Made by a program: the position numbers and the translations under genes
Assembly: GCA_963711125.1 (NCBI GenBank)
Contig: CAVQCY010000002.1
Coordinates: 1,243,852 to 1,307,851 of the forward strand
DNA: 64,000 nucleotides
Direction of reading: 5' to 3'
Source of the DNA: an uncultured Actinomycetota bacterium
GTDB lineage: Bacteria > Actinomycetota > Actinomycetes > Streptomycetales > Streptomycetaceae
The notes under the pieces: generated by a model
What the model saw: the letters and a program-made list of their open reading frames with translations, nothing else
What the model was told of the DNA's origin: nothing
The model's database searches: none
In this document: piece by piece, positions 1 through 64,000 of the stretch
How positions within the stretch are numbered: the first letter of the stretch is position 1
Layout of the letters: each line of letters opens with the position of its first letter

Positions 1-175
1 ACCCGAGACCGACCCTGACACCGGTCCCCTCGACCCACAGCGCCGGAATCGGGAGCAGGCCCTCATCGCTCCGGTAACCTCCCCGAGCGGCAGCGGCGTT
101 GACCCAGGGCACGACAACGGCGGAGCGAGCTGGGGCGAAGTCCACATCGCCGGGGGCGATGCGGCCTTCGCGCTC

Positions 176-823
176 GTGCCCGCCCCAGCGGGGGCGGACT
201 CCGTCCGTGCCCAGCGGGGCACGGACCAGCAGGCAGGGGAGGCCGAGCGCGACCTCCCCCAGGACCAGCCTGCAGACGTCGTGCGCCTCGCGCCGACGAT
301 CAACGCCGACGCATTTGTGCACCACGGCGTCGCCGCCAACGACATCCCGGCACCTATCGACGACGCCACCGCACCCGGCTCCGAGCGTCGGCGGCGACTG
401 AGCGAAGTCCTGTACCGGCCCCGCTCCGGGACCAAGCGCGACGTGCAGTTGACATGCTCTGCCGAACCGGCGGAACGCGAGTTCATTGACCGCGCTGCAC
501 GCGATGCGAAGCGCTCCCGCTCGGCCTACCTGATGGACGCCGCCCTCACGTTCGCCCACGCCTACCTGCCCGACCAACGGCCCGCAGGCGTGCCGGCGCT
601 GCCGTCACCGCAGGCCACCCAGGACCTGATGGTTCTGTTCGGAAGGCTGATACGCGAGTTCCACCGGATCGGTAACAACCTCAACCAGATCGTCCGCGCA
701 CTCCATACCGGCGACCTGCCCGAGCACGCCGAGCAGATCCTCGACGAACTGCACCAGCTCGGACGCCTGGCCCGACGCGCACTGGAGCAGGTCCTCGCAG
801 GAGGTGGTCGCCGTGGTGCCTGA
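176..823 (+). CDS. MobC-like plasmid mobilization (relaxosome accessory) protein; true start probably downstream of 176
   Basis: C-terminal motif LIREFHRIGNNLNQIVRALHTGD matches the MobC family N-L-N-Q signature. An upstream RHH-like stretch reads AERE-FIDRAARDAKRSRSAYLMDAAL. The ORF overlaps the start of the downstream relaxase. Confidence 0.55.
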   Translation: MPAPAGADSVRAQRGTDQQAGEAERDLPQDQPADVVRLAPTINADAFVHHGVAANDIPAPIDDATAPGSERRRRLSEVLYRPRSGTKRDVQLTCSAEPAEREFIDRAARDAKRSRSAYLMDAALTFAHAYLPDQRPAGVPALPSPQATQDLMVLFGRLIREFHRIGNNLNQIVRALHTGDLPEHAEQILDELHQLGRLARRALEQVLAGGGRRGA

Positions 824-2561
824 CGTCTCCACCGGGGACCGCACCCGCGGCCTGCTCTCCTACCTCTTCGGACCGGGCCGCCGCAACGAGCACACCGACC
901 CGCACATCGTCGCCGCCTTCGCCATGCCCGGCATCACTGACCCCGGTCGCGTCCTCCTCGACGAGCACCAGGCCATGCTGACGGAACTGGCCGAATACCT
1001 CGACCAGCCGGTGCGACTGCGCGAGCAGCGCACCGGGAAGAAGGTTCCGCAGCACGTGTGGCACTGCCCCGTCCGCACCGCCCCCGGCGACCGCTACCTC
1101 ACCGACACCGAATGGGCCGAGGTGGCCCGCCGCATCGTCCACGCAACCGGCATAGCTCCGGCAGGCGACGACGCGGGCTGCCGGTGGATCGCGGTGCGGC
1201 ACGCGGAGGACCACATCCACATCATGGCCACCAGCGTCCGCGAGGACGGCCGCCGCCCTCGCAACAAACGCGACGGGCAGCGTGCCCAGGCCGAGTGCCG
1301 CAAGATCGAGGCCGAACTCGGGTTGCGGCGCCTGAAGTCCGGCGACGCGACCGCGCCGAAGACCCCGACCGGCGCGGAGGTGGCCAAGGCCGAGCGCCAG
1401 GGCCGCCAGCAGACAGCGCGGCAGTGGCTGCGCGAGCACGCCTACGCCGCCGCAGCCGCCTCCACCGACGAAGACGAGTACTTCGCCGTCCTCACCGCGT
1501 ACGGCATCCAGGTCCGGCACCGCATCGGGCCCGAAACCGGCGAGACCACCGACTACAGCCTCGCCGCCCCCGGAGACACCGACGCCAAGGGCGAACCCGT
1601 CTTCTACAGCGGCTCCGCACTGGCCCCCGACCTCTCCCTCAACCGACTCCGCGAACGCTTCATCCCCGCCGACGACCAGTTCGCGACACAACCCCGGAAG
1701 CATCCCGCCAACCGCCGCGAGAGCGGGGACGCCTGGCGGCGGGCCGAGACCGAACTGCGCACCACCTACGCCTTCCTCCTCGACGCGCCGAAGGGAGAGG
1801 ACACGGATGCCCAGGTGCAAGCCCAGGCAGCGGCCTTCGCCGAACTGCTCCACAACACCGCATCGACCGCGCCGCGCCAACTTCGGGCCGAACTGCGTGC
1901 GGCAGCAGTCGAGTTCGACCGGGCGAATCGCTCCGCGATCCGAGCGGAACACCAAAGCGCCAACGCGCTGCGGCAAGCGGGGAAGGAACTGATCCGCGCC
2001 CTGGGCGGCGGGGACGGCGGCGCCGTGGCCGCGCTGCTGTGCACCGCGATCTACACGCTGATCGCCCTGAACCGCTGGCACGAGCAGCGCGGGCATCAGC
2101 AGCAGGCCGCTGCCGCCCAACAATCGCTCATCCACCTCCAAGCCGCCTACCAGCAGACGGCACGTCCCGCGCTGGCCAGGCTCGCCGACCGCACCCCCGG
2201 AGCCGATGAGACCCGGCGCATGGCCACCACCGTCCACGCGGTGCTGCCCGAGCACGCCGGACGGATCCTCACCGACCCAGGCTGGCCCGCCCTGGCAACG
2301 GCCCTTGCCCAGGCCGAGTCCGCCGGCGTCGCGCCCCGGCAGGCACTTGCCGCTGCGGCCGGGCAGCGGGAACTCGACAGCGCCGACCGCCCGGCCGAAG
2401 TCCTCGTCTGGCGCCTCCGCAACGCCACGGCCGACCGGATCATCGAACGCGTCCAGGCCGCACGCGCCCGCAGCGGCCACGCCACGATGACACCCGCGTC
2501 CGCGACACCTTCTGTACCGGTCGTCGCCAGGGCCGCCAACGACCCCACGCGCCGACGCTGA
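804..2561 (+). CDS. Relaxase / mobilization nuclease (MobA/VirD2-like)
   Basis: N-terminus reads GLLSYLFGPGRRNEHTDPH. The histidine triad HAEDHIHIM matches relaxase motif III. The gene sits directly downstream of, and overlaps, the mobC-like gene. Confidence 0.7.
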   Translation: MVAVVPDVSTGDRTRGLLSYLFGPGRRNEHTDPHIVAAFAMPGITDPGRVLLDEHQAMLTELAEYLDQPVRLREQRTGKKVPQHVWHCPVRTAPGDRYLTDTEWAEVARRIVHATGIAPAGDDAGCRWIAVRHAEDHIHIMATSVREDGRRPRNKRDGQRAQAECRKIEAELGLRRLKSGDATAPKTPTGAEVAKAERQGRQQTARQWLREHAYAAAAASTDEDEYFAVLTAYGIQVRHRIGPETGETTDYSLAAPGDTDAKGEPVFYSGSALAPDLSLNRLRERFIPADDQFATQPRKHPANRRESGDAWRRAETELRTTYAFLLDAPKGEDTDAQVQAQAAAFAELLHNTASTAPRQLRAELRAAAVEFDRANRSAIRAEHQSANALRQAGKELIRALGGGDGGAVAALLCTAIYTLIALNRWHEQRGHQQQAAAAQQSLIHLQAAYQQTARPALARLADRTPGADETRRMATTVHAVLPEHAGRILTDPGWPALATALAQAESAGVAPRQALAAAAGQRELDSADRPAEVLVWRLRNATADRIIERVQAARARSGHATMTPASATPSVPVVARAANDPTRRR

Positions 2562-2642
2562 CCCGCTAGGACCAGGCCGACGGCAGGCGGGCGGCCACAG
2601 TTGATGGTCGCCGGCCCGCCCCGCCGCTCCATCGAAGTTCCG

Positions 2643-3055
2643 TCAGCCCTTGAGCGCGGGGTCCAGGTACTCCTGCACCGGCTCGAAGAGCCCGTACGGC
2701 ACGTACTCGGGGATTTCAGCGAGTGCCACCCACGCAAGCGCGTCCAGTTCGTCGGTGTCCACCACCTCGGCGACGCCGCTGACGACCTCGCAAGCCGTGT
2801 ACGACATGCGTCGGCCGGTCTTCGGGTGAACGCGCTCGCCCAGGAGCTTGACGGCGGCCACGCCCAGTCCGGTCTCCTCCGCGGTCTCTCGGACGGCCGC
2901 CTCCTCGGGGCCTCGCCGGGCTCGATCTCACCGGCCGGGAACTGCCAGGAGAGCTGGCCCTCGCTGAACCGTCGCCGGACCATCAGGACGCGACACTCGT
3001 GGACCACGATTGCGGCGGCGATTCCCGGGCGTTCCTCGGCAGTCTGCTGTGTCAC
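2643..3055 (-). pseudogene. NUDIX hydrolase, disrupted by a 1-nt frameshift near 2895-2930
   Basis: GTG at 3055 is preceded by GGAGGAG. The N-terminal NUDIX fold (VVHECRVLMVRRRFSEGQLSWQFPAGEIEPGEAP) lies in one frame and the Nudix box continues in another (EEAAVRETAEETGLGVAAVKLLGERV...). The two only join if one base is added. Confidence 0.55.
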
Positions 3056-3267
3056 GTCTGCTCCTCCAGGGAGGCCAGGATGGGCGGAAATCGTATCGGC
3101 GTCGATGAAGCAGGTCACCGAGTTCCGAGGAACACCGTTGACCGCCACGCTGGCCAGCGCGGAGAGCACCGACCAACGCGCCCGTGACGTCGTTGCCAGA
3201 GGACCGCCTGCTACCAGGCAAGCGACCCTCCCATGTCCCGGCGCTGGGCCAGCGCCTGCACTTCGGA

Positions 3268-3864
3268 TTACGGCAGTTGAACCGCTCGTGTCGCTTCTTC
3301 TTTGGGGTGACTCCCACGGCCAGAGCTCGGGGAGGACGACAAGGCCGAGGCCCACCGGAGAGCAATCGCCAGGTGTTCGGGCAACAGGCCCATACGCGGG
3401 TGGGGCTGGATGAGCAGAGTCGGGATACCGCCGGAATTCCGTTCTGCCGCCCATGCGTGGTCGAGGGCGGTGAAGTCGTCGTCGATCCAGACGACGGGAG
3501 CGTCGGCGAGCCAGCCCTCGACGTAATCCCGCTTCCACAGGTAGCCGTTGGGGTGGCTGGTGGTGATCTGCGGACGGGGAAGGTCGACGTACGGGAATGG
3601 CGGAAGGCCGAGGATCGGACCGATGAGAGCGGCGGCGTCCTGGCGCCAACTGGTGCACCAGACAGGGGCGAGGAGGCCGCTGCGGACCACGTTCGTGAGC
3701 AGCTGGCCATGGTCGGGATTGAGCCAGACGGTCACCGGCTCGTCTGGCTGTCGTCCGGTGGGCAGGACGTCGTGACGGTTGTGGGTCGCGGGCGTGGCCC
3801 CATCCGGGGCCGGGAAGGGTATGAGGACGCCGTCGATGTCCAGGAGCAGGTAGGGCAGGGGCAT
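3268..3864 (-). CDS. HAD-superfamily hydrolase
   Basis: Motif I reads LLDIDGVL (DxDG[TV]). A conserved WIDD acidic motif is present. Length is 198 aa. Confidence 0.6.
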   Translation of the reverse strand: MPLPYLLLDIDGVLIPFPAPDGATPATHNRHDVLPTGRQPDEPVTVWLNPDHGQLLTNVVRSGLLAPVWCTSWRQDAAALIGPILGLPPFPYVDLPRPQITTSHPNGYLWKRDYVEGWLADAPVVWIDDDFTALDHAWAAERNSGGIPTLLIQPHPRMGLLPEHLAIALRWASALSSSPSSGRGSHPKEEATRAVQLP

Positions 3865-4159
3865 CGGTTCCTCCGCAGGGGTCGTGGGTGCGGGCTCGGC
3901 GGATCTGCAAGCCGACGAGATCGACTCCGGTCACGAGGGCACCGTGGTAGGCGGCGAGGTGCGCGACGTTGTGGCCGGCGCCGCAGCCGAGTTCCGCTAT
4001 ACGCCTGCCGCGAAGGTCGTTGCCGAGTATCTCGGCACCGGGACCTTGCCCGGGGCGGGTGGCCCACTCCATGCGCTGGGGAGCGGCGAGGGGCTTGGCG
4101 GGCCCGGCAGATACGCGTTGTTGGGCGTGTGCGTGCCAGGGGGAGGTCTGGGCGAGCAT
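3865..4159 (-). pseudogene. Truncated N-terminal fragment (~95 aa) of a class I SAM-dependent methyltransferase
   Basis: The ATG is adjacent to the TAG stop of the upstream APH gene (TAGATG). Motif I AELGCGAGHNVAHLAAYHGALVTGVDL is clear. The fold then degenerates into Pro/Arg-rich nonsense before the HAD gene begins. Confidence 0.35.
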
Positions 4160-5071
4160 CTAGACCTCCAGGAGGTGCACCACGTCGCTGAGGTGGCGTC
4201 GTACGGTCTTGATGTACGCGGGATCGCTGGTGGGGTCGTTGATCCAGCGGATGGCCTGTTCCATGAACCACTCCACCGCCCACATGCGATGCCAGCCGAG
4301 CGCCCACGCCTCGGTCGGCAGACCGCCGCGCCGCGTGAGGGCCTCGGGGGCGCCGCCGGCGGCGACGTAGCTTTCCAGCAGGCCGCGCAACCGAGCGGGG
4401 TCGGGAGCTTCGATGGTGCCGTGCCAGCTGGCGAGGTCGAGCAGGCCGGGGCCGGTAAAGGCGCGGGCGAAGTCCAGCAGCCGCCAGCCGGTGCGGCCGA
4501 TGTGGAGACTGGTGGGGTGGAACTCGGAGTGGACCCAGCCGAACGGGCCGAGCATGGCTCCCTGGGCGCGGTAGCCGGCGGCCTGGGTGATCCGGCCGAG
4601 GGCGTCCTCGATGTCGCCGGTGTCCTCCCAGCGGGCCGCTTTGCGGAGGGCGTGGAGGTGTTCCAGAGCCCGGCCGGGGAGGGCCCGCAGCACGACCTCG
4701 TCGAGGACAGGCAGGGAGATGGCGCGTTGAGCGCCGTGAATGACCACGGCCGCGGTCAGGCCGTCGAGGTCGTCGGCCTCACGGTCCGGGGTGCCGAGGT
4801 CCTCGAGGAGCATGCCGAGCCAGCCCTCGCGGAAAGCGGAGGCGTAGACCTTGGGCACCGGGATACCCCGGTTGCGGGCATGCCGCAGCGCTTGGTCCTC
4901 CCGGTGGAAAGGCGCCTTGGCGTACTTGAAGATGGCCGTCGTCTCGTTGGGGAAGACCAGACGCTCGACTCCGGACATGGACCACACACCCACCTCCTCC
5001 CGCCGTGGTTCCGAACGGTCGGTCTGGGTGCACAGGTCGGCGAGCAGTTCGGCGGTGAGTGTCGGCTCCAT
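4160..5071 (-). CDS. Aminoglycoside/antibiotic phosphotransferase (APH) family protein
   Basis: 303 aa. The catalytic-loop-like HSEFHPTSLHI and the C-terminal region are typical of the phosphotransferase enzyme family (Brenner motif HxDxxxxN degenerate). Confidence 0.65.
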   Translation of the reverse strand: MEPTLTAELLADLCTQTDRSEPRREEVGVWSMSGVERLVFPNETTAIFKYAKAPFHREDQALRHARNRGIPVPKVYASAFREGWLGMLLEDLGTPDREADDLDGLTAAVVIHGAQRAISLPVLDEVVLRALPGRALEHLHALRKAARWEDTGDIEDALGRITQAAGYRAQGAMLGPFGWVHSEFHPTSLHIGRTGWRLLDFARAFTGPGLLDLASWHGTIEAPDPARLRGLLESYVAAGGAPEALTRRGGLPTEAWALGWHRMWAVEWFMEQAIRWINDPTSDPAYIKTVRRHLSDVVHLLEV

Positions 5072-5620
5072 GAGAAGGGTTCCGTTCTGGTAGGGCGTCC
5101 AGGGCGGGCGGCGCGGGGCCGGCCCGCCCTGGAGCCGTCGGGGCGATCAGGCGACGATCAGACTGCGTCGGTCACGCGGTGGACGTAGACCTGCTGGATC
5201 CACTCGGCCTTGAACCTTGCGAGGTCCTCGCGGAAGGCGCTCATCGACGCACCGTAGGGGGCGACGACGCCGCCCGACTGGTCCGGCACGGACTGGCAGC
5301 CGTGCACCAGTCGTCCGCCGAGCGCAGCGTGGGCCTTGATGGACTCGAGGGGGCGGTGCTCGTTGAACCAGCCGCCGTGGTAGACCTCGTCGAGCATGCC
5401 GCCCATCTCGTCGTCCAGGTCGAAGACGACGGAGGTGGCGGCCGGGAAGAACCAGCACGGGCCGACGTTCGAGATGTGCCCGTCCAACTCCACCTTGTTC
5501 AGCGCCATCAGCGTGGCCGCTTGGCGCAGCATCCGCAGGTGATCGGCGGTGAACCTCGGGAGGCCCAGCCCGTCCAGGTGCTCGTCGCGGAACAGGTGGG
5601 CGTACACCTCGTAGGCAGTG

Positions 5621-5660
5621 AGCAGTGTGCATCGTGAAAACTGCAGGTCGGGTGGGCTGG
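5621..5660. repeat. Left terminal inverted repeat of the IS
   Basis: AGCAGTGTGCATCGTGAAAACTGCAGGTCGGGTGGGCTGG matches the reverse complement of 7239-7278. Confidence 0.75.
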
Positions 5661-5792
5661 TGTGCGGAGGGTCGGGAGTGCTCGGGCTGGTCGGCGGCGG
5701 GTGTCCATGGTGAAGATCGTCTGACTGGTCGGCCGGGAGGGTTCTCTGGTTCTGCTGCGACTGCGTGAGCGGGCCGCCTACGATCCGTCACC

Positions 5793-6284
5793 GTGGCGGT
5801 ATACGGGAGATCGTGGGGAGGTGCGGGGATGTCCGATCTGGAGCGGATTACGGCTCGCCGTGACGAACTGGACGCGCTCGCCGGGGAGTTGGCCAAGCGG
5901 CTAGGGGAGGTGGAGGCCGAGCGGGAGGAGCTGGGGATCGCCGAGCGGGTCCTGCGCCGCCTGGTCGAACAGGACTGGGCCGATACGGAGGCTGCTGAGG
6001 CGGCGGCTCCGGTGAAAGCGCAGGTGGCGGGGCGTGCGCTACTGATGATCCCGCACCGCGGTGAGACGGGGAACGAGGCCGCGTTGCCCGCCGACTACTG
6101 CCGGATCTTGGCGATCGTGCGGGCCGCTGGTGGCCCGGTGCAGGTCAAGGCGGTGGGTGAGGAGCTGGGGCTTGAGGTGGGGGTGCGCGGGAAGCTGGAG
6201 CCGCTGCGGGCGAAGATGACCAAGCTCGCCGATCGTGGCTGGCTGCACAAACGGCCGGACGGGAAGTTCACCGTGCGCCTGTAG
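5793..6284 (+). CDS. IS-encoded accessory protein (putative DNA-binding; wHTH-like C-terminus)
   Basis: 163-aa ORF inside the IS, upstream of and co-oriented with the transposase. A coiled-coil N-terminal half is followed by a C-terminal half resembling a winged-helix DNA-binding domain. Harbinger/PIF-type elements typically need a second DNA-binding protein. Confidence 0.45.
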   Translation: MAVYGRSWGGAGMSDLERITARRDELDALAGELAKRLGEVEAEREELGIAERVLRRLVEQDWADTEAAEAAAPVKAQVAGRALLMIPHRGETGNEAALPADYCRILAIVRAAGGPVQVKAVGEELGLEVGVRGKLEPLRAKMTKLADRGWLHKRPDGKFTVRL

Positions 6285-6347
6285 CAGGGCCGGACCGGGG
6301 ACGACAAGGGGCGTAACCGGCGGGCCCCCGACGGCAGTTGAGTTTGT

Positions 6348-7175
6348 GTGAAGAAAAACAACGATACCGTCGAGGGCCCTGACGGCCTTGTCTACACCGC
6401 CCGCCTGCCGCTGTCGAGTGCCACCCTGAACTGGCTGGCTGACCTGATACGCGGCCACTTGAAGAGGATCGGCTCCAGGTGGCGGGTCCTGCCCGCGGGG
6501 AAGATCGCCGGCATCGTGCTGGCGGTGCTGCGCTGTGACCAGCGGCCCGGCGATCTGGCCGGCGGCAACGGGGTGCATCGCACGACCGTGACACGGTGGG
6601 TCAGGGAGGTTGTGGGTCTGCTGGCCGCCCGCGCCCCTCGCCTGGACCGCGCCCTGAAGAAGATCGCCCGAAAGGGTGGCGGGGTGGTGCTGCTGGACGG
6701 CTCGGTGATACGCACCGGGGCCGAGAACCGCAAGAACTACTCGGGCAAGAACAAATGCCATGGCCTGCTCGTGATCGCGCTCACCGACGACCGGGGCCGG
6801 CTGCTGTGGGTCTCGGCGGCCCGGCCCGGGCGGACCTCGGAGATCACCGCCTGCCGCCACGACAAACTCACCGCCCATCTCCGCGCGGCCGGCCTCGGAG
6901 CCATCGCCGACCTGGGCTTCGTCGGCCTCGACGACAGCGGCCCGGACGCCGACCCGGCGGTGATCACCGGCTACAAGGCCGTCCGGAACCGGCCGCTGAC
7001 CCGTGGCCAGAAGCTGTCCAACAAGGCACTGGCCGCAGTGCGCGCCCCGGTCGAGCACGGCTTCGCGCACCTGAAGAACTGGCGCGTCCTGGGCAAGGTC
7101 CGCACGGATCCGAGGCGGGCGACCGCGCTGGTGCGGGCCCTGCTGGTCCTCACGAACAAGGAAGTTGCCCGATGA
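6348..7175 (+). CDS. DDE transposase (HTH_Tnp_4 N-terminus + DDE_Tnp_4-like catalytic domain)
   Basis: The N-terminal HTH reads IAGIVLAVLRCDQRPGDLAGGNGVHRTTVTRWVREVV. The catalytic region reads LLDGSVIRTG...ADLGFVGLDD...ITGYKA. The C-terminal signature is RAPVEHGFAHLKNWRVL. An AT-richer start context is present. Confidence 0.8.
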   Translation: MKKNNDTVEGPDGLVYTARLPLSSATLNWLADLIRGHLKRIGSRWRVLPAGKIAGIVLAVLRCDQRPGDLAGGNGVHRTTVTRWVREVVGLLAARAPRLDRALKKIARKGGGVVLLDGSVIRTGAENRKNYSGKNKCHGLLVIALTDDRGRLLWVSAARPGRTSEITACRHDKLTAHLRAAGLGAIADLGFVGLDDSGPDADPAVITGYKAVRNRPLTRGQKLSNKALAAVRAPVEHGFAHLKNWRVLGKVRTDPRRATALVRALLVLTNKEVAR

Positions 7176-7238
7176 CCGACGATCTTGTCGCTGGACTACC
7201 GCCCCGGACCTGACCGAGCGTCCCGACGCCTACGCACA

Positions 7239-7278
7239 CCAGCCTGCCCAACCTGCAGTTTTCACGATGCACACTGCC
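7239..7278. repeat. Right terminal inverted repeat of the IS
   Basis: Its reverse complement GGCAGTGTGCATCGTGAAAACTGCAGGTTGGGCAGGCTGG matches the left end. Confidence 0.75.
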
Positions 7279-7703
7279 CAGTGCGCAGCACCCGAGCCGC
7301 GTCCGACGTGGACTCGCCGTGGGCCTTCACGAAGTCGAGCGCCATCTGCTCGACCGCGCTCTCGGTCGTCTCCTCGGCGGGCAGCAGCTGGGACTTGACC
7401 AGCTCCCAGTCGGCGACGAGCCAGGTGTGCGACTCGAACCGGAAGAAGTACTGGGCCGGGTCGATGGTGATGTGCTTGCCGTCCACCGTGATGCCGGGCA
7501 GTCGGCTCCAGCGCGGGTCGAACGCCTCGGGGATCTCGACCGAGATGGCCGTGGTGTCGATGGTGGTCACCGTGTCTCCGTCTCTTTCAGGGCACTTCGG
7601 GCACAGGCGTACCTGGACCCGGAGTCGGGTGTACGGATGGGGGCCGCCCGGATCTGGAGAGCCGGAGGGTGCTGTGGCTCCGTGTCCGGGCGGCTGATGA
7701 TTA

Positions 7704-9137
7704 GTGAACCGCCCGGCGCTCACGGTGGGTACGGTAGAGAGCACCCGGGGTGGTATACGCGGTTTACAGCTCGGCCGGAGGGGATCGTGGCAGCTCCGAG
7801 AACCCAATGTCCGCTTACGCGAGGCGATCGCTGCCGCAGGCTGCACGTACGAAGCGCTGGCGAAGGACATCCGTCGCGTGGCAGCGGAGAACGGCGACGT
7901 CCTCCAGACGAACAAGTCCGCAGTCTCCCACTGGGTGAACGGCGCCGAACCCACCGGCCGGACAGGCCAGTACATCGCCGAGGCCCTCGCCCGCCGAGCC
8001 GGTCGGATCATCACCCCCGCGCAGATCGGACTACGGCAGGCGGAAGACCCCGCTCCGGTCGGTGCTGACCCTGTGGTCGCCGCCACCGACCTGGGCCGAG
8101 CCGATGTGGAACGCCGCCGCTTCCTGGCGATCGCGGCCTTCACGACCGCCGGCGTCGCCATGCCGCTGGGATACGACCACGAAGCCACGTCCCGCATGCT
8201 CCGCGCCCGTACCGGTCGCACACGCGTGGGCGTGGAGGACGTCGATGTCGTCCGGCAGATCACCGCTGTGTTCAGCGCCGCTGACGAACGCCTCGGTGGA
8301 GGCCACGGCCTGACCACCGTCACCGCCTACCTGGCAGACACCGCAGCCCCCATGCTCCGCGCCCGCTTCCCCTCCGACCACGTTCGCCGTCAGGCTTTCG
8401 GCGCCGTCGCGGAGTTGGCCTACCTCGCCGGATGGAAGCACCATGACCTTGGCCAGGAAGGCGCCGCCCAGCGCTACTACCAGGTCGGCTACCAACTCGC
8501 CTGCGAGGCGGACCCGTACGGCCACGCCTCCTGGATGATGCGCGCCCTCGCCCACCAGGCCCTCAGCCTCAAGCAACCCCACCACTGCGTCGACCTCGTC
8601 GAAGGAGCCCTGGGTCGTGGCATCGGCCACGTCGACGGCCAGACTGAAGCGCTGCTCCACATCACCCATGCCCGCGCCTACGCGGCCGTCGGCGAGAAGC
8701 CGTCCGCCGCCCGAGCCCTCCTGGCGGCCGAAGATGCCCTGATCCGTGAGGACGGCCCCCAGCCCAGCTTCTCCCTCGTCAGCGGCCCGGCCGCCGGCAC
8801 CGTGGCCAGCCACACCGCCCGCACGCTGACCGATCTCGCCGACCACGTGGGCACGGAGCAGCAACACCGGGACGCGCTGGTGCGCTGGGACCCGGAGAAG
8901 TTCAAGCGTGTACATGCCCTCACGTACGCGGACCTCGGCGACAGCCTCGCCGCCCAGGCCCGAGCTGACGAAGCGGTGGCCGCTTGGTCGCAGGCCCTCG
9001 ACCTGATGGCGGGCATGACCTCCGACCGCACCCGCAAAGCGATCTCCTCAATCAGGTCCACGCTCGCGGTGTACCAGCGACGCCGCGTTCCAGGCGCCGC
9101 GGATCTCGCCCGCCGCGCCCGCGAGGCGCTGGCCTAA
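7704..9137 (+). CDS. XRE-family HTH transcriptional regulator with C-terminal TPR-like helical domain
   Basis: The HTH reads LREAIAAAGCTYEALAKDIRRVAAENGDVLQTNKSAVSHWVNG. A long alpha-helical repeat C-terminus follows. The start is uncertain (GTG 7704 or 7725). The stop precedes the downstream NUDIX ATG by 1 bp. Confidence 0.65.
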   Translation: MNRPALTVGTVESTRGGIRGLQLGRRGSWQLREPNVRLREAIAAAGCTYEALAKDIRRVAAENGDVLQTNKSAVSHWVNGAEPTGRTGQYIAEALARRAGRIITPAQIGLRQAEDPAPVGADPVVAATDLGRADVERRRFLAIAAFTTAGVAMPLGYDHEATSRMLRARTGRTRVGVEDVDVVRQITAVFSAADERLGGGHGLTTVTAYLADTAAPMLRARFPSDHVRRQAFGAVAELAYLAGWKHHDLGQEGAAQRYYQVGYQLACEADPYGHASWMMRALAHQALSLKQPHHCVDLVEGALGRGIGHVDGQTEALLHITHARAYAAVGEKPSAARALLAAEDALIREDGPQPSFSLVSGPAAGTVASHTARTLTDLADHVGTEQQHRDALVRWDPEKFKRVHALTYADLGDSLAAQARADEAVAAWSQALDLMAGMTSDRTRKAISSIRSTLAVYQRRRVPGAADLARRAREALA

Positions 9138-9138
9138 C

Positions 9139-9669
9139 ATGCCCAACAACCCGGCGAACGAAGGGACCATCGTGGCCCACCAGAAGACCGACGAACCCCG
9201 CGCCCTCAAGCCCGCCCTCGACGCGATGACCCTCCTGGTCGCCGGCGTTATCGTCCACGACAAGGCCACCAACCGCGTCGTCCTCCTGCAACGCGGACCC
9301 AACGCCAAATTCGCCCAAGGCATGTGGGACCTACCGGTCGGCAAGAGCGAGTCGGGCGAGCCGATCACGGAAACGGCTGTCCGCGAGCTCTACGAGGAGA
9401 CCGGTCTCACGGTCGAGCCCGAGGCCCTCAAGGTCGCCCACATCATCCACGGCGCCTGGGGTGTCGAGGCCCCCAACGGCTTCCTCACCGTCGTCTTCGC
9501 CGCCCACGAATGGTCCGGAGAGCCGGAGAACCGGGAGCCCCGGAAGCACGCGCAGGTGTGCTGGGTCGACGCCGGTGCGCTTCCTGAGGAGTTCGTACCG
9601 AGTACCGCCAGCGCGCTCCGGTGCTACCTGTCAGGAGGACCAGAGGTCTCCCTCAACGGTTGGCAGTAG
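9139..9669 (+). CDS. NUDIX hydrolase
   Basis: The Nudix box reads GKSESGEPITETAVRELYEETGL (Gx5Ex7REuxEExGu). Length is 176 aa. Confidence 0.8.
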   Translation: MPNNPANEGTIVAHQKTDEPRALKPALDAMTLLVAGVIVHDKATNRVVLLQRGPNAKFAQGMWDLPVGKSESGEPITETAVRELYEETGLTVEPEALKVAHIIHGAWGVEAPNGFLTVVFAAHEWSGEPENREPRKHAQVCWVDAGALPEEFVPSTASALRCYLSGGPEVSLNGWQ

Positions 9670-9761
9670 CAGGACGAGCGACATTGCCATCTCTCGCAGG
9701 GGACATCCAGGCCCTCTCTGACAGCCTCGGCTGAGGCACCCGTTTTATCGGGTTAGCCTGG

Positions 9762-10181
9762 ATGGGCGAGACAGGAGTACACCCCGGCATGGCCAGCACC
9801 ACCACCCCCAGCAGCTTCGGATCGGATCCGGCGCCGCGTCCGAAACGGCGCACATTCTCTGCCGAGTACAAACTGCGCCTGGTCGCCGAGTACGACGCCG
9901 CCCCTCCCGGGGAGAAGGGCGCGATCCTGCGCCGGGAGCGGCTGTACCACTCGCACATCATCGAGTGGCGCCAGGCCCGCGAGGCCGGCGCCCTGGATGG
10001 CCTGGCAGACCGGCGGACCTCGGTGGTCCGGCCGAAGAAGGCCGCCGAGCAGGCCGAGCTGGAACGGCTGCGCAAGAAGGTCGCCCGACTGGAGAAGGAC
10101 CTGGCCCGCCGCGACGCGGCCCTGGAAGTCATGGGAAAAGCCAACGCGCTCTTGGAACTGCTCTCCGAGAGCGCGGACTGA
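9762..10181 (+). CDS. IS3-family transposase OrfA (HTH)
   Basis: The sequence RTFSAEYKLRLVAEYDAAPPGEKGAILRRERLYHSHIIEWRQA plus the leucine-zipper-like tail LERLRKKVARLEKDLARRD are typical of IS3 OrfA. The start may instead be the ATG at 9789. Confidence 0.75.
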   Translation: MGETGVHPGMASTTTPSSFGSDPAPRPKRRTFSAEYKLRLVAEYDAAPPGEKGAILRRERLYHSHIIEWRQAREAGALDGLADRRTSVVRPKKAAEQAELERLRKKVARLEKDLARRDAALEVMGKANALLELLSESAD

Positions 10182-11205
10182 AGCATGCGGCCGCGCCGGT
10201 GGTCGATGAGGCTTTCGCCGGTGTCCAGGGGCAGTTGGGGACCACGGCGGCCTGCCGGCTGACCGGGCGTTCGCGTGCCACCCACTACCGCCACCTCAGC
10301 CCGAAGCCGAGGCCCGCACCGTCCCCGAGACCCGCGCCCGCCTCGGCCCTCTCACCGGCCGAGCGGGCCGCGATCCTGGAACTGCTGAACCGGCCGGAGT
10401 ACGCCGACCTGCCCCCGCACAGGTCTGGGCACGTGAGCTGGACGCGGGCACCTACTGGTGCTCGGAGCGGACGATGTACCGGATCCTGTCCGCAGCCGGG
10501 CAGAACGGCGAACGCCGCCGCCAGGCCACCCACCCGCCCAGAACGATCCCCGAACTGGTCGCGAACGGGCCGTCGCAGGTCTTCACCTGGGACATCACCA
10601 AGCTGCCCGGCCCGGCCAAGGGCATCTGGTACCACGCCTACGTGATCATCGACATCTTCAGCCGCTACATCGTCGGCCACACCGTCGAACTGGCCGAAAC
10701 AGCCGAACGGGCCGAGGAGTTGATCCGTGAGGCCATCGAACGCAACGGCATCGTGCCCGAGACCGTCCACGCGGACCGCGGGACCTCCATGACCAGCAAG
10801 AAGGTCTCCCAACTGCTGATCGACCTTGGTGTCACCAGGAGCCATTCCCGCCCCAGGGTGAGCAACGACAACCCCTACAGCGAGAGCCAGTTCCGCGCCA
10901 CGAAGTACGCCGCCGACTACCCCGCACGCTTCGACTCCCTCACGCACGCCCGGGAGTGGATGGACGCCTTCATCACCTACTACAACCACGACCACAGACA
11001 CTCCGGGATCGGCCTGCACACCCCCGCCTCCGTTCACTTCGGCACCGCCGAGGAGGTCCGGGACCAGCGGGCCGTCGCCCTCGCCGGGGCTTACCAACGC
11101 CACCCCGAACGGTTCGCCCGCCGACCGAGACCACCCGAGATACCCGGCCAGGTCTGGATCAACGACCCCGCCAATCGAAGAGAACCCGAACCACAAAGTT
11201 CATAG
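10150..11205 (+). pseudogene. IS3-family transposase OrfB (DDE integrase core), carrying an extra inactivating frameshift near 10415-10430
   Basis: The OrfB N-part is in the -1 frame (LKHAAAPVVDEAFAG...ILELLNRPEYADLPP). It then needs a further 1-nt shift at a CCCCC run to reach the AQVWARELDAGTYWCSERTMYRILSAAGQ... WDITKL...HADRGTSMTSK...SNDNPYSESQF (DDE) region. Confidence 0.65.
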
Positions 11206-11226
11206 CACCACAAACGTCTCATTTGA

Positions 11227-11852
11227 CTTGACAACTACCGGGCCCAGCGCCAGCAGTGGTGGCGCAAGTACTCAGCGGTGATCAACACCACCCAGTACGG
11301 GGGTTACCTGGCCCTGGAGTCCAGTGCGCTCGCCTTGCGCAACTACGAGACCGAGCTGATCCCTGGCCTGCTGCAGTCCGAGCAGTACGCGCGGCAGGTC
11401 ATCACCTCCATGCGCGTCGACCTCACGCCTGGCCAGGTTGAGGCGCTGGTGCAGGTCCGCATGAACCGTAAGAAGCTCCTGGAGGGCCAGGACGCCGCCA
11501 AGCTGTGGGCGGTGATCGACGAGGCCGCCTTCCGCAGGATCGAGGGCACTCCCGAGGTGCTGCGCGGGCAACTGGAACACCTGCTGGAAGCGACGACGCA
11601 GACGCACATCAGGTGCAGCTGCTGCCGTTCTCCGCGGGATTCCATCCCGGCCTCGACGGATCCTTCGTGCTCATGGCCTTCCCCGAGCCGAACCCCGACG
11701 TCGTGTGGGTGGAGAATGGCCCCAACTCGGTGTACTTCGAGGGGCCGGCCGACGTGGAGCGCTACGCCGAGGTCTTCGACCATCTGCGGGCCCGTGCCCT
11801 CGGTCCACCCGAGACCCGCACCTGGCTCAGCGACATGTTGAAGGAGTTGTGA
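11227..11852 (+). pseudogene. 5'-truncated and frameshifted XRE-family/DUF5753 regulator remnant
   Basis: The middle of a DUF5753 protein is present (RAQRQQWWRKYSAVINTTQYGGYLALESSALALRNYETELIPGLLQSEQYARQVI...). The C-terminal part QVQLLPFSAGFHPGLDGSFVLMAFPEPNPDVVWVENGPNSVYFE... lies in another frame, with a 1-nt deletion near 11600. The N-terminal HTH is missing and the IS3 right end abuts. Confidence 0.55.
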
Positions 11853-12083
11853 GTGAGCGCCACCAAGCCCGACCCCGCCGAACTGGACTTCTCCAGCGTC
11901 ATCTGGGAGAAGAGCCCCTTCAGCGGGGGCAGTGACAACTGCGTGGAGTTCGGCGCGATCGGGCACTTGGTCGCCGTGCGTGACTCCAAGCGGCCCGAGC
12001 AGACCCCGTTGCTCTTCGACCGCGACGAGATAGCCGCGATGATCGTCGGGGCGAAGAGCGGCAGCTTCGACCACTTTGCATGA
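11853..12083 (+). CDS. DUF397 domain protein
   Basis: WEKSPFSGGSDNCVEFGAIGHLVAVRDSKRPEQTPLLF matches the DUF397 signature. The GTG start directly follows the stop of the DUF5753 remnant, the canonical pairing. Confidence 0.7.
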   Translation: MSATKPDPAELDFSSVIWEKSPFSGGSDNCVEFGAIGHLVAVRDSKRPEQTPLLFDRDEIAAMIVGAKSGSFDHFA

Positions 12084-12329
12084 CCCGCCCGCCCGCCACA
12101 CCCCGGTCCCGCGCCCGCCTGACCGATCCGGGGCGGGAGAGGGCGCTCAGCGGCCGGCCTGCCCACGGGCGCTGACCGGGCGTCGGGCCCGGTGGTGGCT
12201 TCGGCAGGGTGAGGCCACCACCGGGCCCCGCGCAGGCGGGCCGCCGTCGGCGCGCCTTCCCGACGGGGGGCCCCGGCGTGCTCCGCCCGGTCGTCCTGAC
12301 CGGCTTCGGCTGCCGGTTCCGGCGGTCGG

Positions 12330-12923
12330 TCAGTGCGCGCCGGCGAGGACCGGTGCGGACCAGACGTCGATCACGACCTGGTGCCGCCTCGGGCTCACCG
12401 CCGCCGCGTCCTCCGCGTAGTTCTGGTCGACCTGTGCCGCCTCCGCCGCGCTCGGTTTGGCGTTGGTGCACGACGTGCCGGGGCCGTGGCCGGACATCAG
12501 CTCCGAGCAGGGCCCGCTGTAGTCGTCGGGCAGCCCGAAGATGTGCCCGGTCTCGTGCGCCGCGATCCGGGTCATGTCGTAGCCCTCGTCGACGGCTTCC
12601 TGTCCCAGGTCCACCTCGCCCTTGCTGCCGCCCGGGAAGATCGGCCCGAGCGTCGTCTCCGGCCAGCCGCTGGTCGCCACGTAGACGAAGTCGGCCGAGC
12701 TGGGCGAACTGCTCGGCGCCAACTGCACGTTGTGCACCGCCGCGTTCCAGTTCTGCACGGCCTGCGTGACCGCGCCCGCCCACTGTCCCGCTTGACTGGC
12801 GTCGTAGGTCAAGGTGACCACCGACGTGGCCGCCTTCGGCGCGGGGTGCGCCGAAGCCGTACCGGACGCGACGCCCAGCATGGCCGGGATCAGCGCCGCC
12901 ACGACCGCTATTCGCTTGTTCAT
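12330..12923 (-). CDS. snpA: Snapalysin (M7 small neutral Zn-metalloprotease), secreted
   Basis: Signal peptide MNKRIAVVAALIPAMLGVASGTASA. The zinc motif AHETGHIFGLPDDY (HExxHxxGxxD) is present. The mature domain is about 165 aa, typical of Streptomyces SnpA. Confidence 0.8.
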   Translation of the reverse strand: MNKRIAVVAALIPAMLGVASGTASAHPAPKAATSVVTLTYDASQAGQWAGAVTQAVQNWNAAVHNVQLAPSSSPSSADFVYVATSGWPETTLGPIFPGGSKGEVDLGQEAVDEGYDMTRIAAHETGHIFGLPDDYSGPCSELMSGHGPGTSCTNAKPSAAEAAQVDQNYAEDAAAVSPRRHQVVIDVWSAPVLAGAH

Positions 12924-13246
12924 GGGACTCGTTCGCCTCCCTGACATCTGTTGTCTGTGAGCCACAAGGGCACCACGCCGGCGGAGAGAGCCACAAGTAC
13001 GCGATTGTCGAAGGGAGATGGGCGCGACCCCCTTGACCGTGGTCCGTCGCGCCGCGGCCCGGTCGCATCCGGCCGCGTCGCGTCCCGCCGTGTCGGCCGC
13101 CTCCCGCCGCGTCCGGCCGCCTCCCGCCGCGTCCGGCCGCCTCCCGTCGCGTCCGGCCGCGTCACGGCCGTCCGGCCGCGTCACGGAGCACCGCGGCGCC
13201 GACGGCGGGCGCCGCGACAGGGGGCCGGGCGGTTCCGTGCGGCGCC

Positions 13247-14719
13247 GTGTGGCGGATGATGGGAACCGACGGCGGAGGTGGACGGAGGGGTGGTGCGGTG
13301 GTGGACGGCGATTCCATCCAGGCGGAGTCGGACCTGCGGTCCGGGGACCTGCCGGAGTCCGGGCCGGGCGCCCGGCACGAGGAGGGTGTCCCGGGTTCCG
13401 CTCGGCGCCCGTCCGAGGAGGGCGTCCCGGGTTCCGCTCGGGACCAGCCCCGGCCCCGGCCCCGGCGCGGGCGACTGCGCGGGGCCGTGGTCCTCCTCGT
13501 CATCGCGGTGCTGTTCCTCCTGCCCTGGTGGACGCTGTTCGCCTCCGGCGCCGACTGGCCGTTCCCGGTCTTCCTCGCCGGCACGGTCGCCTTCGCCTTC
13601 TGGCTGGTGTCCTTCCCCTTCCTCATGACCGCGGGCCACGGCCGGCGGCGGGACGACCGGGCGGCCCGTGCCGCGGACGGCACCCTCGGGGTGGTCTGGG
13701 TGCTGTTCACCTGGTCGGTGCTGGGCGGCTCGGCCCACCTCGTGCTGATCGGACTCGGCGTCGGCGTCGCCGACCGGGCCAGGGGCGTCGCGGTGGGCGT
13801 CGCCGCGGTCTCCGCCGGGCTGCTGGCGTGGGGGCACCGCGAGGCCATGCGGGTGCCCCGGGTGAAGCGGCTGGACGTCCACGTCCCGCGGCTCGGCGGC
13901 GGTCTGGACGGAACCCGTGTCGTGGTGCTGGCCGACACCCACTTCGGGCCGATCGACCGGGCGGACTGGTCGACGCGGGTCGCGGAGGCCGTCAACGCGC
14001 TCGACGCGCACGTCGTGGTCCACGCGGGCGACATCGCCGACGGCACCCCCGCCCGGCGCCGGGAGCAGTCCGCACCGCTCGGGACGATCCGGTCACGGCT
14101 GGCGAAGGTCTACGTCACGGGGAACCACGAGTACTTCGGGGAGGCCCAGGGCTGGCTGGACCGCATGGCGGAACTGGGCTGGGAACCGCTGCACAATCGC
14201 CACGTCGTGGTGGAGCGCGGCGGCGAGACCCTCGTGCTGGCCGGGGTGGACGACGTGACGGCGGAGTCCTCCGGCCTGGCCGGCCACCGCGCGAACCTGC
14301 TGGGTGCGTTGGCGGGCACCGACCCGGAACGGCCGGTCCTGCTCGTCGCCCACCAGCCCAAGTTCGTCGCACAGGCCGCCGCCGCCGGTGTCGACCTACA
14401 GGTCTCGGGGCACACTCACGGCGGCCAGATCTGGCCGTTCAACTTCCTGGTCCGACTCGACCAGCCGGTGGTGCACGGCCTGAGCCGGCACGGCGAGCGG
14501 ACCCAGCTCTACACCAGCCGGGGCACCGGCTTCTGGGGGCCGCCCTTCCGGGTCTTCGCACCGAGCGAGATCACGCTGCTGACGCTGCGCGCCGGGCGGG
14601 CCGCGCCGGAGCGCACCGCCGATCCCTCCGCGGCGCCCGCGGCGGGTCCGCGCGGCCCCCGCCCGGTCGGTCCGGGCCGGTTCAGGCGGGCGGCCGGCGG
14701 ACCACGCGGACGTCGGTGA
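13247..14719 (+). CDS. Membrane-anchored calcineurin-like metallophosphoesterase; start uncertain
   Basis: Motifs ADTHFG, GDIADG, GNHEY and GHTHGGQ are present. Hydrophobic segments lie N-terminal to the catalytic domain. The N-terminal region contains a 36-bp tandem duplication. Confidence 0.65.
   Translation: MWRMMGTDGGGGRRGGAVVDGDSIQAESDLRSGDLPESGPGARHEEGVPGSARRPSEEGVPGSARDQPRPRPRRGRLRGAVVLLVIAVLFLLPWWTLFASGADWPFPVFLAGTVAFAFWLVSFPFLMTAGHGRRRDDRAARAADGTLGVVWVLFTWSVLGGSAHLVLIGLGVGVADRARGVAVGVAAVSAGLLAWGHREAMRVPRVKRLDVHVPRLGGGLDGTRVVVLADTHFGPIDRADWSTRVAEAVNALDAHVVVHAGDIADGTPARRREQSAPLGTIRSRLAKVYVTGNHEYFGEAQGWLDRMAELGWEPLHNRHVVVERGGETLVLAGVDDVTAESSGLAGHRANLLGALAGTDPERPVLLVAHQPKFVAQAAAAGVDLQVSGHTHGGQIWPFNFLVRLDQPVVHGLSRHGERTQLYTSRGTGFWGPPFRVFAPSEITLLTLRAGRAAPERTADPSAAPAAGPRGPRPVGPGRFRRAAGGPRGRR
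13379..13450. repeat. 36-bp tandem duplication inside the phosphoesterase N-terminal coding region (EEGVPGSARxPS x2)
   Basis: GAGGAGGGTGTCCCGGGTTCCGCTCGG is repeated, with T to C and divergent 3' ends. Confidence 0.6.
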
Positions 14720-15743
14720 CCTCCATCAGGCCGTCGAGGTCGACCACCGTCCTGGTCTGGCCGGGGTCGACCACGAGACCGTCGCGGCGTACGAGGTCCA
14801 GCAGCCGTTCGGCCAGCGGGAGCACCATGTGGCGGCCCCAGCAGCGTTCGTTGGCGTGGCCGAACGGCAGGTAGCCGGGGTGGGTGTCGCCGTCCAGGTC
14901 GTTCCACCGCTCCGGGCGGAACGCGTCCGGCTCGTCCCACAGCGCGGGGTCGCGGTGGCTCAGCAGCGGCAGCAGCAGCACGTCGTCGCCCGGGCCGATC
15001 CGTTCGTCCACCCGCGCGAACTCCGGCGAGGCGACCCGCAGGATGTTCCACGACACCGGCAGCAGGCGCAGCGCCTCCAGGATGACGTTGCGGTGGGGGA
15101 CGTCGTCGTCGAACGGCGCGCCGAGCCAGAGCGCGTTGGTGACGAGGGCGGCCACCGTGAAGCAGATCGGCGCGGCGACCCGGCGGTAGAGGTACATCGC
15201 GTAGCGCCGCTCGGCGTAGTCCGGGGCGTTCAGGACCAGGCCGGCCAGCTTCGACATCGGCAGGTCGCGGCCGGGCCGGCGCAGGAACGCGGCGCCCGAG
15301 GTGACGGCGGACCAGGTGACCTTCGGCGTCAACTCCAGCCTGCGGTCGACCAGGACACGGAACCGGAGGCTCTCACGGCCGAACACCAGGTCGCGCAGGT
15401 ACGTGTGCGGCACGTGCGGCCAGCGGCCGGTCAGGTCGGCCCGTTCGTCCGCCAGCGGTCGTTGCAGCGCGCGCCGCACGTCGGCGCCCACCGCCTGCAT
15501 GAAAGTGGAGGCGTCGGCCCGGCTCACCTCACGACCCCACACCGGTTTGAACGTGGGCCTTTCCTCGGCGTTCGCCGGCCGGCTGCGGAGCACCCCGTCC
15601 ATCAGGTCGGCGCCGGCAATTCCTACGGTGTCGGATTCCAGCCGGAAAAGCTGTTGGCCGCGATATCGGGTGAGGAGTTCCTCAATTCTCGGTGCGAACT
15701 CCACGACGCGGGTGGGCTGACCGGCGGTACGGTGCTTCGGCAT
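14682..15743 (-). CDS. Cytochrome P450 (short, 353 aa)
   Basis: K-helix ExxR (EALRLLP), PERF-like FRPERW and a heme-binding loop PFGHANERCWG with the conserved Cys are present. It is convergent with, and overlaps, the phosphoesterase 3' end by 38 bp. Confidence 0.7.
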   Translation of the reverse strand: MPKHRTAGQPTRVVEFAPRIEELLTRYRGQQLFRLESDTVGIAGADLMDGVLRSRPANAEERPTFKPVWGREVSRADASTFMQAVGADVRRALQRPLADERADLTGRWPHVPHTYLRDLVFGRESLRFRVLVDRRLELTPKVTWSAVTSGAAFLRRPGRDLPMSKLAGLVLNAPDYAERRYAMYLYRRVAAPICFTVAALVTNALWLGAPFDDDVPHRNVILEALRLLPVSWNILRVASPEFARVDERIGPGDDVLLLPLLSHRDPALWDEPDAFRPERWNDLDGDTHPGYLPFGHANERCWGRHMVLPLAERLLDLVRRDGLVVDPGQTRTVVDLDGLMEVTDVRVVRRPPA

Positions 15744-15768
15744 CGGCGGACCTTCGTCGGCGGGACGG

Positions 15769-15801
15769 CCCGCGCCGCCCGGTTCACCCGGCCGGCGCGG
15801 G
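15769..15801 (-). promoter_or_regulatory. GC-rich stem-loop between the small peptide ORF and the P450
   Basis: CCCGCGCCGCCCGG-ttcac-CCGGCCGGCGCGGG forms a 14-bp stem with one mismatch. Confidence 0.3.
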
Positions 15802-15822
15802 ACTTGACGGGGAACGGCCCGA

Positions 15823-15900
15823 TCAGATCCAGCCGTACCAGGCGTACGCCTTCAGGCTCTTCTGGGACCGGAGCTTCCTGGCGAGGCGAACGAGTTTCAT
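15823..15900 (-). CDS. Candidate RiPP precursor peptide (25 aa; alternative upstream ATG at 15912 gives 29 aa)
   Basis: ATG with SD GGAGGA 5 nt upstream. The peptide is MKLVRLARKLRSQKSLKAYAWYGWI: a basic leader and an aromatic C-terminal core. It lies 79 bp upstream of, and co-oriented with, the P450. Confidence 0.45.
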   Translation of the reverse strand: MKLVRLARKLRSQKSLKAYAWYGWI

Positions 15901-16302
15901 GAATTCCTCCATGCCTGCTGGGTGCCGACGAATTCAGTGAACCGGTGGACGGATCGGTCCCGAGCCGCACGGAAGCGGAACGAAATCCATTCCAGCCACC
16001 CGGAAAGTGAATACCGGCTTGTTGAAGCTGTCAAGTGATCGATCTCACGTGGTGAATCGTCCACGGCGGGTTTTGAATTCTTCGCGATCGTCATTCGGCA
16101 GATATCGCGCAGAGTGCCCATGGAGTGTGATGCGGAGGCTCGCCGAGCAGCGGGCCCACGGCCGCCCGTCCGGCCCTGGTCCCGCGGGTTCCGGCCGCCG
16201 CCCGTCCGGCCCGGCGATGCCCGCCGCCGCCCGTCCGGCCCGGCTGCCCGTCCGACGCCCCGCCGCCCCAGCCGGCCGCGGCCGGCGGGCTCGCCCGGGC
16301 GG

Positions 16303-16572
16303 TCAGCCGGCGGTGTTCCCGCCGTGCGGCGCTCCGGACGCCTTGCCGATCTCCGCCCAGACCACCGCGCCCGTGCCGACCCGGTCGTGGCCGAACCGGT
16401 CGGCGCGGGCCAGTGCGGCGATGATGGCCGTCAGCACGTCCACGGTGACCTCGGTGGGCACGTCGGCCTCGACGCGGACGGCGTCCGCGGTCTCGACGGT
16501 GCGTGCCCGGCCGCCGGTCGCGACGGTCAGTCGTCCGGCGATCTCGCGGGCGCGGGAGGCAGGTGAACGCAC
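16303..16572 (-). CDS. Small hypothetical protein (89 aa)
   Basis: GTG start with GAGGA 7 nt upstream. Codon usage is consistent with a real gene. No family was recognised. Confidence 0.4.
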   Translation of the reverse strand: MRSPASRAREIAGRLTVATGGRARTVETADAVRVEADVPTEVTVDVLTAIIAALARADRFGHDRVGTGAVVWAEIGKASGAPHGGNTAG

Positions 16573-16656
16573 GGGTGTCCTCAGGTGAGCCGGAGCCGAT
16601 GATCACGCATCGTAAGACTACTTAAGCAGGTTGGACCTGATGCAGTAACTTTGTCA

Positions 16657-16689
16657 ACGCAGTCAGAGCTTCGACGCAGTCAGAGCTTC
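16657..16689. promoter_or_regulatory. Tandem 16-bp direct repeat (ACGCAGTCAGAGCTTC x2) in the gntR promoter region
   Basis: Perfect copies at 16657-16672 and 16674-16689 lie in a lower-GC intergenic region about 25 bp upstream of the GntR ATG. Confidence 0.35.
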
Positions 16690-16712
16690 AACCGGCAGGT
16701 GGGAGACCGCGG

Positions 16713-17477
16713 ATGGAAGGCGAGGCCCCTTACCTGCGGGTCGCCGAGGACCTGCGGGCGCGCATCGGGCGCGGGGAATGGGCCGAGGGCGACCGCATGC
16801 CCTCCCGCGCGATGCTCGCGAGGGAGTACGGGGTCGGGCGCAACGTGACCCAGCGTGCGGTGGACCGGCTCATCGTCGAGGGCCTGGTCGAGGGCCGGGC
16901 CGGCTCCGGTACGTTCATCAGCCGCCCTCGCGAGCGCCGGCGGATGGTCCGCTCCCGGCCCGGCGCGCCGCGCGGCGGCAGTCCGTTCCACGCCGGCCCC
17001 GGCCTGGACGACCTGGGCGGCGAGCCGCACTGGGAGCACCACACCCAGGCGCGGGTGCCGGCACCGACCGCCATCGCCGAGCGGCTGGCGATCGCCGAGG
17101 GCGACCCGTGTGTGCACACCCGTTACGAGTTCATGGTCGACCGGCGCACGGTGCAGCTGTCCAGCAGCTGGGAGCCGATGGCCGTCACCCACGAGACGCC
17201 CGTGCTGCTGCCCGAGTTGGGACCGCTGGCCGGCAAGGGCGTCATCGAGCGGATGCTGAGCATCGGGGTGCGGGTGGTGTCCGCGCTGGAGATCCCGCGG
17301 CCGGCCCGGGCCACCGCCGCCGAGGCGGCCATGCTCGGCATCCTCCCCGGCGACCTGGTGCTGCACATCCAGCGCACCTACGTCGCGAGCGACGGCCGCC
17401 CGGTCGAGACGGCGGACATCACGGTGCCGGACGTGCGCTGGGAGATCGCCTACGAGGTCCCCACCCGGCACGACTGA
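16713..17477 (+). CDS. GntR-family (HutC subfamily, UTRA effector domain) transcriptional regulator
   Basis: The N-terminal wHTH reads PSRAMLAREYGVGRNVTQRAVDRLIVEGLV. A UTRA-like C-terminal domain follows. The RBS is GGTGGGAG. Confidence 0.8.
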   Translation: MEGEAPYLRVAEDLRARIGRGEWAEGDRMPSRAMLAREYGVGRNVTQRAVDRLIVEGLVEGRAGSGTFISRPRERRRMVRSRPGAPRGGSPFHAGPGLDDLGGEPHWEHHTQARVPAPTAIAERLAIAEGDPCVHTRYEFMVDRRTVQLSSSWEPMAVTHETPVLLPELGPLAGKGVIERMLSIGVRVVSALEIPRPARATAAEAAMLGILPGDLVLHIQRTYVASDGRPVETADITVPDVRWEIAYEVPTRHD

Positions 17478-17804
17478 CCGCCCCCGTACCCGGGGCCGGT
17501 ACGGGTTCTGGTGCGGCTGGGCCCCGGACCGCGGTGCGTGCCGGGCCCGCGGCGGCCGTCCGACCCGGACGGCGCCGGTCCGGCAGCCGGAGTGCGCGGC
17601 GGTCGTCCGCGGCCGGAGCGCGCGGTCGGGGACTGGGGGTCGGGGGCCGGGATCCGGTGTGACCTGGCTCATGGGTGATTTGTCCGCATCGGAGTGGGAA
17701 GGCTGGCATGTGAGGCACGCCGGAGGAGCGCGGCGGGGTCGGGGGGCGGGACGGCGCTCCCGAGCGGCGGAGCGGGACGAAGGGGGTCTCCGAGGAACGC
17801 GACC

Positions 17805-20324
17805 ATGAACTCCTGTGAGGCGAGAGAGTTGCTGCCACCAGGCGACACGCACGCGTCGCACCGGGCACCGGGCGACGAGCGCGCCGCGGACGGCCAGGTG
17901 GGCGGCCGCGCACCGCGCGAGGAGGACGGCGGACCGCCGACCGTGGGCGACCGCGACCGGCTGCTGACCTCCGCGGTGGTACGCGTCCTGTCCGACCTGG
18001 AGGCGTCCGCGGTGACGGCCTACCTCTACGACGAGACGGCGGGAGAGCTGGTCTCGACCGCTGCCGCGGTCACGCCGCTGGGCACCGGTTCGGTGGAGCG
18101 GGTGCCGGTGGACGGTGTGGGCTACGCTTCGGCGACCGCCTTCCGGGACGACGAGGTCTTCACCGCCTACTCGGTGCACGAACTCGGCAGCCATCCGGAG
18201 CTGGCGGTCTTCGCGCCGTTCCCGTTCACGGTGAGTTCGGTGCCGGTGACGGCCGGCGGCGAGCGGTTCGGCGCGATCGCCACGTACTGGCCGCGGATGT
18301 TCCGCCGGCTGCCGGACCGCGAGCGGGCCTACCTGGAGCGCACCGGCGCCCGGGTCGGCGAGGCGCTGCGGGAACTGGCCGTGCGGGGGGTCTCGATGCG
18401 CCCGCCGCCGGTGCCGCTGGTGATCACCGCCGAGACGGCGGGCGCGGCCGCGCCGGCGGGCCGGCCCGGCGACCGGCGGTCCGCCGACAGCACCGCGATG
18501 ACCGCGCCGCTCGTCTACCACCTGCACAAGCTGGCGAACCAGCTGGTGGGCACGGTGCGCACCGAGGACGCCGCCGCCAAGGCCGTGGAGCGCGTGGTCG
18601 ATGGGTTCGGCGCGCGGGCCATGGCGATCACGCTGGTGGAGGGCGACCGGCTGCGGGTGGTCGAGGCGCAGGGTTGCTCCCGCTCCTACCTGCGCGATCT
18701 GGACGGGCGGCCGCTCGGCCGGCGCTCGCCGGAGACCGACGCGGTCAACGAGCGGCGCCAGACGATGCGCGGCCCCGGCGACACGCACCGGCCCGGCGAC
18801 GGGCGGGACGCCCGCGCCGGTCCGGACGGCCCGGACGCCGGCACGGCATCCGACGCACCGGACGGCTCCGGCGCGGGCACGCCCGGCGACGGGTACGGCA
18901 CCACCGGCGCGGAGGACGCGCCCGGCGCCGGGTCGGAGCCGGGCCGGCTGGCGTGGACGGTGCTGCCGCTGCTGGCCGGCGGGCACGCGGTGGGCAGCTG
19001 CTCGATCGGCTTCACCCCGGAGCGCAGCAAGGTGGTCAACCAGCACTCGGTGCTCGTCGCGCTGGCCACGCTGCTCGGCCAGACCTTCGAACGCACCCGG
19101 ATGTACGACGCCAAGCACGCCCTGGCCCAGGACCTCCAGCAGGCGCTGCTACCGCGCATGCTGCCGCAACTGCCCGGCGTGCTGACCACCAGCCGCTACC
19201 GCTCGACCGGCGGCGGGATAGAGCTGGGCGGCGACTGGTACGACCTGATCAGCCTGCCGGACGGCCGGATCGCGGCGATCATCGGCGACGTGCAGGGCCA
19301 CAACATCTCGGCCGCCGTGGTGATGGGCCAACTGCGCAGCGCGGTCCGGGCGTACGCGGCCGAGGGGCACGCCCCGGCCGACGTGCTGGCGCGCACCAAC
19401 CGGCTGCTGGTCGAACTGGACACCGACCGGTTCGCCACCTGCTGCTGCGTGCGGCTGGACCCGCGCACCGGGGTGGCGGAGATCGTCAGCGCCGGGCACC
19501 ACCTGCCGCTGATCCGCTTCCCGGACGGTCGCTACCCCACCCGGCACGTCGAGATCGGCATCCCGATGGGCATCGAGCGGGACGTTCGCTACCGCGCCAC
19601 CCGGATCACGCTGGAGCCGGGCACGCTGCTCGGCCTGTACACCGGCGGTCTGCTCGGCCGGGACGAGCGGACGGTGCGGTCCGGGTTCGGCGACGCGGTC
19701 CGGGAGTCCGGCGGGGAACTGGAGACGCTCGGTGACCTGATGATCGACCGGGTGGCCGAGCGCGGTTCGCGCACCGACGACGCCGCGCTGCTGCTGATGC
19801 GCTACGAGGGAACGTCGGCGCAGGCCCGGCTGCACGTGCGGCGACTGGCGATCCACCGGCGCGACCTGCGCGGCGTGCGGCGGGCCCGGCAGTTCCTGCG
19901 CGAGTGGTTGCGCGGCATGGAGCTGTCCGGGCTGTCCGAGGAGGCCGAACTGCTGACCTCGGAGGTGATCACCAACGCGCTGGTGCACGGCGACACCGAC
20001 GTCGACATCCGGGTGCGCCGCTACCCGGGCCGGGTGCGGGTGGAGGTCCGCGACTCCGACCCGCGGCACCTGGCGCTGCCCACCCCGGTCGCGTTGCGGG
20101 ACGACGAGTCGGAGGGCGGGCGCGGCCTGCTCATCGTCTCGGCGCTCGCCTCGGCGTGGGGCAACTCGCCCAGCGGACGCGGGAAGACGGTCTGGTTCGA
20201 ACTGCCCACCGAGACCTCGTCCCCGGTGGCGGAGCGGTCCGAGCGGCCGGAGCCGGCGGGCGAGCCGCGGCCGCCGCCGCCGACGGAGCCGGCGGGTGGG
20301 CCGCGGTCGTCGGCCCCGGCCTGA
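17805..20324 (+). CDS. Multidomain signalling protein: GAF + PP2C/SpoIIE phosphatase + RsbW-like HATPase
   Basis: The PP2C region reads GGDWYDLISLPDGRIAAIIGDVQGHNISAAVVMGQLR. The C-terminal HATPase_c reads EAELLTSEVITNALVHGDTDVDIRV. ATG at 17805 has GAGGAA upstream. Confidence 0.7.
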   Translation: MNSCEARELLPPGDTHASHRAPGDERAADGQVGGRAPREEDGGPPTVGDRDRLLTSAVVRVLSDLEASAVTAYLYDETAGELVSTAAAVTPLGTGSVERVPVDGVGYASATAFRDDEVFTAYSVHELGSHPELAVFAPFPFTVSSVPVTAGGERFGAIATYWPRMFRRLPDRERAYLERTGARVGEALRELAVRGVSMRPPPVPLVITAETAGAAAPAGRPGDRRSADSTAMTAPLVYHLHKLANQLVGTVRTEDAAAKAVERVVDGFGARAMAITLVEGDRLRVVEAQGCSRSYLRDLDGRPLGRRSPETDAVNERRQTMRGPGDTHRPGDGRDARAGPDGPDAGTASDAPDGSGAGTPGDGYGTTGAEDAPGAGSEPGRLAWTVLPLLAGGHAVGSCSIGFTPERSKVVNQHSVLVALATLLGQTFERTRMYDAKHALAQDLQQALLPRMLPQLPGVLTTSRYRSTGGGIELGGDWYDLISLPDGRIAAIIGDVQGHNISAAVVMGQLRSAVRAYAAEGHAPADVLARTNRLLVELDTDRFATCCCVRLDPRTGVAEIVSAGHHLPLIRFPDGRYPTRHVEIGIPMGIERDVRYRATRITLEPGTLLGLYTGGLLGRDERTVRSGFGDAVRESGGELETLGDLMIDRVAERGSRTDDAALLLMRYEGTSAQARLHVRRLAIHRRDLRGVRRARQFLREWLRGMELSGLSEEAELLTSEVITNALVHGDTDVDIRVRRYPGRVRVEVRDSDPRHLALPTPVALRDDESEGGRGLLIVSALASAWGNSPSGRGKTVWFELPTETSSPVAERSERPEPAGEPRPPPPTEPAGGPRSSAPA

Positions 20325-20366
20325 GCACCCGGGTCGCCGTCCCCGGGCCGCCCCGGCCATCCCGGG

Positions 20367-20978
20367 TCAGCCCCTCGGGCCCGGGCCGGGGTGGCCGGGG
20401 CCGTGGTGCGGAGCGCCGTGCCGGCCGGGGCCGGGGTGGCCCGGGCCGTGCGGCGGGCCCGCGCCGGGCGGCGGCGGGGGCGGCATCGTCGCCACGTCCG
20501 GCGCCGATTCCGGCCAGACCAGCAGGACCGGGCAGGGCGCGTGGTCCACGACGAAGCGGCTGGCCGGGCCGAGGCTGCGCGGGCCCAGGTGGCCGCGGTC
20601 GCCGTCCCGGGTCAGCACCAGCAGGTCGGCGCCGGCCGCCGCGGTCACCACCTCCCGTTCCACCCGGCCGGACCGCTCCACCCGTTCGCAGCCGCGGCCC
20701 AGCCGTTCGGCCGCCTCCCGCAGCAACTCGGCGGCCGACCGCGAGCCGAGTTCCTCCAGCGCGTCGCCCGGGTCGCGCTCCGGACTGCCGCGCCCGAGCA
20801 GCCCGGCGAACGCGCCGTGCGCCGCCTGCGCCGCGTCCGGCGTGCTCACGTGCAGCAGCACCACGTCCGCGTCCGCGGCCGCGTGCGCGCGCACCGCGTC
20901 CACGCACGCGGGCCAGGTCCCCTCGACGATCCACGCCACCACGGTCGGTGTGCCCGACGCGATCCCGATCCCGGTCAT
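20367..20978 (-). CDS. Universal stress protein (UspA family) with Pro/His/Gly-rich C-terminal tail
   Basis: The USP fold is present with RFVVDHAPCPVLLVWPE. The repetitive tail reads PPPPPPGAGPPHGPGHPGPGRHGAPHHGPGHPGPGPRG. Confidence 0.7.
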   Translation of the reverse strand: MTGIGIASGTPTVVAWIVEGTWPACVDAVRAHAAADADVVLLHVSTPDAAQAAHGAFAGLLGRGSPERDPGDALEELGSRSAAELLREAAERLGRGCERVERSGRVEREVVTAAAGADLLVLTRDGDRGHLGPRSLGPASRFVVDHAPCPVLLVWPESAPDVATMPPPPPPGAGPPHGPGHPGPGRHGAPHHGPGHPGPGPRG

Positions 20979-21034
20979 CCCCCCACCATGGCACGGCCGG
21001 CCACCGGACCGTGCGGGGCACACGCCGGGGCCGG

Positions 21035-22288
21035 TCAGGCCAGTGCGAGCGAGGCGGCCCACAGCGACAGCGCCGCCAGCACCAGCGCCGCGGGCACGGT
21101 GAGCAGCCCGAGCAGGGTGAACTCGCGGAGTCCGGCGGGGGCGTCGTGGTGGTGCAGGATCCGGCGCCACAACAGGGTGGCGAGCGAGCCGGCGTAGGTC
21201 AGGTTGGGGCCGATGTTGACGCCGACCAGCACGGCGAGCACGGCGACCGGGCCGTGGTGCGCGGTCAGCGGCAGCAGCACCAGCACCGCCGGCAGGTTGT
21301 TGATGACGTTGGCCAGCACGGCGGCCAGTGTGGCGGTGCCCAGCAGGGCCGCCGGTCCGGTGCCGTCCGGCACCAGGTGGCCGAGCGCGCCGGACAGTCC
21401 GTTGTCCACCACGGCCCGCACCACGACGCCCAGGCACAGCACGAACGCCAGGAACGGGAGCGCCGCCGCGCCGACCAGCCCGCGCGGTGTGGTGCGCCGG
21501 CGCAGCAGCGCGCGCACCGCCAGCACGCCGGCGCCGGCCGCGGCCGCCCACGCCGGATCGACCCCCGCCGCCGAGGCCGCGACGAAGCCGGCCAGCGTGC
21601 AGGCGACCGTGACCAGTGAGAACCGCGGCACCCCGGGGTCATCGGCGGCGGGGGGCGGACCCGCGCCGGCGTCCAGGTCGGTGGCGAACCAGCGCCGGAA
21701 GACCAGGTACTCCACCCCGATCGCCACCACCCAGGGCAGCGCCATCAGCCCGGCGAACCGGGCGAAGGCCAGCCCGCTGGCCGCGAACGCCAGCAGGTTC
21801 GTCAGGTTGGAGACCGGCAGCAGCAGCGAGGCGGTGTTCGACAGGTGGGTGCAGGCGTACACGTGCGGCTTGGCGCGCGCGCCGAGCCGGGCGGAGGTGG
21901 CGAACACCACCGGGGTGAGCAGCACGACGGTGGCGTCCAGGCTGAGCACCGCGGTGATCACCGAGGCCAGCACGAAGATCGCCGCGAGCAGCCGCCGGGG
22001 CCGGCCGGCCGACGCGCGCGCCATCCACCGGCCGCCCGCCTCGAACAGCCCGTCGTCGTCGCAGAGCCGGGCCAGTACCAGCACGGCCGCCAGGAAGCCG
22101 AGTACCGGGGCGAGCCGGGCCGCCTCGGCCCGCGCGTCCTGCCAGCCGATCGCCCCGCAGGCCACCACGACCAGCGCGGCGGGCACCGCGAAGACCGCCT
22201 CCGGCCAGCCCTTCGGCCGTACCACCGCGCACGCCAGCACCACCAGCAGCAGCGTGACGGACAACGCCTCGGCGAACGCGGTGCTCAC
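21035..22288 (-). CDS. ArsB/NhaD-superfamily permease (anion/arsenite-type transporter)
   Basis: 417 aa with about 10-12 predicted transmembrane helices. Composition and motifs resemble ArsB/NhaD/CitMHS permeases. Confidence 0.6.
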   Translation of the reverse strand: MSTAFAEALSVTLLLVVLACAVVRPKGWPEAVFAVPAALVVVACGAIGWQDARAEAARLAPVLGFLAAVLVLARLCDDDGLFEAGGRWMARASAGRPRRLLAAIFVLASVITAVLSLDATVVLLTPVVFATSARLGARAKPHVYACTHLSNTASLLLPVSNLTNLLAFAASGLAFARFAGLMALPWVVAIGVEYLVFRRWFATDLDAGAGPPPAADDPGVPRFSLVTVACTLAGFVAASAAGVDPAWAAAAGAGVLAVRALLRRRTTPRGLVGAAALPFLAFVLCLGVVVRAVVDNGLSGALGHLVPDGTGPAALLGTATLAAVLANVINNLPAVLVLLPLTAHHGPVAVLAVLVGVNIGPNLTYAGSLATLLWRRILHHHDAPAGLREFTLLGLLTVPAALVLAALSLWAASLALA

Positions 22289-22577
22289 GGCGGCTCCTCA
22301 CCGGGTCTCGAATGCGCCCATGGAACCAGACGAGCCCGGCGAATCGGTCCCGCGCCCCCGTGACACCGCTGGTCGGGCCGGCGCGGTGGGCGGGCGCGGG
22401 CGTGCGCCGCCGTGTCCGGTCCCGTGTCCGATCGCGGCACCGCGGGCCGCCCCGCCGACGCCCGCGGCGGCGCCCGGGAGCGGGTGCGCGCCGTGCGCCG
22501 GCAGGACGCCGCGTCCCGGGTCGTCCCCCGCTACCGGCGGACGGCCCCCTTCGCGGTGTCCGGCACCGCGAGGGCCG

Positions 22578-23867
22578 TCAGGCGCCGGCGTAGAGGCCGG
22601 ACCGCTCCAGGGCGCGCAGCCGCCGGGTGTCCGCCTCGATGGCCGCCGGGTCGTCGGAACAGAGGTAGACCGCGCCGGGGCAGGTGGCCAGATCGACGGT
22701 CCGCGGCGCCGGGCCGCCCGGCCGGAGGTTCAGCGCCAGTCCGGCGAAGGAGCCGAGGGCGCGCACCGGGTCCCACCCCGCGCCGACCGGCACCACCGCG
22801 TCGTCCTCGCTGATCAGGTTGACGCAGCGCAGTCGTGAGCGCAGCCGGTACGGCGTCCGGGCGTGCCGCAGGAACTCCTCTGGCCGGGCGATGGACAGGG
22901 CCAGGGAGGCGACCTGGTCGGTTCCGACGCAGCGGGACAGCGCGTCCGGCATCTGCCCGCCGCCGATGCGCGCCCCGCACTCGACGAGGACCGGACCGTC
23001 GCCGGTCAGCATGACCTCCGTGTGCGCCGCGCCGTTGCGGATCTCCAACGCGTCGAGCACGTCGAGGACGTACCCGGCCACCCGGGAGCCCCCCGGCTCG
23101 TCCGGCGGCAGCAGGTCCTCGTAGTCGTTGATGGAACGGCCCCCCGGGACGGGCCGCTTGCGGTAGTGCCAGATCTCGATGATCCGGTGCACCCCGTCCC
23201 GGCTGACGGTGTTGACGTAGTGTTCCTCGCCCGCGAGGAACTGCTGCGCCAGGACGGTGGGGTTGGTGCGACCGTACCGGTCGGCGTCGGCCGTGATCCT
23301 GCGGTGTGCGGCGACGACCGCCGCCGGGTCGTCGCAGAAGATCACGTTGTCGGTGCCCGCGCTGGCCGGCGGTTTGAGCACGACGGGCCACCGGCCGCGG
23401 GCCCGCGCCCACTCCAGGATCACGTCGGCGGACGACGAGGTGACGCCGTCGGCGGCCGTCAGTCCCGCCGCGCGCACCGCCTGGTGCATGGCGTACTTGT
23501 CGCGGCGCGCCTCCGGTCGCGACATACCGTTGCCCGGGGTGCCGAGCTCGGCCGACAGTTCGTTGGCGAGGAGCACCCCGGACTCGGCGGCGGCGACGAC
23601 GTGCCCCACACCCAGGCCGCGCAGCCGCTCGGCGGTGGCGGGCAGGTCGCCCTCGTGCCGCACCTCGACGGTGAAGTCCTCGGGGCGGTAGGCGAGTCTG
23701 GTGTCTGGGAACGGGGAGCGGACGTGCAGGAACTCCACCCCGTGGCGGCGCAGCGCCGGGGGCAGCAGGCGGCCGGCGCCGTAGGCGTCGACCACGGCGC
23801 AGGTCGTCCTCCCGCGCGACGACCCGGACTTCGGCACGTCGGCGCCGTCCGCCTCGGGGTTCGTCAT
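22578..23867 (-). CDS. ATP-grasp domain ligase
   Basis: The region WPVVLKPPASAGTDNVIFCDD...LAQQFLAGEEHYVNTV...HTEVMLTGDGPVLVECGARIGG matches ATP-grasp carboxylate-amine ligases. The start overlaps the upstream EamA stop (ATGA). Confidence 0.7.
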   Translation of the reverse strand: MTNPEADGADVPKSGSSRGRTTCAVVDAYGAGRLLPPALRRHGVEFLHVRSPFPDTRLAYRPEDFTVEVRHEGDLPATAERLRGLGVGHVVAAAESGVLLANELSAELGTPGNGMSRPEARRDKYAMHQAVRAAGLTAADGVTSSSADVILEWARARGRWPVVLKPPASAGTDNVIFCDDPAAVVAAHRRITADADRYGRTNPTVLAQQFLAGEEHYVNTVSRDGVHRIIEIWHYRKRPVPGGRSINDYEDLLPPDEPGGSRVAGYVLDVLDALEIRNGAAHTEVMLTGDGPVLVECGARIGGGQMPDALSRCVGTDQVASLALSIARPEEFLRHARTPYRLRSRLRCVNLISEDDAVVPVGAGWDPVRALGSFAGLALNLRPGGPAPRTVDLATCPGAVYLCSDDPAAIEADTRRLRALERSGLYAGA

Positions 23868-24883
23868 CGGGCACCGTCCCAGGTCTTCGTGGGGTCGGGC
23901 GGGTTCGTCGGGAGGTCGGCCGCCGGAGCCGCCGACCGCCCCCGGCGGCGGTCGTCCCGGGCCCGCTGCACGATGCCCGCCGACACCAGGGTGATGAGCG
24001 CGAACGTGCACACCCAGCTGACCGGCGACGGCGTGAGCCGGCCGTCGAACAGTTGCAGGAGCAGGGTGACCAGGGGGGACGCCGACAGGAGCAGCGACGT
24101 GGTGATCGGCTCGGTGTGCCGGATGCCGATCTGCAGGACGTAGATCGGCAGGCCCACGCCGATGACCGCGACGACGACGGCGGGCCACCACGCCCGCCCG
24201 ACGGCCGGCTGCTGGGTGAACGCGGTCATGACCCAGGCGACGGCGATCATCAGCAAGAAGCGGATGGCGAGGACGGACTGCGGCGTCTGGCCGGCCTCGC
24301 TGAGCCGCTTCATGTAGATGATGTTGGCGGCGGATCCGGCCCCGCAGGCGAGCGCCAGCAGGAACCCGGCGACGGCCTCCCCGCCGCTGATCGAGCCGAT
24401 GGCGCTGTGGCCCGCGAAGGACTCCCACACCAGGACCGCGAGCACCGCGCAGACGCCGATCGACACGGTGGTCTCGGACCGCAGCGCCGTGCCGCCGCGA
24501 CGCAGCACGGGCCCCATCAGGACCGTGAGGATCGGCCCGAGCGCCACCACCACGACGCTCACCACGGCCGGTTCGAGGTACTTGAGGGCGAACAGCATCG
24601 ACAGCCAGGTCACCGCGGTGGTCACGTTGATCGCGGCCACGTCGTACGGGTGGTCGAGCAGCGCGCCCAGGGTGGAAGGCAGCCGGCCGAGCACCGCCTG
24701 CAGGGCGAGGAAGAACGCCGCGGTGAGCGAGAACGAGACCGCGGCGAGCACCTGGGGGCTGACGCGCTGGACCGTGCTGCCCCCGTAGACGTCGAGCGCG
24801 GCGGTCAGCACCGTGAAGCCGAGGATCGGCACGATGCCGCCGGCGAGGCGGGACGCCTGGGCTTGGGTGGGAGTGTCAGGCAA
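23864..24883 (-). CDS. EamA/DMT-family transporter
   Basis: 10-TM drug/metabolite transporter topology. Translationally coupled in the operon. Confidence 0.7.
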   Translation of the reverse strand: MPDTPTQAQASRLAGGIVPILGFTVLTAALDVYGGSTVQRVSPQVLAAVSFSLTAAFFLALQAVLGRLPSTLGALLDHPYDVAAINVTTAVTWLSMLFALKYLEPAVVSVVVVALGPILTVLMGPVLRRGGTALRSETTVSIGVCAVLAVLVWESFAGHSAIGSISGGEAVAGFLLALACGAGSAANIIYMKRLSEAGQTPQSVLAIRFLLMIAVAWVMTAFTQQPAVGRAWWPAVVVAVIGVGLPIYVLQIGIRHTEPITTSLLLSASPLVTLLLQLFDGRLTPSPVSWVCTFALITLVSAGIVQRARDDRRRGRSAAPAADLPTNPPDPTKTWDGAR

Positions 24884-26854
24884 TTACGGGGTCTCCGATA
24901 CGGACGTGAGGACGTTCGGTGCGGCGGGGCCCGGGGCGCCGGGCGCCGGCGCCGTGGCCGTGGCGAAGTAGTGCGCTCCGGTCTCGTGGTTGTCGAGGTG
25001 GAGGTAGAAGCCGATCCGGGACCGGAACTCGTACGTCGTCGGGTTCGGCTCGGGAGGCGTCACCACGCCCGAGGCGAGCCGCTCGTAGGCCGCGAGGACG
25101 TCGAACGGGAACCGCACCGGTTCCCGGCTCACGTAGGCGTCGGCGTCCTCGTCCGTGCGCCAGCCGTCGGTCAGGCCCGCCCCCGGCGGCTGGTAGACCG
25201 GGCGGGAGAGCCGCTCGAAGCGGTACAGGTGCGGTCCGCACTCCCTCCAGGCCGACGGGAAGCGGGAGACGACCTGCTCGTTCCACCAGCGCTCGACCTC
25301 GGCGTCGAGTGCCGGGTCGGAATAGAGGATGCGGTGCCCGGCCGCGACGGCCGGCGACTCGGCGAGTACCGGGAACGCCTCGCGGAACGCCACCACGGAC
25401 GGGTGGTCGCAGGCGTCGATCCACTCCAGCAGCGATCGGACCACCTGCGACTGGGTCATCCCGGCGAGCAGCCGGGCGGGGTGCCACAGCCGTTTGAAGT
25501 ACTGGTTCTCGCCCAGGATGCGGGCGAGGAACATGAAGCGCTGCATCGCGAAGTTCTCGGCGAGGGTGGCGCTGCGGCTGGCGAGCACGTACTCGAAGTC
25601 GTCCGACTCTCCGCGCACGGTGACGAAGCCGTGGAGTTCCCGCTGCTCGCTGTAGGCGGTGTTGGGCAGGAGCAGCAGCGGGTAGACCGCGATGCGGGGC
25701 ACCTTCTCGGCGATCCTGTCGTAGCCGTCGAGGAACGACTCCACGGTCTCCCCGGGGGCGCCCCAGATCAGCTCGACGAAGGATTCCATACCCTCGGCGG
25801 CCAGCCATTCGGCGAGGTCCTGCCACTGGTTGAGCTTCATGTTGCGGCGCCGCATGTCGGTGAGCGCCTCGTCGGAGAGGGTCTGTAGGGCGAGGGTGAA
25901 GGAACTCTTGAAGCCGTGCTTCTTCAGAGTGCGCACGATGCGGTGGAAGCGTTCGGACTTGTTCTTGGCCCAGTTGGCCTCCAGCGAGGTGGGGTACCCG
26001 TACTTCTCACGGGTCCTCAGCAGGTCCTCGGTGAACTCCTCGTCGGCTTCGAGCATCCCGAAGTTCGCGTCGCACAGGAAGACGGTGGGGACCTGGTGGT
26101 ACCCGAACAGGTCCAGTTCGGCGGCGAGCCGGTCCCGGGAGAACGAACGCACCCGCTGGCCGGTCGCCCCGCCCCAATAGCAGAACGAACAGCGGTACGG
26201 ACAGCCGCGGTTGGTCTCCATCAGCGCGAACTCGTACGGGAAGCGGCCCTTCCGGTCGAGCAGGGGTATCGCACCGGTGAGGAACGGGGAGGGGATGACG
26301 TCGAGGTCGTCGATCCTGGGCCGGTCGGTCGTGGTGGTGAACTCGCCGCCGCCGGTGCGGTACGACAGGCCGGGCACGGCGGCGAGGCCGGGGGCGCGGC
26401 GGTCGGACAGGACGGCCGCGACCAGTTCGCGGAACGTCAGCTCACCCTCGCCGTTGACCACGATGTCGACGGCCGGACACTCCCGGAACACCTTCTGGGC
26501 CTGGTGGCTCACGTGGTTCCCCCCGAAGACCGTGAAGCCGTCGGGTTTCAACTGCTTGTGGACGTCCGCGAGAAGGGAGAAGTTCCGGTAGTTCCACCCC
26601 ACGACGGAGAACGCGAGGAGGTCCGGTACCTCCTTGTTGAAGATGACCCGTGCCATCTCGTTCACGGACCATCCACCGCGCATGTTGTGGATTCGTACCT
26701 CGACTTCGGGGCCCAGGTCGGGATCGGTGTCGAGTAACGCCTTCAGGTAGCCGGCGGCCAGCGGCATGGAATCAACGGGAAGGTCCCAAGCGCTCTGCTG
26801 GACCAAGCCGATCGTGAGCATGTCCGTCCACCTCCGTGACGAAGTCCGTGACAC
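24884..26854 (-). CDS. B12-binding radical SAM enzyme (class B rSAM, methyltransferase-like) with long C-terminal extension
   Basis: An N-terminal cobalamin-binding domain precedes a radical SAM core with CPYRCSFCYW (CxxxCxxC). Total length is 656 aa. Confidence 0.8.
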   Translation of the reverse strand: MSRTSSRRWTDMLTIGLVQQSAWDLPVDSMPLAAGYLKALLDTDPDLGPEVEVRIHNMRGGWSVNEMARVIFNKEVPDLLAFSVVGWNYRNFSLLADVHKQLKPDGFTVFGGNHVSHQAQKVFRECPAVDIVVNGEGELTFRELVAAVLSDRRAPGLAAVPGLSYRTGGGEFTTTTDRPRIDDLDVIPSPFLTGAIPLLDRKGRFPYEFALMETNRGCPYRCSFCYWGGATGQRVRSFSRDRLAAELDLFGYHQVPTVFLCDANFGMLEADEEFTEDLLRTREKYGYPTSLEANWAKNKSERFHRIVRTLKKHGFKSSFTLALQTLSDEALTDMRRRNMKLNQWQDLAEWLAAEGMESFVELIWGAPGETVESFLDGYDRIAEKVPRIAVYPLLLLPNTAYSEQRELHGFVTVRGESDDFEYVLASRSATLAENFAMQRFMFLARILGENQYFKRLWHPARLLAGMTQSQVVRSLLEWIDACDHPSVVAFREAFPVLAESPAVAAGHRILYSDPALDAEVERWWNEQVVSRFPSAWRECGPHLYRFERLSRPVYQPPGAGLTDGWRTDEDADAYVSREPVRFPFDVLAAYERLASGVVTPPEPNPTTYEFRSRIGFYLHLDNHETGAHYFATATAPAPGAPGPAAPNVLTSVSETP

Positions 26855-26863
26855 GTGCCGTTC

Positions 26864-27646
26864 TCAGTCGCCGGCCACCCAGGTGACCTCCGTGTCCGCG
26901 CCGTACCCGAAGTCGTACCGCGTCACGCTCCGGCTGTGCGGGGCCACCCGGTCCGCGAGTTCGTGCTGCGCCCGGGCCAGCAGGTCCGGGCCGATCACCG
27001 GGGCGATGCCCTCCAGGAGGAGCATCACGTCGCGGCTGTCGGGGGTGACCTTGGTGGTGTCCGCGTCCCGGTGGTTCCAGTGCCGCGTCAGGACGTGCGG
27101 ACCGTCGCCGTAGACGACCTCGCCCCTGGCGGGCGTCTCCCGCTCGTCGGGCTTGCCCAGTGGCACGTGCGTGTCGCCGGGACGCGCGTAGCGCAGGCGG
27201 AAGCCGTCCGTGACGCCCCGCAGGTCGTACCCGCCGGTCGGCAGCACGTACCTCATGGACACCAGGTTGCAGGTGTCCACCAGCGGCGAGATGCGCGGCA
27301 GCCGACCCGCCTTCACGAGCCGGCGCCGCAGCGCGTCGACGCTCGGTCGTGTGCGCCGGGGGTTGGTTCCGAAGCTGCGGAGCAGGTCGTGCCAGACCGC
27401 GATGGCCGGATCGTCCTCCTGCGGCACCGTCCGTGTGCCGTCGCGCACTTCGGCCTCCAGACGCGACAGTTCCTCCTCGGTCTCCGGCCACGGCGCGGTG
27501 TTGCGCAGACCGAGTACGAGCACCGCGGCGGTGCGGCAGTCCGGGTAGCGGGCGGCGACGTCGGGGGACACGCCCAGGCGCAGGGTGCGGCGGGACCGCT
27601 TCGGCGTGTCGGCCGTACGGGCGCCGGTGTATGTCGGGTGGGTCAT
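26864..27646 (-). CDS. B3/4 (PheT editing-domain-like, tRNA-binding) domain protein
   Basis: The region VDTCNLVSMRYVLPTGGYDL...HVLTRHW...VMLLLEGIA resembles the B3/4 domain. It is first in the operon and ends 9 bp before the rSAM start. Confidence 0.55.
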   Translation of the reverse strand: MTHPTYTGARTADTPKRSRRTLRLGVSPDVAARYPDCRTAAVLVLGLRNTAPWPETEEELSRLEAEVRDGTRTVPQEDDPAIAVWHDLLRSFGTNPRRTRPSVDALRRRLVKAGRLPRISPLVDTCNLVSMRYVLPTGGYDLRGVTDGFRLRYARPGDTHVPLGKPDERETPARGEVVYGDGPHVLTRHWNHRDADTTKVTPDSRDVMLLLEGIAPVIGPDLLARAQHELADRVAPHSRSVTRYDFGYGADTEVTWVAGD

Positions 27647-28121
27647 CGAGGAGGTTCCAGGACTTCCGGTGAGTGCGGGGTACGTGGCGCTCGGGGCGAG
27701 GTCGGTGGGCCGGTCGGGCGGACGACTGGTCAACGGGCGATCGGCTGCTTCGGACACGGGTGGCCCGGATGCACCGCAGGCCGCCCGCCGGGCGGCCTGT
27801 CTTGTTTCGCGTCACCCATTCCGCACGCCGGGCGTCCCGACGGCCGGGAGAAGGCGACCGACGTGGCCGTGGCGGCTCCGACTGTACGTGAGGAAGGATC
27901 GGCCGGACAGGAATCGGCACGGTCGCGGATTCGGAGCGGTGGGATTCGGCCACCGTTTACAAGTGAATATCGGCGTCAACCACGACATCGCCGAGAAGTG
28001 GGGCGGATGAAGGGAAGAGTGATTCAGGTCACATCATCCGGGGTGGGCTTGCTGTCCGCCCACAGGTACCGCACCGTGAAGTCGCGCAATCGGATCCGCT
28101 CGAGACGAAGGGCCGCATGAA

Positions 28122-28877
28122 TTGAGCGCCATGCACGTCACCGGGGAGAACGTCGACTCAATTCTCCGTGAGCACATTGCCGCGGCGTTCGACGACGAAC
28201 GCTTCAGGCGGGATTCGCAGAAATTCCGGCGCGAAGGCTACGTGAAGGTCCGCGAACTGGTTCCGGACGTGGTGTTCGAAGGTCTTCAGAAAGAAGTACG
28301 CGAGCTCATCGCGAAACACCAGAAGCGCATTGACGTGCACCTCCCGGAGACCGGCAACTCACCGCGCTACATGAGCACGGTGAGCGCCGCCGCCATCGCC
28401 AAGGACGGTGACCTCGTCCCCGCGGTCTACGACTCCCCCGCGCTCAGGGCGGCGCTGTCCAGGCTCGCCGCCGAGGACGTCCTCGCCTGCCCCTGGGACG
28501 GCGAGAAGTACGCGATCCTGCACCAGCACAAGAAGGGCGACACCCACGGCTGGCACTGGGGCGACTTCAGTTACGCGGTCGTGTGGCTCATCGAGGCCCC
28601 CGACCTGAAGTACGGCGGGGCCCTGCAGTGCATCCCGCACACCGACTGGGACAAGTCCGATCCGCGGGTGATGGACTACATCCTCGAAAACCCCATCCGA
28701 ACCTACGGAAACGTCACCAGGGACCTGTACTTCTTCCGTACGGACACGACCTTGCACCGCACCATGCCGCTGTCGGAGGACAGGACCCGCATCATCCTCA
28801 ACACCACGTTCGCCGCCCGGCGCGACATGGGCAAGAGCGTCACGCACGAGACGATGGGCGTCATGTTCGACGGCTGA
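28122..28877 (+). CDS. Fe(II)/2-oxoglutarate-dependent oxygenase-like protein
   Basis: Facial triad candidates are H-T-D (IPHTDWD) and a distal His (TLHRT), with Arg 10 residues later (RTRII). It is divergently transcribed from the B3/4-rSAM operon. Confidence 0.5.
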   Translation: MSAMHVTGENVDSILREHIAAAFDDERFRRDSQKFRREGYVKVRELVPDVVFEGLQKEVRELIAKHQKRIDVHLPETGNSPRYMSTVSAAAIAKDGDLVPAVYDSPALRAALSRLAAEDVLACPWDGEKYAILHQHKKGDTHGWHWGDFSYAVVWLIEAPDLKYGGALQCIPHTDWDKSDPRVMDYILENPIRTYGNVTRDLYFFRTDTTLHRTMPLSEDRTRIILNTTFAARRDMGKSVTHETMGVMFDG

Positions 28878-29055
28878 CGGCCGCCAGAGGCGGTCCGGGA
28901 CGGATTCCGGGCCGCAGCCGCCTCCCGCGCAAGGCCGACGTGTGATCAGGAGGGGACTCCGCCGCTGTCCACGGACGGTCAACTTCTGTGCGTGGGAAAG
29001 GTTGGCGCCGAACCCGAGGTTGGGGTCCGACGGGGGACTTCACTACGATCCCGTG

Positions 29056-30333
29056 ATGATCACAAGAAAGCGGCTGACTGCCTGGGTCGGCTGCGCTCTG
29101 CTGGCGGTGCTGGCCGCAGGGCTGCTCCCGACCCAGGCCGCGGCCGACGAACCACAGGCAGCGAACGGCACGCCCAAGGTCGAACTGGTCCTGGACGTCT
29201 CCGGCTCGATGAAGACCCGCGACATCGACGGGCAGTCCAGGATGTCGGCCGCCAAGGCCGCGTTCGACCGGGTGCTGGACTCCACGCCGCCCGACGTCGA
29301 TCTCGGCATCCGCACCCTGGGCGCCAACTACCCGGGCGACAACCGGCTGGTGGGGTGCAAGGACACCCAGCAGCTCTACCCGGTCGGCCGGCTCAACCGC
29401 GCCCAGGCCAAGGCGGCGGTGGCCACCTTGCAGCCCACCGGCTGGACGCCGATCGGCCCGGCGCTGGAGAAGGCCGCGGACGACCTGCGCGGCGGCGGCG
29501 ACATCTCGCGCCGCATCGTGCTGATCACCGACGGGCAGGACACCTGCGGCCCGCTCGACCCGTGCCAGGTGGCGCGCGACCTGGCCGCGAAGGGCACCCA
29601 CCTGACCATCGACACCCTCGGCCTGATCCCGGACGCCCGCACCCGCGACCAGCTCAGCTGCATCGCCGAGGCCACCGGCGGCACGTACACCACGGTCCAG
29701 CACCGCACCCAGCTGACCAGCCGGGTCAAACAGCTCGTCGACCGCAGTACCGGCCCCGCCGTCAACCCGGTCGCCACGCACGGCGGTTCGAGCTGCGCCA
29801 CCGCGCCGCTGCTCACCCGCGGCCTCTACACCGACCGCGAGACGTTCTCGCAGAACCGCTGGTACAAGGTGTCCGTCGCGCCCGGCCGCGAGCTGCGCGC
29901 CTCGGTCAGCGTCTCCGACGACCGCCGGGTGAACCAGGACTACGGCGTGCTGCTGCGCGCGGTCACCACCAGGGGCCGGGAGATCGTCCGGGACGCCGAG
30001 GAGGGCTCCGGCCGCACCGACGTGGTCTCCGCCGGGCTGCGCTACCCCAAGCCGGCCGCCTCCGACTCCGACGACCCGCCGCCGTCCGAGACGGTCTGCC
30101 TGGAGGTCGGCAACTCCTTCTCCGCGCCCGCCTCCGTGCGCACCTCGCCCGGCCTGCCCGTCGAACTCTCCGTGGACGTGGTGCGCTCCCCCGACCAGTC
30201 GTCCGACGTGGCCTTCTTCGGCCTCGGATCCGGCTGGTGGCTGCTGGGCGTCCTCACCCTGACCGGCCTGCTGGCCGGACTGCTGTGGGGCTGGATATCC
30301 CGCTGGCGGGTCGCCGTCTGGAGGACGAACTGA
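29056..30333 (+). CDS. Secreted/membrane-anchored VWA (von Willebrand factor A) domain protein
   Basis: A signal/TM segment is followed by a MIDAS-like LVLDVSGSM...TPIGPAL...VLITDGQDT and a C-terminal TM segment. Confidence 0.7.
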   Translation: MITRKRLTAWVGCALLAVLAAGLLPTQAAADEPQAANGTPKVELVLDVSGSMKTRDIDGQSRMSAAKAAFDRVLDSTPPDVDLGIRTLGANYPGDNRLVGCKDTQQLYPVGRLNRAQAKAAVATLQPTGWTPIGPALEKAADDLRGGGDISRRIVLITDGQDTCGPLDPCQVARDLAAKGTHLTIDTLGLIPDARTRDQLSCIAEATGGTYTTVQHRTQLTSRVKQLVDRSTGPAVNPVATHGGSSCATAPLLTRGLYTDRETFSQNRWYKVSVAPGRELRASVSVSDDRRVNQDYGVLLRAVTTRGREIVRDAEEGSGRTDVVSAGLRYPKPAASDSDDPPPSETVCLEVGNSFSAPASVRTSPGLPVELSVDVVRSPDQSSDVAFFGLGSGWWLLGVLTLTGLLAGLLWGWISRWRVAVWRTN

Positions 30334-31115
30334 TGCGTGGCACACGCTTTCTCGCCGGCGCGCTGCTGACCGCCGCCGCCCTCGCGGCCGGGCTGGGCGC
30401 GGCCGGGCCGGCGCTGGCCGACTCCGCGTCGCCCAGCCCGAGCCCGTCCGCCTCCGACGCGCCGCCGACCGAGGCGGGCACCTCCTTCCGGAACGCCGCG
30501 GTCTTCCAGCAGGGGCAGCGGGCCACCGCGAGCGCCTCCACCGGTGACTACCTCTACTGGGTCTTCCCGGCCGACGCCGGCCAGAAGGTCACCGTGTCCG
30601 CCACGGTCACCTTCCCCCGCTCGGCCACCCGCAGCGGCACCGCCACCTGGCAGCTCGACGTCTACGACGGGCTGCGCCGCCGCCAGCCGTGCCGGTACGG
30701 GACGAACACCCGGCCGGCGCCGGCCGGCGCGTCGAGCATCCGGCTGTCCTGCACGCTGCGCACGGTGCGCGCCTGGGCCGATCCGTGGTCCGACGAACCG
30801 CTGCGCGGCGCGTACTACGTGCGGCTGACCGTCACCGACGTGCCCGGCGCCGACCTGGGCCTGCCGGTCGACACCGCGGTCGAGGCGACCTCCACCGACG
30901 CCGGGGCCGCGCAGGCGGTGGACGGGCACGTCACGCCGGTCGTCTCCCGGTACGGTCCGGCGGTGCGCCCGGCGGACGGCTGGGCCGGCACGTGGTGGTC
31001 CACCCGCTGGCTGTGGACCGCGGCCGGCGGCGTGCTGGCCGCGCTGGCCGGGGTCGGCGGCTACGCCCTGACCCGCGGCTCGGGCCGACCGCGCCGGCTG
31101 CCGCCGGAGGTGTGA
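30333..31115 (+). CDS. Hypothetical exported protein with C-terminal TM anchor
   Basis: The ATG overlaps the VWA stop (TGATG). A signal peptide MRGTRFLAGALLTAAALAAGLGAAGPALA is present. The C-terminal hydrophobic segment is followed by RRLPPEV. Confidence 0.5.
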   Translation: MRGTRFLAGALLTAAALAAGLGAAGPALADSASPSPSPSASDAPPTEAGTSFRNAAVFQQGQRATASASTGDYLYWVFPADAGQKVTVSATVTFPRSATRSGTATWQLDVYDGLRRRQPCRYGTNTRPAPAGASSIRLSCTLRTVRAWADPWSDEPLRGAYYVRLTVTDVPGADLGLPVDTAVEATSTDAGAAQAVDGHVTPVVSRYGPAVRPADGWAGTWWSTRWLWTAAGGVLAALAGVGGYALTRGSGRPRRLPPEV

Positions 31116-31412
31116 CGCGCCGCGCCGGGCGCCGGGCGGCCACGCCGCGCCGCGCCGGGGGAGTCCCCGCCGCGCCGGCCGCGCTCCGGCCCGCCCGGTG
31201 CCCGCCCGGCCCGCCCGGCGCGCACCCGGCGCAGCTCCCCGGCAGCGCGATGCCCCCGCACGCGAAGGCGCCCGCCCGGAGATCCGGGCGGGCGCCTTCG
31301 CGCCGTCGGCGCGGTGCGGTACCGCGCCACCGGGCGGGCCGCGCCACCGACGGACGACGGCGCGAGGGTGGGTGCCGGGCGCCGCCGGCCCGGCGGGATG
31401 CGTCGGACGGGC

Positions 31413-32588
31413 CTACCGCACGTCGACCCGGCCGCCGCCGTCCCGGTTGCCCTCGCCGTACCGCTGGACCTCGCCGTCGCGGGCGCCCTCGGCGACGCCC
31501 CCGGCCGACGTGCCGCCCAGGTTGCGGCGGACCGAGTCCAGGATGGTCAGGCCCTGGCCCACCAGGCCGGCCGCGATCTCCCCCAGGCCGTCGGCGCCGT
31601 TGAGGACGTTGACGTTGGCGCCGGACAGGCCGCCCGCCGCCTCCTTGACGATCATCGGCAGCTGCTCGATGAGCATCCGGTCCAGCGCCACCCGGTCGTG
31701 CGAGGCGGCGGCCTCCGCCTGGATCTTCATCCGCTCCGCCTCCGCGGTGGCCAGCACCCGGATGCGCTCCGCCTCCGCCATGGCGGGCTTGACCACCTCG
31801 GCGACCAGCTGCTGCTGCCGCAACTCGGCCTGACGCAGCGCCAGCTCGGTCTGCGCGGCCAGCACCTTCTGCTGTGCCTCGGCCTGCGCCAGCGGACCGG
31901 CCTGCGCGGCCTCCGCCTGGGCACGCTCCACCTCGGCGTTGTACTGCGCCTGCACGACCGCGGTCTCCCGCGCGTACTGCGCCTGGTTGCGGGCCGCCTC
32001 CTGCTGTGCCTCCGCGGACGCCTGGGTGGCCTGCGCCTGCGCGATCTGTGCCTGCCGCTGGATCGCCGCCTTGTGCGGGGCCGACATCGCGTCGATGTAG
32101 CCGGTCTTGCCGTCGTCGATCGACTGGATCTGCAGCGAGTCCACGGTCAGGCCGATCTTGGCCATCTCCGCCTTCGAGGTCTCCAGCACCTCGGTGGCGA
32201 GCTTCTGCCGCTCGGTGACGATCTCCTCGACCGTCATCGAGCCGATGATGCTGCGCAGGTGGCCGGCGAAGATCCGCCCGGTCAGCACGGACATCTGGTC
32301 CTGGTCGGACAGGAACCGCTGCCCGGCGTTGACGATGCTCTCGGTGTCGTTGCCGACCTTGAACGCGATCACCGCGCGCACGGTCAGCGCGATGCCCTGC
32401 TTGGTCACGCAGGTCTCAGCGACCTCCGCCTCGCACATCGCGAGCGTGAGGAAACGTGTCTTGCGCAGGACCGGCAGCACGAACTTGCCGTGCCCGGTCA
32501 CCACCCGGAAAGGCGCACCTCCCTGCCCACGCCGCCCCCCGGAGATCAGCATCGCCTGATCGGGAGCGGGAACGCGGTAACCCAACAT
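31413..32588 (-). CDS. Flotillin-like SPFH/band-7 domain protein
   Basis: An SPFH domain is followed by a long Ala/Gln/Glu-rich coiled-coil (EAQQ...) typical of flotillin. The RBS is GAGGAGAG. Confidence 0.8.
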   Translation of the reverse strand: MLGYRVPAPDQAMLISGGRRGQGGAPFRVVTGHGKFVLPVLRKTRFLTLAMCEAEVAETCVTKQGIALTVRAVIAFKVGNDTESIVNAGQRFLSDQDQMSVLTGRIFAGHLRSIIGSMTVEEIVTERQKLATEVLETSKAEMAKIGLTVDSLQIQSIDDGKTGYIDAMSAPHKAAIQRQAQIAQAQATQASAEAQQEAARNQAQYARETAVVQAQYNAEVERAQAEAAQAGPLAQAEAQQKVLAAQTELALRQAELRQQQLVAEVVKPAMAEAERIRVLATAEAERMKIQAEAAASHDRVALDRMLIEQLPMIVKEAAGGLSGANVNVLNGADGLGEIAAGLVGQGLTILDSVRRNLGGTSAGGVAEGARDGEVQRYGEGNRDGGGRVDVR

Positions 32589-32598
32589 GGTTCTCTCC

Positions 32599-32850
32599 TC
32601 AGCCTGCGTCGCCGGCTTCCCCGGCCAACGCGTCCAGCGGATCAGCCCATTCGATGACGTCGACCTGGCGTCCGCCGCGCGACTCGACCACGAGCACCCG
32701 GGTGCCCGTCGCCAGCGCATCGGCCGACCAGGCGAAGAACGTCTCCGTACCGCCCCTCACCTGAGCCAGCACCTCGCCCGGGCCCTGCGCGCCCCGCGTG
32801 CCGATCAGCAGCACTCCGGTGGCGCCGACCACGGCTTCGTCCGGCTCCAT
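32599..32850 (-). CDS. NfeD-like protein (short, OB-fold C-terminal domain)
   Basis: It lies immediately upstream of the flotillin gene, the canonical nfeD-flotillin operon. The start is uncertain. Confidence 0.5.
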   Translation of the reverse strand: MEPDEAVVGATGVLLIGTRGAQGPGEVLAQVRGGTETFFAWSADALATGTRVLVVESRGGRQVDVIEWADPLDALAGEAGDAG

Positions 32851-33030
32851 CGACGGGCGCCCCCTCTTCGTCCCGAGCCCCGGGCCGCGCGGGCCCGGGC
32901 TCCTGGTCTCCGACGATAGCGCCGCGCCGGAGGGCGGCCCATCCTTCCTGGGTCTTGGTTTCTCAGCGATTCGGCAACAAAGAGCAGTCGCCGCTTCCGG
33001 TCCGCCGCGCCCTGACGGTAGGGATGGGGA

Positions 33031-33622
33031 CGTGCGCTTCGAGAACGTCCCTACACCCCCGGCGGTCGCGGACCGCCCGCGTGACCGGCGCGGCTACCCG
33101 GTGCCGGCGATCACGCCCTGGCAGGACGGCGAGCCGGTCTTCGCGCTCACCGACCACGGGCGCAGCGCGTGGTGCGCGCGAGGCCGGCGTTGCTCGGTGT
33201 GCGGCCGGCCGATGCCGGCCGGGCCGGTGTGGCGGGTGGTGGGCGCCGCCGAGTGCGCGGCGATCGCCGGGGCGCGGGCGGCCGGCCGGCCGTACCGCAA
33301 CCTCCAGCCGACCCCGGAGGGGCCCGGCCACCGGGCCTGCATGCTGTACGCCTCGATGGCCTGCCCCTACCTCGCCCGTCCGAACGCCCGGCGCGGCGGG
33401 CCCGGCCGGCCGGACGACGAGCTGACCGGGCACGCGGTGCGCGGCGCCGCCCGCGGTGCGAGCGGCGCCGTGGTGGGGTTCGCGGAGTACGAGTACGCGG
33501 TCACCGGGAGCCGGGTGCTCTTCCGCTTCCTCGACGTGGTCGAGTTCCTGCCGCACACCACGTCCGACGCGCATCTGGAACGGCTGCGCGCCGAGCTGGC
33601 CGGCGGTGCTCAGCCCCGGTAG
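33031..33622 (+). CDS. Hypothetical protein
   Basis: Coding-like GC3. Cys-containing CxxC motifs are present (CSVCGRP, ACPY). No family was recognised. Confidence 0.35.
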
Positions 33623-34623
33623 GCGGGCAGCCCGCCGTGGCCGACGACCAGGGTCGGTGCCGCGGAGCCGTCCGCCGGCAGGGTGACCACGCCGGCCGGG
33701 GTGCGGGCCGCGATGGTGGTGCCGTCCGGCGACCAGGCGGGCTCGGTGTAGTCGGTGCCGGCGTCCGGGGTCAGGTCCTTGGACCCCGTGAGGCCCCGGC
33801 CGGTCTGGGTCTCCAGGAACAGGTGGTCGTGGCCGCCGACCGAGCGGACGAAGACGATCTCCTCGTCGGCGGTGGGAGACATGGCCGGCTCGGAGCCCCG
33901 GGTGACCTCGCTGCCCTGCTGGCGCAGGTTGTCGTCGCGGAGGTAGACCTCGCCGGTGACGGTGTTGGCGTACACGGCGCTGCCGTGCGTGCCGCCGGCG
34001 GTCGGCCACACGTTGCCGGTGGCCGGGGGCGGCGGGTCGCCGCCGTAGCCGTTGAGGCCCGCCTCCTTCGGCGTGCCGTCCACCGCGGTGGCCGCGATGA
34101 CGTCGAGCCGCGAGACGCCCCCGGACGCGGCCGCGAACAGCAGGTTGTCCTTGGCCGCCAACCCGTCGCGGGTGTCGCGCGCGGTCACCTGCCAGGTCGG
34201 GTGCGACCAGGTCTGGCCGCCGGGGTCGCGGGCCACCACCACCCGGTGGCCGCCGTCCGGGTCGGAGACCACCAGGTCGCCCGCGCCGTCCACGAAGGCC
34301 GCGTGCCGGCCGTCCGGCGACCAGGCGAGGTCGCGCACCTCGGTGCCGAAGTCGACCCGGGTGCCGTTCATCAGTACGTACCGGGTGCCGTCGCTGATCG
34401 TCAGACCGTTGTGCGCGGTGCCCTCGACATCGCCGTGCGGGTGGGCGGCGACCGGCGCCGCGGTGCGGTCCGATCCGCCGCCGGACCCGCCGCCGGCGGC
34501 CGTGCCGCCGTTGCCGGAGGCGGTGGACCGGGTGGGGCCGCAGCCGGTCAGCGCCGCGGTGCCGGCGGTGAGCGTGACGGTGAGTGCGATCGCGGTTCTG
34601 ACGAGGCGACTGCGAGCGGACAC
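33610..34623 (-). CDS. Lipoprotein with TolB-like/PD40 beta-propeller repeats
   Basis: The lipobox reads LTAGTAALTGC. Repeated WSPDG motifs are present. A Gly-rich linker follows the signal. Confidence 0.6.
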   Translation of the reverse strand: MSARSRLVRTAIALTVTLTAGTAALTGCGPTRSTASGNGGTAAGGGSGGGSDRTAAPVAAHPHGDVEGTAHNGLTISDGTRYVLMNGTRVDFGTEVRDLAWSPDGRHAAFVDGAGDLVVSDPDGGHRVVVARDPGGQTWSHPTWQVTARDTRDGLAAKDNLLFAAASGGVSRLDVIAATAVDGTPKEAGLNGYGGDPPPPATGNVWPTAGGTHGSAVYANTVTGEVYLRDDNLRQQGSEVTRGSEPAMSPTADEEIVFVRSVGGHDHLFLETQTGRGLTGSKDLTPDAGTDYTEPAWSPDGTTIAARTPAGVVTLPADGSAAPTLVVGHGGLPAYRG

Positions 34624-34749
34624 GGCGGTTCCCCCTGGAGGTCTGTGCGACCCGCGCGGCTGTGCGCGGTGGCAGAAGCATGCCGCCACCAGGTCCGCGA
34701 GCGGTGCCCCGGCGGTCACGACCGTGCAACAAACAGCAGCCCGCCGCGC

Positions 34750-35148
34750 TCAGGCGTCCACCGGCCGGACCACCACGGCGTGGTCGGGGGCGCCCGCCGG
34801 CACCGGGCAGCGCGCCACCCGGGCGGCGATCTCGGTGACCCGCTCCAGGTTCGCGCAGTCCAGCACCCAGTAGCCGGCCAGCAGTTCGCTGGTCTCGCCG
34901 TACGGGTCGTCGGTGATCACCGGACGGCCGCCGGTGCCGGCGCTGACCAGCCGGGTGCGTGCGGGCGGCGCCAGGCCCTGCGCGTCGACCAGTTCGCCGG
35001 TGGCCTGCAGGTCGTCGTTGATCCGGTTCATGTACTGGAACATCGCCCGCCGGTCCTGGTCGCTCCAGGCCGGACTGTGCTCGGACGCCTCGCCGTTCAT
35101 CGCCTCGTAGTCGGCCTGCGAGCCCTGCACCATCACCATGTACCGCAT
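34750..35148 (-). CDS. YciI-like (YCII-related) small protein
   Basis: 132 aa. The MRYMVMV start and H..D dyad pattern are typical of YciI family members. Confidence 0.65.
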   Translation of the reverse strand: MRYMVMVQGSQADYEAMNGEASEHSPAWSDQDRRAMFQYMNRINDDLQATGELVDAQGLAPPARTRLVSAGTGGRPVITDDPYGETSELLAGYWVLDCANLERVTEIAARVARCPVPAGAPDHAVVVRPVDA

Positions 35149-35583
35149 GCCCCGGCTCCCTCCTGCGCGTCCTCGTCGCCCCGCCGGCGGCCCGCGGCCG
35201 GGAACACCGCGGCCGGGCCCGGTTCCCTCCCCCCGAGTCTCCCGGGTTACCGCCCGGTACGCTCCCCGGGGCGCCGGCCGCCGGCCGCGGTGCCGTGTGC
35301 GTGCTGCGAGACGGCCGGGCCGCCGGGTCGCGCGGGTCTCAGGGTCGCGCGGGTGCTCCTCGCGGGCGACCGCTCCGTCGTGCCGGGCCCCCGTGGTGTG
35401 AGAGTGTGGGCGGGCCGCCGGGCCGGGCGGCGCCCCCGGCCGGGTCACCGGGCGACCGCCACCGGGCGACCGCGGCGCGCGGCGACCGCGGCGCGGCCCG
35501 CGGTGGCAGGCCCGCGGCACGCAAGACCGCGGCGCACCGGGAGACGCTCCGGGAAGCCGCGAGAAGGGGGAACCCGCACCGCC

Positions 35584-35997
35584 ATGCCCACCCTCGACCC
35601 GCCGTGCGCGGTCACCGGCGGTCCGTCCGGCGGCTTCGCCCGGACGGTGCCGACCCGGCGGCACCCGGCCCTGGTCGACCGGGTCCTGGACGGCGTCCCC
35701 TACCCGCTGGAGCACGCCCGGGCGCTGGAGGCGCTGCGGGCCGAGACCGCCGGCGCCGCCCCCACCCCGCTCAAGGGCGACCTCAACCACCGCCGCCTCA
35801 CCGGCGACCTGCGTCGGCCGGCGACCGCGCCGTTCGCCGAGGCCGCGGCGGGCTTCCCCGGCCCGCTGTGCGCGCTGCGCACCCTGGAGCCCGAGGTGGT
35901 CGCCGGCCGGTCGGCCGCCACCGTGGCCCGGCTGGACGCGACCGGCGCGCCCTGGCGCACCGCCGGCCCCCACGCCGTGCTCCAGGGGCGGCCGTGA
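35584..35997 (+). CDS. Hypothetical protein (137 aa)
   Basis: Its stop overlaps the start of the downstream phosphotransferase (GTGA). No family was recognised. Confidence 0.4.
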   Translation: MPTLDPPCAVTGGPSGGFARTVPTRRHPALVDRVLDGVPYPLEHARALEALRAETAGAAPTPLKGDLNHRRLTGDLRRPATAPFAEAAAGFPGPLCALRTLEPEVVAGRSAATVARLDATGAPWRTAGPHAVLQGRP

Positions 35998-37016
35998 CCG
36001 GCGGCGACCGGCGGCGCGGCGGCCGTCCGGCCTCCCCGCGCGGCGTCCGGGTGCCCGAGGCGCTGGCCGCCCACCACGCGGACCACTCCGGCGCCGCGGG
36101 ACGGGCCTGGATCGCCGCGCTGCCCCGGCTGGCCGCGGACCGCCTCGACGCCTGGGAACTGCGGGTGGACGGGCCGGCCGCGCACGGCATGGTCGCCCTG
36201 GTGCTGCCGGTGCGGCGTCCGGACGGCACCCCCGCCGCGCTCAAACTCCAGCCGGTGGACGAGGAGACCTCCGGCGAACCGGTCGCGCTGCGCGCCTGGA
36301 ACGGCCGCGGTGCGGTGCGGCTGCTGGAGCACCACCCGGCGTCCGGCTCGATGCTGCTGGAGCGGCTGGACGCCGGCCGGTCGCTCGCCGGCGTGCCGGA
36401 CGACCTCGCCGCGCTGCGCCTGCTGGCCGGGCTGCTCGGCCGGCTCACCGCGGTGCCGGCGCCCGCCGGGCTGCGCCGGCTCGCCGACCTCGCCGCGCCG
36501 TGGCCGGACCGGGCCGCCGAGATCCGCCACCGGTTCGCCGACCCCGCCGACCGCCGCGTGCTGGACGGCTGCGCGGCGGTGCTGCGCGACCTGCTCGGCG
36601 GGCCGCCGCCCGGCCGTGCGGGCGGCGGGGACTCCGGCGCGGCGGGCGCGGGCGCGGAGGCGTTGCTGCACTGGGACCTGCACTACGAGAACGTCCTCGG
36701 CGCGCCGGGCGGCGGGCCGGAACCGCGCTGGGTGGCGATCGACCCCAAGCCGCTGGCCGGTGATCCGGGCTTCGACCTGTTCCCGGCCCTGCACAACCGC
36801 TGGCCCGAGGTGCTGGCCGGCGGCGACCCGGCCCGTGCGGTGCTCCGCCGGTTCGACCTGATGACCGGGATCGTGGGCCTGGACCGGCGGCGGGCGGCCG
36901 GCTGGACGCTGGCCCGGGTGCTGCAGACCGCGCTCTGGGAGGCGGAGGCCGGAAGCACGGAGCTGGCCGAGGACCAGCGCGTGGTCGGCGCGGCACTGCT
37001 GGCCGCCCGCGTCTGA
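35994..37016 (+). CDS. APH(6)/streptomycin-6-kinase-like aminoglycoside phosphotransferase
   Basis: The catalytic loop LHWDLHYENVL is present (compare HGDLHYENVL in APH(6) enzymes). Length is about 340 aa. Confidence 0.7.
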   Translation: MTGGDRRRGGRPASPRGVRVPEALAAHHADHSGAAGRAWIAALPRLAADRLDAWELRVDGPAAHGMVALVLPVRRPDGTPAALKLQPVDEETSGEPVALRAWNGRGAVRLLEHHPASGSMLLERLDAGRSLAGVPDDLAALRLLAGLLGRLTAVPAPAGLRRLADLAAPWPDRAAEIRHRFADPADRRVLDGCAAVLRDLLGGPPPGRAGGGDSGAAGAGAEALLHWDLHYENVLGAPGGGPEPRWVAIDPKPLAGDPGFDLFPALHNRWPEVLAGGDPARAVLRRFDLMTGIVGLDRRRAAGWTLARVLQTALWEAEAGSTELAEDQRVVGAALLAARV

Positions 37017-37292
37017 CCCCGGCGGGGCGGCGCCCGCGCGTGGCCTTCGGGCGGGCGGCGTGGTCTTCGGGCGTGGCGCCCGCCGGCGTGGCGCCGGGGT
37101 GTGATGTGGCGCCGGGGGCGCCCGGCGGCGTGGCGCCGCGGTCGGGCGGGTGGCCGCCGGCGGGGCCGACGCCGCGGTCCGCGGTCACCCGGACGGGTTC
37201 CGCCCCGGGCGTTCCGGGCGTGCCGGGTGTGCGACCGGGTGATGGGGGGCATACCGGTCACAGGTGGTCGGCCGCGTGATCGGGAGTTCCGG

Positions 37293-37631
37293 ATGGCGTA
37301 CGACGAGGACCTGGCCCGGCGGGTGCGGGAGGTGCTGGGCGAGCGCCGCGGGGTCAGGGAGAAGAAGGTGTTCAGCGGGCTTGGCTTCCTCCAGGACGGC
37401 AACCTCGCGGTCAGCGTGCACGGCGAGGACCTGCTGGTGCGGGTGGGCGCCGCCGCGGCGGAGACGGCGCGGGCCAGGCCGGGCGTCCACGAGTTCGTCA
37501 ACGGCGGCCGTCCGATGCACGGTTGGGTGATCGTCGAGGCCGCGGTGCTGCTGGACGACGTGGCGCTCTACGACTGGGTGGACGAGGGCCACGCGTTCGC
37601 CGCCGGTCTGCCCCCCAAAATGACCGCCTGA
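37293..37631 (+). CDS. TfoX N-terminal domain protein
   Basis: [16 protein letters not shown]...[27 protein letters not shown] matches the TfoX_N fold. Confidence 0.6.
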
Positions 37632-37798
37632 CCGCCGTCCCGGCGTCGCCCGCGGACCGCGCGCGGACCGTTGCCTGCCGGCATGGTGTCATGTACGGTT
37701 CAGCCGCTCGCCAGGCGTGGCAGGCGCCTTCCACGCTCTACGCGCGGAGAGTCGGCACCGGCACCGCCCTCGGACACCCCCACTCGGAGGTCAGACGG

Positions 37799-39295
37799 AT
37801 GCTCAGACGGTACAGACACCTGCGCGGCCTGGTCGCCGGCGCCGCGGTCCTCGCGGCGCTGACGGCGGGCGCGGCGACCCAACTGCACGCCGCGCCCGCC
37901 GCGCAGGCGGCCACTCAGATGAAGGTGCTCTTCGACGACACCAGCGCGGAGACGGCCGGCAACGCCGACTGGATCATCAGCACCAGCATGCCGAACCCGC
38001 TGGACGAGGACGCCAACCCCACCAACGAGACGGACTGGACCGGCGCCCTGTCCTCGTGGGGCGTCGCCCTGCAGCAGACCGGTGACTACACCCTGGACAC
38101 CCTCGGCCCGGGCAACACCATCACCTACGGCACCGGCGGTTCGCTGGACCTGAAGAACTTCAACACCTTCGTCCTCGACGAGCCCAACACCCAGCTGACC
38201 TCCGCTGAGAAGACCGCCATCATGGAGTTCGTGCAGAACGGCGGCGGGCTGTTCCTCATCTCGGACCACAAGGGAAGCGACCGCAACAACGACGGCTGGG
38301 ACTCGCCGGAGATCATCAACGACCTGATGACGAACAACGGCGTCGACGACAACGACCCGTTCGGCGTCAGCGACGACGACCTCGACATCTCCTCCGGCAC
38401 CCCGAAGGCGATCAGCGACTCCTCCGACCCGGTCCTCAACGGCCCGTTCGGCACGGTCACCAGCAGCGAGATCGACTCCGGCACCACCTGGACCCTGCAC
38501 CCCTCGGACAACTCCAACGCCAAGGGCCTGCTCTACACCTCCGGTTCCAGCGGAGACACCGGCGTCTTCTTCGCCACCAGCACCTACGGCAGCGGCCGGG
38601 TGGCGTTCTGGGGCGACTCCTCGCCGGTCGACGACGGCACCGGTGAGTCCGGCAACACCCTCTACAACGGCTGGGACACCGACAGCAACGCGGCTCTCGC
38701 GCTCAACGCGACCGCCTGGTTGTCCGGCAACGACTCCACCGGCGGCGGCTCGGGCGGCACCACGACCGGCGGCACCACGACCGGCGGCACCACGACGGGC
38801 GGCACCACGGGTGGCGGCGGCTGCACCGCCGGCCAGCTCCTGACCAACCCCGGCTTCGAGTCCGGCACCTCCGGCTGGTCGGCCACCAGCGGCATCATCA
38901 ACACCAGCAGCAAGGAGCCCGCGCACTCCGGCTCGTACAAGGCGTGGCTGGACGGCTACGGCACGGCGACCACCGACACGGTCTCCCAGTCGGTGACCAT
39001 CCCCTCCGGCTGCACCACGGCGGCGTTCGGCTTCTGGCTGCACGTGGACACCGCCGAGACGAGCAACACCACCGCCTACGACACGATGAAGGTCCAGGTG
39101 CTCAACAGCTCCGGGACCGTGCTCGGAACCCTGGCCACCTACTCCAACCTGGACGCCGCCAGCGGCTACGTCCAGCACTCCTTCAACCTGGCGAGCTACG
39201 CCGGGCAGACGGTCACCTTGAAGTTCACCGGTACGGAGGACTACGAGTACCAGACCTCGTTCGTGGTGGACGACACCTCGCTCAACGTGAGCTGA
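37799..39295 (+). CDS. Secreted protein: ThuA/class-I-GATase-like N-terminal domain + Gly/Thr linker + C-terminal beta-sandwich (CBM-like) domain
   Basis: A signal peptide is followed by KVLFDDT...[10 protein letters not shown] (ThuA-like). A (GGTTT)n linker is encoded by 15-bp tandem repeats at about 38750-38812. The C-terminal domain is galactose-binding-like. Confidence 0.55.
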
Positions 39296-39457
39296 CGCCT
39301 CCCCGGACACCCAGCCGTGACGGCCCGCCCGGCCGTCACGGCGGCCCGTCCGCTCCGCGACCGCGGGGCCGGCGGGACACGGGGGCCGGCGGGGACGCGG
39401 GGCCGGCGGGCCCGACATCGGCGTGCACGGCGGCGTGCCGCGCGGGATCATCGGGGC

Positions 39458-40057
39458 ATGGAACACACCATCCGTCTCGCCCAGTCGCCCGAGGCCGACG
39501 CGCTGCTCGCCCGCAGTCCGCTGGCCGCCCTCGTCGGCATGCTGCTCGACCAGCAGGTGCCGATGGAGTGGGCGTTCCGCGGCCCGTACACCATCGCCGA
39601 GCGGATGGGCGAGGACGACCTGGACGCCGTCCGGATCGCCGGGCACGACCCGGAGGAGTTCGCGGCGCTACTGTCCGCGAAGCCGGCCGTGCACCGCTAC
39701 CCGGGTGCGATGGCCGACCGGGTGCAGCGGCTGTGCGGCTATCTGGTCGAGCACTACGACGGTGACGCGGCGGCTCTGTGGCGGGACGTGCCGACCGGGG
39801 CCGAGGTGCTGGAACGGCTCCTGGCGCTGCCCGGTTTCGGCCGGCAGAAGGCGCAGATCTTCCTGGCGGTGCTGGGCAAGCGGTTCGGCGTGACGCCGCA
39901 GGGCTGGCGTGAGGCGGCCGGCCCGTACGGCGACCGGGACGCGTACCGCTCCGCGGCCGACATCACCGGCCCGGAGTCGCTGGCGAGGGTCCGCGCCTTC
40001 AAACAGGAGGCGAAGCGCGCCGCGAAGGCGGCGAAATCCCCCAAGCCGCCCGCATGA
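39458..40057 (+). CDS. HhH-GPD family DNA-glycosylase-like protein
   Basis: The HhH reads LPGFGRQKAQIFLAVLGKRFGV. The C-terminal tail is Lys-rich. Confidence 0.65.
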   Translation: MEHTIRLAQSPEADALLARSPLAALVGMLLDQQVPMEWAFRGPYTIAERMGEDDLDAVRIAGHDPEEFAALLSAKPAVHRYPGAMADRVQRLCGYLVEHYDGDAAALWRDVPTGAEVLERLLALPGFGRQKAQIFLAVLGKRFGVTPQGWREAAGPYGDRDAYRSAADITGPESLARVRAFKQEAKRAAKAAKSPKPPA

Positions 40058-40387
40058 CCGACCCCGGTGCGGCGCGACCCGGGGCGCGCCCCCCGGGAGC
40101 CGGGGCGCTGCCCGTCCGCCGGATGCCGCCCCGGGGGAGGGACGTCACGGCGTGAGCCGGGTGTCGTTCCGGCGCCTCCCCTATGCTGAACAGCAGTTCC
40201 ATGCCCTCGTGACGGAGAACGGAGTCCTTACGCCGTCGCTGGAGCAGGCCGCCTTGCTGGCCGCGCGTCTGCGTGAGGCGGTTCATGGCATCACCTTTGC
40301 TTCTTCGGCCTGACAGATACCGGGCCGGTCAGGTCCGTACTCTCGCGGCGACGCTTCCACAAGGCCACGTCCAGGGCGTCCAGGCGG

Positions 40388-41233
40388 TCAGCGTACGTCG
40401 CGGCGGGAGATGAGGTACGCGGACAGGCTCAAGAAGACGACAACGTAGGCGGTCAGAACCAGGCTCGCGGTGAGTGGGCCGGAAACGGACACCACGCCGG
40501 GGACGGAGCTGTCGACGGTGCCGGAGGGGTCGAGCGCGGTGGCGAGCGACCCGGCGCTCGGTCCGACCAGGAGACGCTGCAAACCCTTCAGCAGCGGCAG
40601 GGCGCCGGCCAGCGCCGAGACCAGGTTCTCCAGTGCGAGCAGCCACAGCAGGCCCACCCCTATGGCGGCACCGGTGGCCCGCAGCAGTGTCGAGAGGAAG
40701 ATGCCCAGACTCGCAGCCGCCATGCTGACCAGCCAGGCCGAGCCGATCCCGCCGAGGACCGACGCCGGGTCGGGCCATCGGGTGCTCCGCCCGCTGAGCG
40801 CCTCGATCAGTGCGCTCGCGGCGGCGCTCGCGGCCACGACCACGACGGTCACGCACAGCACTGCCACCGCGGCCGACGTCGCCTTGGCCAGCAAAGTCGT
40901 GGCGCGGCCGGGACGCTGGACCAGCAACGTGCCCCAGGTGCCCCAGCGGTACTCGCCGCCGGCGAACACCGCGCCGAGGATCAGCATCAGCGCGCTGCCG
41001 AACAGCGGGTACAGGCCGACCGTGCTGGACAGGAACCGGTCCGGAAGCAGCCCCGCGATGAGTTTCTGCGGATCGCTGGAGGCGCTGGCCGGCCGGTTCC
41101 TGATGGCCAGCCAGATGAGGTAGGGCACCACCATGCCGAATACCACCGCGAGCCCTGTCCAGGCTCCGCCGACCACCCACACGCCCGGGCGTTTGCGTGC
41201 CGACAGCAGTTCGGCCCGAAGGACGCCGTTCAC
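40388..41233 (-). CDS. ABC-2 type transporter permease
   Basis: 6-TM ABC-2 permease fold. The start overlaps the ATPase stop. Confidence 0.7.
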   Translation of the reverse strand: MNGVLRAELLSARKRPGVWVVGGAWTGLAVVFGMVVPYLIWLAIRNRPASASSDPQKLIAGLLPDRFLSSTVGLYPLFGSALMLILGAVFAGGEYRWGTWGTLLVQRPGRATTLLAKATSAAVAVLCVTVVVVAASAAASALIEALSGRSTRWPDPASVLGGIGSAWLVSMAAASLGIFLSTLLRATGAAIGVGLLWLLALENLVSALAGALPLLKGLQRLLVGPSAGSLATALDPSGTVDSSVPGVVSVSGPLTASLVLTAYVVVFLSLSAYLISRRDVR

Positions 41234-42180
41234 GCGCTGCTCACCTCCGTGGGCACCGTCGGATCCTCCGGCCGGTCCCCTACCAGTTCGAAGAACGCGT
41301 CTTCCAACGAGAGCGTTCGGCGGCGCAGTTCGCTCACTGCCAGCCCGTTCTCGACCAGCAGTCGGTTGACAGCGGCGGCCAGGTCCGGGTCGACGGTGAC
41401 GCGGACCACACCGTCCTCCACCGTGGCGGATCGGACGGCCGGCATGCCGTTCAGCACCTCCACGGCGTGCTCGGGGCGGTCCACGACCACGGACAACCCG
41501 CCTTCACCGGCACCGCGGCGCAGGTCGGCGACCGTGCCATCGGCGATCAGCCGTCCCTCGCGGATGACCCCCACCCGGTCGCACAGGTGCTCCACCTCAG
41601 CCAGAAGATGGCTGGAGAGCAGTACCGTGCGGTTCGCCCCGCGTAGCCTGCCGATCAGTTCCCGCATACTGGCCATGCCGGCCGGGTCCAAGCCGTTGGT
41701 GGGCTCGTCGAGAATCAGTAGTTCGGGATCCTTGAGCAACGCGGCGGCGACTGCCACGCGCTGCCGCATGCCGAGCGAGTACGCCCGGAACGGGACACCG
41801 GCCGCCTCGGACATGTCGACCTCGTCGAGCACCTCGTCCACCCGCGCATCGGACACGTCGGCATACCCGGCCAGCACGCGCAGGTTGTCGCGCCCCGACA
41901 GGTGCGGATACAGCGCGGGGGACTCGATCTGGGCACCGGTCCGGCGCAGGGCGGCGGAGCTTCCGGCCGGGTGGCCGAGTACCGTGGCGCTGCCCGCGGT
42001 GGGGCGCACGAGCCCCACGAGCATCCGCATGGTGGTGGTCTTACCGGAACCGTTGGGGCCGAGAAAGCCGTAGACCTCGCCGCGGTGGACCGTCAGGTCG
42101 AGGTCGAACACCCCGGTCTTCGAGCTGTACCGCTTGGTCAGTCCGGCGGTCCTGATCGCGGGGCCGTGCGGGTCAGCCAT
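41230..42180 (-). CDS. ABC transporter ATP-binding protein
   Basis: Walker A (GPNGSGKTT), ABC signature (LSGHLL-like LSLGMRQRV), Walker B (LILDEPT) and H-loop are present. Confidence 0.85.
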   Translation of the reverse strand: MADPHGPAIRTAGLTKRYSSKTGVFDLDLTVHRGEVYGFLGPNGSGKTTTMRMLVGLVRPTAGSATVLGHPAGSSAALRRTGAQIESPALYPHLSGRDNLRVLAGYADVSDARVDEVLDEVDMSEAAGVPFRAYSLGMRQRVAVAAALLKDPELLILDEPTNGLDPAGMASMRELIGRLRGANRTVLLSSHLLAEVEHLCDRVGVIREGRLIADGTVADLRRGAGEGGLSVVVDRPEHAVEVLNGMPAVRSATVEDGVVRVTVDPDLAAAVNRLLVENGLAVSELRRRTLSLEDAFFELVGDRPEDPTVPTEVSSA

Positions 42181-43402
42181 CGACGGCCTGCCGTTCCCCG
42201 TTTCGTGCGGCCGCAGCCAGCAACGCCGCCAGGAGCGCGGTCTCGGCGGCCAGCACTACCACCGCCCACACCGGACCGATCCACCCCCGCAGGCTCCCGT
42301 ACCACCACCACACCAGGGCGGTGTAGGCCGGCACGAACACCAGCAGCGAGACGATCCCGTACGTCGCGTACGCGCGAGCATCGCGCCGCGGGTAGGCCGC
42401 CAGCCGTTCCCGGGCCGCGGCGTCGCCCCGGCGCAGGCGCAGGCGCCAGAACCTGGCGGACTCCCGTCGCAGGTCGACGAGGTCCATGGCGTGGGTGAGC
42501 ATGACGTATCCGTCCGATCGCAGGAACGGCAGCAGGCTGGCCAGCCCCCCGCCACTGCCGAACAGCAGCAGGCCCGCAGGAAGGGAGCGTCCGGTGCCCC
42601 CGCCGGCCAGCCACCACCACACCGTCACCGGCACCAGGGCCAGCAGGGTGACGAACACCCCGGCGAACGCCGTGCCGACCCGGGCCCGGCGGCTGTGGAA
42701 GAGCACGATGTCGTCTGTGCGGCAGTAGGGCGTCAGGACGGGGAACCGCCAACTCACCCCGATTTCGGTGACCGTGCCGCCGAAGTGCCGACAGGCGACC
42801 CCGTGGGCGAGTTCGTGCGCCATGGTGACCAGCCAGAACAGTACCAGCGACACTGGCGTGGTGATCGCCCACGCGCCCGGATGGGTCGCCTGGTGGACGA
42901 GTGTCGCGGTGTGCGTCCATACGAACATCTGGCAGATGACGGCGAGGACGGCCGCTGGCACCAGGAAGACGGCGCGGAAGGCGAAAGCCAGCCGCCCCGC
43001 GAGCCGTGCGCACAGCCGGTCGGGGCGCAACATCACCCAGCGATTGCGCCACCAGCCGCGGCGCGCGGTGTCCCGGTCTCGTTGCCGTTGGCGCAGCAGG
43101 TCCAGGGCGGCCTGGTCGGTGTGCCCGTCCAGGAGTTGGTAGCGGCCGAGCATGGTGAAGACCTGCCGCCAGTGGTCCGGCCCCAGGCGTCGGTCGTACG
43201 CGTCGGTGTAGCGGCGTTCGATGTCCCGGAGGGTGTGCTGTCCGTCCATCAGCTGGATGATGAAGTACTCGCGCGGACCGACCCGGTAGAAGCAGCCGGT
43301 GCGTTCGTCCTTCACGTGGTGCACCGTGCGTGCCCCGATGCGGAGCGGAGGGCCGAGCGTCACCTCAGGTCGCAGCCGGGGCGGCGCCCCCGCGCCGGTC
43401 AC
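42173..43402 (-). CDS. PqqD-like (RRE) domain fused to M50/site-2-type membrane metalloprotease
   Basis: The N-terminal region FYRVGPREYFIIQLMDGQHTLRDIERRYT is a PqqD/RRE-like peptide-binding domain. The membrane domain carries HELAHGVACRHFGG (HExxH). The GTG start overlaps the upstream stop (GTGA). Confidence 0.65.
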   Translation of the reverse strand: MTGAGAPPRLRPEVTLGPPLRIGARTVHHVKDERTGCFYRVGPREYFIIQLMDGQHTLRDIERRYTDAYDRRLGPDHWRQVFTMLGRYQLLDGHTDQAALDLLRQRQRDRDTARRGWWRNRWVMLRPDRLCARLAGRLAFAFRAVFLVPAAVLAVICQMFVWTHTATLVHQATHPGAWAITTPVSLVLFWLVTMAHELAHGVACRHFGGTVTEIGVSWRFPVLTPYCRTDDIVLFHSRRARVGTAFAGVFVTLLALVPVTVWWWLAGGGTGRSLPAGLLLFGSGGGLASLLPFLRSDGYVMLTHAMDLVDLRRESARFWRLRLRRGDAAARERLAAYPRRDARAYATYGIVSLLVFVPAYTALVWWWYGSLRGWIGPVWAVVVLAAETALLAALLAAAARNGERQAVDG

Positions 43403-44442
43403 CGGGTGTCCCCGACGGGTGCCAGATCCGCCAGCGCCTTGACCATCACGTAGGACAGGTAGATCTCGTCGAGGATGCTCACCCCGAGCCGGTTGTTGGT
43501 CATGTGAACGTAGGAGCTGAGCACGATCGCCAGAGCAGCCGGCGGATCGGGAACCGCACCGTCGCGGAAGGTCAGGGCGCCTGCTTCTGCCGACTTCAGC
43601 ACTCTGTCGCGCAGTTCCGCGCAGTGCGCGAGCCACGAGCGCTCCAGTGGGGTGGGTGCGGCGGACGGGTCGTCGCGCGCACTGTCGCGCACATGCCTCA
43701 TCCGTGCGACCAGCCGTTCGCGCATCCGTGCGTAGCTACGGTCGAACCGCTCGTGCTGGCCGTCGCTCGGTTCCTGGTAGGAGGTTTCCCACATGGTGCG
43801 GTACCGGGTCAGGAAGGTGGCCACCGCTTCCTCGTCGCCCAGAAAGGCGAAGCACAGCGCCGCGGTCGACTGCGCGGCCTGGCCCAGCAGCGCGGTGCGT
43901 ACGTGCACGTTGGTGGTCTCCAGCAGGGTGAGCACCAGTTCGCTGGACTCCTGGAAGTGCCACTCGGCCAGTTCCATGCCGACCGGGCCGCCGTATCGGC
44001 TCAGCTCCCGCTCGTAGGGGATCCGCGCGACGCTGTTGTTGTCCCGGAAGGGCATCGTGCCGTCCCGTCCGTACAACTCGTCCCAGCGGTCCTGGCTGTA
44101 CTCGGCCAGGAACATGTTCTTGTACAGATCACCGCTGGCGTCCCGGTCCTCTTCATAGAGGGCCGGCCTCCGGCGCAGGAAGGCGGTGAGCGCGTCCCGC
44201 GCGGTGCGCTCGACATCCTCGGCCGCCCCGGGGGAGGAGGGCAGCAGCCGCAACCGTACGTGCGGGCCCTCCAACCAGTAGCGGATGAAGAACCACGAGC
44301 GCAACAGCCCACGTCCACGCAGCTCCGCCACGAGTGGCCGCACGCACCGTACCAGGATCGGGTTTGCGTTCGCGGCGTAGAAGACGTGCAGGCTGATCCA
44401 GCCGTCGTCCTCGCCCGCGCCGCTGGTCGCCGCGTCCGTCAT
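43399..44442 (-). CDS. SpaB_C / Lant_dehydr_C-like protein (LanB glutamate-elimination domain or thiopeptide pyridine-synthase-like)
   Basis: The region MTDAATSGAGEDDGWISLHVFYAAN...LLRSWFFIRYWLEGPHVRLRL matches the thiopeptide-type bacteriocin biosynthesis domain. Confidence 0.7.
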   Translation of the reverse strand: MTDAATSGAGEDDGWISLHVFYAANANPILVRCVRPLVAELRGRGLLRSWFFIRYWLEGPHVRLRLLPSSPGAAEDVERTARDALTAFLRRRPALYEEDRDASGDLYKNMFLAEYSQDRWDELYGRDGTMPFRDNNSVARIPYERELSRYGGPVGMELAEWHFQESSELVLTLLETTNVHVRTALLGQAAQSTAALCFAFLGDEEAVATFLTRYRTMWETSYQEPSDGQHERFDRSYARMRERLVARMRHVRDSARDDPSAAPTPLERSWLAHCAELRDRVLKSAEAGALTFRDGAVPDPPAALAIVLSSYVHMTNNRLGVSILDEIYLSYVMVKALADLAPVGDTR

Positions 44443-44450
44443 GCCGTCGA

Positions 44451-47120
44451 TCACCGCGGGGAACCCCCTTCGTCGAGTCCGTCGAGTTCGACCATGAGCT
44501 CGGTGACGTACCGGTGCCGGCCGTCGCGCAGCCAGATCTGTTCGGGGCCGGGCAGCATTTCGCTGAACACCACCGGCGAGGTGGTCTTGCGGACCGCGGT
44601 GTCCAGCAGTCGCACGCACGCGTAGGAATCGAAATCCACGTACTGCGGTTTGTGCTCACCGCCCAGTGCGGCGAAGACGTGGCGGGGTAGGCCGGCCGCG
44701 CGGTGCCATTCCCGCCAGGCCAGGAACCACTCCTGCTCGGACTGACCGGTCACCACCGGCGGCAGCCGGTCCGGTGGGAAACGCCAGGACTTCCGCTGCA
44801 GGATCGTCCTGCCCAGCCGGATCCGCGGCAGGACGCCTTCCTCGCGGTCGGCCAGGCCGGTGCCCTCCCACAGGTCGAGTTGCGCCATGGTGGTGCAGGA
44901 GAAGTTCAGCAGGACCTGCTGGATCTCCGGGAGCGCCATGGGCAGCAGGAAGCCCAAATAGACCGGGATCACCTCGGTGCCGAGCCGGCGCGAACGCAGC
45001 AGGAGCCGATCGGTGGTGATGTCGTGCTCCACGACCAGGTCCTCGACCGGAATCTGCTCTTGCGGCGGCCGATGGCTGGTCTCGCCGGGACACACCACCT
45101 CGTACGGGGTCACCACCGGGTGCAGGTTGAGGTTGGTCGTGTTGTAGCCGCCCTTGAGCTCGGCGAAGACAGCCCCCGGAGGCACCGCGTCTTCCAGCGA
45201 GCGGCGCAGCGACCCGGTGAGGTCGTCGTCGAGGCAGTGCGCGAAGCGGGAGAACAGCAGCGTGAGACCGGAGTAGATCCGGTTGACGACGACCAGTGGG
45301 TCGTTCGTGCCGTCGTCGGCCACCTGAAGGAAGAAGGACAACGACCGTGGCCCAGTCGGGTGCGGCAGCAGGTTCTCGATCGTGCGGAGGAAGTCCTCGT
45401 CGAGTTCGATGTCGCCGCCGCCCGCCTCGTGACGCCGCACGACCTCCTCGGCGACCGCAGCCCGCGCCCGGTCGATGCCGGTGATCTCGGGTTGCTTGAA
45501 CCAGTTGTCGTAGCCGCGCGGGGTGCCGCCGTCGAAGCGCTGGTGACGCATCAACCGCTGGTTGTAGTTGTCGTAGATGTCTTGGCCGAACTCGTGGGCG
45601 AAGGAGAGGAAGTCCGAGCACCGTCCGCCCTCGCCGTACCGCACCCGGAAGTAGCCCTTGGTCACGAGCCGGCGTACCAGGTTGGTGTCGAAGGCCGGCA
45701 GGACGCGTGCCACTTGCCGCAGTCCGAGGGCCGTCCGGTTGCTCCAGGCTTCGGCGTCCCCGGCCACGGCCACGCCCGGCAGAGTGGTGTCCTCGTAGAC
45801 CAGTGTCCGGAGCACGGGAACGTCTTCGTGCCCCAGCTGGCGGTGTGCGCTGGCCACCGACTTGCGTACCCGGGCGAGCAGTTCACGTCGTTCCGGTAGG
45901 CCGGCGTCGGCGAAGCGCGCCACGTCCGAGCCCACCCGGGCCACGTGCTCTGCGAGGTCTTGGGCCCACTCGGCGTCCAGGTTCCGCAGCCCGGCGCAGT
46001 AGGTGGAGACCGGATCGGGGTCATGGATGTCCATGTCCAGCTCCGGCACGACGAGCAGGCCCAGCCGCAGCAGTTGGGCCAGGTACTGCTCCACCCCCTC
46101 CTGCGGCCGGTCCCGGCCCGCCGCGCACACCCGTCGCACCGCCTCGGCGAACCGCAGTGTGGTCCCGCCGGCGAAGAGCGCGAGCACGTCGGCCAGGACG
46201 TCGCCGGTGGGCAGGAAGAACAGGCTCTCGTGCACGGCGTCCAGGGTGACCGCTGCGTCTGCGTCGCCGTCCGCGCCGCGCAGCTTGCGCAGGTACCGCA
46301 CCCGGTCGCGATCGACCTCGAGCCCGCTGGTGGCGCGTACCGGCAGGTCTCGGCGTACCCGCGGGGTTGCGGCCAGCAGGTCGGACAGGCGGGCCAGCAC
46401 CGCGACGTTGAGCCGGGTGCTGCTGCTCTTGTGCCACCCGGATACCGAGGCCGCCAGCGGACGACCGCCGACATCAGTGAACGTGCCCGCACACACCGAC
46501 GTCAGCGTGCTGAACGGGCTTGTCTTGCACGCCGTACGGAACAGGTATTCCAGCAGGGAGCGCTCCACCCGGCGTTCCCGTTTGCTGAGCGGTTCGTCGC
46601 CGCGCGACAGGTAGCCGTCCAGGTGCTCGTCGAGGGACGGTGAGGAGAGCTGCACGCCCAGCCGCAGGTCGCTCTCCCGAGCGATCCGGCGCAGCTCCCG
46701 CCGCATGGCCGCCACCTCGCTGGCCAGCACCTCGGCACCGGCCCCCAGCAGCGCCTCGTGCCGGGCCCGTTCGGCGTCCCAGTCCCGTAGCGCGGCGAGC
46801 GAGTCCGCCGGCAGCAGGGTCTCGGCCGCCGCCAGCGAGCGGGCAGGCCGGCCGTTGAAGACGTCGCGGCGCAGGTTGATCAGGGTACGCCGGGCAGCCG
46901 GGTAGTCGAGGCTCGCCGCCACCTGTTCCTGCAGGACGTCGGCGAGCTCGGCCCCGCTCTCGCGCAGCTTGTCCCGAGCGTCGAGCACCTCGTCGGTCCA
47001 GGCGGCCGCCGCCGGGGAGGCGAGAGCGGTGGCTGCCTCGAACGGCAGACCGCCGACGCGCAGCATGAACCTCGGCACCAGGTGCCATCGCGTCACGGGG
47101 CGCAGCGTGCTGGATGTCAC
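44451..47120 (-). CDS. Lantibiotic dehydratase N-terminal (LanB glutamylation) domain protein
   Basis: 889 aa. The start WHLVPRFMLRVGGLPF and overall length match split LanB N-terminal proteins as seen in thiopeptide and goadsporin clusters. Confidence 0.8.
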   Translation of the reverse strand: MTSSTLRPVTRWHLVPRFMLRVGGLPFEAATALASPAAAAWTDEVLDARDKLRESGAELADVLQEQVAASLDYPAARRTLINLRRDVFNGRPARSLAAAETLLPADSLAALRDWDAERARHEALLGAGAEVLASEVAAMRRELRRIARESDLRLGVQLSSPSLDEHLDGYLSRGDEPLSKRERRVERSLLEYLFRTACKTSPFSTLTSVCAGTFTDVGGRPLAASVSGWHKSSSTRLNVAVLARLSDLLAATPRVRRDLPVRATSGLEVDRDRVRYLRKLRGADGDADAAVTLDAVHESLFFLPTGDVLADVLALFAGGTTLRFAEAVRRVCAAGRDRPQEGVEQYLAQLLRLGLLVVPELDMDIHDPDPVSTYCAGLRNLDAEWAQDLAEHVARVGSDVARFADAGLPERRELLARVRKSVASAHRQLGHEDVPVLRTLVYEDTTLPGVAVAGDAEAWSNRTALGLRQVARVLPAFDTNLVRRLVTKGYFRVRYGEGGRCSDFLSFAHEFGQDIYDNYNQRLMRHQRFDGGTPRGYDNWFKQPEITGIDRARAAVAEEVVRRHEAGGGDIELDEDFLRTIENLLPHPTGPRSLSFFLQVADDGTNDPLVVVNRIYSGLTLLFSRFAHCLDDDLTGSLRRSLEDAVPPGAVFAELKGGYNTTNLNLHPVVTPYEVVCPGETSHRPPQEQIPVEDLVVEHDITTDRLLLRSRRLGTEVIPVYLGFLLPMALPEIQQVLLNFSCTTMAQLDLWEGTGLADREEGVLPRIRLGRTILQRKSWRFPPDRLPPVVTGQSEQEWFLAWREWHRAAGLPRHVFAALGGEHKPQYVDFDSYACVRLLDTAVRKTTSPVVFSEMLPGPEQIWLRDGRHRYVTELMVELDGLDEGGSPR

Positions 47121-47132
47121 GGATCAGCCCTC

Positions 47133-48743
47133 TCAGACCAGCCGGTAGTCGTAGTCCGCGCGGTCCGCGCGTTCGTGGCCCAGCAGCACGAACAGGAAGG
47201 TGCGCTCATCGCCGTCCGCCAGGCCCACCGCCTCGTCGATGGCGATGTTGTCGAAGCCGAGCACCACGCCGCAGCCGACGCCCAGGGCCGCGGCAGTGGT
47301 GTAGGCCGTCTGCGCCAGCCCGCCCACCTCGGCGTTGAGCACCCGGTAGCCGCGGGCTCCGTACGTCTCCAACGTGCTGCGCCACAATCCGGAGATGGCC
47401 AGCACCGCGCCGACCTGCTCCAGGTTGTAGTTGGTGAGGTAGTAGCTGCGTTGCAGCTTCTCCGCGAGCGGCATCTCGCGCACCACCCTGAGCCGGTGGC
47501 CCGCGGCGTCGTACCGGTAGGTACCGGACGGCAACCCGTCGACCCGGTTCGCCAGCACGTACAGCCCGGTCAACCCGACGTCTTCGGGCACCACGTCAGC
47601 GGTGTAGCGCTGGCCGGCCACCGTACCGGCCAGGACGGTCCCCAGTTCGTCCAGACCCAGGAGCCTGGTGCGCACGAACGAACCGAAACTCGTCCGCCGG
47701 GACCGGAGCACCTGCCCGACCCCCCGGCCGAGCCGGCCGTTCAACAGCGGGGGCAACGGCACCTGGACGTCCGACGGCCGGGGCACCGGAACGAGTGCCC
47801 GGGCTGACTCGGGGTCCGGGCGCTCCCGGCGGTCGCCGAGCACCGCCCGGTGCACCTGCTCGACCTGCTCGAAGACCCTTGTGCGCGCCGACCGTTCGAA
47901 GCAGGACCGGTCGACCGTCCAGTCTTGTCCGGCCGCCGCGACCGCGTGGTCCGCCGGTGGGGCACACGGCAGTGGGACGACCGCCAGCACGCTCTCCTCA
48001 TGCGTGCGGAACCCCAACAGCCGGTTCAGCCGCTCGTCGTCGAACCACAGCACCCGCGACAGCCGTCGACCCGTCGCCCGGGCGACCACTTCCCAACCGG
48101 CCAGCAGGGCACCGACGTCCTGGGTCACCACGTGGTAGCAGAAACTGTTGTACTTGAAGGAGTTCTTCCAGAAGCGCACCGCGACCAGTAGGTAACCGTC
48201 GGCCGTACCGTGTGCGGGCCCGGGCCCGCACGCCGCACGGACCTCGTCGGTCGGATCCCCGGCGACCAGCCGTTCGAAGGCGTGGTGCGCGGTCGAGTAG
48301 TGGTAGAGGCCGGGCGTCAACGGGCTGCCGGGACCAGCCGCCCAGTACACCTCCAACGGGTACATTCCTCCACCCGAGGCGGCGCCGCGCCCCCACAGCG
48401 CCTCCGGGTAGAGCACCCGCACGTGGCTGTCCTGGTTCCAGCTCACCCGCAGCCGTCGGTCCAGCACCCCGTAGCACAGCCGCAGCATCCCGGCGAGGGA
48501 GTCCAAGGTCCACGGCGGGCCCGAACCCTCCGGGGGATCTCCGAACAACGCGTCGCCCGTGCCGGCCAGCGGCAGGTCGGCACCGGGCGGCAGCGGGAAG
48601 CGCCGCACCCCCAGGTAGGTCTTGTGCCGGGAGGGCTGGTCCGCCCAGTCCGGGCTGAATCCGATCGGCTCCATCGGCTCCCGGCCACGCCGGAAGACCG
48701 ACTCCACGTAGCGGGTCACGACGCTCGTCGGCTCCTGCGACAC
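47133..48743 (-). CDS. SagB-type (McbC-like, nitroreductase-fold) azoline dehydrogenase
   Basis: Two nitroreductase-like halves are present with FMN-binding residues. GTG at 48743 is preceded by GGAGGAG (an alternative ATG is at 48764). Confidence 0.7.
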   Translation of the reverse strand: MSQEPTSVVTRYVESVFRRGREPMEPIGFSPDWADQPSRHKTYLGVRRFPLPPGADLPLAGTGDALFGDPPEGSGPPWTLDSLAGMLRLCYGVLDRRLRVSWNQDSHVRVLYPEALWGRGAASGGGMYPLEVYWAAGPGSPLTPGLYHYSTAHHAFERLVAGDPTDEVRAACGPGPAHGTADGYLLVAVRFWKNSFKYNSFCYHVVTQDVGALLAGWEVVARATGRRLSRVLWFDDERLNRLLGFRTHEESVLAVVPLPCAPPADHAVAAAGQDWTVDRSCFERSARTRVFEQVEQVHRAVLGDRRERPDPESARALVPVPRPSDVQVPLPPLLNGRLGRGVGQVLRSRRTSFGSFVRTRLLGLDELGTVLAGTVAGQRYTADVVPEDVGLTGLYVLANRVDGLPSGTYRYDAAGHRLRVVREMPLAEKLQRSYYLTNYNLEQVGAVLAISGLWRSTLETYGARGYRVLNAEVGGLAQTAYTTAAALGVGCGVVLGFDNIAIDEAVGLADGDERTFLFVLLGHERADRADYDYRLV

Positions 48744-48811
48744 GGTCTCTCCTCCTGCGGCCATTGAGCCTGGGCGGTCCGTCCGGTGACGGCCACGGGC
48801 GATCGGATCCA

Positions 48812-50761
48812 TCACGGGAACGGGTGCGGTCTGGCGTTCAGGCCGGTCGGGCCGTAGCCCGCACCGGCCGGGTGGACGGTGGCGAGCCGGCCGTCGAGGT
48901 AGGCACCCAGCCGCGGGTGGTCCAGCACCCGCTGCCTTTCCCAACCGAAATCGATCGGCACCAGGCCCGGTGCCATCACGCACAGCGTGTGGATACCGGT
49001 GCCCTCCTGCTCCGGGCACGTCTGGTCCACCGCGACCACGTCGCTGCCGATGGCGCGCAGCCGTTCCAGGACGAAGCGCGCGTCGTCCGCCAAGTCCAGG
49101 GTTGCCGGCCGCTGCTCAAGCCACGGCCGGTACAGTTCCTCCATCGGTCGCGATGGCGCCGCGTCCAGCAGGAAGTCCGCAGTGTGCGCCATCTCGGGCA
49201 GCCCGTACAGCAGGGCGTGGTGCGTCAGTTCGTGCACCCGGGTGTAGTCGCCGGCCATGGCCCGGAGGTCCGCGAGTCTTGCCTCCACCCGTTCGTCCAT
49301 GCCCGGAATGTAGGAGGCGGTCTCCGCGATCGCCGCCCGGACCGCCTCGATCGGCTCCAGACTTGCCCCGCCCGCGAAGCACAGGCGCCCCAGACCCCCG
49401 TCCAGCCGCTCGGCCACCGCCATCACGGCCGGCACCGGGTTGTCCACCCTCATGTCGAACAGTCGCATGCGGTACCCGAGTCGGGCCACCCGATCAAGGA
49501 CGAACCGGACCTCCTCGTCGTCGCAGGTCGACTGGTCGATCTCGGGCAGTCGCGCCCCTCCGTACCAGCACAGCAGGAACGCGTCCCGCTCGATCAACTC
49601 GAGCATGCCGTGCAGGAGCGCCTCCTCCGTGCTGGTGCCGCTGGCGCACCCGTTGGAGCACTCCTGGACGAATTTCCGGTCCGGACGGCGGTCGAGGTAG
49701 AAGACGAGTTGCTCCGGCACCAGCAGCGGCCTCCGCTCGCCGAAGGAGTAGCCCCACACCCAGTGCGTCGGGGTGTCCGGGTGGTAGGGCTGGTAGTAGT
49801 CGCGGTGCCCGGCGTAGAACTCCGGACGGTAGGAGCCGGTGGCCGCCGGGTCGAGTGCGTCGGAGGCCAGGTCCCGATAGCTGCCGTACACCGACGAGGT
49901 CTTGGACCGCGGGAACTGGCCCGCGTAGCGTTCCAGTCCCTCCAGCATCCCGTACCGCTCGCTGCTGGCCGAACTCTGTGACTGCCCGCTCCACCACATC
50001 TCGTGGAAGTCGTACTTGCTGCGCACCCGGAAGTAGCCGCTGACCGGAAGGGTCGCGCTGCACTGGTAGACCCGGCGCGCCGCTCCGGCCAGCGTCCCGC
50101 AGATCTCGTTGACCAGCCCGGCCGTCGGCAACTCCAGGTCTGCCGCGGCTGTGCCTCGGTAACTGGTCGGATGGACCTTCGGACGCGACCGCAAGGGGAG
50201 GGCGGCGTTTTCCGCGGTGTCCGGCACGGGGACGGCACACCGCTCGCACTCGGAGTCGGCGATCAGTTCGTGCCGGGACACCGTCAGGTCCCTGACGTGC
50301 AGTTCGACGATCCGTCCAGGTCGCCGGTCCCCCGGCGGCACGTCGCCGCCCGCTTCGGCGGCCGCTATCCGGGCGATCTGCTCCAGGAGGAACGGCGTCG
50401 GAGCCGGCGGACCGGCCACCATGAAGTCGGCGCCGTCCTCGATCGCCTTCCGCTCCTCGACCGGACGCAGGGCCAGCCACCGGCGTTCCAGGCATCGCAC
50501 GCAGGGCCGACTGTTGCCGTCGGCCCGGTGGAGCGGACCCAGCAGCACGGTCTCGCCGTACAGTCGCACCGGATAGACGAGGTCGCCACCCGACGGTCCC
50601 GGGCGCCGACCGGGCGGCTCCGGCAGGCCGAGCACACCGACGTCGACCCGGATGCCGGTACCGACCGGTCCGGTGAGCTGGCCGCGGACCGCGTCGGCCA
50701 CCTGTGCCAGGGGGTCGTCCGAGAGCGCCGCGGAGGCCGCCGCGTTCCACACCATCGTCAT
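48812..50761 (-). CDS. YcaO-domain cyclodehydratase with fused N-terminal docking/E1-like domain (TOMM C-D fusion)
   Basis: The YcaO ATP-binding region reads ECSNGCASGTSTEEALLHGMLELIERDA. The ATG at 50761 is MTMVWN with a GGGTGG RBS. Confidence 0.8.
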   Translation of the reverse strand: MTMVWNAAASAALSDDPLAQVADAVRGQLTGPVGTGIRVDVGVLGLPEPPGRRPGPSGGDLVYPVRLYGETVLLGPLHRADGNSRPCVRCLERRWLALRPVEERKAIEDGADFMVAGPPAPTPFLLEQIARIAAAEAGGDVPPGDRRPGRIVELHVRDLTVSRHELIADSECERCAVPVPDTAENAALPLRSRPKVHPTSYRGTAAADLELPTAGLVNEICGTLAGAARRVYQCSATLPVSGYFRVRSKYDFHEMWWSGQSQSSASSERYGMLEGLERYAGQFPRSKTSSVYGSYRDLASDALDPAATGSYRPEFYAGHRDYYQPYHPDTPTHWVWGYSFGERRPLLVPEQLVFYLDRRPDRKFVQECSNGCASGTSTEEALLHGMLELIERDAFLLCWYGGARLPEIDQSTCDDEEVRFVLDRVARLGYRMRLFDMRVDNPVPAVMAVAERLDGGLGRLCFAGGASLEPIEAVRAAIAETASYIPGMDERVEARLADLRAMAGDYTRVHELTHHALLYGLPEMAHTADFLLDAAPSRPMEELYRPWLEQRPATLDLADDARFVLERLRAIGSDVVAVDQTCPEQEGTGIHTLCVMAPGLVPIDFGWERQRVLDHPRLGAYLDGRLATVHPAGAGYGPTGLNARPHPFP

Positions 50762-50925
50762 CGGTCCACCCAGTCGCTCGCTACGGGTTCGGTCAGGCAC
50801 GGGTCGTTCCGTGATGGCGGACTGCCCGCATGGTCCGGCCCGGCCGGGTCACGCGGGCAGCCGCACGTTTCACACTGGACGGTCGGGCAGGTCACGCGGT
50901 CCGCCGCCCCCGACGCCGGGAGGCG

Positions 50926-51099
50926 TCAGCTGGTGCTGGTGCTGCAGGAGCAGCAGCTGCTGGTCGAGCAGGAGCAGCAGCTGGAGCACGAGCAGCTGGA
51001 GCTGGAGAACGCCAGCTCGACCGACTCGTCGGTCATCTCCTCGATCTCGAACGTCGCGCTCTCCAGAGCGCTCAGCTCGTCTCTCAGTTCAACGGACAT
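50926..51099 (-). CDS. RiPP precursor peptide (57 aa): 30-aa acidic leader + 27-aa Cys/Ser/Thr core
   Basis: The peptide is MSVELRDELSALESATFEIEEMTDESVELA-FSSSSCSCSSCCSCSTSSCCSCSTSTS. The RBS GGAAGGA lies 6 nt upstream. It sits between the E1-like and YcaO genes. Confidence 0.8.
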   Translation of the reverse strand: MSVELRDELSALESATFEIEEMTDESVELAFSSSSCSCSSCCSCSTSSCCSCSTSTS

Positions 51100-51185
51100 G
51101 GCGATCCTTCCCTGTGTGGGATGAAACCTCGGAACGGCTGTTCCGAGAACCGTGGCGCGCCCCGAGGGCGCGGTCGGTGCGGTGG

Positions 51186-53339
51186 TCACGGGTACGCGGC
51201 GAGGAGGACCGTTCCGGTGACCATGCCTCGGACTGCGTGCAGGTCGATCGTGGTGGTGTCGGCGAACAGGGCCTGAGTACCGGCCCCGGCCAGTTCTTCG
51301 AGGACCCTCGCCAGTGGGAGGGCTGGGGAGTCGAACAACCAGCCGTTCTCGGTGCCCGCCACCTTCAGCAGCCTGGGGTCGAAGTCGGCCAGCAGAGGAT
51401 CCCCGAGATCAGCCGGGGCCCCGTCGTCGTGCCGGCGCACCGCGCATCCGACGGCGTCGAGCACTGCCTGACGCACGGCGCCGCGTGCCGACAACGCCGC
51501 GCCGACCGCCCAGTCGGCCGGCCCCCCACCGGAGTCCTCGACGACAGCCAGGACCGCGAAGACCGGTGCCGCGCCCGGCAGGGCATACACCTGGGCCCGC
51601 CGTCCGATGTGTCGCACGCTGCCGAGTACGAAGGCCGCCTCCTCGTCCCCGGCCAGCCACCCGTCGGCGAGGGTTCGAGCCGGTGCCCCGCCGTCGACGG
51701 CGCGGACCAGTCCGCGCCGGGCCAGCGCGGAGGCGAGGCCGCGTTCCCTGACCTCGGCGAGGGTCCAGCCGACCGCGGCCCCGGCCGGGGTGGGTTCGAA
51801 GAGCAGGGCGCTGTTGGCCGGGGAGAGTGGATAGACGGCGGCAGTGGGCACCTGCCGGGTGGTGCCGCCGTGCAGCGACACCGCGGGCAGCCACCCGCCG
51901 TCGGGTCCGCCCGGCGGCACCGCCAGGCCGCTGGACAGTTCCAGCGACTCGGCCGGCACCTCCTCGCCGTCCTGCCGTGTGACGGTGTCCCGCGGTCCGG
52001 CCGGACCGAGCCGCCCCACGTAGCAGGAGACAGCCGACCGCACCGCGAGCGTGCGCGCGGCCAACGTGGTGTCGACGTCGAACGCGCAGATCTCCCGGGG
52101 GCCTTCGGCCAGCGAGCCGACCGGACCGAGCCGCACGCGGCCGGTCTTCAGCGGGATCTGGCGGACGGACTCGTCGGTCCACTCGGACAGGACTCCGAAC
52201 CGGGGCGAGACCAGGACGGCCGCCCGACCGTGCGCCGCGCTGGTGTCCACCGGCGGGAGCGGCTCTTGCGGGGCCGCCTTCGCATGGCGTAGCGGACACC
52301 CCGGGTGCGGCAGAACGCGCTCGCGCTGGGACTCCAGCGTGGTGAGGTCCTGTACCACGGCATGCCGCTCATCGTCAGGCCGCAACTGCCCGGTGCCTAG
52401 GCGGAAGACCTCGAAGGCCACCGCGTTGCCGACCATGCTCCGGGTCACCTGGCCACCTGCGGTTGCGGGGTGCCCGACCGGCCCTATCGCCAGGCCGCGC
52501 CAGAAATCGGCGGCCAGTCGTGGGTCGGAGTTCGCGGCCAGCCGCAACTGGGCGCACATCCAGCAGGGTTGTTCCACCGACGCCCCGCTGATGGGGCCCA
52601 GTACCACCCGGCCGGGGTCAGCCACCACCGGGAACAGTCTTGGGGGGCGCTCCAGAGCACTCATGGTCCGGGTCAGTTCGAGCAGAGCCGCCGTGTGCGA
52701 GCTGTCGCAGGCATGGACGACGACGTCGAAGTCAGCCAGGTCCTGCCCAGCCCTGGGGCACACCACCACTCGGGCCGGCACACCGGACTCGGCCAGGAGG
52801 GAGATCTCCTTTTCGAACCAGCCGCCCCACGTCGTGTCGTTCAGGGTCACCTCGGCGAGGCCATTGCGCAGCAGACCCCGAACCGCCGCAGCGGACATCT
52901 CACCGGGCGGGCCGCTCACCAGCACCCGGAGGGACCGGAAGCGTGCGAACAGCTCCTGAGGCGTTCCGGGGTCCCCGTGCGTGAAGTGCTCGACGAAATT
53001 GACCTGCGACGCGAACCGACCAAGCACGGCCAGCGGCAGCGTTTCGCTGTCGGGAGCGGGTACCGCTCTTGCGAATCCACGTTTGAGGAGCGTGCTCATC
53101 AGCCCCATCGCGGTTTTCTGTCGGTTTTCGTCGAGTCCCTCGCACAGTTCCGCGACGGTTGACTCACCGGTCATCCGGGGGCCGAGGGCCGACATCCACT
53201 CGTATGCTCCCGGGCCTTTCAGAACGCAGGATGTCTCGGAGCTCCTGAGGTAAATTCCAGTATCGACCCGCAAAAACACGACGTCGTTACGGAGCCGGGG
53301 CCTAAGGCTCGCCAGGGGCATCTCACCGGCCGTTCTCAT
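51186..53339 (-). CDS. E1-like (ThiF/Ocin-ThiF-like) TOMM maturation/scaffold protein with long C-terminal extension
   Basis: The Rossmann-like region VVCPRAGQDLADFDVVVHACD and the CxxC region CWMCAQLRL are present. It is the first gene of the operon. An AT-richer promoter region lies upstream (53340-53540). Confidence 0.55.
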   Translation of the reverse strand: MRTAGEMPLASLRPRLRNDVVFLRVDTGIYLRSSETSCVLKGPGAYEWMSALGPRMTGESTVAELCEGLDENRQKTAMGLMSTLLKRGFARAVPAPDSETLPLAVLGRFASQVNFVEHFTHGDPGTPQELFARFRSLRVLVSGPPGEMSAAAVRGLLRNGLAEVTLNDTTWGGWFEKEISLLAESGVPARVVVCPRAGQDLADFDVVVHACDSSHTAALLELTRTMSALERPPRLFPVVADPGRVVLGPISGASVEQPCWMCAQLRLAANSDPRLAADFWRGLAIGPVGHPATAGGQVTRSMVGNAVAFEVFRLGTGQLRPDDERHAVVQDLTTLESQRERVLPHPGCPLRHAKAAPQEPLPPVDTSAAHGRAAVLVSPRFGVLSEWTDESVRQIPLKTGRVRLGPVGSLAEGPREICAFDVDTTLAARTLAVRSAVSCYVGRLGPAGPRDTVTRQDGEEVPAESLELSSGLAVPPGGPDGGWLPAVSLHGGTTRQVPTAAVYPLSPANSALLFEPTPAGAAVGWTLAEVRERGLASALARRGLVRAVDGGAPARTLADGWLAGDEEAAFVLGSVRHIGRRAQVYALPGAAPVFAVLAVVEDSGGGPADWAVGAALSARGAVRQAVLDAVGCAVRRHDDGAPADLGDPLLADFDPRLLKVAGTENGWLFDSPALPLARVLEELAGAGTQALFADTTTIDLHAVRGMVTGTVLLAAYP

Positions 53340-53599
53340 GCGGCCCCCTTCATAGGATCGGTCGAAATACCACAGTCAAAGAACGGGTAAAGTGCCTGCG
53401 TTCAACGGGGATTGTGACCCATCGGTGAAGGGGCGTCAACGGTTGGGTTCGAAATTGGCAGCACAATGCCGGGCATCACGTCGTGAACAAGTCACCTTGC
53501 CTGGAAAGAGATGTTCCTGTGCATTAGCCTCGATCTCTCGTGACGGCCGGTCGGATTCACTGGCGGGCCGTTTCGGCTGTTTGGGCTGGTGGCTGGCGG

Positions 53600-53968
53600 G
53601 TCCGTGGCCCGGCTGCCGCGTTCGTCGGTCCGGACGCGGGAGCCGCGGAGCAGCCGGCGATCGCCACGGGGTTCGAGGCGGGCGGCGGCAAGCGCCTGTC
53701 GTCACCGGAGAAGGTCGTGAACCAGATGACCAGGAGCCTGCGGGCACCGGTCGAGCACGGCTTCGCGAGCCTGAAGACCTTCCGGACGACGGTGCATGCA
53801 CCCGCGGCACGCGACCGTGCCGGTACGGGACATGCTGGTGCTGACGCACCACCAGGTGGCTCGGTGACCGATGATCTCCCCGCGACGATCACCGTGGTGA
53901 GGTGCGCGAGTACCCCGACGACTCGTCACCAGAACCGTTGACCTGCACGAATCACGATGAACTCCCGC
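53600..53968 (+). pseudogene. 3' remnant of an IS of the same family as 5621-7278 (transposase C-terminus plus degenerate right IR)
   Basis: FVGPDAGAAEQPAIATGF...RLSSPEKVVNQMTRSLRAPVEHGFASLKTFR aligns with the intact transposase C-terminus (FVGLDDSGPDADPAVITGY...RAPVEHGFAHLKNWR). ACCTGCACGAATCACGATGAACTCC at 53941-53965 resembles the right IR ACCTGCAGTTTTCACGATGCACACTGCC. Confidence 0.5.
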
Positions 53969-55961
53969 ACCGGGGTGTTCCGGTGCGGGCGCGGTGCCAG
54001 GCGCCGTCGGCGAGCAGGCGCAGCCCGTTGAGGCCGACGATGACGGTGGAGCCTTCGTGGCCGGCGACGCCGAGCGGCAGTGGCAGGTGGCCGGCGAGGT
54101 CCCAGATGACCAGGCCGGTGATGAACACCGAGGCGATGACCAGGTTCTGCACCACCAGACGGCGGGCCCGACGGGACAGGCTGACAGCGGTGGGCACGGT
54201 GGCGAGTTCGTCGCGGACGATGACGGCGTCCGCGGTCTCCAGGGCGAGGTCGGATCCGGCCCGGCCCATGGCGATGCCGGTGTGCGCGGCGGCGAGTGCG
54301 GGTGCGTCGTTGACGCCGTCGCCCACCACCAGGACGTTGTGGCCGGCCTGCTCGGCTTCCTTGACCGCGGTGACCTTGTCCTGGGGCAGCAGGCCTGCGC
54401 GCACGTCAGTGATGCCGACCTCGTTGGCCAGGCGGGCGGCGGCACGCGGGTTGTCGCCGGTCAGCAGCATCGGACTGGTGCCGGTGAGCCGGCCGAGGGC
54501 GGTGACGGTGGCAGCGGCCTCGGACCGCAGTCGGTCGGCGATGCCCAGGACGCCGACCGGGCGGCCGTCGCGCTGCACCAGGACGGCGGTGTGTCCGCTG
54601 TCCTCCAGTTCGCCGACGACGACCGCGGCCCGGGCCGCGGTACTGTCCCGGCCCGGCTGCTTGAGCAGTCGGGCCGGGGCGCCCACGCCGATGGTGGAAC
54701 CGTCGAGGACGGCGCCGACGCCGACGCCGGGGACGGAGACGAAGCCACTCACGGCCGGCACGTCCAGGCCGCGCTCGCGGGCCGCGCCGACGAGGGCGTG
54801 GGCCAGCGGGTGCTCGCTGGGATGCTCGGCTGCTGCGGCCAGGACCAGGAGGGTGTCGTCGTCCATGCCGGAGCCGGCTAGGGGGCGGATCGCGGCCACG
54901 CGGGGCGTGCCCTCGGTCAGGGTGCCGGTCTTGTCCATCGCTACGGCATCCACCTGCCCGAGGCGTTCCATCACCACCGCGGACTTGATGAGCACGCCGT
55001 GGCGGCCGGCGTTGGCGATCGCGGACAGCAGCGGTGGCATGGTGGCCAGCACCACCGCGCACGGCGAGGCGACGATCATGAAGGTCATGGCGCGCAGCAG
55101 CGACCCGGTCAGCGTCGCGCCGAACGCCAGCGGGATCAGGAAGACGGCCAGGGCCGCGGCGATCATGCCGAGGCTGTAGCGCTGTTCGACCTTCTCGATG
55201 AACAGCTGGGTGGGTGCCTTGGTCCGGGAAGCTTCCTCGACCATGGCCACAATCCGGGCGATCACCGACTCCGACGAGTCGCGCTCGACCTTGATCCGCA
55301 GTGCGCCGGTCCCGTTCAAGGTGCCCGCGAACACCTCGTCCCCGGCCTGCTTGGCCACCGGCAGGGGCTCTCCGGTGATCGTTGCCTGGTCGACGTCGCT
55401 CGACCCGTCCAGCACGCGACCGTCGGCGCCGATGCGCTCACCGGGGCGCACCATGACGGTGTCGCCGACCGCGAGCCAGCCGGTCTCCACGGTGGTCTCC
55501 GTACCGTCGTCGGCGAGCAGGCAGGCCGTGGTCGGGGCGACGTCGAGCAGCCCGCGCACGGCGTCCTGGGTGCGGGCGGTCGCCAGGGCTTCCAGGGCGC
55601 CGGAGGTGGCGAAGATGACGATCAGCAGAGCACCGTCCATGACCTGTCCGATGGCGGCGGCACCGAGCGCGGCGACGATCATCAGCAGATCGACGTCCAG
55701 CGTCCTGTCCTTCAACGCCTGCAGTCCCGCCCAGCCCGGCTCCCAGCCGCCGGCCGCGTACGTCAGCGCGTACGACGGTCCCCATGCCCATGCTGGGGTG
55801 CCGGTCAGCTGCAGCGGCAGCGCGATCAGGAACAGCACCAGGGCGGCGGTGGCCCAGCGGGCCTCGGCCAGAGCGAGCACCCGGGTGCGCCGCCGTGGGA
55901 CGGCGGCAGGCGTGTGCCGGGACGGGGCCTGGACCGGACGCTGATCGAGGGCAGCGGGCAT
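53952..55961 (-). CDS. P1B-type heavy-metal-translocating ATPase (SPC motif, P1B-4-like)
   Basis: The TM6 motif SPCAVV, the phosphorylation motif DKTGTLT, the nucleotide-binding GDGVNDAP and a HP dipeptide are present. The last about 15 codons overlap IS-IR-like sequence. Confidence 0.8.
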   Translation of the reverse strand: MPAALDQRPVQAPSRHTPAAVPRRRTRVLALAEARWATAALVLFLIALPLQLTGTPAWAWGPSYALTYAAGGWEPGWAGLQALKDRTLDVDLLMIVAALGAAAIGQVMDGALLIVIFATSGALEALATARTQDAVRGLLDVAPTTACLLADDGTETTVETGWLAVGDTVMVRPGERIGADGRVLDGSSDVDQATITGEPLPVAKQAGDEVFAGTLNGTGALRIKVERDSSESVIARIVAMVEEASRTKAPTQLFIEKVEQRYSLGMIAAALAVFLIPLAFGATLTGSLLRAMTFMIVASPCAVVLATMPPLLSAIANAGRHGVLIKSAVVMERLGQVDAVAMDKTGTLTEGTPRVAAIRPLAGSGMDDDTLLVLAAAAEHPSEHPLAHALVGAARERGLDVPAVSGFVSVPGVGVGAVLDGSTIGVGAPARLLKQPGRDSTAARAAVVVGELEDSGHTAVLVQRDGRPVGVLGIADRLRSEAAATVTALGRLTGTSPMLLTGDNPRAAARLANEVGITDVRAGLLPQDKVTAVKEAEQAGHNVLVVGDGVNDAPALAAAHTGIAMGRAGSDLALETADAVIVRDELATVPTAVSLSRRARRLVVQNLVIASVFITGLVIWDLAGHLPLPLGVAGHEGSTVIVGLNGLRLLADGAWHRARTGTPRCGSSS

Positions 55962-56023
55962 GGCGGGAGCGGTTCCTTCGCGCGAGGAGCGGGTAAGTCT
56001 CTCCCACCGTAACAGGAACACTT

Positions 56024-56048
56024 GAATAGCCGTTCATGAATTCATTCC
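56024..56048. promoter_or_regulatory. Candidate ArsR/SmtB operator: overlapping palindromes TTCATGAATTCATTC in the divergent intergenic region
   Basis: An AT-rich island sits between the divergently transcribed ATPase and arsR-like genes. ATGAATTCAT is a perfect 10-bp palindrome. Confidence 0.3.
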
Positions 56049-56061
56049 TTAGGATGATGCC

Positions 56062-56460
56062 ATGGGTCACGGAGCGAACACCACCGACAGCACGCCGCCG
56101 CGCACCCGTCTGACGACCGCCAACGCCGCGCAGGTCGCCACCACGCTGCAGGCCCTGTCCACACCCTCCCGGCTGCTGATCCTGGCCCGCCTGCGCGAAG
56201 GGCCGCTGGCCGCGACCGAGCTGGCCGCGGCCGTCGGGATGGAGCAGTCCGCGTGCTCCCACCAACTGCGCCTGCTGCGCAACCTCGGCCTGGTCACCGG
56301 CACCCGCCAGGGCCGCTCCGTTGTCTACGCCCTGCATGACCACCACGTCGCCGAACTCCTCGACCAGGCCGTCCACCACATCGAGCACCTGCGGCTGGGA
56401 GTCGTCGACGCCCCGAGTACGGTCAGCGCCGTGTCCGCGCCGGGGTCCTCGCTGTCCTGA
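56062..56460 (+). CDS. ArsR/SmtB-family metalloregulator
   Basis: The wHTH reads LLILARLREGPLAATELAAAVGMEQSACSHQLRLLRNLGLV. His-rich C-terminal metal-site candidates (HDHHVAELLDQAVHHIEH) suggest an alpha5-type site. Confidence 0.8.
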   Translation: MGHGANTTDSTPPRTRLTTANAAQVATTLQALSTPSRLLILARLREGPLAATELAAAVGMEQSACSHQLRLLRNLGLVTGTRQGRSVVYALHDHHVAELLDQAVHHIEHLRLGVVDAPSTVSAVSAPGSSLS

Positions 56461-56877
56461 ACGTTCCCGCCGTGGTCCGAAAACAACTGCCGGGCCACAC
56501 GGCACGACGTCGGCAAGACGGTCAAACGCGCCGAGTCGATCAAGGAACACCAAGCCCGCCGAGGACAAACGCCAAGCTGAGACGCGGCCTGGCGATGAGG
56601 GCGGCAGGGGCCCGGGGTCTGTGTCGGCTTTGGCCGTGGCGTTCGGCTCGCACGCGTGAGGACCCGGCGGAAAAGCGGGGTGGGCGGATCTTGGGGTCCG
56701 CTCCGCCACGGTCTGCGTTTCCGCAGAGTGCGGCGGAGGGCTCAGGCCGTGGCCAGCGAGACCCCGGTGGACTTGACCAGGGCGACCACCGGGGAGCCCA
56801 TCTCCAGGCCGAGGTCGCGGACGGTCCGCTCAGGCGCGCGCGGCACCCCGCCCGGCCGGACCGGCGCCGGCCGCCGG

Positions 56878-56929
56878 CCGGCCGTGCCGGGACGCGCGCC
56901 CGCCCGGCCGTGCCGGGACGCGCGGCCGG
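56878..56929. repeat. 26-bp tandem direct repeat (2 copies, CCGGCCGTGCCGGGACGCGCGCCCGC) in the 3' region of the geosmin synthase gene
   Basis: Seen directly. The repeat lies within about 70 bp downstream of the geoA stop on the transcribed strand. Confidence 0.5.
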
Positions 56930-56950
56930 CCGGGCGGTGCGGCGGCCCGG

Positions 56951-59458
<2,508 letters not shown>

Positions 59459-59714
59459 TCAGAAATTATTCGTACAATCGCAGCGCAGGTGTGGTACCCC
59501 TCTCGATCGGCCCGTTCCGGGCACGGCGGACCGCGCCCGGAGCCGACCGCGCCCGGAGCGGCGGGCCCGGAGCCGACCGGTCCGCGGCGCGGAGCCTCCC
59601 GTGCCCCGTGCCCCGTGCGCCGGGCGCCCGGGGCGACTGGGGCGGGGCGCCGACGGGGCGGGCGGCTGCGATCACCGGCGCCGCCTGTCGGTGGGCACCG
59701 ATATCGTCGTAGGC

Positions 59715-61988
59715 GTGTCCCTCGCTCTGTACCGCCGCTACCGACCCGAGTCCTTCGCCGAGGTCATCGGGCAGGAGCACGTCACCGACCCGTTGCAGCA
59801 GGCGCTGCGCAACAACCGGGTCAACCACGCGTACCTGTTCAGCGGGCCGCGCGGCTGCGGCAAGACCACCAGCGCGCGCATCCTGGCCCGCTGCCTGAAC
59901 TGCGAGCGCGGACCCACCCCCGACCCGTGCGGCGAGTGCCGCTCCTGCCGCGACCTGGCGCGCAACGGGCCGGGATCCATCGACGTCATCGAGATCGACG
60001 CCGCCTCGCACGGCGGTGTGGACGACGCCCGCGACCTGCGTGAGAAGGCGTTCTTCGGCCCGGCGGCCAGCCGGTACAAGATCTACATCATCGACGAGGC
60101 GCACATGGTCACCCCGGCGGGCTTCAACGCCCTGCTGAAGGTGGTCGAGGAGCCGCCCGAGCACCTGAAGTTCGTCTTCGCCACCACCGAGCCGGAGAAG
60201 GTCATCGGGACCATCCGCTCGCGCACCCACCACTACCCGTTCCGTCTGGTGCCGCCCGGAACGCTGCGCGACTACCTGGCCGAGGTGTGCGGACGGGAGT
60301 CGATCCCGGTCGAGGAGGGCGTCTTCCCGCTCGTGGTGCGGGCCGGGGCCGGTTCGGTGCGCGACTCGATGTCGGTGATGGACCAACTGCTGGCCGGCGC
60401 GGACGCCTCCGGCGTCAGCTACGCGATGGCGACCGCGCTGCTCGGCTACACCGACGCCGCGCTGCTCGACGAGATGGTGGACGCGTTCGCCGCGGTGGAC
60501 GGCGCCGCCGCCTTCGGGATCGTGGACCGGGTGGTCGAGGGCGGCCACGACCCCCGCCGGTTCGCCGCCGACCTGCTGGAGCGCCTGCGCGACCTGGTGA
60601 TCCTGGCCGCCGTGCCGGAGGCCGCGGGCACCGGCCTGATCGACGCGCCGGCCGACGTGGTGGAGCGGATGCGGGCGCAGGCCGGGGCGTTCGGCGCCGC
60701 CGAGTTGAGCCGGGCCGCCGACCTGGTCAACACCGGGCTGACGGAGATGCGCGGGGCCACCGCGCCGCGCCTCCAGCTCGAACTTATCTGCGCCCGCGTG
60801 CTGCTGCCCGCCGCCTACGACGACGAACGGACCGTCCAGGCCCGCCTCGACCGGCTGGAACGACAGGCCGCCACCGGCCTGCCCGCCGCCGGCGCGTCCG
60901 GCGCCGCCCGGTCCGTGGCGCACGAGGCGGCCCCCGGCCCGCTCGCCCCTGCGGCGCCGGTCCGCCCGGCCGAGGCGGCCGGGCGTCCGGCCGCCGGCCC
61001 CGCTCGGGCGGAGCACGGCGGGCCGGCGGACCGTCCCGCGCAGGCCGCGCCGCCCGCGGCGTCCTCCGCGCCGCCCGCCGCCGGACCAGCCGGGCCGGCC
61101 GGCGGAGACGTGCCGCAGCCCGGTGCCTGGCCGACCGGCACCCACGCTCCGGGCACCCACCCGCCGGGCGGCGGCGCCCCGGCGCGGCGTCCCGGCGCCT
61201 GGCCGACGGCGACCGTGCCCGGTTCCGTGCCGGCCGGATCCGCACCGGCGACCTCCGGCCCGCCCGCGGGGGCCGCCGCCCCGCCCGCTCGGCCTCCCTC
61301 GCCCTCTTCTCCCCCCTCGCCGCGGCCCGCGGCGGCCTCGGCGCCCCCCGCCCCGGCCGGCGGGCCCGGCGACGCCTCCCGGGTGCGGCAGATGTGGCCC
61401 GACATCCTGGAGGCCGTCAAGAACCGCCGCCGCTTCACCTGGATCCTGCTCAGCCAGAACGCCCGGGTCGTCGGTTTCGACGGCGTCACCCTGCAACTCG
61501 GCTTCGCCAACGCCGGCGCCCGGGACAGCTTCGTCGGCGGCGGCAGCGACGAGGTGCTGCGCCAGGTGATCAGCGAGGCCTTCCGCCTGGAGTGGAAGAT
61601 CGAGGCGGTCGTCGACCCGTCCGGCGGCGCGGGCCCGGCCTCCGGCGGCGGCTCCGGCCCGTCCGGCGCCGGTCCGGCCCGGCCGTCGTCCCCGGTGCCC
61701 GGCGGCGGCGGTGCCGGTCCGGCCGCGCCGGACCGTCCGGCGCCCGCGGCCGGCCCCCGGCCCGCCGGCCCGCCGGCCGCCGGACCGGGGCCGGCCGCCC
61801 CGCCGCCCGCCGCCGGGCCGCCGCGGGCCGCCGCGGGGCCGGCCGCCCCGGCGGCGCCGAGGGTGGCCATCGAGGACGACATCCCGCAGGACGACGACCC
61901 GGACCTGGAGGACACCCCGCTGAGCGGGTACGAGCTGCTGGTGCGCGAACTGGGCGCCACGGTGATCGAGGAACTGCCGAACGGGTGA
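59715..61988 (+). CDS. dnaX: DNA polymerase III subunits gamma/tau
   Basis: The start VSLALYRRYRPESFAEVIGQEHV is followed by Walker A (GPRGCGKTT), a zinc module (CGECRSCRDLARNG) and SRC-like and box motifs. A long Pro/Ala-rich tau linker and C-terminal domain follow. Confidence 0.85.
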   Translation: MSLALYRRYRPESFAEVIGQEHVTDPLQQALRNNRVNHAYLFSGPRGCGKTTSARILARCLNCERGPTPDPCGECRSCRDLARNGPGSIDVIEIDAASHGGVDDARDLREKAFFGPAASRYKIYIIDEAHMVTPAGFNALLKVVEEPPEHLKFVFATTEPEKVIGTIRSRTHHYPFRLVPPGTLRDYLAEVCGRESIPVEEGVFPLVVRAGAGSVRDSMSVMDQLLAGADASGVSYAMATALLGYTDAALLDEMVDAFAAVDGAAAFGIVDRVVEGGHDPRRFAADLLERLRDLVILAAVPEAAGTGLIDAPADVVERMRAQAGAFGAAELSRAADLVNTGLTEMRGATAPRLQLELICARVLLPAAYDDERTVQARLDRLERQAATGLPAAGASGAARSVAHEAAPGPLAPAAPVRPAEAAGRPAAGPARAEHGGPADRPAQAAPPAASSAPPAAGPAGPAGGDVPQPGAWPTGTHAPGTHPPGGGAPARRPGAWPTATVPGSVPAGSAPATSGPPAGAAAPPARPPSPSSPPSPRPAAASAPPAPAGGPGDASRVRQMWPDILEAVKNRRRFTWILLSQNARVVGFDGVTLQLGFANAGARDSFVGGGSDEVLRQVISEAFRLEWKIEAVVDPSGGAGPASGGGSGPSGAGPARPSSPVPGGGGAGPAAPDRPAPAAGPRPAGPPAAGPGPAAPPPAAGPPRAAAGPAAPAAPRVAIEDDIPQDDDPDLEDTPLSGYELLVRELGATVIEELPNG

Positions 61989-62110
61989 CGGCGGCTTCAC
62001 CGTCAGTCGTGGGTGTGTCGTCCTTCCGGCGTAGCGCGCTGGGCCGTTCGAGCACGTAGGCTCGCCCTACCGCATAGGTTGGAACGTCGTCGTACGGCAG
62101 GAGCGAAACC

Positions 62111-62449
62111 GTGAACCCCGGTGGTCAGCCCAACATGCAGCAACTGCTTCAGCAGGCCCAGAAGATGCAGCAGGACCTCGCGGCGGCCCAGGCGCAGCTG
62201 GCGCAGGCGCAGGTGCGCGGCAGCGCGGGCGGCGGTCTGGTGCAGGCCACGGTGAGCGGTTCGGGCGAGCTGCTGGGTCTGACCATCGACCCGAAGGCGG
62301 TGGACCCGGACGACACCGAGACGCTGGCCGACCTGGTCCTGGCCGCGGTCCGTGACGGCAACAACGCCGCCCACCAGCTCCAGCAGGAGAAGCTGGGCCC
62401 GCTGGCCCAGGGCCTGGGCGGCGGCGGGATCCCCGGCCTGGGGATGTGA
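62111..62449 (+). CDS. ybaB: YbaB/EbfC nucleoid-associated protein
   Basis: [29 protein letters not shown] is the typical family N-terminus. It is in conserved position between dnaX and recR. Confidence 0.8.
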
Positions 62450-62555
62450 CCGGGGGCCCGGCCCCCGCCGCCCCGGGGGCCGCGGGCGGCTGAGAGGCTG
62501 ACCGGGGCATCCGGCGGGTTCCGCCGGACCGAGAAGACCGAGAGAAGGCGCTGGC

Positions 62556-63155
62556 GTGTACGAAGGCGTGGTTCAGGACCTCATCGACGAACTGGGCAGG
62601 CTGCCCGGCGTGGGGCCCAAGAGCGCGCAGCGCATCGCCTTCCACATCCTGCAGTCCGACCCGGTGGACGTCACGCGGCTGGCCCGGGTGCTCACCGAGG
62701 TCAAGGAACGCGTCCGGTTCTGCGTGACCTGCGGCAACGTGGCCCAGGACGAGCGGTGCCGGGTCTGCCAGGACCCGCGCCGGGACCCCGGCGTCATCTG
62801 TGTGGTCGAGGAGCCCAAGGACGTCGTCGCGGTCGAGCGGACCCGGGAGTTCCGGGGCCGCTACCACGTACTGGGCGGCGCGATCAGCCCGATCGAGGGG
62901 GTCGGGCCCGACGACCTGCGCATCCGCGAACTGCTGGCACGGCTCGCGGACGGCGTGGTCAACGAGTTGATCCTCGCGACCGATCCGAATCTCGAGGGCG
63001 AGGCCACCGCCACCTATCTCGCGCGCATGGTGAAGCCCATGGGTCTGAAGGTGACGCGCCTGGCCAGTGGTCTGCCGGTTGGCGGCGACCTGGAATACGC
63101 CGACGAGGTCACGCTAGGCCGTGCCTTCGAAGGGAGACGACTGCTCGATGTCTGA
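62556..63155 (+). CDS. recR: Recombination protein RecR
   Basis: The HhH ([17 protein letters not shown]), the C4 zinc finger ([16 protein letters not shown]) and the Toprim domain are present. Confidence 0.9.
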
Positions 63156-63849
63156 CACCGCCGTTCCCACCCCGCGCCCGGACAGCCCGCGGCCGGCGTC
63201 GCGCGTTCCTCAGGAGCACGCCGACCCCGGTGACTTCGCGGTGCAGATCGCCGACCAGATCGAGAGCTTCATCGTGGCGGTCCGCGAGGTCGCCAAGGGG
63301 GCCGAGCCGGACAGCGCGGTGCCGTTCCTGCTGCTGGAGGTCTCCCAGCTCATGCTGGCCGGCGGCCGGTTGGGTGCGCACGAGGACATCGTCCCGGACG
63401 AGCGCTACGAGCCGGACGCCGGGCCGGAGCCGGACGCCGACGAACTGCGTGAGCAACTCGCCGAACTGCTGGCGCCGATCGACGTCTACTCCGAGGTCTT
63501 CGACCCGTACGTACCGCGCAGCATGCCGGTCGCCTGCCGGATCTCCGACGACCTGGCGGACGTGGTCACCGACCTGTCGCACGGACTGGCGCACTACCGG
63601 GAGGGCCGGGTCACCGAGGCGCTGTGGTGGTGGCAGTTCTCCTTCCTGTCCAACTGGGGGCCGACCGCCAGTGCCTCGCTGCGCGCGTTGCAGTCCCTGG
63701 TGGCGCACGTGCGGTTGGACTCGCCGCTGGACGAGCTGGACGGCCTGGACACCGACGCCTCCTCGGGGGACGACGACCTGGCGGCGCAGGCCGGCGAGGT
63801 GATGGCCGCCGAGATCGGCGAGCCGCTCGGGCTGCCCCGCCGCGACTGA
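63148..63849 (+). CDS. DUF5063-like conserved hypothetical protein
   Basis: Acidic protein. The ATG overlaps the recR stop, a conserved arrangement in Streptomyces. Confidence 0.55.
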
Positions 63850-64000
63850 CCGCTCCCGCGTCCGGCCGACCGGCCCGTACGCGGCCGACCGCCCCGCCTC
63901 GCCGCGGCCGACCGCCCCGGCCCCGGCGGGGGTGCCGACCGCCCCGTGCCGCCCAGCGCCGCCCCGCGCCGGGCGGATGATCGGTGCCATCCGGGGAAGG

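Follow-up and report, generated by a model that had tools for sequence, protein, structure and literature searches.

IS493 of Streptomyces lividans is said to have been described by Solenberg and Burgett in 1989, and its derivatives Tn5096 and Tn5099 reportedly go back to Solenberg and Baltz in 1991. The element is reportedly about 1.6 kb long, carries two tandem ORFs and inserts at a CANTg site, of which ANT is duplicated; no target-site data are given in the reviews that mention it. In the IS5 family of ISfinder, subgroups such as IS1031 and ISL2 have GAG tips and duplicate 2-3 bp. The PIF/Harbinger/Pong elements encode a transposase and a second protein, and they generate 3-bp duplications with a free middle base within an extended palindromic target (PMC12730594, PMC4561436, PMC2836001). 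Duplications of 3 bp are likewise found in canonical Harbinger relatives (PMC12730594; PMC4561436), and relatives within the transposase superfamily duplicate 0-3 bp of their target (PMC12730594).

The insertion sequence (IS) analysed here lies within a 64-kb stretch of DNA (64,000 nucleotides, referred to as the window) and interrupts a conserved gene on the minus strand. The reading that we favor, with a probability of about 0.8, is that a two-ORF IS of the IS5/DDE_Tnp_4 type, related to PIF-Harbinger, inserted once at codon 97 of this gene, duplicated the triplet AGT and caused a null mutation. Under a 3-bp duplication model, the IS spans 1660 bp (5620..7279, plus strand) with the tips GAG...CCC; a preliminary description of the locus had placed it at 5621-7278 (1658 bp), following a 5-bp model. 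Like other IS5-family/DDE_Tnp_4 elements, it is bordered by terminal inverted repeats, whose perfect 27-nt core GCAGTGTGCATCGTGAAAACTGCAGGT is located at 5622..5648 on the plus strand and at 7251..7277 on the minus strand. This core has two matches in the 64 kb and was matched in none of 100 shuffles, and the inverted-repeat arms reach 107 nt with 79% complementarity.

The IS encodes two proteins in tandem on the plus strand. ORF1 (5829..6284) comprises 151 amino acids from the ATG at 5829, or 163 from the GTG at 5793, and an ORF of 150-151 amino acids is called at the equivalent position in the IS relatives. Its best Pfam match is a weak one to the helix-turn-helix family MarR_2 (E = 0.008, below threshold), and the Myb/SANT domain of the second PIF/Harbinger protein was not found in ORF1 by the same search; the protein probably acts as a small DNA-binding accessory factor. 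ORF2 (6348..7175) encodes a DDE transposase of 275 amino acids, compared with 279 in relatives, and exceeds the Pfam cut-offs for both PF13359 (DDE_Tnp_4; 74.6 bits, cut-off 24.8) and PF01609 (DDE_Tnp_1; 48 bits, cut-off 23). In an alignment with 12 relatives, D117, D188, E236, R232 and K243 show complete or at least 90% conservation; they include the putative catalytic D-D-E residues, assigned by position and established knowledge, and the signature R232-x3-E236-x6-K243. Against the NCBIfam IS5 equivalog transpos_IS5_4, ORF2 scores 69 bits (cut-off 140) and by this measure is a distant branch outside the equivalog. The window copy also carries two private lesions: a 12-nt deletion between 6710 and 6711, which removes the 4 codons for RTRR adjoining the first catalytic Asp, and the substitution W257R (codon 7116-7118) relative to the aligned relatives.

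IS493 and the window element share a Streptomyces host, two tandem ORFs on one strand and imperfect terminal inverted repeats. The window element, which may be linked to IS493 by these properties, also agrees with it in length (1660 bp), in its ORFs of 151 and 275 amino acids, and in the flank consensus C-A-N-T-G of 116 ends; the 4-codon deletion beside the first catalytic Asp is a difference. With the IS5 family, it shares a transposase domain above the Pfam thresholds, the D-D-E residues with R-x3-E-x6-K, the GAG tip, a palindromic target whose central base is free and, on the 3-bp model, a short duplication of that target, but it is longer than the IS5 subgroups and its upstream ORF is a separate rather than a frameshifted one. 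With PIF/Harbinger/Pong elements such as mPing/Pong, it has the transposase superfamily, the coding of two proteins and probably the 3-bp duplication with a free middle base in common, whereas it is bacterial and its consensus triplet is ANT instead of TWA. In species-representative genomes of other Streptomycetaceae, 352 relatives of 1.61-1.67 kb were confirmed by tblastn. Many of them lie on contigs of about 1.65 kb with high coverage, typical of collapsed multicopy repeats. Relatives are labelled 'IS5/IS1182 family transposase' in their sources. The element is a further example of an already known and very common IS type of the Streptomycetaceae.

Removal of 1663 bp (the IS plus one repeat) restores an open minus-strand frame of 249 codons (...AARVLR-T-AYEVYAHLFRDEH...); removal of 1658 bp restores no open 249-codon frame. 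The predicted uninterrupted site, 1663 bp shorter, reads ...GTAGGCAGTGCGCAG..., and the uninterrupted site is present as DNA in L002 and L001. The rebuilt protein has 492 homologues in Streptomyces and Kitasatospora, most of them exactly 249 amino acids long and the best with 96% identity; among the 120 listed, all but a few are full-length (about 240-255 amino acids). The alignment of these homologues shows no gap across the junction, and P0001 carries an identical AARVLRTAYEVYAHLFRDEH. Because the homologues begin with MTTID, the start of the gene was placed at the GTG at 7570 and not at 7573. Codons 1-97 occupy 7280..7570, and codons 98-249 plus the stop codon occupy 5158..5616, both on the minus strand. 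An element that owns CANTG entirely (1668 bp, no duplication) was considered and rejected, as removing 1668 bp drops 5 nt of all homologues and breaks the frame.

These data show that an IS was simply inserted into a host gene that is real and conserved, and that the reconstitution is exact. The gapless in-frame reconstitution is strong evidence for the insertion, while the direct repeat alone is weak. The preliminary description had recognized two ORF halves (7284-7573 and 5158-5620) that rejoin in frame, and both the halves and their rejoining hold, with the start shifted from 7573 to 7570. It had also called the family of the protein unknown. This is in line with our searches, in which the 249-amino-acid protein gave no significant match in Pfam, NCBIfam, PADLOC, PHROGs, PDB sequences or PDB folds; by sequence, the gene is a member of a conserved orphan family.

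The direct repeats CAGTG are located at 5616-5620 and 7279-7283. Over 116 related IS ends, the flanks follow the consensus C-A-N-T-G (C 87%, A 91%, N free, T 91%, G 96%), and this pattern is seen on both flanks whether they are duplicates or not. Because CA.TG flanks are near-universal in the related copies, the direct repeat is weak evidence and only its central base is informative; identity of two flanking 5-mers by chance is expected in roughly one of five copies. For annotation, this calls for caution, since in this IS family most of a perfect 5-bp direct repeat is accounted for by the IS tip and the target consensus, and it is unusable for calling an insertion of this family recent.

Within the window, duplications of 3 bp and 5 bp fit equally well; the related copies lean to 3 bp, a preference that depends on five copies and on the contrast of 96% versus 87%. 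Six copies fit a 3-bp duplication with the IS tips G...C (L103, L107, L043, L057, L076 and L019). One of them, L019, has the non-consensus triplet CCT at both flanks, which indicates a real duplication compatible with 3 or 5 bp. In the other five, the triplet matches and the right outer base is not G, as in L103 (C-ATG-G / C-ATG-C), which does not fit the 5-bp model. The CAGTG repeat is most likely a 3-bp duplication of AGT (left copy 5617..5619, right copy 7280..7282), in which C5616 and G7283 would belong to the target, and G5620 and C7279 would be the IS tips. According to the 5-bp version, the IS extends from 5621 to 7278, and 5-nt staggered cuts made CAGTG a true, freshly made duplication. 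With both 5-mers identical, this version explains the window as well as the 3-bp model does, and it also fits eight further copies with identical 5-mers (L012, L015, L016, L019, L023, L026, L058 and L095). We nevertheless consider it unlikely, since L103 (CATGG/CATGC), L107, L043, L057 and L076 share the triplet but differ at the fifth base, and since the innermost base (-1, G in 111/116) is more conserved than the outermost (-5, C in 101/116), as would be expected if it were owned by the IS; moreover, the same transposase superfamily makes duplications of 0-3 bp (PMC12730594). What stands of the 'exact 5-bp duplication' proposed earlier is the presence of CAGTG at both ends; the length of 5 bp is not supported, given that CANTG is family-wide and five copies do not fit.

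Among about 35 two-ended relatives, about 14 have the same triplet at both flanks and about 60% differ in the central base; exact-protein look-ups yielded few new two-ended copies, and plasmids added two. The flanks of most copies in this IS family are not simple duplications. A comparison of the flanks of different IS copies, as a sign of nested insertion or of a longer element, revealed no homology except for one locus that was seen twice. Continuity of the GC3 codon phase across the excised IS was observed in 6 of 14 matching copies versus 3 of 20 discordant ones (chance about 1/6), with most flanks being poorly coding, which gives a weak hint that the copies with discordant flanks may be rearranged. 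It is also conceivable, albeit doubtful, that the IS leaves its donor site with 3-nt overhangs from the old duplication, and that the mismatch at the central base of the new site then segregates, by analogy to the excision model proposed for the eukaryotic PIF/Pong/Harbinger relatives. Such a carry-over would explain why about 60% of the copies keep A.T and differ in the middle base, and AGT/AGT in the window would then be a minority outcome and no mark of freshness; the discordant central bases could be a natural read-out of end cutting by DDE_Tnp_4 transposases.

Returning to the favored single insertion with a 3-bp duplication, the IS would have recognized the preferred palindromic site of its family, C/AGT/G, and staggered cuts 3 nt apart, presumably during cut-and-paste transposition, would have duplicated AGT. 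With G as the first and C as the last base of the IS, both junctions would then read CAGTG and imitate a 5-bp duplication. An alternative origin of the split, a repeat misplaced within an intact gene during assembly, is hardly credible. IS elements are a classic source of misassembly, and common reads may underlie both assemblies with the insertion, namely the source contig and Logan ERR11571143; however, the Logan contig L003 reads through the entire IS and continues into unique DNA at either end, and the junctions combine canonical family flanks with a frame-restoring exact duplication, unlike a random misjoin.

The insertion probably amounts to a null mutation. As it stands, the N-terminal part runs into the IS, where it adds GQCAS before a stop at 7262-7264, so that 97 native residues plus GQCAS would remain, and the other 152 codons would be left with neither promoter nor ribosome-binding site. 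The C-terminal part does contain the GTG-initiated ORF (5158-5607, 149 amino acids) noted in the preliminary description, for which the source assembly has a gene call. In a scan for promoters and terminators, no sigma-70-like promoter site was detected between 5000 and 7800, contrary to the outward-reading IS promoter that had been suggested. Upstream of the GTG at 5607, no Shine-Dalgarno sequence was found at a workable distance, the sole GAGG abutting the GTG without spacing; the ORF is thus predicted to be silent. That the split is old and tolerated because function is still provided by both halves, or at any rate by the 149-amino-acid ORF read from an outward IS promoter, would be in line with this gene call, with both halves being open without extra stops or frameshifts, and with the retention of conserved sites. 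We regard it as very improbable, as neither a promoter-like site in or near the left end of the IS nor a usable Shine-Dalgarno sequence is present, nearly all homologues among the 120 listed have the full length, and the further lesion that the operon carries favors loss over retention. Furthermore, the AlphaFold model of the rebuilt protein predicts one compact unit, in which helix H91-105 runs through the break point.

Of 119 sites with a conservation of at least 95%, the split gene departs from the consensus at 3, and intact homologues do so at 0 to 6. A recent insertion is plausible and compatible with this undecayed state, from which no date is derivable. No sister strain proved to have the empty site; the closest uninterrupted allele has 96.3% DNA identity, and a search of JGI metagenome contigs with a 32-nt pattern across the predicted empty junction gave no match. 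The earlier designation of the insertion as recent is compatible with the undecayed host gene, but it is not supported by an empty-site sister strain, and the IS copy carries private lesions.

Taken alone, the insertion is an ordinary event, one more gene disrupted by a common IS, and matters little; the interrupted gene, however, marks a well-conserved and uncharacterised operon. Its conserved order is the orphan protein (first), a kinase-like protein, a SAM-methyltransferase and a HAD phosphatase, and this gene order is shared with S. prasinus and Kitasatospora. The kinase-like protein of 303 amino acids (4160..5071, minus strand) is intact. NCBI names it 'aminoglycoside phosphotransferase family protein' in other genomes, and it is an APH in this nominal sense; it matches no Pfam family, including APH, even at E = 10, and its invariant loop H-S-E-F-H-P-T-S does not match the APH catalytic H-x-D-x4-N. 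The preliminary description had named an APH gene and a methyltransferase fragment as neighbors, and the latter is confirmed: the remnant (3884..4159, minus strand) retains residues 1-92 of about 230, and intact genes of 227-230 amino acids are found in L101 and L102. The last gene, encoding a HAD_SAK_2 phosphatase-like protein (3268..3864, minus strand), is intact. Since the IS sits antisense in the first gene of the four-gene operon, it should be polar on the genes behind.

Because the methyltransferase gene is truncated in addition to the IS-split first gene, the operon appears to be decaying in this strain; the independent loss of about 60% of the methyltransferase would suggest that the whole module is being lost. 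PADLOC and PHROGs searches with the operon proteins gave no system-level match; the hits obtained were generic ones to NUDIX, methyltransferase and regulator families. The surrounding stretch of the Streptomyces chromosome is rich in mobile DNA, and an Rfam search of the entire 64-kb window returned no matches. Upstream of the interrupted gene, a divergent pair is encoded on the plus strand, consisting of an NsdA-family regulator, whose ORF runs from 7704 and shows homology between about 7800 and 9137, and a NUDIX hydrolase (9139-9669), an arrangement also present in L102. The strain is thus a natural double mutant of the conserved, uncharacterised operon that adjoins this divergent pair.

In the window, an insertion sequence (IS) lies antisense within the minus-strand gene of a 249 amino acid protein. 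The pentanucleotide CAGTG is present at 5616-5620 and repeated at 7279-7283; removing 1663 bp yields a single open minus-strand frame of 249 codons, which is not restored by removing 1658 bp. The rebuilt protein has 492 homologues, the best 120 of which stem from Streptomyces, Kitasatospora, Actinoallomurus and Nocardioides, are nearly all 247-253 and mostly exactly 249 amino acids long, and share 73-96% identity over 94-100% of the length. A 14-sequence alignment of the rebuilt protein shows no gap at the IS junction, and the homologue P0001 contains the identical sequence AARVLRTAYEVYAHLFRDEH across it. The uninterrupted site was also found as DNA, in the related locus L002 (96.3% nucleotide identity), where the sense strand reads CTGCGCACAGCCTAC, the counterpart of the CTGCGCACTGCCTAC that the window would carry after IS excision, and in Streptomyces sp. 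RB6PN25 (L001; 90.8% identity). The restored frame, the gapless homologues and the empty-site DNA bear out the simple insertion with in-frame reconstitution that the preliminary description had proposed, and establish a clean IS insertion into a genuine gene. This gene starts with GTG at 7570 (MTTID...), three bases inside the boundary first assigned to it. The same insertion is found in the Logan assembly of run ERR11571143, on a contig (L003) that extends from the C-terminal half across the entire IS to the NUDIX gene, although this run and the source genome may represent one read set.

The IS occupies 5620-7279, with the tips GAG...CCC, inverted repeats and two plus-strand ORFs. The perfect 27-nt inverted-repeat cores are located at 5622-5648 (left, GCAGTGTGCATCGTGAAAACTGCAGGT) and 7251-7277 (right, the reverse complement of GCAGTGTGCATCGTGAAAACTGCAGGT); the core matches twice across the 64-kb window and never in 100 shuffles, and the repeat arms reach 107 nt at 79% complementarity. 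ORF1 encodes 151 amino acids from ATG 5829, or 163 from GTG 5793, and matches no Pfam family over threshold, its top match being a weak MarR-type HTH (E = 0.008). ORF2 (6348-7175) encodes a 275 amino acid transposase, which scores above the Pfam thresholds, with 74.6 bits for DDE_Tnp_4 and 48 bits for DDE_Tnp_1, and stays below the NCBIfam IS5 equivalog cut-off (69 versus 140 bits). IS4/IS5-type DDE transposases typically carry a D-D-E triad with an R-x3-E-x6-K pattern, and alignment with 11 relatives showed that ORF2 retains D117, D188, E236 and R232-x3-E236-x6-K243. Nearly all listed relatives of this transposase are 279 amino acids long. ORF2 carries a private 12-nt in-frame deletion at 6710/6711, between two CGCACC repeats, which removes the residues R-T-R-R five positions after the first catalytic Asp; these residues are present in all 11 aligned relatives. 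A second private change, W257R (7116-7118), alters a tryptophan with at least 90% conservation. Judged by these two sequence lesions, the copy may now be immobile or inactive. The exact transposase sequence is recorded on two contigs only, both with this same insertion. The IS is a new copy of an already known type of element.

The CAGTG repeats had been described as an exact 5-bp target duplication. The pentanucleotide is indeed present on each side, but comparison with related copies makes a shorter duplication more likely. A protein-guided scan, covering each species by one genome, yielded 352 confirmed transposase relatives, and 80 loci were kept. Many of these are contigs of ~1.65 kb, one at 553-fold coverage, a hallmark of a collapsed multicopy IS. 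Tips located in the scan loci, in additional loci from exact-protein look-ups and in two plasmids provided 116 distinct IS ends. Reading toward the tip, the flank consists of C at position -5 (87%), A at -4 (91%), T at -2 (91%) and G at -1 (96%), while position -3 shows no preference (A 22, C 35, G 33, T 26). Since CA.TG on both sides is a family-wide property, it does not indicate a fresh duplication, and among the five flanking bases the central one alone is informative.

Copies that deviate from the consensus help to distinguish the two lengths. L103 is flanked as C-ATG-G / IS / C-ATG-C, and matching triplets are found at L107 and L043 (AAT), L057 (AGT) and L076 (ACT), where the right triplet is followed by C, C, T and C, respectively, and not by G. 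These five copies fit a 3-bp duplication between tips G...C, not a 5-bp one. L019 carries the non-consensus triplet CCT on each side, which proves a real duplication and is compatible with either 3 or 5 bp. The innermost flank base is more conserved than the outermost (111/116 versus 101/116), which also points toward 3 bp, and canonical Harbinger relatives within the same transposase superfamily generate 3-bp duplications (PMC12730594; PMC4561436). Taken together, the non-consensus copies, the innermost-base bias and the Harbinger likeness argue for an IS at 5620-7279 that duplicated AGT within the target C|AGT|G. The supposed 5-bp duplication is therefore best read as 3 bp plus the IS tips, although the window alone fits both readings equally. 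IS493 of S. lividans, with ~1.6 kb and two ORFs, reportedly inserts into CANTg and duplicates ANT. The reading given here for the window IS matches this behaviour, which we take as a lead only.

Among ~35 two-ended related copies, the same triplet is found on both sides in ~14, with ~17-25% expected by chance. In the other ~60%, A and T are kept and the middle base alone differs, e.g. in L022 (ACT/AGT), L008 (ATT/AAT), L028 (ACT/AAT) and L047; the flanks of L008 and L028 come from long or complete assemblies. Possible ordinary causes are IS-IS recombination, transposase-mediated adjacent deletions or inversions, and chimeric draft contigs, the last illustrated by L095 and L096, which have a left flank in common and differ in their right flanks. 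A codon-phase test of the flanks, which is a weak test, found continuity in 3/20 discordant versus 6/14 matching copies and hints that the flanks of discordant copies are not contiguous. PIF/Pong/Harbinger elements have been proposed to excise by staggered cuts inside their duplications (PMC4561436); an element departing with donor-duplication overhangs would create a central-base mismatch at its next site and so explain the discordance, an explanation that we consider improbable.

Some related copies show further peculiarities. In JGI metagenomes, L095/L098 and L096/L097 have an identical IS and left flank and two unrelated right flanks, both starting with CACTGG, which points either to a genuine polymorphic rearrangement or to contigs wrongly joined at the repeat. 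Streptomyces sp. NBC_00988 (CP108730, ~2.19-2.21 Mb) contains two inverted copies 11 kb apart (L038 and L039), whose inner flanks differ and whose outer flanks are both CAGTG in genome orientation; the pair resembles a composite transposon that made a duplication of its own. The loci L085-L094 encode a transposase (P0123) 95% identical to that of the window and end canonically on the right; in the 1200 nt upstream of their transposase gene, neither a left inverted repeat nor a 151 amino acid ORF1 could be recognised. The left portion of these elements is either absent or unlike that of the window IS.

The insertion had also been called recent. Both gene halves lack stops and frameshifts over 750 nt, and this absence of decay counts toward a young insertion. 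Of 119 positions with at least 95% conservation, the rebuilt protein deviates from consensus at only 3 (L13I, Y104H, R186P), and 58 intact homologues show 0-6 such departures. Against a stronger claim stand the private lesions of the IS, the occurrence of its exact transposase on no more than the two contigs with this insertion, and the missing empty allele from the same lineage; the exact 32-nt junction pattern had no match in metagenome contigs. A recent insertion is thus plausible, but undated.

As it stands, the N-terminal frame encodes 97 native residues followed by GQCAS and a stop within the IS. The C-terminal half retains a GTG-initiated ORF of 149 amino acids (5158-5607), called a gene in the source assembly, and the suggestion that an outward-reading IS promoter drives it was not supported: a scan of 5000-7800 detected no sigma-70-like promoter on either strand, and the sole GAGG upstream directly abuts the GTG. 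By its sequence context, this ORF would be a mechanical by-product. For the intact family, AlphaFold (pTM 0.80, mean pLDDT 77.5) predicts a single unit that combines a small sheet at the N-terminus with a helical body and has helix 91-105 spanning the insertion point; a functional half-protein therefore seems unlikely.

In agreement with its initial assignment to an unknown family, searches of Pfam (up to E = 10), NCBIfam, PADLOC, PHROGs and PDB sequences gave no match to the interrupted protein. Among 1.84 billion representatives, a profile search retrieved 94 clusters only, mostly fragments. With invariant stretches that include HISNVGPCWFFP and DEVYHGGWFNEHRR, it represents a narrow, highly conserved orphan family. 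The 90%-identity cluster (P0242, P0243, P0249) that holds the 149 amino acid fragment and intact 249 amino acid homologues is represented by an unrelated 303 amino acid 'aminoglycoside phosphotransferase family protein', which belongs to the family of the neighbouring gene. This representative probably explains the UniRef name 'Aminoglycoside phosphotransf...' on the 249 amino acid homologue P0002, and the cluster is likely to propagate erroneous names.

Three co-directional genes lie downstream of the 249 amino acid gene in S. prasinus (L102) and Kitasatospora (L101); they encode a kinase-like protein of 296-303 amino acids named 'aminoglycoside phosphotransferase family protein' by NCBI, a SAM-methyltransferase (227-230 amino acids) and a HAD_SAK_2 phosphatase (181 amino acids). 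Both in S. prasinus and the window, the 249 amino acid gene diverges from genes for an NsdA-family regulator and a NUDIX hydrolase. Together with these divergent genes, the conserved module spans 3268-9669 of the window; the module is also present in L101, L102 and L001. The methyltransferase fragment noticed beside the disrupted gene proved to be just that: residues 1-92 of ~230 remain (4159-3884, minus strand), which adds a second, independent lesion to the interrupted operon. In Streptomyces sp. RB6PN25, only 97 residues of the kinase-like protein are left and the regulator gene is fragmented. The module is evidently dispensable, and its degradation, seen in at least two strains, is frequent. 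Mobile DNA abounds in the surroundings: a relaxase-domain (MobA/VirD2-like) ORF at 804-2561 and an IS3-family element at ~9762-11205, with an OrfA-like ORF and an rve integrase-core ORF, bracket the region, which suggests that the operon sits in a mobile or variable island. The S. prasinus module adjoins caspase/STAND-NTPase and helicase genes. Further along the window, a 353 amino acid ORF (14682-15743, minus strand) is similar to the cytochrome P450 domain over its C-terminal quarter alone (profile positions 326-416 of 462) and may be another truncated gene.

Follow-up and report, generated by a model that had tools for sequence, protein, structure and literature searches.

A 25-aa open reading frame (ORF) ending in AWYGWI lies immediately upstream of a cytochrome P450 gene in the 64,000-nucleotide stretch of DNA analyzed here (the window). 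The question raised by this locus is whether the two genes form a RiPP cluster in which the P450 crosslinks a tryptorubin-like peptide, as the original prediction proposed from the letters of the sequence, or whether a small ORF merely happens to adjoin a P450 of another kind. The tryptorubin core is AWYIWY (PMC9826248), as that proposal had it. Atropopeptides are defined by a P450 of the class, a leader with the KSLK motif or a close variant of it, and a Trp at core position 2, with a bitryptide subfamily of xWxxWx cores (PMC11450843), and their precursors are 23-27 aa long (PMC9826248).

Layout of the gene pair

All features of the pair are located on the minus strand (Table 1). The predicted arrangement is confirmed from the sequence, as the 25-aa ORF is co-oriented with the 353-aa P450 and its stop codon is separated from the P450 ATG (15743) by a spacer of exactly 79 nt. 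The 25-aa form begins at the second ATG of the frame (15900-15898). Its ribosome binding site had been described as GGAGGA-5nt-ATG; the Shine-Dalgarno site is indeed there, and 4 nt separate GGAGGA from the ATG (5 nt if counted from GGAGG), which puts the description off by one at most. Across loci, GGAGG is the sole conserved element within 39 nt 5' of the precursor start codon, and an ATG or GTG is found at exactly the same position in all 80 recognizable precursors (79 loci and the window). A start at the upstream ATG (15912), giving the 29-aa form, is less likely: the Shine-Dalgarno site overlaps that ATG, which has no upstream Shine-Dalgarno site of its own and is present in a subset of loci only, and the HMM alignment described below starts at the second Met. 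The RefSeq annotation of svaA, the varsorubin precursor gene, is of the longer form. At the position of the weak GAAGG site of the P450 gene, most relatives carry GGAG (aligned column block, 28 spacers).

Table 1. Positions in the window of the features of the gene pair and its flanking elements
Feature	Position	Strand	Details
Cytochrome P450 gene, atropopeptide class ('B' gene)	14682..15743	-	353 aa; Pfam PF00067
Heme loop F294-G303	14835-14864	-	FGHANERCWG; Cys301 codon 14841-14843
Precursor peptide gene (atropopeptide 'A' gene)	15823..15900	-	25 aa, MKLVRLARKLRSQKSLKAYAWYGWI
Leader, precursor residues 1-19	15844-15900	-	MKLVRLARKLRSQKSLKAY, then core AWYGWI and stop
KSLK motif, residues 14-17 of the 25-mer	15850-15861	-	
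Core AWYGWI	15826-15843	-	Directly before the stop
Precursor stop codon	15823-15825	-	
Longer ORF version	15823-15912	-	29 aa, MEEFMKLVRLARKLRSQKSLKAYAWYGWI and stop (MEEF...); in-frame upstream ATG at 15912
Shine-Dalgarno GGAGGA of precursor gene	15905..15910	-	Followed by ATTC and ATG; gap 4 nt
Weak Shine-Dalgarno-like GAAGG of P450 gene	15751..15755	-	7 nt before P450 ATG
Promoter-like bipartite motif	16007..16034	-	TTGACAGCTTCAACAAGCCGGTATTCAC (TTGACA, 17 nt, TTCAC); 134 nt upstream of precursor ATG
Intergenic hairpin	15769..15801	-	CCCGCGCCG-G-CCGG GUGAA CCGG-G-CGGCGCGGG

None of the 14 neighboring proteins recurs next to the P450 across the 80 loci, beyond single-locus matches for two of them, which agrees with the published two-gene architecture (PMC9826248). 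In the search for a protease or tailoring genes of the cluster, an M7 snapalysin-like peptidase (12330-13184), a metallophosphoesterase, a GntR regulator, a SpoIIE-type phosphatase and an 89-aa ORF (16303-16572) were considered as members; all were rejected because elsewhere they do not accompany the P450. A Pfam scan of nine neighbors returned no methyltransferase. There is no ferredoxin, reductase or protease nearby, a point that we counted against the cluster, although it is typical of the atropopeptide family.

Family membership and conservation

The precursor matches the NCBIfam model NF038372 ('tryptorubin family RiPP precursor') with 48.2 bits (E = 9.8e-13; cut-off 33 bits), and the alignment runs end to end (precursor 1-25 to model positions 1-26). 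The small ORF proved to be conserved beside orthologous P450s: 79 of 80 related genomes have a homologous ORF ending in KSLK-x-Y-xWxxWx upstream of their P450 homologue, while the 80th has too little upstream DNA to judge. The pN/pS ratio of the precursor is 0.38 overall, 0.15 in the KSLKxY segment and 0.22 in the core, and its flanks are unalignable, with identity down to 34%. These comparisons indicate that the precursor is under purifying selection. Its core, A-W-Y-G-W-I, has Trp at position 2 and again at position 5, as in the bitryptide subfamily, its length of 25 aa is within the published range, and the precursor/P450 pair displays all three of the defining atropopeptide features.

Over 349 aa, the P450 shares 70% identity with SvaB (WP_030892401.1), the characterized varsorubin enzyme, whose GenBank record and product are given in PMC11450843, and it is 60-79% identical to P450s that all adjoin KSLK precursors. 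Among the matches listed, the best identity to any other sequence is at most 79%; the P450s of S. noursei are 75-77% identical to that of the window. Every invariant column of a 42-sequence alignment is retained, including the heme Cys and the invariant ExxR (E223/R226). The P450 had been called unusually short, which is true relative to typical P450s but not within its family, as nearly all of the 120 homologues listed are about 330-370 aa long. In the P450 tree, the window falls in a clade whose precursors nearly all have AWYGW[I/V/L] cores, apart from the tryptorubin-type clade of AWY[IHL]WY precursors. With 48 of the 80 sequences of the P450 tree set, AWYGW[I/V/L] outnumbers every other core of the nearest relatives by a wide margin. 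The Kitasatospora cyptide synthase KwwB was rejected as a relative, since it belongs to another P450 cluster (C04) and its substrate has a WxW motif.

The PF00067 match (53.6 bits) recognizes only the C-terminal third of the P450, fold searches return generic P450s only, and the best NCBIfam model is a RiPP P450 with a score far below its cut-off. The best solved relative by sequence is GpeC (PDB 9ULW; bioRxiv 10.1101/2024.10.06.616194), a RiPP biaryl macrocyclase (E = 1.7e-12, residues 209-318). GpeC is likewise short (376 aa) and RiPP-crosslinking, with a WxxY core as its substrate, but only the C-terminal heme-binding third aligns, and GpeC is leader-independent, has a different precursor family and lies outside the atropopeptide P450 clade. 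One could argue from the Pfam and fold results, and from the abundance of short ORFs in 72% GC DNA, that a chance ORF stands beside an unrelated (e.g., catabolic) P450 or that the pair belongs to another P450-RiPP class (biarylitides or cittilins, for example). This reading is already refuted by the match to a curated HMM at E = 1e-12, the conservation in 79 of 80 loci, the selection on the precursor (pN/pS well below 1) and the identity to SvaB; with SvaB and GpeC as its relatives, the P450 is unlike ordinary catabolic CYPs. Biarylitides require a 5-aa precursor (MxYxH type) and a P450 of the BytO/P450Blt type, whereas the precursor here has 25 aa with a leader and a core without His. Cittilins require a YxYY core (YIYY; variants YHYY and YSYY), the CitB P450 and an O-methyltransferase, and there is no YxYY here. 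The P450s of biarylitides and cittilins are reported to group apart from those of atropopeptides (PMC9826248).

Among characterized systems, the two-gene architecture is shared with varsorubin svaA/svaB of Streptomyces varsoviensis DSM 40346 (PMC11450843). SvaA and the 29-aa version of the window ORF are identical at 21 of 29 residues (MEEFMKLVHLVNKFRSEKSLKAYSWYQWL versus MEEFMKLVRLARKLRSQKSLKAYAWYGWI), and the spacers are 76 nt and 79 nt long, both with a hairpin. The sva-type locus (L026) is nested within the P450 sub-clade of the window and carries the same TTGAC...TTCAC upstream motif. The cores differ, AWYGWI in the window versus SWYQWL in sva (Ala1, Gly4 and Ile6). The clusters for tryptorubin A (trpA/trpB) and amyxirubin (amyA/amyB) (PMC9826248) resemble the window in having a 23-27 aa precursor with KSLK, a single P450 as the sole tailoring enzyme and no cluster-encoded protease. 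Their core positions 1-3 and 5 are the same (AWYxWx), whereas positions 4/6 are Gly/Ile in the window and Ile/Tyr or Ile/Trp in trp and amy; the P450 partners of AWYIWY precursors, which form the separate clade, share about 62-65% identity with that of the window.

Overall, the proposal of a tryptorubin/atropopeptide-like precursor with its P450 is upheld by the NF038372 match, the conservation in 79 of 80 genomes and the 70% identity to SvaB, and we conclude that the pair very probably constitutes a minimal two-gene atropopeptide (tryptorubin-family) RiPP cluster. It is a further, ordinary member of an already described family, and its novelty had been overrated: descriptions of the family go back to 2022, a curated NCBI HMM covers it, and the AtropoFinder precursor alignment already lists AWYGWI 79 times. 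The locus adds one fairly divergent (at most 79% identity) P450/precursor pair to more than 650 catalogued clusters, and its practical value is modest. It does illustrate that sub-threshold RiPP precursors are recognizable from raw sequence. Atropopeptides attract interest because their macrocycles are rigid and shape-defined, and because they are a source of promiscuous peptide-cyclizing P450s.

Intergenic hairpin and upstream motif

The spacer had been described as holding a 14-bp GC stem-loop of the kind often seen in the control of precursor/enzyme stoichiometry. A hairpin is present, its size having been given approximately: the stem has 9 bp and then, past a G.G mismatch, another 4 bp, the loop is GUGAA, and no U-tract follows. 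Taken by itself, the window copy folds no more stably than shuffled sequence of high GC content (z = -1.1). Over a set of 79 distinct spacers (78 loci and the window), the mean folding z is -3.35, with 64 of the 79 below -2, compared with -0.87 for upstream stretches used as control. In an alignment of 28 spacers, compensatory changes occur in 7 of the 8 hairpin pairs, and 86% of cells are paired versus 30-48% when the alignment is slid, a level matched by 0 of 500 shuffles. Judged by these comparisons, the hairpin is real and structurally conserved despite the weak z of the window copy, and the stem-loop idea is borne out at the comparative level. The hairpin may be an attenuator or an mRNA-stabilizing element that sets the precursor:P450 ratio; a terminator role is uncertain because there is no U-tract. 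An Rfam search of 13500-17500 with E up to 1 gave a sub-threshold chance match to ASdes only, which sets the hairpin apart from the known RNA families.

The promoter-like motif sits in a GC dip (56.9% GC in 15913-16100 versus 72.4% in the window). Among the 80 sequences (79 loci and the window), 46 have TTGAC-N17-19-T.CA[CT] 100-171 nt upstream of the precursor, against a background of 0.002 per 300 nt in the same loci, and the TTGAC-N17-19-TTCAC form is kept upstream in both Streptomyces and Kitasatospora loci. This recurrence suggests that the TTGAC...TTCAC motif acts as a promoter. A generic sigma-70 and terminator scan of 14400-16400 found no promoter, and its single terminator-like site, on the opposite strand, is at chance level; the motif surfaced only by comparison between loci. 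The conserved hairpin and the weak Shine-Dalgarno site of the P450 gene would together hold precursor expression above enzyme expression. In the varsorubin system, the addition of an RBS before svaB raised the yield 100-fold (PMC11450843), which fits a native arrangement in which P450 expression is the bottleneck. The hairpin and the promoter motif may also explain low native yields, and they offer small, testable leads on the regulation of atropopeptide clusters.

The weak GAAGG of the P450 gene, set against the GGAG of most relatives, also bears on whether the pair is a remnant, silent or in decay, whose genes are unexpressed or have lost their function. The mismatch in the hairpin, an IS3-type transposase pair 3.5 kb away and the literature experience that native producers often give no detectable product point in the same direction. 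Against this stand a full-length P450 with all invariant columns kept, a precursor that retains KSLK, core and strong Shine-Dalgarno site, an intact promoter-like motif, and the lack of frameshifts or premature stops in the pair, and we regard a remnant as highly improbable.

Expected product of the cluster

With the pair read as a working atropopeptide cluster, the 25-aa precursor would be translated from its strong Shine-Dalgarno site and, as in the rest of the family, its leader with KSLK would dock it on the cognate 353-aa P450. The P450, probably drawing on redox partners encoded elsewhere, would oxidatively couple the aromatic core side chains Trp2, Tyr3 and Trp5. The links expected from the examples of tryptorubin, amyxirubin and varsorubin B1 are Trp-Trp C-C, Trp-Tyr C-N and a pyrroloindoline C-N, with a net change of -4 Da; a monocyclic product (-2 Da) is possible. 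Host proteases from outside the cluster would then cut after ...KAY and free AWYGWI, which an aminopeptidase may trim to WYGWI. The calculated [M+H]+ values of the hexapeptide AWYGWI are 791.3511 (-4H) and 793.3668 (-2H), and those of the pentapeptide WYGWI are 720.3140 and 722.3297; for WYGW -2H the expected ion is at m/z 609.2456. Because Ala+Gly equals the composition of Gln, AWYGWI -4H is isomeric with varsorubin B1 (WYQWL -4H), and mass alone cannot tell them apart.

The Gly in position 4 of the core and the missing Tyr6 were counted against a tryptorubin-type product, as they could alter the crosslink pattern. Within the same family, the main product could instead be of the monocyclic 'bitryptide' type with a single Trp2-Trp5 link (-2 Da), like scabrirubin, the cihunamides and varsorubin B2a. 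From a single precursor, SvaB, the closest characterized enzyme, forms a bicyclic product (-4 Da) as well as a monocyclic one (-2 Da) (PMC11450843), and the flexible Gly4 is found where all characterized caged members have a bulky residue. The same predicted core occurs in AtropoFinder AWYGWI clusters, whose entries are predictions only, and in NouA of S. noursei (PMC11450843 and PMC12352619 supplements). NouA, which contains WYGW, was tried only with ScaB and gave a Trp-Trp-linked WYGW tetrapeptide at -2 Da (PMC12352619 supplement), the only datum for such a core, but ScaB is non-cognate for NouA. Moreover, Trp2, Tyr3 and Trp5, which bear all the tryptorubin crosslinks, are conserved here, and WYxWY-type P450s all give the tryptorubin pattern with position 4 varied (I, F, H, L, V) (PMC11659900). 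On balance, a mainly monocyclic product is the less likely outcome. In openly accessible main texts, no published structure of a native AWYGWI product was found, nor any description of a WYGWI or WYGW product, and expression of any member of the AWYGWI sub-clade would close a genuine gap in linking atropopeptide sequence to structure.

Beyond the product expected above, we put forward a rather speculative proposal that we consider unlikely as a whole: the P450s of the AWYGW[I/V/L] (Gly4) clade may install a topology unlike the tryptorubin/varsorubin cage, and atropopeptide clusters may share an undescribed regulation, consisting of a TTGAC-N17-TTCAC promoter in Streptomycetaceae and a covarying hairpin that fixes the precursor:enzyme stoichiometry. 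Such shared control, if true, could couple production to a developmental cue that the clusters have in common, a link suggested by the trp cluster, which accelerates aerial mycelium formation (PMC9826248).

Family placement of the precursor and P450 pair

Tryptorubin A, with the core AWYIWY, is made from a precursor of 23-27 aa by a single P450; its family has been named atropopeptides (PMC9826248). More than 650 atropopeptide clusters have been catalogued, and membership was redefined by a P450 of the class, a KSLK motif in the leader and a Trp as second core residue (PMC11450843); the window pair has all three. The original prediction located the ORF, its Shine-Dalgarno site, the spacer (79 nt from stop codon to P450 start), the P450 and a stem-loop correctly to within one nucleotide.

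The window P450 is 70% identical to WP_030892401.1 (homologue P0046), the P450 that the GenBank supplement of PMC11450843 gives for the sva (varsorubin) cluster of Streptomyces varsoviensis, where it adjoins a 'tryptorubin family RiPP precursor', MEEFMKLVHLVNKFRSEKSLKAYSWYQWL. In a neighbour-joining tree of 81 P450s, each labelled with its precursor core, the window P450 groups with atropopeptide P450s in an AWYGW[I/V/L] clade, and an SWYQWL (sva-type) locus is nested inside its sub-clade; tryptorubin-type cores, AWY[I/H/L]W[Y/F], belong to a separate P450 clade. Among solved structures, the closest in sequence is the RiPP biaryl macrocyclase GpeC (9ULW), and the top NCBIfam model is a RiPP P450, with a score far under that model's cut-off. 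At 60-79% identity the P450 has more than 500 homologues; the matches listed come from Streptomyces, Kitasatospora, Amycolatopsis, Nocardia and relatives, and nearly all of them are about 330-370 aa long. Together with RiPP-P450 comparisons, this indicates that the 353-aa length, correctly reported but described as unusually short, is normal within the family and reflects a family trait rather than truncation.

Features of the window (Table)
Feature	Position	Strand	Remarks
Promoter-like motif	16007-16034	-	inside GC dip
Precursor ORF, long form	15823-15912	-	translation MEEFMKLVRLARKLRSQKSLKAYAWYGWI*
Precursor, 25-aa form	start 15900	-	second in-frame ATG; peptide originally predicted
Shine-Dalgarno GGAGGA	15905-15910	-	4 nt before ATG 15900
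Spacer hairpin	15769-15801	-	13 pairs, one G.G mismatch, loop GUGAA
P450 ORF	14682-15743	-	353 aa; PF00067 over C-terminal third; heme loop FGHANERCWG
Metallophosphoesterase, longest ORF	13247-14719	+	convergent; overlaps P450 3' end by 38 nt (14682-14719)
M7 snapalysin-type peptidase	12330-13184	-	just past metallophosphoesterase
IS3-type transposase pair (HTH_Tnp_1 + rve)	9762-11205	+	
MobA/VirD2-like relaxase domain protein	804-2561	+	
B12-binding radical SAM enzyme	24884-26854	-	656 aa
Lant_dehydr_N protein	44451-47120	-	
Nitroreductase/SagB-like protein	47133-49019	-	
Large ORF adjoining SagB-like gene	48812-50800	-	
Protein with two Terpene_syn_C_2 stretches	56951-59401	-	816 aa; E = 1e-108

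Conservation and coding of the small ORF

NCBIfam NF038372, 'tryptorubin family RiPP precursor', spans the 25-mer end to end (48.2 bits, E = 1e-12; curated cut-off 33 bits). Its alignment to the 29-aa version starts at residue 5, which backs the 25-aa start. Likewise, the MK(L/F)V start position is ATG or GTG in all 80 precursor-bearing sequences (79 loci and the window), and the upstream MEEF ATG is present in only a subset of loci. The small ORF is conserved beside related P450s: 79 of the 80 loci fetched around P450 homologues have a short ORF on the P450 strand that stops 42-178 nt before the P450 and has the common C-terminus [KR]SLK-x-Y-xWxxWx*; no precursor was seen in the remaining locus (L045), where the upstream DNA is just 60 nt. 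Among 42 distinct precursor gene sequences of one length class, pN/pS was 0.38 overall, 0.15 in KSLKxY and 0.22 in the core. Mean identity was 77% within the gene versus 34% in the 39-nt flanks, where a GGAGG Shine-Dalgarno is the only conserved element. The small ORF is thus a genuine protein-coding gene on which purifying selection acts.

With the NF038372 match, this conservation and the identity to the sva P450, the original reading as a tryptorubin/atropopeptide-type precursor and P450 holds in both observation and interpretation, and the pair is a moderately divergent addition to an already known, curated family.

Conserved putative regulatory elements

The stem-loop predicted between the two genes is present, with 13 pairs and a mismatch instead of 14 bp. 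The window hairpin alone is no stabler than shuffled sequence (z = -1.1). Across 79 distinct spacers (78 loci and the window) compared with dinucleotide shuffles, the mean z was -3.35, with z < -2 in 64; equal-length controls upstream of the precursor gave -0.87. Stems are usually 13-19 bp, start about 20 nt past the stop codon and vary in sequence from clade to clade; four S. rimosus-type loci, whose spacers are 42-43 nt long, have no hairpin. The hairpin has no U-tract. When 28 spacers were aligned, compensatory changes appeared in 7 of 8 consensus pairs, 86% of cells were paired versus 30-48% with slid partners, and none of 500 shuffles reached the observed covariation. The z scores and covariation show that atropopeptide clusters share the hairpin as a conserved structure. 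It likely acts in attenuation or mRNA stabilisation in favour of the precursor, in keeping with the 100-fold higher yield obtained with an RBS placed before svaB, the sva P450 gene (PMC11450843). Neither of the two main atropopeptide papers mentions a hairpin or terminator (PMC9826248, PMC11450843).

Further upstream, 100-171 nt before the precursor start codon, a bipartite promoter-like motif, TTGAC-N17-19-T.CA[CT] (second half nearly always TTCAC), is shared by 46 of 80 sequences (79 loci and the window), against a background of 0.002 per 300 nt. It is seen in Streptomyces and Kitasatospora loci, in AWYGWI and tryptorubin-type clades alike, and is absent from the Amycolatopsis and Nocardia loci. 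Some 35 nt upstream, 'TTCGAAAC' is conserved as well.

Predicted product and genomic surroundings

By analogy with the family, the leader with its KSLK motif would dock the precursor onto the P450, which would oxidatively couple Trp2, Tyr3 and Trp5, and host proteases would cut off the leader and, in many cases, the N-terminal Ala too. Trp-Trp C-C, Trp-Tyr C-N and pyrroloindoline C-N bonds (net -4H) occur in tryptorubin and amyxirubin (PMC9826248), in kitasatide and the AzaA/YokA products (PMC11659900) and in varsorubin B1; SvaB yields a monocyclic -2H product as well (PMC11450843). Calculated [M+H]+ values are 791.3511 (-4H) and 793.3668 (-2H) for AWYGWI, and 720.3140 and 722.3297 for WYGWI. 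Ala+Gly matches Gln in atoms, as Ile does Leu, so AWYGWI and the varsorubin B1 sequence WYQWL are identical in elemental composition; a -4H hexapeptide from the window cluster would thus be an isomer of varsorubin B1 ([M+H]+ 791.3511), a trap in MS-only dereplication.

AWYGWI occurs 79 times in the precursor alignment of the AtropoFinder catalogue (PMC11450843) and is the commonest core among the nearest relatives (42/80). Full-text searches of freely accessible papers found no main-text description of its native product. The only product datum found for a WYGW core is a -2 Da tetrapeptide from S. noursei NouA co-expressed with the non-cognate P450 ScaB (PMC12352619 supplement). The remaining interest lies in the AWYGWI-clade product and the conserved regulatory elements.

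Fourteen neighbour proteins within about 7-8 kb of the pair, including the metallophosphoesterase, M7 peptidase, IS3-type pair, a GntR regulator, a SpoIIE-type phosphatase and an ArsB-like transporter, were compared with the 80 loci, and none is conserved beside the P450. Matches were confined to single loci: the metallophosphoesterase (L028) and, weakly at 27% identity, ORF 7704-9137 (L004). Precursor and P450 are the sole genes kept together, which fits the published two-gene architecture; the window holds no second precursor. The relaxase protein and IS3-type pair lie 3.5-14 kb from the cluster, and their proximity suggests a mobile or recombination-prone region. Elsewhere, 44451-50800 (-) looks like a second RiPP cluster of thiopeptide or LAP type, and the 816-aa protein with the two Terpene_syn_C_2 stretches is laid out in two domains, as geosmin synthase typically is.
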